A stretch of DNA of 42,968 nucleotides from an uncultured Muribaculaceae bacterium (GCA_964617705.1 CAZTXU010000001.1:1-42968); one strand, 5' to 3'; shown: positions 1-42,968, counted from the first letter of the stretch. Numbers and translations are program-made. The notes: generated by a model from the sequence alone, not told the origin.

Positions 1-9757: not shown

Positions 9758-10123
9758 CTAATCAGTTGCTTCTTTAACATCAACACTATATTTATATCCT
9801 TCGTTAGTATTTGTAATAGTAATAGTTGTTTCGTTACTAAATTTTTTATTACTAATTGGACTTATAATATCTTCGGTTACATATCCTTCTTCTTTTAATG
9901 TTTCTAATGTAATTGTATAACTACTACCTAAACTTGGTAAATAACTACTATTATCAACAAAATAATTTTTAGTATCTTCGATAATGTTATTTATTTGAAT
10001 ATCGTAAGCATTCTTTCTATTATCTTTTAATGTTTTATCAACTATTGTAACAACGATTGTAGCAATAATTCCTAGTAATACTATAACTCCTAATAATTCA
10101 ACTAAAGTAAAACCTTTCTTCAT
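9758..10123 (-). CDS. Type IV pilin / pseudopilin-like protein (prepilin N-terminal cleavage-methylation motif)
   Basis: MKKGFTLVELLGVIVLLGIIATIVV matches the class III signal G/FTLxE. The ATG overlaps the murC stop (TAATG). Confidence 0.75.
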   Translation of the reverse strand: MKKGFTLVELLGVIVLLGIIATIVVTIVDKTLKDNRKNAYDIQINNIIEDTKNYFVDNSSYLPSLGSSYTITLETLKEEGYVTEDIISPISNKKFSNETTITITNTNEGYKYSVDVKEATD

Positions 10124-11424
10124 TATTCACCTTCTAACATTTTTTCATATTTTTCTTGTAATACATATATATCTTTACTACTCATAAATATCATTACTGC
10201 GTTTTTATGTTTTAATAATTTATCAACTAAATCAAGAGACATATATTCACAATTTTCTACTTTTTCTTGAATAACTTTATAAGTTACGTCATCATAACCA
10301 ATTTCTTCTCTGTCTACGCCAATATCCATAATATATGATTTATCGGCAAGTTTTAAAGCTTCAGCAAATTCTGTTGCCATTTCTTTAGTTCTTGATAAAG
10401 TATGAGTTTTTAAAATAGCAACTATTTCTTTATCTGGATATTTTTGTCTAGCTCCTTTAATTGTTACTTTTACTTCGGTTGGATGATGAGCATAATCATC
10501 AATTGTTATGATATCTCCAATTACTTTTTCTTTAAATCTTCTTTTGGCTCCTTTAAATGTTTTTAAATTTTTGGCTACTTCTTTTGCATCTAATCTTTCA
10601 TAATAGCAAATACCAATAACTGCTAATGAATTTAAAAGCATATGTTTTCCATATAAAGGTAAATCAAAATGACCATAATAATTATCTTCGACATAAACAT
10701 CAAAACTAGTACCTTCGTTAGTATAATTAACTTCTTTAGCAATTATATCGTTATCTTCGTTTAAGCCGTAGTAAAATATTGGTTTTTTAGGTTCTAACAT
10801 GTGGGTATATTGATCATCGCCACAAGCAATAACCATTTTTTCAGCATTGTTTGCATATTCTTTAAAAGCATCAATGTAATCATCAATATCTTTATAATAA
10901 TCTATGTGGTCTAATTCGATATTGGTAATTATTGCATATTGTGGGGTATAGCTTAAGAAATGTCTTTTATATTCACATGCTTCTAATATAAAATAATTGT
11001 TTTCTTTTATTGCAAATCCACTACCATCACCGATTAAATAATTGCAACCAACCATATTATTTAATACATGGCTTATCATTGCACTTGTTGTTGTTTTTCC
11101 ATGACAACCTGCAACTGTTATTGTATTAAACATTTTTGTTAATTTTCCAACCATTTCTTGATATGAATATATTTTTAAATTTAATTCTTTAGCTCTTACT
11201 ACTTCTTCATGGGTATCAGAAAAAGCATTTCCTTGAACTATAATCATATTTTCTTTAATGTTATCTTTATTAAATGGTAATATTTTAATACCTCTTTCAA
11301 TTAAAGGTTTTTCAGTGAAGAAATGATCTGGTTTATCACTTCCTTCTACTTCATAGCCTAAATCAAATAATATTTGGGCTAAAGCACTCATACCAGTCCC
11401 TTTTATTCCTATAAAATAATACAT
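10123..11424 (-). CDS. murC: UDP-N-acetylmuramate--L-alanine ligase
   Basis: Motifs: YYFIGIKGTGMSALAQIL and GCHGKTTTSAMI. I chose the start at 11424 (AAGGAGG 7 nt upstream). The longer ORF start at 11490 lies inside the predicted promoter. Confidence 0.85.
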   Translation of the reverse strand: MYYFIGIKGTGMSALAQILFDLGYEVEGSDKPDHFFTEKPLIERGIKILPFNKDNIKENMIIVQGNAFSDTHEEVVRAKELNLKIYSYQEMVGKLTKMFNTITVAGCHGKTTTSAMISHVLNNMVGCNYLIGDGSGFAIKENNYFILEACEYKRHFLSYTPQYAIITNIELDHIDYYKDIDDYIDAFKEYANNAEKMVIACGDDQYTHMLEPKKPIFYYGLNEDNDIIAKEVNYTNEGTSFDVYVEDNYYGHFDLPLYGKHMLLNSLAVIGICYYERLDAKEVAKNLKTFKGAKRRFKEKVIGDIITIDDYAHHPTEVKVTIKGARQKYPDKEIVAILKTHTLSRTKEMATEFAEALKLADKSYIMDIGVDREEIGYDDVTYKVIQEKVENCEYMSLDLVDKLLKHKNAVMIFMSSKDIYVLQEKYEKMLEGE

Positions 11425-11461
11425 AGCATCCTCCTTATAGTTCAGTATATTCATTAATAAT

Positions 11462-11490
11462 ATTTTAACGCAAATATTTGTTATAGTCAA
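11462..11490 (-). promoter_or_regulatory. Sigma-A-like promoter of murC
   Basis: Minus strand reads TTGACT, a 17-nt spacer, then TAAAAT. Confidence 0.5.
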
Positions 11491-11504
11491 TAATTAATAT
11501 CAAG

Positions 11505-11529
11505 TACAAAAAAACTGTGTGTCCACAGT
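11505..11529 (-). terminator. Rho-independent terminator after the 620-aa pseudopilin gene
   Basis: Hairpin ACTGTG-TGTC-CACAGT sits directly after the stop and is followed by a run of T on the minus strand. Confidence 0.7.
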
Positions 11530-11530
11530 T

Positions 11531-13393
11531 TTAGAAATCTGATAAAACGCTACGAGTAGAATATCCGCTATCAGAACCACCATATCCATTACTAAAAGCA
11601 AATATTCCAGCAACTGAACCATCATAGTATCTACCGCCTCGTAAAAACCAAGAACTATTATAATATGGAAAAGATGCGTCATCTGAATACCATCCACCAG
11701 TAGTACTTCCAAATGAATTTAGAGTTTCTTTAGTTGCATCTCCTAATTTTCCTCTTGATTGAATTGTATATGATTGATTATATTTATACATATCATAATA
11801 TTTTGTTGTTGGAATAGAGGTAAATTCGGCTCTATTAGAATAAAATTCATCATTTTCTGTCAGCATATTTCCCATTGTAAATTCCCATGCTCCACCTGAC
11901 ATATCATATACTCCATAAATATTTCCTGTTGTACTTGCTTTCATTCCATTTGTTGTATTATATAAATTACATGTTGAACTTACTGCACTTCCTGCTGCTG
12001 CTCCACATCCAGTTTTTGGAATCCCAATAAAAGTTCCATCACTTGTATAATTATTTGTTCCTATATCGGTTGAGCCTAACCCATATTTACTTTGTTTTAA
12101 ATATGCTACTGCTCCCCATTCAGTATTTTTAATCATGTGTGAGTCAGCATTATTTATTTTGTATGTTGTTTTCATATTTTGAATTGAAGTAAAGAAATTG
12201 GATACAGATACTCCTCTTAGGCTAGTTACATTTGGTTTTATTGTTATTTTATCTATATTGCCACTTACTTCAAATTTTCCTATCCAAAATCCTTTCAAAT
12301 TTGTATTACCAAAAGTGAATGCTGGATGAGTATAAGTAGAAGTTCCATTAACTATGCTTCCATTTGTGTCACTACATATCTCACTTCTATTGTCTTCAGT
12401 AAAATCATCAATACACGTTACTGTTCCAGTTTTTTCTACTTCATTTTCAAAAATTACATCAATTAATTGTTCTTCTACACCTTCATTATTTCCATTGAAT
12501 ATTGTATATTTATATCTTGGTATCCATACATACCATAAGGCAATATCAGTTTCTTTTATTTCGTCTCCCACTGATTTTGTTATTCCTTCATTTAAAATAA
12601 CAGCATTTGCCCATTGTTTTTTTCTATAATTATACCAATTTTTCTGTGTTCCATTGCTATATATCCATTTGTTTCCATCATATACAATTGGTATCATTTT
12701 ATTATATAATATTGGTCTATTTGCTCCACTATTATCAGCTAATAAAGGTAGTATTACTTCTTTTACATTTAAAGTTATGCTTGCTTCAGCTTTCTTTTTG
12801 TTTGTTCCGATTGCTGTACATTTTACTGTATGACTTCCAACTTGTAATAAATTTACATTAACAGTATCACAAATAACTTCCCCACCAGTTACTCCAAAAG
12901 TAACATTAAAATATTTTTTAATTTTTTGATTGGTTTCTTCGTTTACTTCTATAGTTTCGTTTTTAGGTGTTATGGTGGGTAATACGTTATCTGTTCCATC
13001 TTTAATACAATTTACTTTTCCTGTTGTTAAATCATTACTACAAGTATAATTTTTCATTGATTTAAATTTTACATTTTGAATTTTTATTCCTCTTTCGGTT
13101 GAATCACTTGAATTATCAATTTGCCATGTTCCATAATATGGGTGTTCACCTGATAATGTTAAGTCGTCAACATTACCAGATAAATTAACTTTTCCATCTT
13201 CACTATTTAATAAATTTTCAACATAATTTGTTTTTACAGCATCGATTACGCCATAACAACTATTTTCTAATGCTTTTAATTTAGTGTTTTCTATTATATT
13301 AAAAATTATTGGTGTGGCTATTAAAATTATTATTGCCAGTACTATTATTACAGCTAATAATTCAATTAAAGTAAACCCTTTTTTATTCATCAT
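11531..13393 (-). CDS. Pseudopilin-anchored protein with Ig-like middle region and C-terminal FGE-sulfatase (SUMF1)-like domain
   Basis: N-terminus MMNKKGFTLIELLAVIIVLAIIIL is a prepilin motif. C-terminal-half motifs: FWIGKFEVS, NTEWGAVAY, GVYDMSGGAWEF (compare GxYDMxGNVWEW), and FLRGGRYY (compare RGGSW). Confidence 0.7.
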   Translation of the reverse strand: MMNKKGFTLIELLAVIIVLAIIILIATPIIFNIIENTKLKALENSCYGVIDAVKTNYVENLLNSEDGKVNLSGNVDDLTLSGEHPYYGTWQIDNSSDSTERGIKIQNVKFKSMKNYTCSNDLTTGKVNCIKDGTDNVLPTITPKNETIEVNEETNQKIKKYFNVTFGVTGGEVICDTVNVNLLQVGSHTVKCTAIGTNKKKAEASITLNVKEVILPLLADNSGANRPILYNKMIPIVYDGNKWIYSNGTQKNWYNYRKKQWANAVILNEGITKSVGDEIKETDIALWYVWIPRYKYTIFNGNNEGVEEQLIDVIFENEVEKTGTVTCIDDFTEDNRSEICSDTNGSIVNGTSTYTHPAFTFGNTNLKGFWIGKFEVSGNIDKITIKPNVTSLRGVSVSNFFTSIQNMKTTYKINNADSHMIKNTEWGAVAYLKQSKYGLGSTDIGTNNYTSDGTFIGIPKTGCGAAAGSAVSSTCNLYNTTNGMKASTTGNIYGVYDMSGGAWEFTMGNMLTENDEFYSNRAEFTSIPTTKYYDMYKYNQSYTIQSRGKLGDATKETLNSFGSTTGGWYSDDASFPYYNSSWFLRGGRYYDGSVAGIFAFSNGYGGSDSGYSTRSVLSDF

Positions 13394-13439
13394 TTCTTTC
13401 CTTCCTTTTTAGTATAAATGAAACTTATTATACTAAAAT

Positions 13440-14705
13440 TTATTCAGTATATTCAAATTCATAATCTAATATACGAATAGTATCTCCTTCTAAAGCACCT
13501 AGTTCTTTTAATTTATCATCAACTCCTAAGTGTCTTAATTTACTAGCAAAACGAGTTGCTGCTTCATCAGTATTAAATTTGGTCATACGAAGTAATTTTT
13601 CAACAACTTCACCTTTTATTACATAACAATCATCTTCTTTAATAATTGTAAAAGGTTCTTTTTCTTCAAATTTATATAAAACATGACTTTCAAATTTTTC
13701 TTCTTCATATAGTGGTTTTTTTTCAATGTTATCTAACATATTAGATAATACTTCAATAACTTCTTTTAAGCCTTCGCTTGTAATAGCTTTAATAGGATAT
13801 ACATTAGAAACTTTTTTCTTAAATTCTTCTAAATTTTCTAAAGATTTTGGCATATCCATTTTATTAGCAATAACTATTTGTGGTTTTTCTAATATTTTAG
13901 GATTAAAATCTTTTAATTCTTTGTTTATTTTAACATAATCTTCGTAAGGATTTCTTCCTTCAGTTGAACCCATATCTATAACATGGGCGATTATTCTTGT
14001 TCTTTCAATATGTTTTAAAAATTGGTCTCCTAGTCCTTCTCCTAAACTAGCTCCTTCAATTAATCCTGGTAAATCTGCTACTACAAATGATTTATTATTA
14101 GCTTTTACAACACCTAAATTAGGTTTTAATGTTGTAAAATGATAAGCAGCAATTTTTGGTTTAGCTGCTGATATTTTAGATATTATTGTCGATTTACCAA
14201 CGCTTGGCATACCAACTAATCCAACATCTGCTAACAATTTTAATTCAACTTTAATATTTTTAATTTCACCTGGTTCGCCTGCTTCAGCATACCTTGGAGC
14301 TGGATTAGATTGTGTGGCAAAGGCTATATTTCCTCTACCACCTCGCCCACCATGAGCAACTATAACTTCATCATCTTTTTTAGTTAAATCAGCAATAATT
14401 AAATTAGTATCTAAATCTGTAATTATTGTGCCTAATGGAACTCTTATAACTATATCTTCTGCTTTAGAACCATTCATACCTTTTCCTAATCCATTATTAC
14501 CTTTTTTACCTTTAATTTGTTTTTGGTATCTTAAATCAACTAATGTATTTAATCCTTCATCAACTTTAAAAATAATATCTGAACCTTTACCACCATTACC
14601 GCCATAAGGTCCACCCATTTCAATATACTTTTCTCTTCTAAAAGCCATACATCCATCGCCACCAGTTCCAGCGATTAAGATTAGCTTAACCTCATCTATA
14701 AACAT
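13440..14705 (-). CDS. obg: GTPase Obg/CgtA
   Basis: MFIDEVKLILIAGTGGDGCMAFRREKY, Gly-rich N-terminal domain, G1 motif GMPSVGKST, and a C-terminal OCT-like domain. Confidence 0.9.
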   Translation of the reverse strand: MFIDEVKLILIAGTGGDGCMAFRREKYIEMGGPYGGNGGKGSDIIFKVDEGLNTLVDLRYQKQIKGKKGNNGLGKGMNGSKAEDIVIRVPLGTIITDLDTNLIIADLTKKDDEVIVAHGGRGGRGNIAFATQSNPAPRYAEAGEPGEIKNIKVELKLLADVGLVGMPSVGKSTIISKISAAKPKIAAYHFTTLKPNLGVVKANNKSFVVADLPGLIEGASLGEGLGDQFLKHIERTRIIAHVIDMGSTEGRNPYEDYVKINKELKDFNPKILEKPQIVIANKMDMPKSLENLEEFKKKVSNVYPIKAITSEGLKEVIEVLSNMLDNIEKKPLYEEEKFESHVLYKFEEKEPFTIIKEDDCYVIKGEVVEKLLRMTKFNTDEAATRFASKLRHLGVDDKLKELGALEGDTIRILDYEFEYTE

Positions 14706-14726
14706 AATATCACCCGTTATGAACTC

Positions 14727-14755
14727 ATTATAAATATTTTTATCTAAAAAGTCAA
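14727..14755 (-). promoter_or_regulatory. Sigma-A-like promoter of obg
   Basis: Minus strand reads TTGACT, a 17-nt spacer, then TATAAT. Confidence 0.55.
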
Positions 14756-14774
14756 GTTGTTTAAAAGTATTGAA

Positions 14775-15104
14775 TTATTCAACTTTATAATATAAGAAAA
14801 GTGCTAGAACGCCTATTAAAATATATATAATTCCAATAGTTGTAATAGTTCTAAAAATTCTTGGAATTAAAATATTTATCATGTCAGCATATTCTTCAAA
14901 AAATAAAATAATTAAATTAGGTATAAATAATCTTAATATTATAAACAAAAATCCGCTTATAATAATAGTAATTCCTAATAATTTTAATGGTTTTTTAAAA
15001 CTATGATTAAATAAAGATAAAAATAAGTACATTATACCAACAAATAATAGTAATATTAACCATAAATATGGACTTTTTATAATATTAATTATAGTATCAT
15101 TCAT
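14775..15104 (-). CDS. Small polytopic membrane protein, unknown function
   Basis: 109-aa ORF made almost entirely of hydrophobic helices. It overlaps the upstream ORF by 8 nt. Confidence 0.5.
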   Translation of the reverse strand: MNDTIINIIKSPYLWLILLLFVGIMYLFLSLFNHSFKKPLKLLGITIIISGFLFIILRLFIPNLIILFFEEYADMINILIPRIFRTITTIGIIYILIGVLALFLYYKVE

Positions 15105-15597
15105 CTATATCACCTAACTCTTCTCTTAAAATTTTATTAATTTCATTTAATATTTCATCTCGATTAATTTCAATATTTTCTTCTTTAATTATTTTATTTA
15201 TTTGTTCATTTTCTAATAATTTATCTATATCTTTTTTATCTAATTGTGGGATTGTTTCATTAGTTAATTGATAATCAACAACTTCACTGATTACTTTTCC
15301 TAAAACATCTTTTACTTCTTTGCTTTCAATAATTTCAAGAGCTAGTGAACTATCAATATCTTCTTCAAGACTTATTATAATTGCTTCTTCAATTGTTACA
15401 TCACCAAATTCTTCTGTTAGTTCTTTAATTCCTAATTCTGATACTTTAATTTCTTTTATATCGATACTATTTAAAATTTCAGTGTAATAATTTGGATTAA
15501 AAAATCTGCTAACTAAAAAAGATAAACCAAATATTGTTATTCCTATAAAAAAGATAATGGAAAAAAGAAAAGAAAAGAATTTTTCAATAATTTTCAT
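15097..15597 (-). CDS. Membrane-anchored acidic protein, unknown function
   Basis: 166 aa with N-terminal TM FSFLFSIIFFIGITIFGLSFLV followed by a Glu/Asp/Ile-rich tail. GGAGGCATGT precedes the ATG. Confidence 0.5.
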   Translation of the reverse strand: MKIIEKFFSFLFSIIFFIGITIFGLSFLVSRFFNPNYYTEILNSIDIKEIKVSELGIKELTEEFGDVTIEEAIIISLEEDIDSSLALEIIESKEVKDVLGKVISEVVDYQLTNETIPQLDKKDIDKLLENEQINKIIKEENIEINRDEILNEINKILREELGDIDE

Positions 15598-15614
15598 ACA
15601 TGCCTCCTTTTTAA

Positions 15615-15651
15615 ATATAAAAAAAGTGTTTATAAACTTGGATAAACACTT
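15615..15651 (-). terminator. Rho-independent terminator/attenuator overlapping the rpmA stop
   Basis: 10-bp stem AAGTGTTTAT/ATAAACACTT with an 8-nt loop, followed by a T run on the minus strand. Confidence 0.55.
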
Positions 15652-15908
15652 ACTTGTTTTTTGTCTTTTCCTTTTCGTTCAAATTTTACGTAACCATCAA
15701 TTTTAGCATAAACTGTATCATCAGAACCAATTCCTACATTAGTTCCTGGATAAATTTTTGTTCCTCTTTGACGATAGATAATTGAACCTCCAGTTACATA
15801 TTCGCCATCACTAGCTTTAGCACCTAGTCTTTTTGAAATTGAATCACGACCATTTTTAGTAGATCCTTGACCTTTTTTATGAGCGAATAATTGTATATTT
15901 AATTGCAT
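15630..15908 (-). CDS. rpmA: 50S ribosomal protein L27 with Firmicutes-type N-terminal propeptide
   Basis: [23 protein letters not shown]...[12 protein letters not shown] chose the start at 15908 so the N-terminus matches the MLKLNLQFFASKKG-type propeptide. Confidence 0.9.
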
Positions 15909-15922
15909 CAATTCAAACACAA

Positions 15923-16207
15923 TCAACACCTCCTTATATTTTTTGGATATTGTTTTTCTAATTCTTTTAATAAATCTAACATATTTGTTATTAAAATATT
16001 AATAACTTCATCTTTTTCTAATATTTCGATAATTAATTTTTCATCATTAGTGTATTTAATTGCTTTATTTTTATATTTTAAAATAGCATTAACAGTAGTA
16101 ATTACTATGCTTGATACACTAGCACATACTATATCTTTTCCATATTCATCAAAATTAGCATGACCACTTATGATTATTTTATTATCTAATTCTTTAATTT
16201 TTATCAT
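15923..16207 (-). CDS. prp: Ribosomal-processing cysteine protease Prp
   Basis: 94 aa lying between rplU and rpmA. Motif: [19 protein letters not shown]. Confidence 0.8.
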
Positions 16208-16208
16208 A

Positions 16209-16511
16209 TTAATTCTCTTTTATACTTTTAATTTCAACTTTAGTATATGGTTGACGATGACCTTGAGTTTTACGATATTTTTTCTTAGCGTTATATTTAA
16301 ATACTTTAATTTTTTTGTTTTTACCGTGTTTTAAAACTTCACCAGTCACTACTATATTGTTTAAAAATGGTCTCCCACTTACACCATTAGCCATTAAAAC
16401 TTTATCAAATTTAACTTCTTTTCCAGTTTCAACATCTAATTTTTCAACGTAAATAATTGAGCCTTCTTCAACATAGTATTGTTTTCCTCCAGTTTCGATT
16501 ACTGCTTTCAT
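16209..16511 (-). CDS. rplU: 50S ribosomal protein L21
   Basis: [25 protein letters not shown]...[11 protein letters not shown]. Confidence 0.9.
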
Positions 16512-16601
16512 ATTTTACCTCCTTTAATCTCAGACTCGCCATCAAGGTACATTACTGTTTTACAACCTTTTCTGTGCGGTTGTAGAGAGGTCTCTACACA
16601 G
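16512..16601 (-). promoter_or_regulatory. Probable L21 ribosomal-protein leader RNA
   Basis: A 5' UTR of about 90 nt that is conspicuously GC-richer than its surroundings. The minus strand contains nested pairings CUGUG..GUAGAG-ACCU-CUCUAC..CGCACAG and ACAACC/GGUUGU. The position, upstream of rplU, matches the Firmicutes L21 leader. Confidence 0.5.
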
Positions 16602-16607
16602 TTATTC

Positions 16608-16636
16608 ATTTTAGCACATTTTCTTTTATTTGTCAA
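16608..16636 (-). promoter_or_regulatory. Sigma-A-like promoter of the rplU-prp-rpmA operon
   Basis: Minus strand reads TTGACA, a 17-nt spacer, then TGCTAAAAT (extended -10). The -35 element lies across the stop of the M50 protease gene. Confidence 0.6.
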
Positions 16637-17342
16637 ATATTTTCCGCAATATCTCTTTCTCTGTATACCATTTATTTTCAACATTAAATAAGTGTTTTCT
16701 ACACAAACTCATTTGTTTTAATTTTGTTACTTTTTTTGTTTTTTTATAATTAAAATTATACAAATATCTTTCTAATAAAAATTTATTAAAAATTTCTTTT
16801 ATTTTTTTATGTTCTTGTATTACTTTACTTAAAATTAATAACATTATTAAAACTAACAATATGTTTTTATATTTTAACAATATTAAAAAAATCATTAAAT
16901 AAGATAAATAAATCATTATATTTAAACTTTTGTAAAAAGAAAATAAATTATTAAAAATTATATTAAATATTTTCGAACCATCTAAAGGATAAATTGGTAT
17001 TAAATTAAATATTAACAATGAATAATGAATATTTAATAATGAATAATCTTTAATAAATAAACCTAATATAAGTTGAAAAATAGGTCCTAACAAAACGACA
17101 AACAATTCTTCTTTTAATGAATGGTTTATTTTATTATCAAATATAGTTAAACCGGAAAAAGGCATTATAACTATTTTATCAATTTTCCAGTTACATATTA
17201 AACCAGCTAATATATGACCTATTTCATGAAATAAAATTAGAAAAGTAAAAAACAAGAAAAATTTAAAATAACCTGTTACTATACAAACAATAGCTACAAC
17301 ATAAAAAAAAGGATGGATTTTAAATGTATGGTTTGTAATCAA
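16626..17342 (-). CDS. M50 family site-2 metalloprotease (SpoIVFB-like)
   Basis: Polytopic membrane protein with HEIGH and FNLIPIYPLDG motifs. Its position upstream of rplU matches Bacillus spoIVFB. Confidence 0.75.
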   Translation of the reverse strand: MITNHTFKIHPFFYVVAIVCIVTGYFKFFLFFTFLILFHEIGHILAGLICNWKIDKIVIMPFSGLTIFDNKINHSLKEELFVVLLGPIFQLILGLFIKDYSLLNIHYSLLIFNLIPIYPLDGSKIFNIIFNNLFSFYKSLNIMIYLSYLMIFLILLKYKNILLVLIMLLILSKVIQEHKKIKEIFNKFLLERYLYNFNYKKTKKVTKLKQMSLCRKHLFNVENKWYTEKEILRKIFDK

Positions 17343-17844
17343 TTACCTCACCATTAGAAATAAATTTTAAATATAAGTCATTATTTACTTCTCCGATTAG
17401 GATACCACTATCTATATAATCATATAACTCAACACTAATACTTTCTAAATTAGAATACCAAACATCAATTCCATTTTGTTGTTGAACTATTACGGTATTG
17501 CCATAATCTTCTTTTTCTCCTATAAAAATAACAATTCCTTTTTCTAAACTAGGAACTAAATAATTACTTCCAACTTCTAACTTAACGCCATCTTTATATT
17601 TAGAAGATTCATTATATTTTAATTTTTCTTTAAAAACAGGAGTACTATCTTTTATTAAATCTTTAAAGGGGATAGGACTTCCAAATTTACTTTGATACCA
17701 ATTATTTATTGTTGCAAATGAAAAATTAGTATCGTAAACGTATTTATAAAATTTTGTTTTAAATTCTACATTTTGTTTTATCATTATTAAAACCAACAAC
17801 ATAATAATTAAGGAAAACAAAAATTTAATGATTACTTTTTTCAT
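17320..17844 (-). CDS. Membrane-anchored degenerate LytM/M23-domain protein (SpoIVFA-like)
   Basis: N-terminal TM. The C-terminal ..GIVIFIGEKEDYGNTVIVQQQNGIDVWYSNLESISV..GILIGEV.. follows the LytM fold pattern, but the HxxxD and HxH metal ligands are absent. It overlaps the M50 gene by 23 nt. Confidence 0.55.
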   Translation of the reverse strand: MKKVIIKFLFSLIIMLLVLIMIKQNVEFKTKFYKYVYDTNFSFATINNWYQSKFGSPIPFKDLIKDSTPVFKEKLKYNESSKYKDGVKLEVGSNYLVPSLEKGIVIFIGEKEDYGNTVIVQQQNGIDVWYSNLESISVELYDYIDSGILIGEVNNDLYLKFISNGEVIDYKPYI

Positions 17845-17891
17845 TCCATCACCATTAAATTATATTATAATTGTTAATTTAAAATGAATAC

Positions 17892-17912
17892 AAAAAAAGG
17901 TTAAATAACCTT
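17892..17912 (-). terminator. Rho-independent terminator after the PH-like gene
   Basis: Hairpin AAGGTTA..TAACCTT overlaps the stop and is followed by a T run on the minus strand. Confidence 0.5.
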
Positions 17913-18357
17913 AATCTATATCATTATATAATTTTTTAGCTTCTAACATAAAATTAGTAATTGTTGATTCTAATTCTGGTAGAGCATCTTTATCTATGTT
18001 AGATAGTTGAACTTCTTCTTTAATTGTATCAATACATAATTTCCCCCATATAATACCTGTTTTAATAGTTAAATCGTTATACATATCAGGAGTAATTGAT
18101 TTAAAGAAATGTCCAAATAACAATCTTTTTTGAGCTAAAATAATTCTTTCATTTGTTAATATAACAACGTAAGTCATAAATATTTCATATGAAAAATGAT
18201 TTTTTTGGCAGGCAAAAGCATATAAAACTTCTTCATTATCGCCAATATATTTTGAAACAAGTTTACAATGGGCTTTTAATCTCCAAGCAATTGTAGTTGA
18301 ATATTTACTTTTAAACTCTTTTACTTTTGAATAAATTTCATTAAAATTTTTAGCCAT
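17911..18357 (-). CDS. Bacterial PH-domain-like protein, unknown function
   Basis: The YVVILTNERIILAQKRLL..LTIKTG pattern is typical of bPH-type domains. I chose the start at 18357 (AAGGAG 7 nt upstream). Confidence 0.4.
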   Translation of the reverse strand: MAKNFNEIYSKVKEFKSKYSTTIAWRLKAHCKLVSKYIGDNEEVLYAFACQKNHFSYEIFMTYVVILTNERIILAQKRLLFGHFFKSITPDMYNDLTIKTGIIWGKLCIDTIKEEVQLSNIDKDALPELESTITNFMLEAKKLYNDID

Positions 18358-18420
18358 CTTATAACTCTCCTTCACTTAAGTCATATTATACCATATTTTT
18401 ATTAAAAATAGAAATAATTT

Positions 18421-19479
18421 TTAAATATATTTATCTATATTATCTATCTTAAGAGCTAAATAAGGTTTTAATTGTTCTTTTTCTTTTAAAAATAAAGTAA
18501 AGGTATTATCTAAATAAAATTTTCTTTCTTTGTTAATTGTTACTAAAGAGTTTTTTATATCAATTGCAGCTTCACTTTTTACTTTACCACCTTTTTCATT
18601 GATTGAAAATTTTATTGTTTGAATTGCTTGCATAATTTCTGCTTCATTATTATCAAATGTACTAAATTTTTTATTAGTAAGTTCACTATATTCTCTTTTT
18701 ACATTAAAATTAATAATTGGCATTTTAAAAGTATCACTTTCATAAAAAGTATTATTACCTTTATAATTATTTGTTTTATTCTCTAAATTAGTATATATTT
18801 CATTAAATGTATTGCCTAAAGGATTTTTATATAAAATAATTTCATCATTTCCCTTAGTTTGAATAGATATAGCAAAATTATCATCATCTTCATAAAATAA
18901 TACTGTTATTTGATTATTTACATCTTCATTTGTATTATTATCAATTCCAAAAAAATCAACATTTTTATCTTTAAAGTTTCCTGTTAATTTTGTAAATTCT
19001 TTAGGAAATTCAAATTCTTTGTAAAGCATTACATAAAAGAAATATCTTTGAAAATTATTATTATCTAAAGAATCTTCATCCCAACCAAAATCGTTTAAAA
19101 TATCACTTTTTTGATTAAATTTTTCTAATATATTTTTTTCTATTTCTTTCTTTAATTCTTTTGTTTTTAAACCATAGACTTTATAATATGAATCTGAAGA
19201 TAACATAGTTTCATTAAAAGTTTCTTTATTTAAATTTGTAGCCATAGTAATTTGTGGATTAAAAACAATATCTTTTTTTACTACTTCATTTTTCATATCA
19301 TTCCAAACTAGTTGAAATGTACCACACCAACTACTATCATTTGAAATAATATCATCCATTGTTGGTACAACTGAAACCCCTGTAGTAAAATTTTCTTTTG
19401 GGTTATTTGGTATAAGTAATATTATAATTGTAAACATTAATATTAGTGTTATAAATATGATTAAAACATTCTTTTTCAT
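18421..19479 (-). CDS. Membrane-anchored serpin-fold-like protein
   Basis: N-terminal TM. Serpin-like blocks: RYFFYVMLYKEFEFPKEF, FKMPIINFNVKREYSEL, IQTIKFSINEKGGKVKSEAAI, and FYLDNTFTLFLKE...YLALKIDNI. Confidence 0.45.
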   Translation of the reverse strand: MKKNVLIIFITLILMFTIIILLIPNNPKENFTTGVSVVPTMDDIISNDSSWCGTFQLVWNDMKNEVVKKDIVFNPQITMATNLNKETFNETMLSSDSYYKVYGLKTKELKKEIEKNILEKFNQKSDILNDFGWDEDSLDNNNFQRYFFYVMLYKEFEFPKEFTKLTGNFKDKNVDFFGIDNNTNEDVNNQITVLFYEDDDNFAISIQTKGNDEIILYKNPLGNTFNEIYTNLENKTNNYKGNNTFYESDTFKMPIINFNVKREYSELTNKKFSTFDNNEAEIMQAIQTIKFSINEKGGKVKSEAAIDIKNSLVTINKERKFYLDNTFTLFLKEKEQLKPYLALKIDNIDKYI

Positions 19480-19491
19480 ATGACCTCCATT

Positions 19492-20154
19492 TTAAATAAT
19501 TTTCCCACTACCGCCACAATATTTAGTAGTTAATTCTATTATTTTATTTGCTACTATTTCTAATTCTTCATCTTTAGTTTCACTATTACCCATAATAAAA
19601 TATATTATATTTTTACTATCGACAGTTACTTTAGTTTTATCAACTTGTCTTATATCTAAATAACAAATAACATCATTATCGCCATCTACCAATGCGTATT
19701 CTCCTTGTTTTATTGGTTTTAAGATATCACTACCTAAAGGTAAAAACTTTTCTGTTCCATCAGTTATTTTTAAAGTTACATATTTACTTATTTTATCTAT
19801 GTCATGAGCACCTAAACACAATTTTGATTCAATTGATAAAATATTATAAATATCAACTGCTTTATTAATTTTTGGAAGTTCTTCTTTTTTTATTAATGCT
19901 TTAATTAAATTTAAAGATGCTGGTAAATTTTTTCTTCTTGGTACATTAACTTTTTCATGTAATTGATAAAAAGCTTCAATTATTTTATCATTATTTATAT
20001 CATAATCTTTATATTTATCAATTAATTCTTTTGTTTTTAATTCTCTAAATTCTTCATATTCTTTATTTTCTGTTTTATTATCAATGTTTTCTAATATAAC
20101 CGCTTTTATTTTTAATCCTAAATTTAAAACTTTTTCATCAACAATAAATTTCAT
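19492..20154 (-). CDS. B3/B4 (PheRS beta-subunit-like, COG3382-type) nucleic-acid-binding domain protein
   Basis: 220 aa. Motifs LPKINKAVDIYNILSIESKLCLGAHDIDKI and KQGEYALVDGDNDVICYLDIRQ match the stand-alone B3/B4 family pattern. Confidence 0.5.
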   Translation of the reverse strand: MKFIVDEKVLNLGLKIKAVILENIDNKTENKEYEEFRELKTKELIDKYKDYDINNDKIIEAFYQLHEKVNVPRRKNLPASLNLIKALIKKEELPKINKAVDIYNILSIESKLCLGAHDIDKISKYVTLKITDGTEKFLPLGSDILKPIKQGEYALVDGDNDVICYLDIRQVDKTKVTVDSKNIIYFIMGNSETKDEELEIVANKIIELTTKYCGGSGKII

Positions 20155-20158
20155 ATCA

Positions 20159-21034
20159 TCACTTTCTTTCTTTAATTATATCATCTTTTTGTAGTTTGCC
20201 TATTAATAATGACGAATCTAAAAAATGATTTTTATAATTATCAACAACTTGTTTTTCATCATAGTTCGCATAGCAATATTTGCAAAAGTGTTTACAAGAA
20301 TTATATACACCTATATCAACCATTTCCGCACAATTGCAATTTCTTGATTTCCACTTTTTATAAGTTTTTCCTGTTAATTTATGAGCAAGTTCTAAAGAAA
20401 TACATTCATCTTTTACAAAACCATATTCCCATAAATCATTAACTTCACAGCAAGTTTGAACAGTAATACCATTTTTGCAAGCACTTTGACTAAAATTTTC
20501 TCCAATTATTTTATAATCTTCTAAAGTAAATTTTTTAATTTTCAAAAATTTTTGATTGTTTCTTACATTTTTATAATCATCAATAAATGACACAATTATT
20601 TTTTTTACATATCCATTTAATAAATTACATAACTTATCAAATGCTTTTATGTGGTAGGAAATGGTATACTTATCACTTATAAATATTGGATCATATCTTA
20701 CAACTAAATTATCAATACCAACTATTTTAGATACTTTTTTAATGCTTTCAATTATAATTCCTTTTGGCAATACATTAGGTTCAACATCTTTTTTATAAGG
20801 TGTGATTGTAATGTGAAATAAAATTGGGGTTTCAATATAATTTAATTTATCTAAAATTGGTATAGGATTTTTTGTACAAAACAAAATTAAATCAACATTT
20901 TCAAAGTATATTCTACTTACTAATTTAGGATAAAAAGGATTTCTAACATCGATAAATCCTTCTTTATATCTATTCATAAACCAATTGCTATATAAAGCAA
21001 CTACATCTGTTCTAGAACTTACATTTAAAATCAT
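20159..21034 (-). CDS. DUF1848 family protein (Cys-cluster, DNA-repair-photolyase/radical-SAM-like)
   Basis: N-terminus MILNVSSRTDVVALYSNWFMNRYKEGFIDVRNPF, plus LFCTKNP. C-terminal Cys cluster: CNCAEMVDIGVYNSCKHFCKYCYAN. Confidence 0.6.
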   Translation of the reverse strand: MILNVSSRTDVVALYSNWFMNRYKEGFIDVRNPFYPKLVSRIYFENVDLILFCTKNPIPILDKLNYIETPILFHITITPYKKDVEPNVLPKGIIIESIKKVSKIVGIDNLVVRYDPIFISDKYTISYHIKAFDKLCNLLNGYVKKIIVSFIDDYKNVRNNQKFLKIKKFTLEDYKIIGENFSQSACKNGITVQTCCEVNDLWEYGFVKDECISLELAHKLTGKTYKKWKSRNCNCAEMVDIGVYNSCKHFCKYCYANYDEKQVVDNYKNHFLDSSLLIGKLQKDDIIKERK

Positions 21035-21038
21035 TTTT

Positions 21039-21674
21039 TCACTTCCAAATATTTAAACAATTTGTATAAAATATTTTTTTAATTTTAGGTACAATATTCA
21101 ATTTAGTTAAAATTAAAGCAAATACAATAGTTCCTATATAATTTAATAAAATATCATCAATATCAAAAACTCCAGTGTGGGTGATTGTTTGAAATAATTC
21201 TATAAATATAATGGTAGGAAGTATAATCAAAGTTTGTCTAAATAAATTATTGTATTTATCATCTTTAATTAATAACAAGAATGATAACGGTATTAAGATT
21301 GTAATATTTCCAAAAATATTTTTTAAAATCGATATTATTGAACCATATTTTAGTTGCATTGATATTGTTTTAAAAGGAATACATTGTCCTTGGTAAAACC
21401 AATCATAAAATTTTATATTAGTTCTTCCAATAACAAAAGTTAAACTAAATAATAAAATAAAATATAAAATTATATAAATATCGATATTTTTTTTATAAGT
21501 ATTATAATCATTAACAATTATTCCACAAATATAATTAAATAAACAAATTAATAACACATATATTATACACTTTAAATATGTCATATTAAAAGTATACTGA
21601 TGTTTACATAAATATATATAAGTTATAATACTTATAATTAAAATTATATATTTAAAAATATTAATTTTTTTCAT
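21039..21674 (-). CDS. VanZ-like polytopic membrane protein
   Basis: Several TM helices. The C-terminal GVFDIDDILLNYIGTIVFALI resembles the VanZ signature. Its ATG overlaps the upstream gene by 14 nt. Confidence 0.5.
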   Translation of the reverse strand: MKKINIFKYIILIISIITYIYLCKHQYTFNMTYLKCIIYVLLICLFNYICGIIVNDYNTYKKNIDIYIILYFILLFSLTFVIGRTNIKFYDWFYQGQCIPFKTISMQLKYGSIISILKNIFGNITILIPLSFLLLIKDDKYNNLFRQTLIILPTIIFIELFQTITHTGVFDIDDILLNYIGTIVFALILTKLNIVPKIKKIFYTNCLNIWK

Positions 21675-23493
21675 ATTTTAAATTATCAATACTCCATATT
21701 ATATCAACAATATCTTTATATAATTTATTCCTTTTAATAATTTCTTCTTTTTCAAATTTAGAATAAGGTTCAAAATTTAAATTATTCTCATTTTTAAAAT
21801 TGATAAATCTTGGATTATTTTTATAAGTTATTTCCCCTAAAGAAGCCGCTAAAATATTACCTTCATTAGAACAATATTTTTCTACTTTATAATCATATTT
21901 TTTGTCATTTAAACTAGCATTTATTGATTTAGGTAATAATACTAAATCACCAATATTATTTCTAAATGAATTAAATTCTTGTTCACTTGTATAAATATTT
22001 TGAAACCAATCATAGTGGTCGCAGGTTATATGTTCAACTTCATAAGGATTTTTTGTATAAATATCTATATAATTAACAAAATTATTTGGCATATCAGTTT
22101 TATTTTCTATATAACTTGTAATTCTTGCTAATAAATGTTTCATATATTTTTTAGTAAATGAGTTTAATTCCCAATTACTAAAGTTATCAAATTTGTGTTC
22201 TGATGTTAAAACATAATCAATTAATTTTTTAGAAAGTTCTTCTAAATTTAATCCTCTAATTTCGTTTGTTATTTTAAATACCCTATTTTTAATAACGTTA
22301 TATTCACATTTACTATAATTAATAACTCTTGAATAAATATACATATCAATATATTTTGATACTAAATCTAATTTTTTATTTATAATTTCTTCACTATCAT
22401 CAAAATTAATAGCTGATAATAACAATTGTGGTTGGAAAGTAAATCCTAATTGAGCATTGTAATAAATATATTTATAATTTTCATTTAATTCATTTTCATA
22501 TTTTTTTATTTTTAAATATAAATTGCTATAAAAAACAAATTTATCTATTAATTCTTCAAAATCTTTACTTGTATGTAAGTTCATTTTATCTTTATTTTCT
22601 CTAACCCACTTATGAAATCCTGAACCTATATTATCAAAATCCATCGGTATGGAATTAGCTTTTGTATCTCTTATTGTTGTTGCATAACAACCACGTAACC
22701 AATGTTTTATAAATGTTTCATCTTCAGATTTATCAAATTTTTTTAATTCTAAAATTTGTTTTTTCCATGAATCATTACTTTCTTCTCTTTTTTTATCATC
22801 AACTATTTCTGATAATAAATATCCTTTTAACATTTCTGTTGGCGTCAGATTTAATCCACGGTCATTCATACTTACAAATACTTTATGAGCATCTTGTTCT
22901 TCTGCTGCTACGATTTCGATAAAAAACACTTTTTCAATTAACCAGTCTGTAAAATTTAATAAACAATTATCTATTATATCTGTTGGAAAAATTTCATTTA
23001 TATCTGAATATCTATTCATTATATTTTTAACTGATTCACTTTTTTCATCGTATTTATAATCAGTATTGGTATAAATAGAATTTAATATTTTTTCTCTTTC
23101 TAAAACATTGATATTAAATGATTTTATACCTAAAGTTTCTGAATAAATCATTCCATCAATAGTATTATGAATTAAACCTTTTTCATTCAATCTGTTTTTT
23201 AAATATAAAAGTAGTAGTGTTAGTGAGGTTAACCTTTGTTGTCCATCAATTATAGCATTTTCTCTTCCTGATGTTAGTACAACAGACCCCATGAAATAAG
23301 CACCATAATTTAATACATTTTCCCGTGAATCTCCTAATGTATAATTATTTAAAAATTCTTGAGTTAAATCATCTATTAATTCTTCAATTTGTTTTCTTCC
23401 CCACATATATTCTCTTTGATAATAATGAATAGTATATTTAGTATTTAGTAATAATTGTTTTAAACTTTTTGGACTTCCATCTAACTTTTTCAT
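21661..23493 (-). CDS. DUF262 + DUF1524 protein (GmrSD-like, putative modification-dependent type IV restriction nuclease)
   Basis: N-terminal YYQREYMWGRKQIEELIDDL and IIDGQQRLTSLTLLL. C-terminal His-Me-finger-like EVEHITCDHY...GDLVLLPKSINASLNDKKY. Confidence 0.7.
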   Translation of the reverse strand: MKKLDGSPKSLKQLLLNTKYTIHYYQREYMWGRKQIEELIDDLTQEFLNNYTLGDSRENVLNYGAYFMGSVVLTSGRENAIIDGQQRLTSLTLLLLYLKNRLNEKGLIHNTIDGMIYSETLGIKSFNINVLEREKILNSIYTNTDYKYDEKSESVKNIMNRYSDINEIFPTDIIDNCLLNFTDWLIEKVFFIEIVAAEEQDAHKVFVSMNDRGLNLTPTEMLKGYLLSEIVDDKKREESNDSWKKQILELKKFDKSEDETFIKHWLRGCYATTIRDTKANSIPMDFDNIGSGFHKWVRENKDKMNLHTSKDFEELIDKFVFYSNLYLKIKKYENELNENYKYIYYNAQLGFTFQPQLLLSAINFDDSEEIINKKLDLVSKYIDMYIYSRVINYSKCEYNVIKNRVFKITNEIRGLNLEELSKKLIDYVLTSEHKFDNFSNWELNSFTKKYMKHLLARITSYIENKTDMPNNFVNYIDIYTKNPYEVEHITCDHYDWFQNIYTSEQEFNSFRNNIGDLVLLPKSINASLNDKKYDYKVEKYCSNEGNILAASLGEITYKNNPRFINFKNENNLNFEPYSKFEKEEIIKRNKLYKDIVDIIWSIDNLKYEKN

Positions 23494-23537
23494 ATGCCAC
23501 TCCTTAATTTCCAGTATAGATTAAATTCTATACAAAG

Positions 23538-24932
23538 TCAATATTTTAAACTTTTCTCCCATTTTTCTAATATTTTAATAATTTCTTTATTGGGTAATTT
23601 ATTATTTTTAATTCTTGCTTGTCTTATTTTTTTATTAATAACTTCTATTGTAACAAATGATTTATTTATATCATTTTTTCTTCTCATAAAATATATTTGT
23701 TTTTTTCTATTACTATAATCTTCACAATAAGTACGAACACAATTATTTTGCATTCTACTTTCATCAATCAAATCTTCTATAGAAGATGCTGGGATAATTA
23801 TATATTTTTCATCTTCATAATTATTTATTTTTAAAACATTTGAAAATTCTTTAATTTTATCATTTATTTGCGGATTATTTTTAATGGTAATTTCTAAACT
23901 TAATTTATCGTGTTGGGAAAATAAATTAGTTGGAAATAAATTTGTTTTTAAATTCAATTGTAATTCTTTTGCCATTCTTAAGTAATCATAATATATATAT
24001 AAATCTATTTTGTTTTCTTCATAATATTTTTTTAATTTTGTTAAATCTATAGAAACAAGAGAAGTAATATCTTCTATTATTTCTAAATAAATTGTTGTAA
24101 ACATTACAAGATCCATATCCTTTTTTCTACATAATTTAAAAGCTTTATAATTACTACAATTAAAATTGTTTTCTATCATAAATGATATATTTTCTTTATT
24201 TAAAAATTTTTTATCATAATCTATATCATAAAATTTATCAAACGCTAATGTATATAAATTAGATTTCATTAAATATTCAAATTGTTTAAAATGAAGTGGT
24301 CCATAAGTTATAGATAAAACATCAAATTTAAAATCATTAATATTATCTTTTATTTTCCATAATAAAGTATAACGATATAAAGTATTTTTTAATTTTTCTA
24401 AATTATTAGGATATAAATATCCTTCATCAAAAACAAAATCAGGTAAGTTATAATCTAAATCATCTATTTCATCATAAAAAAATTTTTTATTATTTATAAG
24501 ATTCGTAAAACTATTTTGTTCAACATGATATACATTTTCTATTTCAATATAAGTTGTTTTATAAGGTCCATAAGCTAAAGGATTATAATAACTAATATTT
24601 TCATTAATTGAATAAAGTAAAACATCTTCATTCACTATATCAAATACAAAATAACGGTATAATTGAGGTATATTTTTAATTTCTTTTATATTTTCAATTG
24701 TACATGTTTCTATATTTTTATCATATTTTTTTCGACATTTATGACAACAAAAATTTATATTTAACTCTTTTAAACATTTTGAACAAAAAAACTTTCTTGT
24801 GTTTTTTTCATAAATTGGTTTAGAATTTGATTTATTTATTATATATTCTATTATTTCATTTGGAATATCATTTTTATTTTTCCAATAATTAAATTCTTTA
24901 AATAAATTCTCATCAAGAGTTAATTGTTTCAT
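23538..24932 (-). CDS. PcfJ-like domain protein with internal Cys4 zinc ribbon
   Basis: 464 aa. Motifs: CSKCLKELNINFCCHKCRKK, and the C-terminal ESRMQNNCVRTYCEDYSNRKKQIYFMRR...FVTIEV (PcfJ-like pattern). It lies 44 nt upstream of the DUF262 gene. Confidence 0.45.
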   Translation of the reverse strand: MKQLTLDENLFKEFNYWKNKNDIPNEIIEYIINKSNSKPIYEKNTRKFFCSKCLKELNINFCCHKCRKKYDKNIETCTIENIKEIKNIPQLYRYFVFDIVNEDVLLYSINENISYYNPLAYGPYKTTYIEIENVYHVEQNSFTNLINNKKFFYDEIDDLDYNLPDFVFDEGYLYPNNLEKLKNTLYRYTLLWKIKDNINDFKFDVLSITYGPLHFKQFEYLMKSNLYTLAFDKFYDIDYDKKFLNKENISFMIENNFNCSNYKAFKLCRKKDMDLVMFTTIYLEIIEDITSLVSIDLTKLKKYYEENKIDLYIYYDYLRMAKELQLNLKTNLFPTNLFSQHDKLSLEITIKNNPQINDKIKEFSNVLKINNYEDEKYIIIPASSIEDLIDESRMQNNCVRTYCEDYSNRKKQIYFMRRKNDINKSFVTIEVINKKIRQARIKNNKLPNKEIIKILEKWEKSLKY

Positions 24933-24981
24933 AAATCACCTTTTTTTATTATAATCTAACTTTAAGAAAGTTAAAATATAA

Positions 24982-25908
24982 CTACTTTATCTTGTTTAAT
25001 ATTTCTTTTACTATTTTATCATTTTGATTAAATAATACCGAATAAGCTAAATAATATTTCCAAAATAACATTTCTTTATATTCCTTTTCATTTAATAGAC
25101 TAAAATCTTTTATAAATAATTTTAAGCCTTCTAATTGTTTATTAACTTTTTCACCATTTTCAGTTCTTTTATATGGGTCAACTATTACAGCAAAAATTAA
25201 AGAAGATAGAAAAATAGAAAGATAATACATGTATACGAAACCAAAGATATAAAAAACTATACTAAATATAAAAATTACACATAAATAAATAACTATTTTC
25301 TTTCTATTTATTTTATATATAAGTTTATCTTCTATGCAATCTCCAATTGTTTTTTCTTTTAATTTTTCAATATCTAATTCATCCATAATATCATTCTTTA
25401 TTAAATGTAAGATATATTTTTCAGTTCTTTTCAATTTGCTTGATTTATTAACAATTTTAATACGCGGTCCTTTTAAAGATATAATTCCTTTTAGTTCCAT
25501 ATTTATTAAAGCAACTACTATATCTTTATCTTTATTTAGTTCAAAATTATCGATATAACTTAATTATATAAGGTCATAATTTAAAATTAAATCTCTATAA
25601 TAATCTTCTTGTTTTAAAAAATCATTTTTAGAAAGTTTAGTAATTTTCGTCATTCTTTTAACTAATGGATAAATTAAAACAAAAAATACACAGTTTAACA
25701 TCAATGCAGTAATTATACAATTTATTATTTCAACGCACCATTCTGGAAATTCAATACTTTCTCCAATAAAAATACAAATTGGAATAAATATAATAGAAAT
25801 TGAAATTAATAAAGTAATTAAAACTATTCTTGACTCTTTTCTTTTTGTAGAATTGGGACTTAAAATATTTTTAAATATTTCTTTTAACTCTTCTTTTAAA
25901 TAATTCAT
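24982..25908 (-). pseudogene. DUF2207-C-terminal-like membrane protein gene split by one in-frame TAA
   Basis: ORFs 25564-25953 and 24982-25500 share one reading frame. Only the TAA at 25564-25566 separates ...DYYRDLILNYDLI from LSYIDNFELNKDKDIVVALINMELKGII... The downstream part has the DUF2207-like tail LKLFIKDFSLLNE..LFWKYYLAYSVLF. The likely start is the ATG at 25908 (GGTGATAG RBS). Confidence 0.5.
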
Positions 25909-26020
25909 ATCAACTATCACCATAAAAAATTCTAAAACAACAAATATTATCATAATTATACTAAATTTCTATATAAAAGTCTAACATAAAGTTATTGTTA
26001 TTATAACTATTTCATAAATC

Positions 26021-28723
26021 CTATTTTATTTTTGGATAACAAAGTGATATATATTGTTCTTCTGCAATACCATCATCAAACTTATCATATTTAAATTTGT
26101 AGTTATATTTATTCGACCATGATTGGATATCATAAAAACGTTTACTATACTTACTACGAGTTACTTCAATATATCTTGTTTCTCCAGGATAGTTATTATC
26201 GTATACTTCTATTTTAAATTTATTTGAATCATTTACATCTTGAATTAACCTTATAGCATTTACTGCGTGCACCCTAGAAAGACTAATAACAAGCGGATTA
26301 CCTTCATTTAATTGTTTATATAATTCATCAAATGATTTATCTGGGTCACTATAAAAACTAGTATTTTTTTCTTTAAATTGTAAAATATGTAATCGCCAAA
26401 TTGCATTTATCATTTGACTTTCATCTTTTACTACTTCTTTATTAAATGGATCAGAATCGATATTTAATAAAGCTTTTTGATATTTATTATAATCTATACC
26501 TTCGTAATCTTCAAAATAGAATGTCGCCCCAATTTTTTCCATAATATCATAGTACTCTTTCTTAATCATCAATGCATTATTTTCAATTCTATCTCTATAA
26601 CCAAGTGGATGACCATTTAAAAAAAGGTCTAATGCTTTATTGGTTATTTTGTAATCATATAACGCATAATTTTTTGAAAAATAAGTATTACTTAAATCAT
26701 ATCCATTTGATTCCTTGTATTTTTTCTTAAAACCAGTAGTAGGTACGGAAACACGTCTAGCTTTTAAAGTAATTGGTAATTCATTTTTATAATATAGCAT
26801 TGCAAAGACTGCCATGCCATAACAATGTCCGTTGGTTTTATTACTTGTAAAATTCTCAAATGAAAAACCATCTCTAGTAACTATAAAACCGCTATTAGCG
26901 CGAATCATTCCATCAATTTTAACGTCATCATCTGTGTCTACTAAATTATAATTAATATCTGCTTCAACAACCGAATAAATTTCATCTAGTGCGGAAGAAT
27001 TTGTAGCATTATAATAATCACATCCTGTTGATTCAGCAATATCATTTAAAACATTAACATCTATATTATTACCTAATCCAATAACACAAATTTTTACTTC
27101 ATTTTCTTTAGCTTGTTTAATAATTTTTTCTTTATTTGAAAATAAATCTCCTTCAGTATTTTTACCATCTGTAAGTAATACAATATAATGACCATTTTGG
27201 TCTTTTTTAAATTCTTTTATTCCTTTTTTTAATGCCGTTATTATATTAGTACCATCTATATTAGTTTCCCAATTACTTTCCATGGAATTAACTGCTTTTT
27301 TTACATTTTCTATATTATCTGTAAATTCAATTAATTTTGCATAGTTTCCTGAAAATTCAGAAACTCCAAATTGATAATTACCAGTAAATTTTTCTATCAT
27401 TTTATTTGTAAGGGTTAATCTTTTAAAAGAAATATCATTACCTACGGCTCCTGTACTGTTATTATAACCTGCTCTAACCATTTGTTCGGTACTGTACATT
27501 GAAACTGAATTATCAATTACAAACATTATTTGAGTATTATATTTTTCTAAAACAACTTTACTATCACCCATAATATATTTTGAAAAATGTTTCATTGTTA
27601 CAGTAATAGTTTTATTTTTAACATCAACTGTAGTTGGTAATGGTTCTAAATCTTTTGTATATTCATTAAAATAATATAGAGTTAAATTATTTTCATCTAA
27701 ACCTTTTGCTGCTATATCATCAGTATTATATTCAATTGTTACAACAGCACTTTCAAGTGTTCCTGTTGTATAAAAATCATAAATTGTATCAATTAAACCA
27801 TTCATATTAGAAAATGTTGAATTTTTAAATTTATCAATCGTTGTACTAGCAATATTACCTTTACCAGTTATTTGCATTGATACACCTAATTCTGATTCAT
27901 CAATCGAATAAGTTAGTGTTCTATCGCCATCTTTTATTCCATCTTCTTTAGAATAAATTTTTAATGGATTTAAATCTAAGTCTAATTCATCACCATCATT
28001 AATTCCATCTGAATCTGTATCTTTTTTTAATGGGTCTGTTTTAGTTTGTTCAATTTCAAATTTATCTGGTAAACCATCACAATCTGTATCTGCTGAATAA
28101 GGGTCTGTTCCTATTTCTTTTTCTTCAGCATCAGTTAACCCATCGCCATCACTATCAGTAGTTTTTTCATCTTTTGGAATTTCATACATTCCAAATAAAC
28201 TTTGTTGATTTTCAACAATATCATCTAAAGTAGTAACGGTTACTTTTTTTGTAATTTTTTTACCAGTTGGAGCTTCTGCTGTAATCATATAAGTTCCATT
28301 TTCTTCTGGAAGTTCCCATTCTACAGTAGTTCCGTCACTTTGAATTTCTCCATCTTTTGTACTAAATTTTATATTTGTAATTTCGTTTTGATATTTATCA
28401 AACGCTAATACATTTAGGGTTAGTGTTGTGGGGGTTGTATAAGTTACATTTGCATCGCCAAATTCATTATCCCAACTTAATTTTGTAAAATCAAACAAAC
28501 TATTAAATATATTTATACCAGTTATAATTAATATAAAACATCCTGTACCTATTAAAAATTGTTTTTTATGTTCTAGTATAAATTTTTTCACTTTTTCAAA
28601 TATGTTTTTTAATAATGATATTAAAAGCATTTTTTTCATTAATTTTTTATTAATTCGTGTGCCACATTCTGGACAAAAATCATAATTTTTATTAATTTCA
28701 TGTCCACAGTTTAAGCAAAACAT
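26021..28723 (-). CDS. Paralogue of the 61-2691 protein: zinc ribbon, TM, Ig-like module, Asp-rich Ca-binding repeats, VWA domain, C-terminal Cys/His domain
   Basis: 900-aa ORF. Motifs: CLNCG..CPECG; a TM helix; DSDGDGLTDAEE / DTDCDGLPDKFE / DTDSDGINDGDE; VIDNSVSM..LTDGKN; NGHCYGMA; VHAVNAI..VYDNNYPGE. RBS is GGAAGGAG. Confidence 0.8.
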   Translation of the reverse strand: MFCLNCGHEINKNYDFCPECGTRINKKLMKKMLLISLLKNIFEKVKKFILEHKKQFLIGTGCFILIITGINIFNSLFDFTKLSWDNEFGDANVTYTTPTTLTLNVLAFDKYQNEITNIKFSTKDGEIQSDGTTVEWELPEENGTYMITAEAPTGKKITKKVTVTTLDDIVENQQSLFGMYEIPKDEKTTDSDGDGLTDAEEKEIGTDPYSADTDCDGLPDKFEIEQTKTDPLKKDTDSDGINDGDELDLDLNPLKIYSKEDGIKDGDRTLTYSIDESELGVSMQITGKGNIASTTIDKFKNSTFSNMNGLIDTIYDFYTTGTLESAVVTIEYNTDDIAAKGLDENNLTLYYFNEYTKDLEPLPTTVDVKNKTITVTMKHFSKYIMGDSKVVLEKYNTQIMFVIDNSVSMYSTEQMVRAGYNNSTGAVGNDISFKRLTLTNKMIEKFTGNYQFGVSEFSGNYAKLIEFTDNIENVKKAVNSMESNWETNIDGTNIITALKKGIKEFKKDQNGHYIVLLTDGKNTEGDLFSNKEKIIKQAKENEVKICVIGLGNNIDVNVLNDIAESTGCDYYNATNSSALDEIYSVVEADINYNLVDTDDDVKIDGMIRANSGFIVTRDGFSFENFTSNKTNGHCYGMAVFAMLYYKNELPITLKARRVSVPTTGFKKKYKESNGYDLSNTYFSKNYALYDYKITNKALDLFLNGHPLGYRDRIENNALMIKKEYYDIMEKIGATFYFEDYEGIDYNKYQKALLNIDSDPFNKEVVKDESQMINAIWRLHILQFKEKNTSFYSDPDKSFDELYKQLNEGNPLVISLSRVHAVNAIRLIQDVNDSNKFKIEVYDNNYPGETRYIEVTRSKYSKRFYDIQSWSNKYNYKFKYDKFDDGIAEEQYISLCYPKIK

Positions 28724-28849
28724 ATATATTCTCCTTCCTTCTTATTTTAAATTTTTTAATCATATAATTCTTCATACACCTCCTATATATCTTATACAAC
28801 TTTTTTAACCCAATTTCCTTTTAATAATTTACATTTTTTTGTTTTTTTA

Positions 28850-28896
28850 AAAATAAAAACTGATAAAATTATCAATGTTCGATAACTATTATCAGT
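28850..28896 (-). terminator. Rho-independent terminator after the GNAT gene
   Basis: Outer stem ACTGATAA/TTATCAGT encloses an inner hairpin TTATC..GATAA, with T-rich sequence following on the minus strand. Confidence 0.5.
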
Positions 28897-28910
28897 TTTT
28901 TTATATTTTT

Positions 28911-29372
28911 TTAATTATTAAATATAAAAATATTGTTTTTATATTCATAATTATTAGTATAACTTTCAATTGTATTTTTCCAAAAAAGGTATGCTTCTTC
29001 ACTATTTTGAATTGGTTCAATTTCCCAATTACCTTTTAACATATTGAAAATATCATGTGCGACTCTTTTACCAATGTGATATCTTCTATAATGTGGTAGT
29101 ATTAAAAATTCAGCTATACTGTGTCCATTCGAATAATATTTCATATTTTCATTAATCATTAAAAAACCTAATATTTCATTGTTCTCACTTTTAATAAAAT
29201 AAGCTAATCTATCTTTATCAGTAAAGTAATTATTAAACCAATGATATTCAAATAATCCTTTATTATTAAGTTTATTTTCTATGTATCTACTACCATCATA
29301 TAGTGCGAATTGTAATAGATTGTATAATATTTCTTTTTCTTCTGATTTTACTTTTTCTAATTTATAATTCAT
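28911..29372 (-). CDS. GNAT family N-acetyltransferase
   Basis: 153 aa. IAEFLILPHYRRYHIGKRVAHDIF resembles the acetyl-CoA-binding motif A (R/Q-x-x-G-x-G/A-like). Confidence 0.65.
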   Translation of the reverse strand: MNYKLEKVKSEEKEILYNLLQFALYDGSRYIENKLNNKGLFEYHWFNNYFTDKDRLAYFIKSENNEILGFLMINENMKYYSNGHSIAEFLILPHYRRYHIGKRVAHDIFNMLKGNWEIEPIQNSEEAYLFWKNTIESYTNNYEYKNNIFIFNN

Positions 29373-29544
29373 TTTTATCCACCTAATTTCTTTATTAAAT
29401 ATTATTTTAAATTAATATTTTTATCATTCTATTTTGGTATTATTTTGTTCTTTTTCCATATGCAAATTATTAAACTATTAAAATAATGGTTTTTTATTTT
29501 TGGATAACCTTCAATTTGATAAACTTTATTTAATAACTTTTTTA

Positions 29545-30333
29545 TTAATCCACATCAACGCCTTTATTTAATAAAATTTTTCCTACGTAATAAATTCCTA
29601 TATTATATATTGCATATATAACTATGCCTATTATCATCACAGTTTTAAGTGTATTGGAGTTAACTAGTGTACTATTAAATATATTCATTACATCAGGGAT
29701 TACTAATCCTAAAATATATAGTATTCCAACTGATAAAATAGATAATAAAATATATATTATAAAACCGATTAAAATTGATTTTATTATTTTTAAATTGTTT
29801 GATTTATGACCTATTATAATTCCTAGTATTCCGCTTAACATCATGAATAAAAATTCAAAAAATATTGCAGTTATCATAACTAATATTAAGCTAAATACTG
29901 AACTATTAAAATATATAGCAGAGCTTTCTAAGGTTTCTTTTAATAATATCCAAGTATCTTTATTTAAGGTACAAATAGCAAGACAAATAACTATAACAAT
30001 TACTGATGTTAATAGTGTAATAATGCTGGTTAAAATTTTTGATAGAAAAATTTTGTTTTTACTTACTGGAAGGGTATGTGTTAGATAGGATTCATCTTTA
30101 TATATATTTTTTATAAATCTTGCAAAGTTTCTCATAAGGCAATTTACTAGTATACTAATGCACATTGAAATAACCACACCACAGCATATTTTATCTATTA
30201 TTAATAATATCAAAGTTGATTCAAAGTTTTCTACTATTCTTACGAAAATTGAAAATATTATTGCAAGTATATAAAATATTATAAGGGGTTTATGAACCCA
30301 TTTTAAATCATATTTTAATAATTTATTTAACAT
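29545..30333 (-). CDS. Polytopic membrane component of a YtrA-type ABC system
   Basis: 262 aa with about six hydrophobic helices. It overlaps the ABC ATPase gene by 7 nt. Confidence 0.6.
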   Translation of the reverse strand: MLNKLLKYDLKWVHKPLIIFYILAIIFSIFVRIVENFESTLILLIIDKICCGVVISMCISILVNCLMRNFARFIKNIYKDESYLTHTLPVSKNKIFLSKILTSIITLLTSVIVIVICLAICTLNKDTWILLKETLESSAIYFNSSVFSLILVMITAIFFEFLFMMLSGILGIIIGHKSNNLKIIKSILIGFIIYILLSILSVGILYILGLVIPDVMNIFNSTLVNSNTLKTVMIIGIVIYAIYNIGIYYVGKILLNKGVDVD

Positions 30334-31022
30334 TTAAATTTCCTCCTAAATATTTCATCTATTGAAGCATTTTCTTTTTTTCTAAGTTCGTCAGCTGATG
30401 ATGTTAAAACAATTTCTCCTTTATCTATAAAAATAACTTCATCTAATATTCTTTCAATATCGCTTATTAAATGTGTTGATATAATTACACTTGCACCATT
30501 ACTAAAGTTAGATAGTATTGTATCTAATATGTAATCACGAGTTGCTGGATCAACGCCGCCTAAAGGTTCGTCTAATATATAAAGTTTAGCATCTCTACTC
30601 ATTACTAATATTAATTGTAATTTTTCTTGCATACCTTTTGACATTTTATTGATTTTTTGGTTTATGTCTAAATCTAAATCTTTAAGTAATTTTATTGCTT
30701 TTTCTTTATTAAAGTTATCATAAAATTCTTCAAAGTATGTTAAAATTTCTTTAACTTTCATGTCTTTATCTAAATAGGTTCGTTCAGGTAAATAGGATAT
30801 ATTTTTTTTAGAATCTACTCCTATTATTTTTCCGTTAATTAGTATTTCTCCTTCGGAAGGTGTTAGTAAATCATTTATTAATTTAATTAAAGTTGTTTTT
30901 CCTACTCCATTTTTTCCAAGTAAACCGATAATCTTTCCACTAGATATTTTTAAATTGATATTTTTAAGTATCTTTCTATTATCATAAGATTTACTAAGAT
31001 TTTTTATTTCTAATAATTCCAT
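30327..31022 (-). CDS. ABC transporter ATP-binding protein
   Basis: Walker A GKNGVGKTT, signature MSKGMQEKL, Walker B LYILDEP, and an H-loop. Confidence 0.9.
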   Translation of the reverse strand: MELLEIKNLSKSYDNRKILKNINLKISSGKIIGLLGKNGVGKTTLIKLINDLLTPSEGEILINGKIIGVDSKKNISYLPERTYLDKDMKVKEILTYFEEFYDNFNKEKAIKLLKDLDLDINQKINKMSKGMQEKLQLILVMSRDAKLYILDEPLGGVDPATRDYILDTILSNFSNGASVIISTHLISDIERILDEVIFIDKGEIVLTSSADELRKKENASIDEIFRRKFKC

Positions 31023-31023
31023 G

Positions 31024-31380
31024 TTATTTCACCTCACTTAAGTATTTAATTGAATCTGCTTTACTAAATCCAATTCGTTTCATTCCTTCAAAATAACTTT
31101 TTGCTAGTGTTAGGGCATATTCGTTTTTTAATTTTTCTACGACTTTTTCGTCTTTTGTAACATATTTACCATTTGTTCTTTCTGTATAAATTAATCCTAC
31201 TTCTTCAAGTTCTGTTAGTGCTTTTTGCATAGTATTTGGATTAACTTTAAAAGTTAAAGCAAAATCTCTAACTGATGGAAGTTTTTCTCCACATTTAAAT
31301 GTTCCTGAAATTATATAAATTTTAATATACTCAAGTAATTGAATATATATTGGGATATTGTTATCAAATGTTATTTCCAT
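31024..31380 (-). CDS. GntR family (YtrA subfamily) transcriptional regulator
   Basis: 118 aa. The winged-HTH motif is KLPSVRDFALTFKVNPNTMQKALTELEEVGLIYT. The short C-terminal region is typical of the YtrA subfamily. Confidence 0.85.
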   Translation of the reverse strand: MEITFDNNIPIYIQLLEYIKIYIISGTFKCGEKLPSVRDFALTFKVNPNTMQKALTELEEVGLIYTERTNGKYVTKDEKVVEKLKNEYALTLAKSYFEGMKRIGFSKADSIKYLSEVK

Positions 31381-31392
31381 ATTTACCTCCGC

Positions 31393-31446
31393 TGTATTAT
31401 TCGACTAATACAATGATATTGTATATCTATTTTTATATTATGTCAA
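31393..31446 (-). promoter_or_regulatory. Promoter and candidate GntR operator of the GntR-ABC operon
   Basis: Minus strand reads TTGACA, a 17-nt spacer, then TACAAT (31446-31418). Downstream is a perfect 7-bp inverted repeat, TGTATTA-N6-TAATACA (31393-31412), between the -10 element and the RBS. Confidence 0.55.
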
Positions 31447-31752
31447 GATATTTCTAACAATACATTCATCATCTACTACTAGATGTATTTGTGGTAGTAA
31501 TTGTACATTAGCACCTTTTCTATTACTACCTATTAAGTCCTTCTTTCTTGGTAATAAGTTTAAATAAAGTATTTTTTCAACCATTGTTTGCTGGTGTTTA
31601 TCCTAATATAACTATTTTATTTTCTTTACCTATCGAAACTGTTTTGGCATTAGGAGATTTTTCTACCATATCATTACATATATTACATTTATGTATTTCT
31701 TTATCAATACTATTTAATATAAATACACCCCCATTATTTAGATTAGGCCATT

Positions 31753-31777
31753 AAAAAACAGATAATTAATATCTGTT
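31753..31777 (-). terminator. Orphan Rho-independent terminator in a decayed region
   Basis: Hairpin AACAGATA-loop-TATCTGTT is followed by a T run on the minus strand. Confidence 0.35.
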
Positions 31778-31797
31778 AATATATAATTGCCTTTTTA

Positions 31798-31944
31798 TTA
31801 TAATAACCAATCTACTACATTTATTTTTGTTATATCATCATAATTTGTTTCTTAATCATCTACTTTACCAACATATACTTTATATCATCTTCTAAGTAAT
31901 TCAAGATATACTATGGTTTCTAATATATAATCTATATCACTATC
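31798..31944 (-). pseudogene. Decayed 3' fragment of an AAA+/DUF4143 (COG1373-type) ATPase gene
   Basis: Minus-strand translation gives DSDIDYILETIVYLELLRR*YKVYVGKVDD*ETNYDD.., which matches the conserved VYLELLRRGY.VYVGK.. C-terminus but carries in-frame stops. Confidence 0.5.
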
Positions 31945-31999
31945 ATTTTTTTACCTCTTTTAAATAAATCATATATTAAATTAATTTTCTATTTATTTT

Positions 32000-32960
32000 T
32001 TATTCTAAATTTAAATCATTAATATACTCTATAAAGTAGAGTAAAATATTAACTATTTTTCCATATTTACTCAAGTTATTTAATGAAAATCTAAATGATA
32101 CTTCATTATCACTTTTAGAATTAAATTTAGTCAAACTATTGTGATTAGTACTTTTATCTGATTTTACTTCTATAGGAATTATTCTATTATTTCTTTGTAT
32201 TACAAAATCTATTTCATTTCTATCAAAAGTATAATAATTAGGTGATTCATCTAGTAAATAATTTAATACATTAGCAACATAATTTTCTGTAAATGAACCT
32301 TTAAATTATTCTAAAAGTTTATTACCTTTTAAAATAATTCTACTATCTAAATTAGACATTCTTCTTAAAAGTCCAATATCATTCATATAAATCTTATATG
32401 CTGATAAATCATGATATGATTTTAAAGGAAAATCACATTTATTTACTAAATAACACTTAGATATTAAATTAGCATCATTTAAAAAGTTTAATGCTCCTTC
32501 GTATTCTCTAGCACGAACACCTTCTTTTACTACTTGATATACAAACTTTTTATTTTCTCTTGCTAATTGTGATGGTATTCCATTCCAAATTAATGATATT
32601 TTATTTATTTTTTCTATATCTTTATCATTAACCCAACATACACAGTTTCGGGCATTCCACCAATTATATAATATATTTTTAATTTTTCTATTAATCTATC
32701 TTCAAAAATTTTAGGGATTTCATTTATATCTTTGGTTTTTCTCATGACTTCTACTAAATTTTCCGAATCATCAACAATTAAAAATTCACTAAATGTCATT
32801 GGATATAAATTTTAAAAATCTACTTTGCCAACAGGCAAAGATGTTTTAGAGAGTCTTATTCCAAGAAGTGAACCTACACATACAACATGATATTCATTTG
32901 CTTCTTCACAGAAATATTTTATTGTTTCATTTTCATTTTTAAATAATTTATATAAAATCA
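32000..32960 (-). pseudogene. 5'-truncated, multiply disrupted AAA+ ATPase (DUF4143-type) pseudogene
   Basis: Translation gives ..IKYFCEEANEYHVVCVGSLLGIRLSKTSLPVGKVDF*NLYPMTFSEF.., with a TAA where homologues have Leu. There is a frameshift near 32635 after GGMPETV. A second stop gives ..GNKLLE*FKGSFTENYV... The tail ..NEIDFVIQRNNRIIPIEVKS.. follows. No P-loop region is present. Confidence 0.65.
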
Positions 32961-32984
32961 TGAATGAGATGTCTTTTTATCATT

Positions 32985-33006
32985 TATATATATATATATA
33001 TATATA
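32985..33006. repeat. (TA)11 dinucleotide microsatellite
   Basis: Read directly from the sequence: 22 nt of uninterrupted TA. Confidence 0.95.
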
Positions 33007-33240
33007 TCGTATTTATTATTTTCCAATAAATTATTAGTTATCAAATTTAATTGATAATCTTCATTATTAATTTCATAGATATCATATACTTTTTTTCTAA
33101 TTCTTTTGTTAAAGAAGATATAGAATATTCTTTTAATGTATCTATTAAACCTAATGACATCACTGTATTTCAACTATCTCATTTTTCAAAAAAATATTAT
33201 ATCAGTTTTATATACATATACAAGTGAAATAACTTATTTT

Positions 33241-33510
33241 TATATTATATGTCGGGAACAGGTGTTTTAGCTAATAATATGTTTATTGTTAGCCTAGAAA
33301 AATCACTTGCAAAAGAATATTTATATACATATTTGAAGTAAGAAAAAATATACAAAAAATTAAATATTAGTAATGGTTAATCTGCCATGCCAGTTTTAAA
33401 TTTTCGAACTATTAAAGTTGTTGATATTACATATTCAACGAATAATGAACAATTAAAAATTGAAGAATTATTTAATAACGTAGATAGCCTTATCACTCTT
33501 CATCAACATA
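33241..33510 (+). pseudogene. Inverted, decayed hsdS target-recognition-domain fragment
   Basis: Plus-strand frame reads GTGVLANNMFIVSLEKSLAKEYLYTYLK*EKIYKKLNISNG*SAMPVLNFRTIKVVDITYSTNNEQLKIEELFNNVDSLITLHQH. It has two in-frame stops and ends in the conserved LITLHQ repeat. Confidence 0.6.
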
Positions 33511-33516
33511 ATTATA

Positions 33517-34443
33517 TTAACTATTTAAAGTTGTTAAAGCTCTCATTATTTTATCTATATCTGTATTTTCTAATTCTTGAATTATATGCAAATATGTTTT
33601 TTGTGTTGTTGACATACTCGCATGCCCTAATCTATGAGCAACACTTGCTATTGATACACCTGCATATAAAAGTATTGAGGCATGAGTATGTCTTAATCCA
33701 TGTATCGATATTATGGGTATGTTAACATTTAAACAATGCCTTCTTAGAATATCATTTATTGTTGAATTATATATTTTTGAATTTATAAATATCGGTTTAT
33801 CTTGTTCCAAATCTTTAACCAATTCAGAAAACTTAATAATAGTTTGCCAATCTAACTGAACTTTTCGCTCAGAAGATTTATTTTTCGTTTCTTGAAATCC
33901 TCCATTTTCCTTGTAATTCCATGTCTTATCTACATTCAATATTTGATGGGGAAAATCAAAATCTTTTGGAGTTAGTGCCAAAGCTTCAGAAAATCTTAGT
34001 CCTGTTTTAGCAATTAAATATATCATCCAATCATAATTTATTTTGCTATTTAAATTTAAATCTGAAATTAATTTTTGCAATTCAAATTGATTAAGATATT
34101 TATCTTTCTTATCACGAGGTGTCTTACCTTTTATTATTGCTTTTCTAGTAGGATCTTTTTCTATTAATCCATCATCAACAGCATCTAAAATAGCAGCTTT
34201 TAATTGATGATGAAAATCCATTGTACTTTGTCTTTCATGTTTTTCTGCATATTTATTTAAAATTTCTTGATACGAAATCCTATTCAATTCATATATTTTT
34301 ATTTTAGGTGCAATAATTTTTAACCACTTCGCAGTTAATTTATATTTTTGCATTGTTGAGTTTCTTATAGCTCCTTCTTTATACACTTGTATCCATCTAT
34401 CATAATAGTTACAAAATAATTCATTTACATCGTTTGCGTTCAT
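33517..34443 (-). CDS. Tyrosine site-specific recombinase (phage-integrase family) associated with hsdS cassettes
   Basis: Motifs: GLRFSEALAL (Arg), HGLRHTHAS (HxxR), and LGHASMSTTQKTYLH (His..Tyr). I chose the start at 34443 (AAGGAG upstream). The longer ORF would overlap the hsdS cassette. Confidence 0.8.
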   Translation of the reverse strand: MNANDVNELFCNYYDRWIQVYKEGAIRNSTMQKYKLTAKWLKIIAPKIKIYELNRISYQEILNKYAEKHERQSTMDFHHQLKAAILDAVDDGLIEKDPTRKAIIKGKTPRDKKDKYLNQFELQKLISDLNLNSKINYDWMIYLIAKTGLRFSEALALTPKDFDFPHQILNVDKTWNYKENGGFQETKNKSSERKVQLDWQTIIKFSELVKDLEQDKPIFINSKIYNSTINDILRRHCLNVNIPIISIHGLRHTHASILLYAGVSIASVAHRLGHASMSTTQKTYLHIIQELENTDIDKIMRALTTLNS

Positions 34444-34468
34444 TTTTATTATAAATCTCCTTCTTATC

Positions 34469-35522
34469 CTAATGTTGATGAAGGGTGATAAGGTGGTCGA
34501 GGTTTTCAAAATACTGCCCCAATACTTTCTGTTCGTCTATCTTAGGCACGGTAACGACTGTGTTTCCAACCAATTCTTTATTAAGATTATTAACTGTACT
34601 TCCGGCAGCAAAAGATTTGTATTGTTCAAGCATCTGAGTTGTTCCTAAAAGATGACAAAGGAAGGTCAAATCAAACCTCTTATTTGTATCTCTTATAAGC
34701 AACCAACCATCGTGAATACAGCCATTTATGCCCATTATATACGGTTTCCCGAAACTCATAGAGTTAGACAAAATTAAATCTCCGGGTTGTACTTGACGTG
34801 TTTTAGAAAGACCTTCCGGTTTTATTTTTTCGGCAGTTTTGGTTATATAATGCCCTTGTGATGGAGCATCGCCAATCTTAATCCAATTCAAGCCATCAGG
34901 TTCATTTGTTATATAATCTTCAATAGGTCTTGGAGAACCACCTCGTTCAATTAGAACTAATTCTGAAAACTTACGCTGTTCCCAAGAATATATTTTGATA
35001 TATGACTTACGTTGATGAAGAGTGATAAGGTTATCTATTTGAATAAATAAATCCGACATTTTATTTTGTTCCTTCAAACTAGGAATTTTAATTTTTTCAT
35101 TTTTTATTGCATTATACTGCAAATGTACAATTGTTAATCCTTGAGCTTGTTTAGCAAAAGAATATTTAACTGGATTAAAATTATTTATACAATATGAAAT
35201 AAAGTTGCCATCTATATTTTGATATGGTCTTATACCAAATAAATCTCCACCAACCCTTATATTATCTTCGTTTACACAAGATGGAGATATCAAAGATATA
35301 GCATCCACAGTTGTTGATGTTGGAAATAAAATATCATTTCTTTTAACTTCTGTTGCTTCAGTATTTGTTCTAGAATTTACATTAAAAATTCTCTCATTAT
35401 ACCTTGTATATAATTCTCCATATAAGACACATTTATATTTGCCATTTCTACATAAATCTGCATATCCCAAAGTTGAAGTATTAAAATTTTCACCTATATC
35501 AGTAACCTTACGTTGTTCCCAA
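34469..35522 (-). other. Promoterless, start-less two-TRD hsdS cassette (hsdS-prime)
   Basis: The frame is open from the WEQRK repeat. TRD-A is nucleotide-identical to TRD2 of the expressed hsdS. It is joined by a short linker, LITLHQRKSYIKIYSWEQRKFSE, to a distinct TRD-B that ends in LDHLITLHQH*. It has no N-terminal conserved region, no RBS and no ATG at its head, only an internal TTG at 35470. Confidence 0.7.
35005..35522. repeat. 518-bp direct repeat, copy B (TRD-A of the silent cassette)
   Basis: Aligned by hand block by block against 38823-39340 at a constant offset of 3818 nt. I found no mismatch. Confidence 0.85.
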
Positions 35523-35543
35523 TAAAAAAGGAAGATTATTTAA

Positions 35544-38500
35544 CTAATCTTCCAATTTTTCATGATTTACTGTTATATCAAACCCATTTTCTAATATAAA
35601 TCTTCTTAATAATTGTTGGCCTTTAATATAAACTTCAAAAGGTTGAAGATTTTTATTTTCAATACTATTAAAATATATTTTTGCCTTTTCCATATTTATA
35701 GTTTTCGATAATTTTTCAAATCTACCAAAATCATCTATATTCTTTTCTGTAACAACATGTGACATAAGATTTCTTAAAACCATTTCATCATATCCCAAAA
35801 TATTACAAAATTCTTTAATTTCATCATTTTTTTCCTTATTAGCATACTCATATATGTAATCCGTAAATTTTTTATTTGAATCTAAAACAATATTTCCAGA
35901 ATCTATATCATGAATTAAAATATTAGCATATTTTTGTTCTTCTTGTGAAAGGCTTGCAAACGACTTATGCAATTCATTCAATGAATTTTCTAGTTCTTCT
36001 TTAGTTATATTAGTCTGAGATAATGACTTTAAATACTTATCAAATTTTGCATTCATATAATCTGCATCAATTTTACCAGTATCTATTTCAATAATAGTAA
36101 AGTCAATTTTATATGGAATATCATCTTTACCATATTGTGATTCTTTTCCTTTTTGAACCTCGTTATATCTTTGTAATAAAGTATTAAAAGAGCTTTCATC
36201 ACATTCTGTTTTTATGCATTCATTATATAATGTTACATCAGACTCTTGGTTTTCTTCATCCTCATGAATACTTTGTTCAAGTGCATCTGTACTTTCTCCC
36301 ATATTGTTTATAAAATATAAATCTTTTTCCCATTTAAATCCTTGTACTCTAGCTGCATTTAAATATTTATTAAATTCTTGAAATAATTTAACAAATTTTG
36401 CTTTATCAATTTTATCATTTGGCAATTTTTCAAAGTTATATATCCCACAACTATTAAATAAATTCTTTATTTCTTCGTATTTTGAATTCATATGTTTCAA
36501 ATTTTCATCAATTTTATCTACAAATAATCCAAAAGGCTTGTCTCCAGAATATAATTTTAAAGCTTTATTTATATTATTTTGCATTGTATTCGTTTTTCTG
36601 TAATACTTAATAATTCCAAAATCTTTTCCTCTTCCAAATACTCTATTTGTTCTTGAAAACGCTTGAATTATATTTTGATATTTCATCATTTTATCTAAAT
36701 ATAATGTATTTAAATATTTAGAGTCATACCCAGTAAGCATTTGATCGACTACAATTAATAAATCCAGTTTTTCTTCAGGCTTATTATCTATCATTGAATA
36801 TTGTTTCTTATGTGCTAATCTTAATGAAATATCTTTTTTCATTTTATCATAACTTGGAATAGTAAATGTTTGATTATACATTTCATTATAGTCTTTTATT
36901 ATTTCCTCTAATCCATCTTCTTTAAATGATATTCCACCAGTATTATCTAATGAAGGATCAAACAATCCAGTTATATTTATACTAGCATTATGTAATTTAA
37001 ATTGTCGATAATATTTTATTGCTTCTTTTATACTCGAAGTTGCAAGTATAGCTGAAAAAGTTCTACCAAAACTTATTCTATCCCAATTTTGTAAAATATT
37101 TTTAATTACTTGATTTCTATGTTCATCATTATCGTATTGAGAGTCAGGAATGTAATCTTCGATTCCCTTAATGTATTCTCCAGTTTCAGTTTCGTAACCA
37201 TACATCGATACATTATTCATATATTTATAATAAATATCTTTTTTATCATCTGTATCAAGTTCATTAAAATTTTTGGCTTTTGCTTTTTCTAGTGCTACCA
37301 CTTCTCTAAGTGAATTATCACTATATGTCTTAACCATAGATGGATCAAATCCTAAAACATTTCCATCTCTTATGCCATCGGCAATACTATATCTATGTAA
37401 TTCATCTCCAAACACATCAGATTGAGTTAACCCTTTAACAGTATTTTCTTTAAATATTGGTGTACCAGTAAATCCGAAAAATAATGCTTTAGGAAAGGTT
37501 TCTTTTATTGAAATGAGCATTTCACCAAATGTATCTCTATGGCATTCATCAATTATAAATACTAATCTCTTTTTATTTATTTCAGCTATATCATCTAAAT
37601 TTAATGAAACGTCCCTTATTCTAGATAATTTTTGAATTGAAGTGACAATTAACGTTTTATCCGAATCGTTACTCTTTAACTTAGAAATTAAATCAAACGT
37701 ATTTCGAGTTCCGGAAACGTCCCCATCCTCATCCATAAACCCTCTAAATTCTCTTAAAGATTGGTCTCCTAACTCAACTCTGTCTAGCAAGAAAACTACT
37801 TTATCCGCATCTTTTGAATTTGCAATTAATTCTGCAGATTTAAACGAAGTTAAAGTTTTACCCGAACCTGTTGTATGCCAAATATATCCACCATGGGAAT
37901 CTAAAGAGTTCCAATCATTTTTAGAAACTCTATCGGATATTTTCCAAGCAGCAAAATATTGATAACTTCTCATTACCTTTAGTACACCATCTAAATCATC
38001 GGCTACAGTATAAAATCCAATTAACTGATGTGCCATAGGAATTGATAAAAATTTATCAGCCACTTCTTTCCAGTCATTTATAGGCTCATTGTTGAAATTA
38101 GCCCAATGAAAATAAAATTTATTATTAAATTTACCATCCGGTCCAGGATTAGCAAAGTATATTGTTTCTTCTGGATTCATAGCAACAAATATTTGTACTA
38201 ATGAAAATAATCCGCTAAAAACCCCTTCATTTGAATATTTCTCAATTTGGTATGCAGCTCGTGTAACGTCAATCTTACTTTTTTTTAATTCTATATGAAT
38301 AACTGGCATGCCATTAATTAAAAGCATTATATCCCCACGTCTATCGTTAAACATTGATTTTGTTTTAAAAATTGGTTGTTCTGCTATTTGATAGCGTGAT
38401 TGCCCAGCCGCAATTTCATTTCTATCGTATATTTTTAGACTTACTTCTTTACCCAAATGTAACTTATCATTTGGATTATCTCTTTTAATGCTAACAGATG

Positions 38501-38756
38501 TACCATTTATAAAACTATTAAGTCTTAAAGGTGTTCTTAATCTAGTAATTTGCTCTAATATTTGTTGCATTTCAGTATCAGTAAGAGGTTCATTATTTAG
38601 TCTATCTATATTTCTATTATTTTGAAATAAAATGTCTTTCCAGTTATTAATTAAATCTTCTTCAGTAGGGTGATTCAATACCCCACCTTCCCAACCTTTG
38701 GTTTTCAAAACTTCAACTAAATCATGTTCAAATTGTAATTCATCAGTATATATCAT
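35544..38756 (-). CDS. hsdR: Type I restriction enzyme R subunit
   Basis: PD-(D/E)xK-like DIMLLINGMPVIHIELKKS, Walker A HTTGSGKTLT, and the DEAD-box variant IIDECHR. I chose the start at 38756 (AAGAGGAGA 6 nt upstream). Confidence 0.9.
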   Translation of the reverse strand: MIYTDELQFEHDLVEVLKTKGWEGGVLNHPTEEDLINNWKDILFQNNRNIDRLNNEPLTDTEMQQILEQITRLRTPLRLNSFINGTSVSIKRDNPNDKLHLGKEVSLKIYDRNEIAAGQSRYQIAEQPIFKTKSMFNDRRGDIMLLINGMPVIHIELKKSKIDVTRAAYQIEKYSNEGVFSGLFSLVQIFVAMNPEETIYFANPGPDGKFNNKFYFHWANFNNEPINDWKEVADKFLSIPMAHQLIGFYTVADDLDGVLKVMRSYQYFAAWKISDRVSKNDWNSLDSHGGYIWHTTGSGKTLTSFKSAELIANSKDADKVVFLLDRVELGDQSLREFRGFMDEDGDVSGTRNTFDLISKLKSNDSDKTLIVTSIQKLSRIRDVSLNLDDIAEINKKRLVFIIDECHRDTFGEMLISIKETFPKALFFGFTGTPIFKENTVKGLTQSDVFGDELHRYSIADGIRDGNVLGFDPSMVKTYSDNSLREVVALEKAKAKNFNELDTDDKKDIYYKYMNNVSMYGYETETGEYIKGIEDYIPDSQYDNDEHRNQVIKNILQNWDRISFGRTFSAILATSSIKEAIKYYRQFKLHNASINITGLFDPSLDNTGGISFKEDGLEEIIKDYNEMYNQTFTIPSYDKMKKDISLRLAHKKQYSMIDNKPEEKLDLLIVVDQMLTGYDSKYLNTLYLDKMMKYQNIIQAFSRTNRVFGRGKDFGIIKYYRKTNTMQNNINKALKLYSGDKPFGLFVDKIDENLKHMNSKYEEIKNLFNSCGIYNFEKLPNDKIDKAKFVKLFQEFNKYLNAARVQGFKWEKDLYFINNMGESTDALEQSIHEDEENQESDVTLYNECIKTECDESSFNTLLQRYNEVQKGKESQYGKDDIPYKIDFTIIEIDTGKIDADYMNAKFDKYLKSLSQTNITKEELENSLNELHKSFASLSQEEQKYANILIHDIDSGNIVLDSNKKFTDYIYEYANKEKNDEIKEFCNILGYDEMVLRNLMSHVVTEKNIDDFGRFEKLSKTINMEKAKIYFNSIENKNLQPFEVYIKGQQLLRRFILENGFDITVNHEKLED

Positions 38757-38769
38757 ATTAAATCTCCTC

Positions 38770-39987
38770 TTATACAAACATTTTTTCTAATAAACTCTTC
38801 TTAATATTTTGTAATTTAGCTAACTTACGTTGATGAAGAGTGATAAGGTTATCTATTTGAATAAATAAATCCGACATTTTATTTTGTTCCTTCAAACTAG
38901 GAATTTTAATTTTTTCATTTTTTATTGCATTATACTGCAAATGTACAATTGTTAATCCTTGAGCTTGTTTAGCAAAAGAATATTTAACTGGATTAAAATT
39001 ATTTATACAATATGAAATAAAGTTGCCATCTATATTTTGATATGGTCTTATACCAAATAAATCTCCACCAACCCTTATATTATCTTCGTTTACACAAGAT
39101 GGAGATATCAAAGATATAGCATCCACAGTTGTTGATGTTGGAAATAAAATATCATTTCTTTTAACTTCTGTTGCTTCAGTATTTGTTCTAGAATTTACAT
39201 TAAAAATTCTCTCATTATACCTTGTATATAATTCTCCATATAAGACACATTTATATTTGCCATTTCTACATAAATCTGCATATCCCAAAGTTGAAGTATT
39301 AAAATTTTCACCTATATCAGTAACCTTACGTTGTTCCCAAACGTCAGTAAATCCTTTAAATCTAATTTCTGGTGGATTAGATGGATTTTTAGGGAACATT
39401 TTTTCCAACATAGATTTTTTCATATTCACTAACTTATCATACTTACGTTGATGAAGGGTGATAAGGCGGTCGAGGTTTTCAAAGTATTCAGCTATTTTTG
39501 CTTGTTCCTGCTCATCTTTTGAAATGAAAACTTCTATTTCACTCAATGCCGGATATTTCAAATTCCAGTTGTCGGATGTTATTCCTTGCGAGTTAATTTG
39601 AAAAGTATGAATCATATCAGGCAACTTAAATTGATATGCCAAGCACTTTGAATTTATCCCCGAATTTGGCGAAAGTACCGTGTATGCGGGGCTTACAATG
39701 CCTTCATAAGGAGAATACCCACTTGCACCTTGCCACATTCTCATTGAGTTATAAGCAATATCTCCAACGCAAACCTTCTTATATTTGGACTTGTCCTCAT
39801 TGGAATTGTCGTGCCTACCAAGTTCAGAAAACTTCTTAATACCATCATTGATAGTAACTGAAATCAATTCGCCATCAGGCATACTTTCAACTCGCTCTGT
39901 AAAGCAATCTCCCAACTTACGCTGTTCCCAAACGTCAGTAAATCCTTTAAATCTAATTTTTGGCGTTAACTTATTATTATCATTCAT
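38770..39987 (-). CDS. hsdS: Type I restriction-modification specificity subunit (two TRDs)
   Basis: RFKGFTDVWEQRK occurs twice and LITLHQRK twice. The coiled-coil spacers are KLVNMKKSMLEKMF and LAKLQNIKKSLLEKMF. The ATG at 39987 overlaps the hsdM TGA (ATGAATGA). An alternative ATG is at 39999. Confidence 0.85.
   Translation of the reverse strand: MNDNNKLTPKIRFKGFTDVWEQRKLGDCFTERVESMPDGELISVTINDGIKKFSELGRHDNSNEDKSKYKKVCVGDIAYNSMRMWQGASGYSPYEGIVSPAYTVLSPNSGINSKCLAYQFKLPDMIHTFQINSQGITSDNWNLKYPALSEIEVFISKDEQEQAKIAEYFENLDRLITLHQRKYDKLVNMKKSMLEKMFPKNPSNPPEIRFKGFTDVWEQRKVTDIGENFNTSTLGYADLCRNGKYKCVLYGELYTRYNERIFNVNSRTNTEATEVKRNDILFPTSTTVDAISLISPSCVNEDNIRVGGDLFGIRPYQNIDGNFISYCINNFNPVKYSFAKQAQGLTIVHLQYNAIKNEKIKIPSLKEQNKMSDLFIQIDNLITLHQRKLAKLQNIKKSLLEKMFV
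38823..39340. repeat. 518-bp direct repeat, copy A (TRD2 of the expressed hsdS)
   Basis: Same hand alignment as above. The boundaries fall in the LITLHQRK-encoding and WEQRK-encoding conserved repeats. Confidence 0.85.
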
Positions 39988-42568
39988 TAAAATCACCATT
40001 TAATAAAGATTTTAATTCTTCAAGACCTTTCATATCAAATTCGTTACCAGTTAGTTCATCTATCATGGTTGATAGGTTTCTTTCTACATTAATGATTTCC
40101 TTCTCCAAATCTTCAAACGTTTCTTCGTATTTTTTAGAAAGTTTTTCTATTTTTTTTGAAAAGTCGCTAATCACTTCATTAATTATGTTAAAAATATTTT
40201 CTTTTATAGGGTTTATCCACTTATCTTCTAATAACAAATAGATTTCTTCAACATTTAATGTTTCAATTCTCTCTTTTGTTTTAATTTGTAATTCATTAAA
40301 ATCATTTTTAACTGTTACTTTTAATTCTTTTTCTTCTAAATACAAGTCATTTAATTTAAATAATTTTTCCTCAATGCTTCCATCTTCTATTAATAAATTA
40401 TCCTTTTTAAGTTCTTTTACTTTTTTCGTTATTTCTGCAAATCTGAAAGCTGTATTATCATCATTTAATAAAGAACTGATTGATGTTTTATCTTCTTCGC
40501 TTAATTCATCTAGTATTTCTTCATATAAACTGGCAATTTCAGATAATCTATTATTCTCTTCATCTAATTTATCAATTTTATCTTTAAGAAAATGTTTTTG
40601 AACTATCTCGAAAGGAATTATTTTTCCTTTCCAACCTTCTTGTACTTCTACTTCTAAACCGTTTTTCTTTTTAACGACCATGTTTGGTTCTACTTCTGAA
40701 CATGAATTGAATCCTTCTTTATGTATAATTTCAAGATCTTGTGATATTTTATTCCAAATATCATCTAACATTTGATACGCCTGATAATTATTAACAAGTT
40801 TAACATCTTTTATTATATTAAATAATTTTTCTGACAATTTTTCTTCTTCTGAAGCGATATCTATTGTATACATATTATAAATTAATTCTTCTTTTAATCC
40901 TTTAGAATAATTGTCAATTATAGTATTATAATTATTAACATAATTCTTTACACTTTCATAATTGTTAATAAAATCATATGGATTTTCAATTTTCAACTCA
41001 TAGTAATTATCATTGATTTTATTAAATAAATTTTCTTTTAAATTTATAAATGTATTCCAAAATAAATCATATTTATCTAATTCATTAGAAGGTATGCCAC
41101 CAAACATTAATGCATATATATCATAAGTTTCCGCCTCTTCTGATGAATCCACATATCTAGGAATATTTAGGTTATAATCATTACTTCTTATTTCTTCTAG
41201 AGAAACAATCTTAGAAAATTTTTCTACATTTTCTCTATTAATTATAGCGTCAACAATTTTCTTAATATCACATGCTCTTAATACATTATTTTTTCCTTCT
41301 TTAACAAAACCTTTAGAGGCATCTATTATTTGAATGTCTGTATTTGACTTATTCTTCTTTAACACCATTATTATAGTTGGTATACCTGTTCCAAAAAATA
41401 TGTTTGCTGGTAATCCAATTATTGCATCTATATTATTATGTTCAATGAGATTTTTTCTTATTTTTCCTTCTTCCCCACCTCTAAATAAAACTCCATGTGG
41501 TAAAACTATTGTCATTATTCCATCTGATTTTAAATGATATAAATCATGTAGTAAGAAAGCATAATCTGCTACACCTTTTGGAGCAATTCCATATTCTTTA
41601 TATCTTGGGTCTGTCTCTCTGTCATCAGAATCCCATTGTTGAGAATACGGAGGGTTGGATACAACGGCATCTACAAATAATGGATTATATGTATGTTCTG
41701 GATCAGTTTCATCAAAATAAGGCCAGTCAGTTTCAAGTGTATCTCCATTTCTAACAAATAGATTACTTGGTAATATACCTCTCATAATTAAATTCATTCT
41801 TGTTAGATTGTATGTATTTTGTTTTAATTCTTGTGCATAATATTTTATTCCATTTGAATCATTCATATATCTAGAAACTGAACTACCTATATTTATTAAT
41901 AAAGAACCTGAACCACTTGTTGGATCATAAATTTCTATATGTTCTCTGTCTTTTAAATAATTTGCAATAATATCTGACATTAATTTTGAGACTTCATGTG
42001 GTGTATAAAATTCTCCTGCTTTTTTACCAGCATTTGCAGCAAAATTTGATATTAAATATTCATATATGAAACCCAAAACATCATAATCCTCTTTATTATC
42101 CATCGGTATGTCTTTAATTAAATTAATTAATTCTCTAACCGCTTTATTTTGAGAAGCTTCTGTATCTCCTAATTTACTTAATCCAGTTTCAAGTGTAGTA
42201 AATATTCCTTCAAAAACTTTTTTGTAATTTTTTCCAATGTTTCTACTAAATGCTGACAATGCCACTCTAACATTTGAAATTTTAAAATCAGTTCCTTTTT
42301 CAATCCATGTTGAAAATAAGTTATCATAAGCTATAAAATAACCAATGTTTTTTTGTAGGTGATCTACTGTATCATGATTTGCTTCATTTAATTGTCTTAT
42401 ATTTTCATCCGTGTAATAATGTTCCTTTAAATAATTTAATTCTTTTTTAGATAAAAATTTATAAAATATAAAACCTAAAATATAATCTTTATATTCATTT
42501 GCTTCAATTTTTGAACGCATCTTATTTGCAGATTCCCAAATTTTCGAAGCTAATTGCTGTTTATTCAT
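39980..42568 (-). CDS. hsdM: Type I restriction-modification methyltransferase subunit with a C-terminal extension of about 390 aa
   Basis: HsdM_N-like MNKQQLASKIWESANKMRSKIEANEYKDYILGFIFYKFLS, FYTPHEV, DPTSGSGSLL, and NPPYS. The usual C-terminal DYNLNIPRYVD occurs at about residue 470 of 862. Confidence 0.85.
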   Translation of the reverse strand: MNKQQLASKIWESANKMRSKIEANEYKDYILGFIFYKFLSKKELNYLKEHYYTDENIRQLNEANHDTVDHLQKNIGYFIAYDNLFSTWIEKGTDFKISNVRVALSAFSRNIGKNYKKVFEGIFTTLETGLSKLGDTEASQNKAVRELINLIKDIPMDNKEDYDVLGFIYEYLISNFAANAGKKAGEFYTPHEVSKLMSDIIANYLKDREHIEIYDPTSGSGSLLINIGSSVSRYMNDSNGIKYYAQELKQNTYNLTRMNLIMRGILPSNLFVRNGDTLETDWPYFDETDPEHTYNPLFVDAVVSNPPYSQQWDSDDRETDPRYKEYGIAPKGVADYAFLLHDLYHLKSDGIMTIVLPHGVLFRGGEEGKIRKNLIEHNNIDAIIGLPANIFFGTGIPTIIMVLKKNKSNTDIQIIDASKGFVKEGKNNVLRACDIKKIVDAIINRENVEKFSKIVSLEEIRSNDYNLNIPRYVDSSEEAETYDIYALMFGGIPSNELDKYDLFWNTFINLKENLFNKINDNYYELKIENPYDFINNYESVKNYVNNYNTIIDNYSKGLKEELIYNMYTIDIASEEEKLSEKLFNIIKDVKLVNNYQAYQMLDDIWNKISQDLEIIHKEGFNSCSEVEPNMVVKKKNGLEVEVQEGWKGKIIPFEIVQKHFLKDKIDKLDEENNRLSEIASLYEEILDELSEEDKTSISSLLNDDNTAFRFAEITKKVKELKKDNLLIEDGSIEEKLFKLNDLYLEEKELKVTVKNDFNELQIKTKERIETLNVEEIYLLLEDKWINPIKENIFNIINEVISDFSKKIEKLSKKYEETFEDLEKEIINVERNLSTMIDELTGNEFDMKGLEELKSLLNGDFNE

Positions 42569-42619
42569 TTTTTACACCTCTACCTTTACCTCAAATATTA
42601 TCATATACTTCTATTGATA

Positions 42620-42648
42620 ATTATACCATAAAAAAAACAAAAATTAAC
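42620..42648 (-). promoter_or_regulatory. Candidate hsdM promoter
   Basis: Minus strand has TGGTATAAT (a perfect extended -10) with a weak -35 (GTTAAT) at 17 nt. It lies about 50 nt upstream of the AGAGGTG RBS. Confidence 0.4.
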
Positions 42649-42868
42649 TTTTGCCCAGTAATTTGTTGACAAAATTTAATTTTTGTAAATATCATGACAC
42701 ATTTCACACATAACCTCTACAAAATAAACCTTGGTTTCCAAATTATATATGCTAAAATGTGGTAAAATCAGTAAATTTATGGGGCTGTTGCAAAATTAAA
42801 TAATTAATTTCTAATAGCCACCTTTTTGTCATGCTCATACTTTTATACGCTATTTCAAATAACCTATT

Positions 42869-42894
42869 TTTTTATGTTGAATTCAACATAAAAA
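42869..42894. repeat. Perfect 26-bp palindrome centred on GAATTC
   Basis: TTTTTATGTTGAATTCAACATAAAAA, read directly from the sequence. Confidence 0.9.
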
Positions 42895-42904
42895 CAAAAA
42901 AAAG

Positions 42905-42968
42905 AAGCATCGAATCATTAGCCGAGGTGCGATAACGAAGTATTTATGTAAGGTGGCGGTACAGCGAA
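42905..42968 (+). promoter_or_regulatory. Possible 5' part of a structured leader RNA (L-box/lysine-riboswitch-like start), truncated by the window edge
   Basis: Locally much GC-richer than its surroundings. ..CCGAGGUGCGAUAACGAAGUAUUU.. resembles the AGAGGUGCGAAC..AGUA start of lysine riboswitches as I recall them. The strand and identity are uncertain. Confidence 0.2.

Follow-up and report, generated by a model that had tools for sequence, protein, structure and literature searches.

The Type I restriction-modification locus considered here is probably a member of a large family of multi-site TRD shufflons, driven by a recombinase, that lie within Type I operons and switch by serial inversions. 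It varies on the inverting Type I systems already known, and its family is common in gut metagenomes, where one scan found more than 549 related loci. What was observed directly is the anatomy of the recombination sites, permuted TRDs in sibling strains and, in relatives, loci with identical flanks that differ by inversions and deletions.

Anatomy of the locus

The window, by which I mean the whole 42,968-nt stretch of DNA analysed, is a complete metagenome-assembled contig (P0001). On the minus strand lie hsdM, hsdS, hsdR, a start-less two-TRD cassette and a gene for a tyrosine recombinase, and on the plus strand a truncated, inverted TRD. Pfam matches (found for all three subunits of a full Type I set) and repeat maps agree with the layout originally predicted, in which hsdM-hsdS-hsdR is followed by the cassette, the recombinase and a decayed TRD on the opposite strand. 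The features are as follows.

39980-42568, minus strand: hsdM, 862 aa, Type I methyltransferase subunit (Pfam N6_Mtase, 1.7e-104; HsdM_N)
38770-39987, minus strand: live hsdS (Pfam Methylase_S, two stretches)
39916-39930, minus strand: W1, TGGGAACAGCGTAAG, encoding WEQRK
39484-39915, minus strand: TRD1 (T12), slot 1
39448-39465, minus strand: L1, CTTATCACCCTTCATCAA, encoding LITLHQ
39325-39339, minus strand: W2 (repeat scan)
38848-39324, minus strand: TRD2 (T20, copy a), slot 2, within a perfect 518-nt repeat
38830-38847, minus strand: L2 (repeat scan)
35544-38756, minus strand: hsdR, 1070 aa from ATG (Pfam HSDR_N, ResIII, SWI2_SNF2, T1R_D3-like, EcoR124_C)
35530-35553, minus strand: terminator-like hairpin and T-run (scan match; hairpin -14.6 kcal/mol)
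34472-35522, minus strand: start-less two-TRD cassette (Methylase_S, two stretches)
35507-35521, minus strand: W3 (repeat scan), at the first base of the cassette
35030-35506, minus strand: cassette TRD-A (T20, copy b), silent slot 3, identical to TRD2
35012-35029, minus strand: L3 (repeat scan)
34970-34984, minus strand: W4 (repeat scan)
34493-34969, minus strand: cassette TRD-B (T13), silent slot 4, 100% identical in L003
34475-34492, minus strand: L4 (repeat scan), followed by a stop codon and the AAGGAG ribosome-binding site of the recombinase
33517-34443, minus strand: tyrosine recombinase, 308 aa (Pfam Phage_integrase, 1e-22)
33489-33506, plus strand: L', the sole inverted recombination site ("pivot"), 18/18 match
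33251-33488, plus strand: T5p, dead inverted TRD remnant (W' stub and C-terminal half of a TRD, with two in-frame stops)
33251-33259, plus strand: W' remnant, GTCGGGAAC, stub of an inverted W

The live hsdS runs in the order N-terminal region, W1, TRD1, L1, central region, W2, TRD2, L2 and C-terminal helix. Its start is given as the ATG used by the called gene in L134, with an upstream ATG at 39999 possible too; for hsdR, a TTG at 38777 is an alternative open start. Each TRD is a universal cassette between W, inside the WEQRK codons, and L, inside the LITLHQ codons. Motif scans confirmed the positions predicted for both repeats: W (TGGGAACARCGTAAG) occurs in four minus-strand copies, and L (CTTATCACYCTTCATCAA) in four minus-strand copies and one on the plus strand, where zero of either are expected by chance. 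In the family, two slots are expressed in hsdS, one or two silent ones immediately follow the hsdR terminator and are oriented like hsdS, and one is inverted beyond the recombinase gene. The hairpin of the window overlaps the hsdR stop codon and ends directly at W3, and the silent cassette, which has neither N-terminal region nor start codon, begins exactly there. An equivalent hairpin with another stem sequence precedes W3 in L005, L009, L017, L026, L027, L030 and L039.

The sole inverted repeat pair had been thought to bracket the recombinase gene. In fact, L' pairs in inverted orientation with each of the four direct L sites (pairs I1-I4) and not just with the one beside that gene, matching L2 and L3 at 18/18 positions and L1 and L4 at 17/18, with extended arms of 46-74 nt at 76-78%, and through it hsdS-internal inverted repeats do link the live gene to the silent copy. 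No intact inverted W exists in the locus, where the stub at 33251-33259 alone remains. The remnant behind it, T5p, is the product of an internal deletion running from inside W' to the middle of the TRD.

The recombinase is intact and under strong constraint. R150, K173, H248, R251, H274 and Y284 are invariant (alignment A1), leaving the catalytic residues intact, and the protein is 98.7% identical to that of L005, as against 93.7% at the nucleotide level. It is 57-63% identical to integrases within classical inverting Type I loci, and the integrases of validated invertons are homologous to it (PMC9881135). The hsdM of the window is only 64% identical in amino acids to the hsdM of loci whose recombinases are 97-99% identical. 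Between cassette and recombinase there are no further ORFs, only a 25-nt gap with the AAGGAG site, and no toxin-antitoxin pair like tvrAT, with its attenuator, is present in the locus beside the recombinase gene.

A feature absent from the original prediction is a perfect 518-nt direct repeat (35005-35522 and 38823-39340) that flanks hsdR, so that TRD-A equals the live TRD2. The junctions of the window are backed by independent contigs (L003, L004 and L136) at 100% identity, which fit either a real duplication of T20 or an assembly from a mixed population. The unitigs L136 and L003 end exactly k-1 bases into the shared tract, which is compatible with a real duplicate or a chimera.

TRD arrangements within the lineage of the window

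The window's own lineage shares exactly the same HsdR protein and has hsdM genes 99.94% identical in nucleotides. The exact protein is found also on L134, L135 and L136. The window has T12 and T20 in hsdS and T20 and T13 in the silent cassette. In sample ERZ27271044, L134 has T20 and Tz in hsdS with T20 again in the cassette (thus in slots 1 and 3), and L002 has Tz followed by L4 and the recombinase. In sample SRR6824197, slot 3 holds Tz (L135) and slot 4 holds T12 (L001). Across the lineage, therefore, T12 occupies slots 1 and 4, T20 slots 1, 2 and 3, and Tz slots 2, 3 and 4, and the alternative hsdS alleles are T12 with T20 and T20 with Tz. The suggestion that TRD-B could replace TRD1 gains from both the repeat analysis, which recovers the 37-nt flank common to the two, and the sibling strain L001, in which T12, at 100% identity, lies directly upstream of the recombinase in the position of TRD-B. 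All the TRD variation seen is between samples or assemblies.

These arrangements bear on whether the locus is frozen, the differences between strains being old events or horizontal replacements and switching having been disabled when W' and half of the inverted TRD were lost. The inverted TRD is internally deleted and contains stops, the same dead remnant is present in four of four lineage contigs (T5p being identical in L001, L002 and L003, and the same in all three samples), and no inverted-state contig was recovered from the lineage, where the few contigs give only canonical "joined" junctions. Such a frozen state is nonetheless very improbable. The three samples share the remnant, the recombinase and HsdR, yet differ in the TRDs of slots 1-4, so the rearrangements either post-date the decay or ignore it, and the original notion of a fossil shufflon falls with this result. 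Against freezing stand also the intact recombinase, with its excess of amino acid over nucleotide identity to L005, the perfect 18/18 match of L', and the inverted copies of L017 and several other lineages of the same layout, which likewise have an L site and no recognisable W. Since only canonical joined junctions were recovered, and from few contigs, the inversion route of this lineage is extrapolated from relatives.

Rearrangements in relatives and the inversion model

In a comparison lineage, whose recombinase (P0044) is 84% identical to that of the window, the TRDs T0, T1, T2, T3 and T10 are permuted over all five slots within a genomic context that stays the same. Outside W and L, the 14-nt contexts are fixed to the slot while the TRD moves, and TRDs of relatives may lie in either half of hsdS. 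Between L030 and L031, a central 5.4-kb block (hsdR, cassette and recombinase) is inverted; the flanks on its two sides are 100% identical for 5.5 and 5.0 kb, and the inversion breaks at L1 and L', in overlaps of 32 nt. L032 and L034 differ by a reciprocal permutation in which no TRD is lost. Loci with identical or 97-99% identical recombinases provide further states: rec> <TRD <hsdM in L009, L137 and L147, rec> <TRD <hsdR in L139, L140 and L148, and a recombinase gene inverted relative to hsdR in L036. In relatives, inversions do occur, and TRDs are permuted.

Events between direct repeats, which the original prediction anticipated, are seen in relatives as well, as deletions and duplicated TRDs. 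L033 has in addition lost the segment between W1 and W2 in an otherwise identical background, and the single-TRD cassette of L030, with the W context of slot 3 and the L context of slot 4, is a deletion product. T0 is duplicated (T0-T0) in L031 and L035, hsdR and a TRD are tandemly duplicated in L128, and L110 and L132 have layouts that lack hsdR. One might propose from these that excision and reintegration, as in the tvr locus, is the main route: a circle formed between a direct pair of W or L sites would reinsert at a different site, one of the other type, so that TRDs are exchanged by a two-step process (excision of W1-W4 and reinsertion at L1/L4, for example, would exchange T12 and T13). 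This mechanism has been demonstrated in pneumococcal tvr (PMC6265443), every one of the four W sites of the window is direct, as are four L sites out of five, the deletions of L033 and L030 lie in otherwise identical backgrounds, the duplications in L128 and L031/L035 fit reinsertion or unequal exchange, and the hsdR-less layouts point the same way. Still, I consider it unlikely as the main route, because single-inversion states are directly and repeatedly seen in relatives, and because it leaves unexplained why an inverted L site adjoins the recombinase gene in every locus checked for one, even where the TRD behind it is dead. Moreover, the circle would contain hsdR and would have to reinsert before being lost, and the locus has no tvrAT-like pair.

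Gene conversion, or allelic recombination between differently arranged copies of the genome, might also move TRDs, with the silent cassettes as donors (like pilS/pilE) and the recombinase secondary. TRD duplicates bounded exactly by W and L are a signature of non-reciprocal or inter-copy exchange, and such duplicates are found in three places: the window has T20 twice, in the perfect 518-nt repeat, ERZ27271044 has both T20 and Tz in a pair of contexts, and L031/L035 have two copies of T0. T13 has a copy 94% identical in nucleotides in L053, a locus of unrelated layout, from which it follows that TRDs spread horizontally; a relative of T13 with 87% amino acid identity fills the N-terminal slot of a full HsdS, P0166. 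The block from L4 through the recombinase to L' is 94% identical in nucleotides to that of L005, as compared to about 70-74% for hsdM and hsdR. However, homology at the cassette edges amounts to only 15-48 nt, short for RecA-dependent conversion, the duplicates may be chimeras that arose when mixed populations were assembled, and neither the clean inversions nor the reciprocal permutation of L032 and L034 is accounted for. This route I regard as improbable.

The original prediction held that switching would need gene conversion or excision-reintegration, a requirement contradicted by the plain L-site inversions in near-isogenic relatives and by the model of serial inversions that I favor. According to that model, the recombinase of the locus would join W with W and L with L, the action of one recombinase on two different short sites being assumed. 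The inverted site would pair with a direct L or W, flipping a block that may include hsdR, the cassette and the recombinase gene; after this flip the silent cassettes, until then direct, would be inverted partners for the live gene; and more inversions would then exchange TRDs and rebuild the operon. In the window the inverted TRD is dead, but the intact L' would suffice as a hinge. The recombinase would be the catalyst, switching would take place within a clone, and the locus of the window would still be able to switch. Since intermediates would have a truncated hsdS and an uncoupled hsdR, they are probably OFF for both restriction and modification. A breadth-first search on the graph of inversions reached 120/120 permutations by inversions alone with a full inverted slot and 24/24 with only L' inverted, as in the window, where a swap of T12 and T13 takes four inversions.

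Direct sites also recombine, as a side reaction that yields deletions, tandem duplications and duplicated TRDs. Inversion cannot produce duplicated TRDs, so either another process is needed or they come from mixed-population assembly, and because so many direct sites should permit loss of hsdR, something must limit deletion.

Comparison with known systems and significance

In ivr / SpnD39III (cod) of Streptococcus pneumoniae, and likewise in the inverting Type I loci, or epigenetic invertons, of Listeria, S. suis, E. faecalis and L. ultunensis, specificity is altered by inversion (PMC7672463, PMC7394358, PMC9881135). The window shares with them a Type I operon that carries additional hsdS sequence lacking a start, a tyrosine recombinase encoded by the locus (57-61% identical to the integrases of the L. 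ultunensis and Listeria innocua loci) and short repeats within conserved regions of hsdS. In ivr-type systems, silent copies are inverted with respect to the live gene, a single inversion gives a new functional allele, the 5' and 3' TRDs form separate pools, and hsdR lies outside the invertible segment. In the window, by contrast, the silent cassettes are direct, placed behind hsdR and a terminator, and all TRDs have the same W/L flanks; in its family, TRDs occur in either half of hsdS, the flipping block contains hsdR and the recombinase gene, and a swap would take several inversions. The predicted dissimilarity to pneumococcal ivr, with hsdR between live and silent TRDs, is therefore upheld.

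Switching via direct repeats is not unprecedented, as it occurs in tvr / SpnIV of Streptococcus pneumoniae, which has in common with the window direct spare TRD segments, two kinds of short repeat, a locus recombinase and deletion products (PMC6265443). In tvr, all repeats are direct, circles are demonstrated intermediates, and the recombinase is regulated by the tvrAT toxin-antitoxin pair and an attenuator. The window differs in that toxin-antitoxin genes are absent and one inverted L site is kept beside the recombinase gene, so that its repeats are not all in one orientation, and in its relatives inversion states are directly observed.

Mycoplasmopsis cynos NCTC10142 has hsdM-hsdS-hsdR followed by an integrase (62.7% identical to the recombinase of the window) and silent hsdS copies, but there integrase and copies together form one block that runs opposite to the operon, and a direct cassette with a single inverted pivot is not seen in that locus. 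The hsd loci of Mycoplasma pulmonis, with large invertible blocks that contain hsd enzyme genes, resemble the family in this respect. These loci are cited in PMC11062135. The shufflon of plasmid R64 (Rci) has many copies of a short site, and its segments invert singly or in groups, passing through both orientations; its working by multiple inversions is similar, though its target is the C-terminus of pilV, it has one type of site, and the family of the window adds deletions. Shufflon PilV is mentioned by PMC9881135. In the BREX gene pglX of Lacticaseibacillus rhamnosus (Milman et al. 2023), an internal segment is swapped by two nested inversions, by way of truncated "1-inversion" intermediates, where the shortened gene and the recombinase gene lie directly side by side (PMC9881135). 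Nested inversions through truncated intermediates are the point of likeness; the target there is pglX, not hsdS, and direct silent cassettes behind another enzyme gene are lacking.

I propose, tentatively and at somewhat less than even confidence, that the family is a distinct, widespread shufflon of universal cassettes, in which any TRD may occupy either half of HsdS, direct stores lie silent behind the hsdR terminator, a single inverted hinge site suffices even as the stub of a dead TRD, and the first inversion flips hsdR, cassette and recombinase gene, making the direct stores inverted donors. If so, specificity switching would be obligatorily coupled to a transient R-M OFF state, and divergent Type I operons could exchange the L-rec-L' block as a module.

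Surveys of Type I systems for phase variation seek inverted hsdS copies beside the live gene (PMC7394358, PMC7672463), and as most spare TRDs of this family are stored direct behind hsdR, such surveys may under-count it or misread its loci as decayed. Loci of the family also break or scramble short-read assemblies, yielding duplicated TRDs, fold-back contigs and 1-kb contigs of the recombinase gene only. If the multi-step inversion route is true, a locus can attain any pairing among its n TRDs and would pass through states in which restriction and modification are OFF, states that bear on phage defence, DNA uptake and epigenetic heterogeneity in uncultured gut Firmicutes.

TRD slots and their repeats

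The locus described in the original prediction was confirmed as a whole, the genes by Pfam and the repeats by a search of the window. Its parts are as follows.

42568-39980, minus strand: hsdM (Pfam)
39987-38770, minus strand: hsdS (Pfam)
38756-35544, minus strand: hsdR (Pfam)
35522-34472, minus strand: start-less two-TRD cassette (Pfam)
34443-33517, minus strand: tyrosine recombinase, 308 aa (Pfam)
33251-33506, plus strand: TRD remnant T5p
33489-33506, plus strand: L', the single L repeat on this strand

I will refer to the WEQRK-encoding repeat (TGGGAACARCGTAAG) as W and to the LITLHQ-encoding repeat (CTTATCACYCTTCATCAA) as L, and to the TRDs that they bound by slot: slots 1 and 2 in the live hsdS (TRD1, of type T12, and TRD2, of type T20), slots 3 and 4 in the silent cassette (TRD-A, also T20, and TRD-B, T13), and a fifth slot, inverted, beyond the recombinase gene. 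W is found four times, on the minus strand only; L has four minus-strand copies and one plus-strand copy. Less than one copy of either would be expected by chance. The coordinates originally given for these repeats are correct, as is the 37-nt flank common to TRD1 and TRD-B. What had been missed is that the first TRD of the cassette is identical to the live TRD2, as part of a 518-nt perfect direct repeat (35005-35522 and 38823-39340) that spans W to just past L and brackets hsdR. Nor is L' the partner only of the L adjacent to the recombinase gene, as had been proposed; it can pair, in inverted orientation, with each of the four direct L sites.

The inverted TRD is dead. It has two in-frame stops and retains only a stub of W (GTCGGGAAC, 33251-33259), having lost by internal deletion what lay between the inside of that W and the middle of the TRD. 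The recombinase gene is provided with an AAGGAG ribosome-binding site of its own. A scan for promoters gave no more sites than were found in shuffled controls, and so nothing is claimed regarding a recombinase promoter. A hairpin with a T-run (35530-35553, minus strand) overlaps the stop codon of hsdR and runs as far as the first base of the W of slot 3. Related loci (L005, L009, L017, L026, L027, L030, and L039) have an equivalent directly before the same W, the stems varying but the pairing kept, and a similar hairpin is present at some of the inverted slots, on the slot's own strand (L027, L030). The hairpin before slot 3 looks like a conserved terminator that would insulate the silent cassettes.

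Rearrangement in the lineage and in its relatives

The protein sequence of HsdR, looked up exactly, gave three further contigs, and with contigs carrying the exact recombinase added, three samples of one lineage were obtained. They are 99.94% identical to the window in hsdM and 99.9-100% in hsdR (nt), and they carry the same dead remnant. The live HsdS, looked up exactly with one choice of start, had no match in the collection, and its alleles were retrieved through HsdR instead. HsdM, likewise looked up exactly, led to one short contig that ends where hsdS begins, an uninformative end, since a k=31 assembly would in any case break at a 37-nt exact repeat in that place. A scan of GTDB genomes returned relatives only 66-85% identical, from assorted MAGs, the window's species not among them.

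TRDs by slot in three samples of the window's lineage (rec, recombinase gene)
Window (matched at 100% by SRR6824180 contigs L003, L004, L136): [T12, T20 / hsdR / T20, T13 / rec]
ERZ27271044: contig L134, [T20, Tz / hsdR / T20...]; contig L002, Tz immediately before the recombinase gene
SRR6824197: contig L135, Tz in slot 3; contig L001, T12 in slot 4

Over the three samples, T12 occupies slots 1 and 4, T20 slots 1, 2, and 3, and Tz slots 2, 3, and 4, and the expressed allele differs by strain (T12 with T20 in one, T20 with Tz in another). Because all share the dead remnant and differ in the placement of TRDs, the rearrangements took place in a lineage already carrying the decayed inverted TRD. 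The suggestion that the locus might be a fossil shufflon must therefore be rejected.

The recombinase has thousands of relatives, and the same plan is seen in loci whose recombinase is 97-99% identical (L005, L009, L017, L039) or 84% identical (the P0044 set, L030-L038) to that of the window: hsdM, an hsdS of two TRDs each set between W and L, hsdR, a terminator-like hairpin, a start-less cassette with one such unit or two, the recombinase gene, and an inverted L-TRD-W unit. The P0044 set serves as a natural experiment, since all its members have one recombinase protein and one set of flanking genes, while the same five TRDs are permuted across all slots.

TRD orders in the P0044 set (M, hsdM; R, hsdR; rec, recombinase gene; <, inverted)
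L030: M T2 T3 R T0 rec <T1
L032: M T0 T3 R T10 T1 rec <T2
L034: M T10 T1 R T2 T0 rec <T3

The 14 nt that adjoin each W and L on the outer side are constant for a given slot while the TRD moves, which places crossovers at both W and L. A polymorphic R base in W and a Y base in L move together with the TRD, which suggests crossovers within TGGGAACA and CTTCATCA. W and most copies of L also share their last 9 nt, CAACGTAAG (QRK codons; e.g., 39325-39339, 38823-38847). I considered this core as a required crossover site of both repeats, but rejected the idea because L' and the L of slot 4 (L4) lack it, and yet a state with a flipped recombinase gene exists in L036.

Inversions can be read directly from some of the loci. 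L030 and L031 have flanks that are 100% identical across 5.5 kb and 5.0 kb, between which a central 5.4 kb (the rest of hsdS, hsdR, the cassette, and the recombinase gene) is inverted, with 32-nt overlaps at the breakpoints, the L of slot 1 and L'. In the same background, L033 shows a deletion between the W sites of slots 1 and 2 and an inversion between the L of slot 2 and L'. In L036 the recombinase gene is inverted with respect to hsdR, and the central region of hsdS belongs to a unit of two TRDs that lies downstream of hsdR. States of these kinds recur with other recombinase alleles, the recombinase gene being followed by an inverted TRD and inverted hsdM (L009, L026, L137, L147) or inverted hsdR (L139, L140, L148).

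Inversion and direct-repeat recombination

The original prediction held that switching would need gene conversion or excision and reintegration. This was examined by representing the locus as signed tokens and allowing inversion only between sites of one type in opposite orientation. With a complete inverted slot, the model reaches 5760 states, among them every one of the 120 TRD permutations of the canonical layout, and eight inversions lead from L032 to L034. When L' is the sole inverted site, as in the window, it reaches 1152 states, among them each of the 24 orders that the four direct slots allow, and the exchange of T12 and T13, as in L001, takes four inversions. The first inversion between L and L' would turn a block that itself contains W and L sites, so that the live gene would gain inverted partners in the "direct" cassettes. 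Since the model reaches every permutation by inversion and relatives show inverted states, neither conversion nor excision is needed.

States one inversion away have hsdS cut after LITLHQ and hsdR behind the terminator-like hairpin, distant from hsdM, and for these reasons are presumably R-M OFF. A BREX pglX locus has been described as following a comparable two-step scheme, with one-inversion intermediates that are unstable (PMC9881135). In the single-inversion states, the frame beyond the inverted LITLHQ would fuse to the truncated HsdS. In the window (33387-33725, plus strand) the frame continuing from the LITLHQ of T5p meets no stop for about 70 codons; it runs antisense to the recombinase gene at the latter's 3' end and encodes a hydrophobic tail. 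L026, L031, and L033 also have this frame open, and in L009 it closes after 9 codons.

Inversion leaves duplicated TRDs unexplained: T20 twice in the window, T20 and Tz in two contexts each in ERZ27271044, T0-T0 in L031 and L035, and the tandem duplication in L128 that is described below. They could arise by exchange between differently arranged copies of the genome, by reinsertion of excised circles, or by unequal exchange between sister chromosomes, or they could be artefacts, assembly of a mixed population having placed a slot-variable TRD in both slots. Unitigs L136 and L003 end exactly 30 nt inside the shared T20 tract, from which it follows that in this sample T20 stands in two contexts; true duplication and artefact fit this alike. 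Metagenome loci of a sister clade (recombinase about 70% identical) include a 3.4-kb tandem duplication of hsdR and one TRD (L128), a fold-back contig whose first 3064 nt are the reverse complement of its last 3064 nt (L057, 99.9%), and two loci that lack hsdR, in which TRDs and the recombinase gene come after hsdM (L110, L132). These are either signs of heterogeneity and recombination between direct sites or artefacts of assembly.

Many Logan contigs of about 1017-1027 nt contain just the recombinase gene, with L4 on one side and L' on the other (L014-L016, L046-L048, L154, L155), a pattern expected of a de Bruijn graph from an invertible segment or from variable neighbours. I asked whether these contigs and L057 prove that single samples are heterogeneous, but they are suggestive only, as strain mixtures or repeats might produce the same result.

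Direct-repeat recombination is thus a real side reaction within the family, and for the excision that was originally proposed there is a precedent, demonstrated in the pneumococcal tvr locus (PMC6265443). Nonetheless, inversion is the better-supported main route, in light of the retention of L' beside the recombinase gene and the inverted states observed.

Probable horizontal movement and comparison with known systems

The window is one complete contig of a metagenome assembly. Judging from parC, parE, murC, and obg in its left part (surrounding genes at 4741-14705 and 30327-31380), the window is chromosomal and Gram-positive in type. The G+C content is about 24%. The locus neighbours genes for a GntR-family regulator and an ABC ATPase; short ORFs at 32614-33173 were considered as remnants of an ATPase gene, a notion dropped when they gave no Pfam match. 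Unlike the window, L005, L039, and L030-L038 lie in contexts resembling conjugative elements. The block from L4 through the recombinase gene to L' (33447-34501) is 93.7% identical in nucleotides and 98.7% in amino acids to L005 (9943-10997), while hsdM is 74% and 64% identical and hsdR 69% and 58%. The recombinase block, with inverted L sites at its ends, seems to have passed between divergent Type I operons. TRDs too have evidently spread between loci, to judge from a match to TRD-B (94% nt, 99% aa) in L053 (ENA ERZ27302285, 3121-5634), a locus of different layout in which a two-TRD cassette and recombinase gene diverge from an hsdM of the other type and an inverted TRD follows the recombinase gene.

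Upstream of hsdM, at a distance of about 130-200 nt, is a 79-nt element (42694-42770) with a TTGATT-18-TATAAT-like motif. The window has only this upstream copy, whereas in L005 (1691-1769, 11835-11913) two copies of the element, one at each end of the entire R-M module, form a perfect inverted repeat, and L039 (11721-11799) has an inverted downstream copy 92% identical to that of the window. It could be a second promoter, outward or inward, or mark the ends of the module.

The recombinase is 57-63% identical to integrases of classical inverting Type I loci in Listeria innocua, L. ultunensis, and Mycoplasmopsis cynos; inversions at the L. ultunensis locus have been confirmed with long reads (PMC9881135). 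The locus differs from tvr, whose repeats are all direct and which has tvrAT, lacking here. It differs from ivr-type systems in keeping silent cassettes direct, behind hsdR, in TRDs that fit either half of hsdS, in a flipping block that includes hsdR and the recombinase gene, in multi-step switching, and in a hinge for which the stub of a dead TRD can serve. Tandem hsdS pseudogenes in the same orientation are known from M. faucium (PMC11062135) and from a direct-repeat locus of Sphaerochaeta (PMC7672463). None of the papers searched, in their open-access text, describes the present architecture.

Of the original interpretation, then, the shuffling Type I locus stands, but not the fossil nor the need for conversion or excision. 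The locus has the characteristics that define an inverting Type I system, or epigenetic inverton, except that inversions themselves are seen only in relatives. The family is common in gut metagenomes, where one scan gave more than 549 related loci in highly varied states, and I infer that switching occurs within a clone, with the recombinase as its catalyst.
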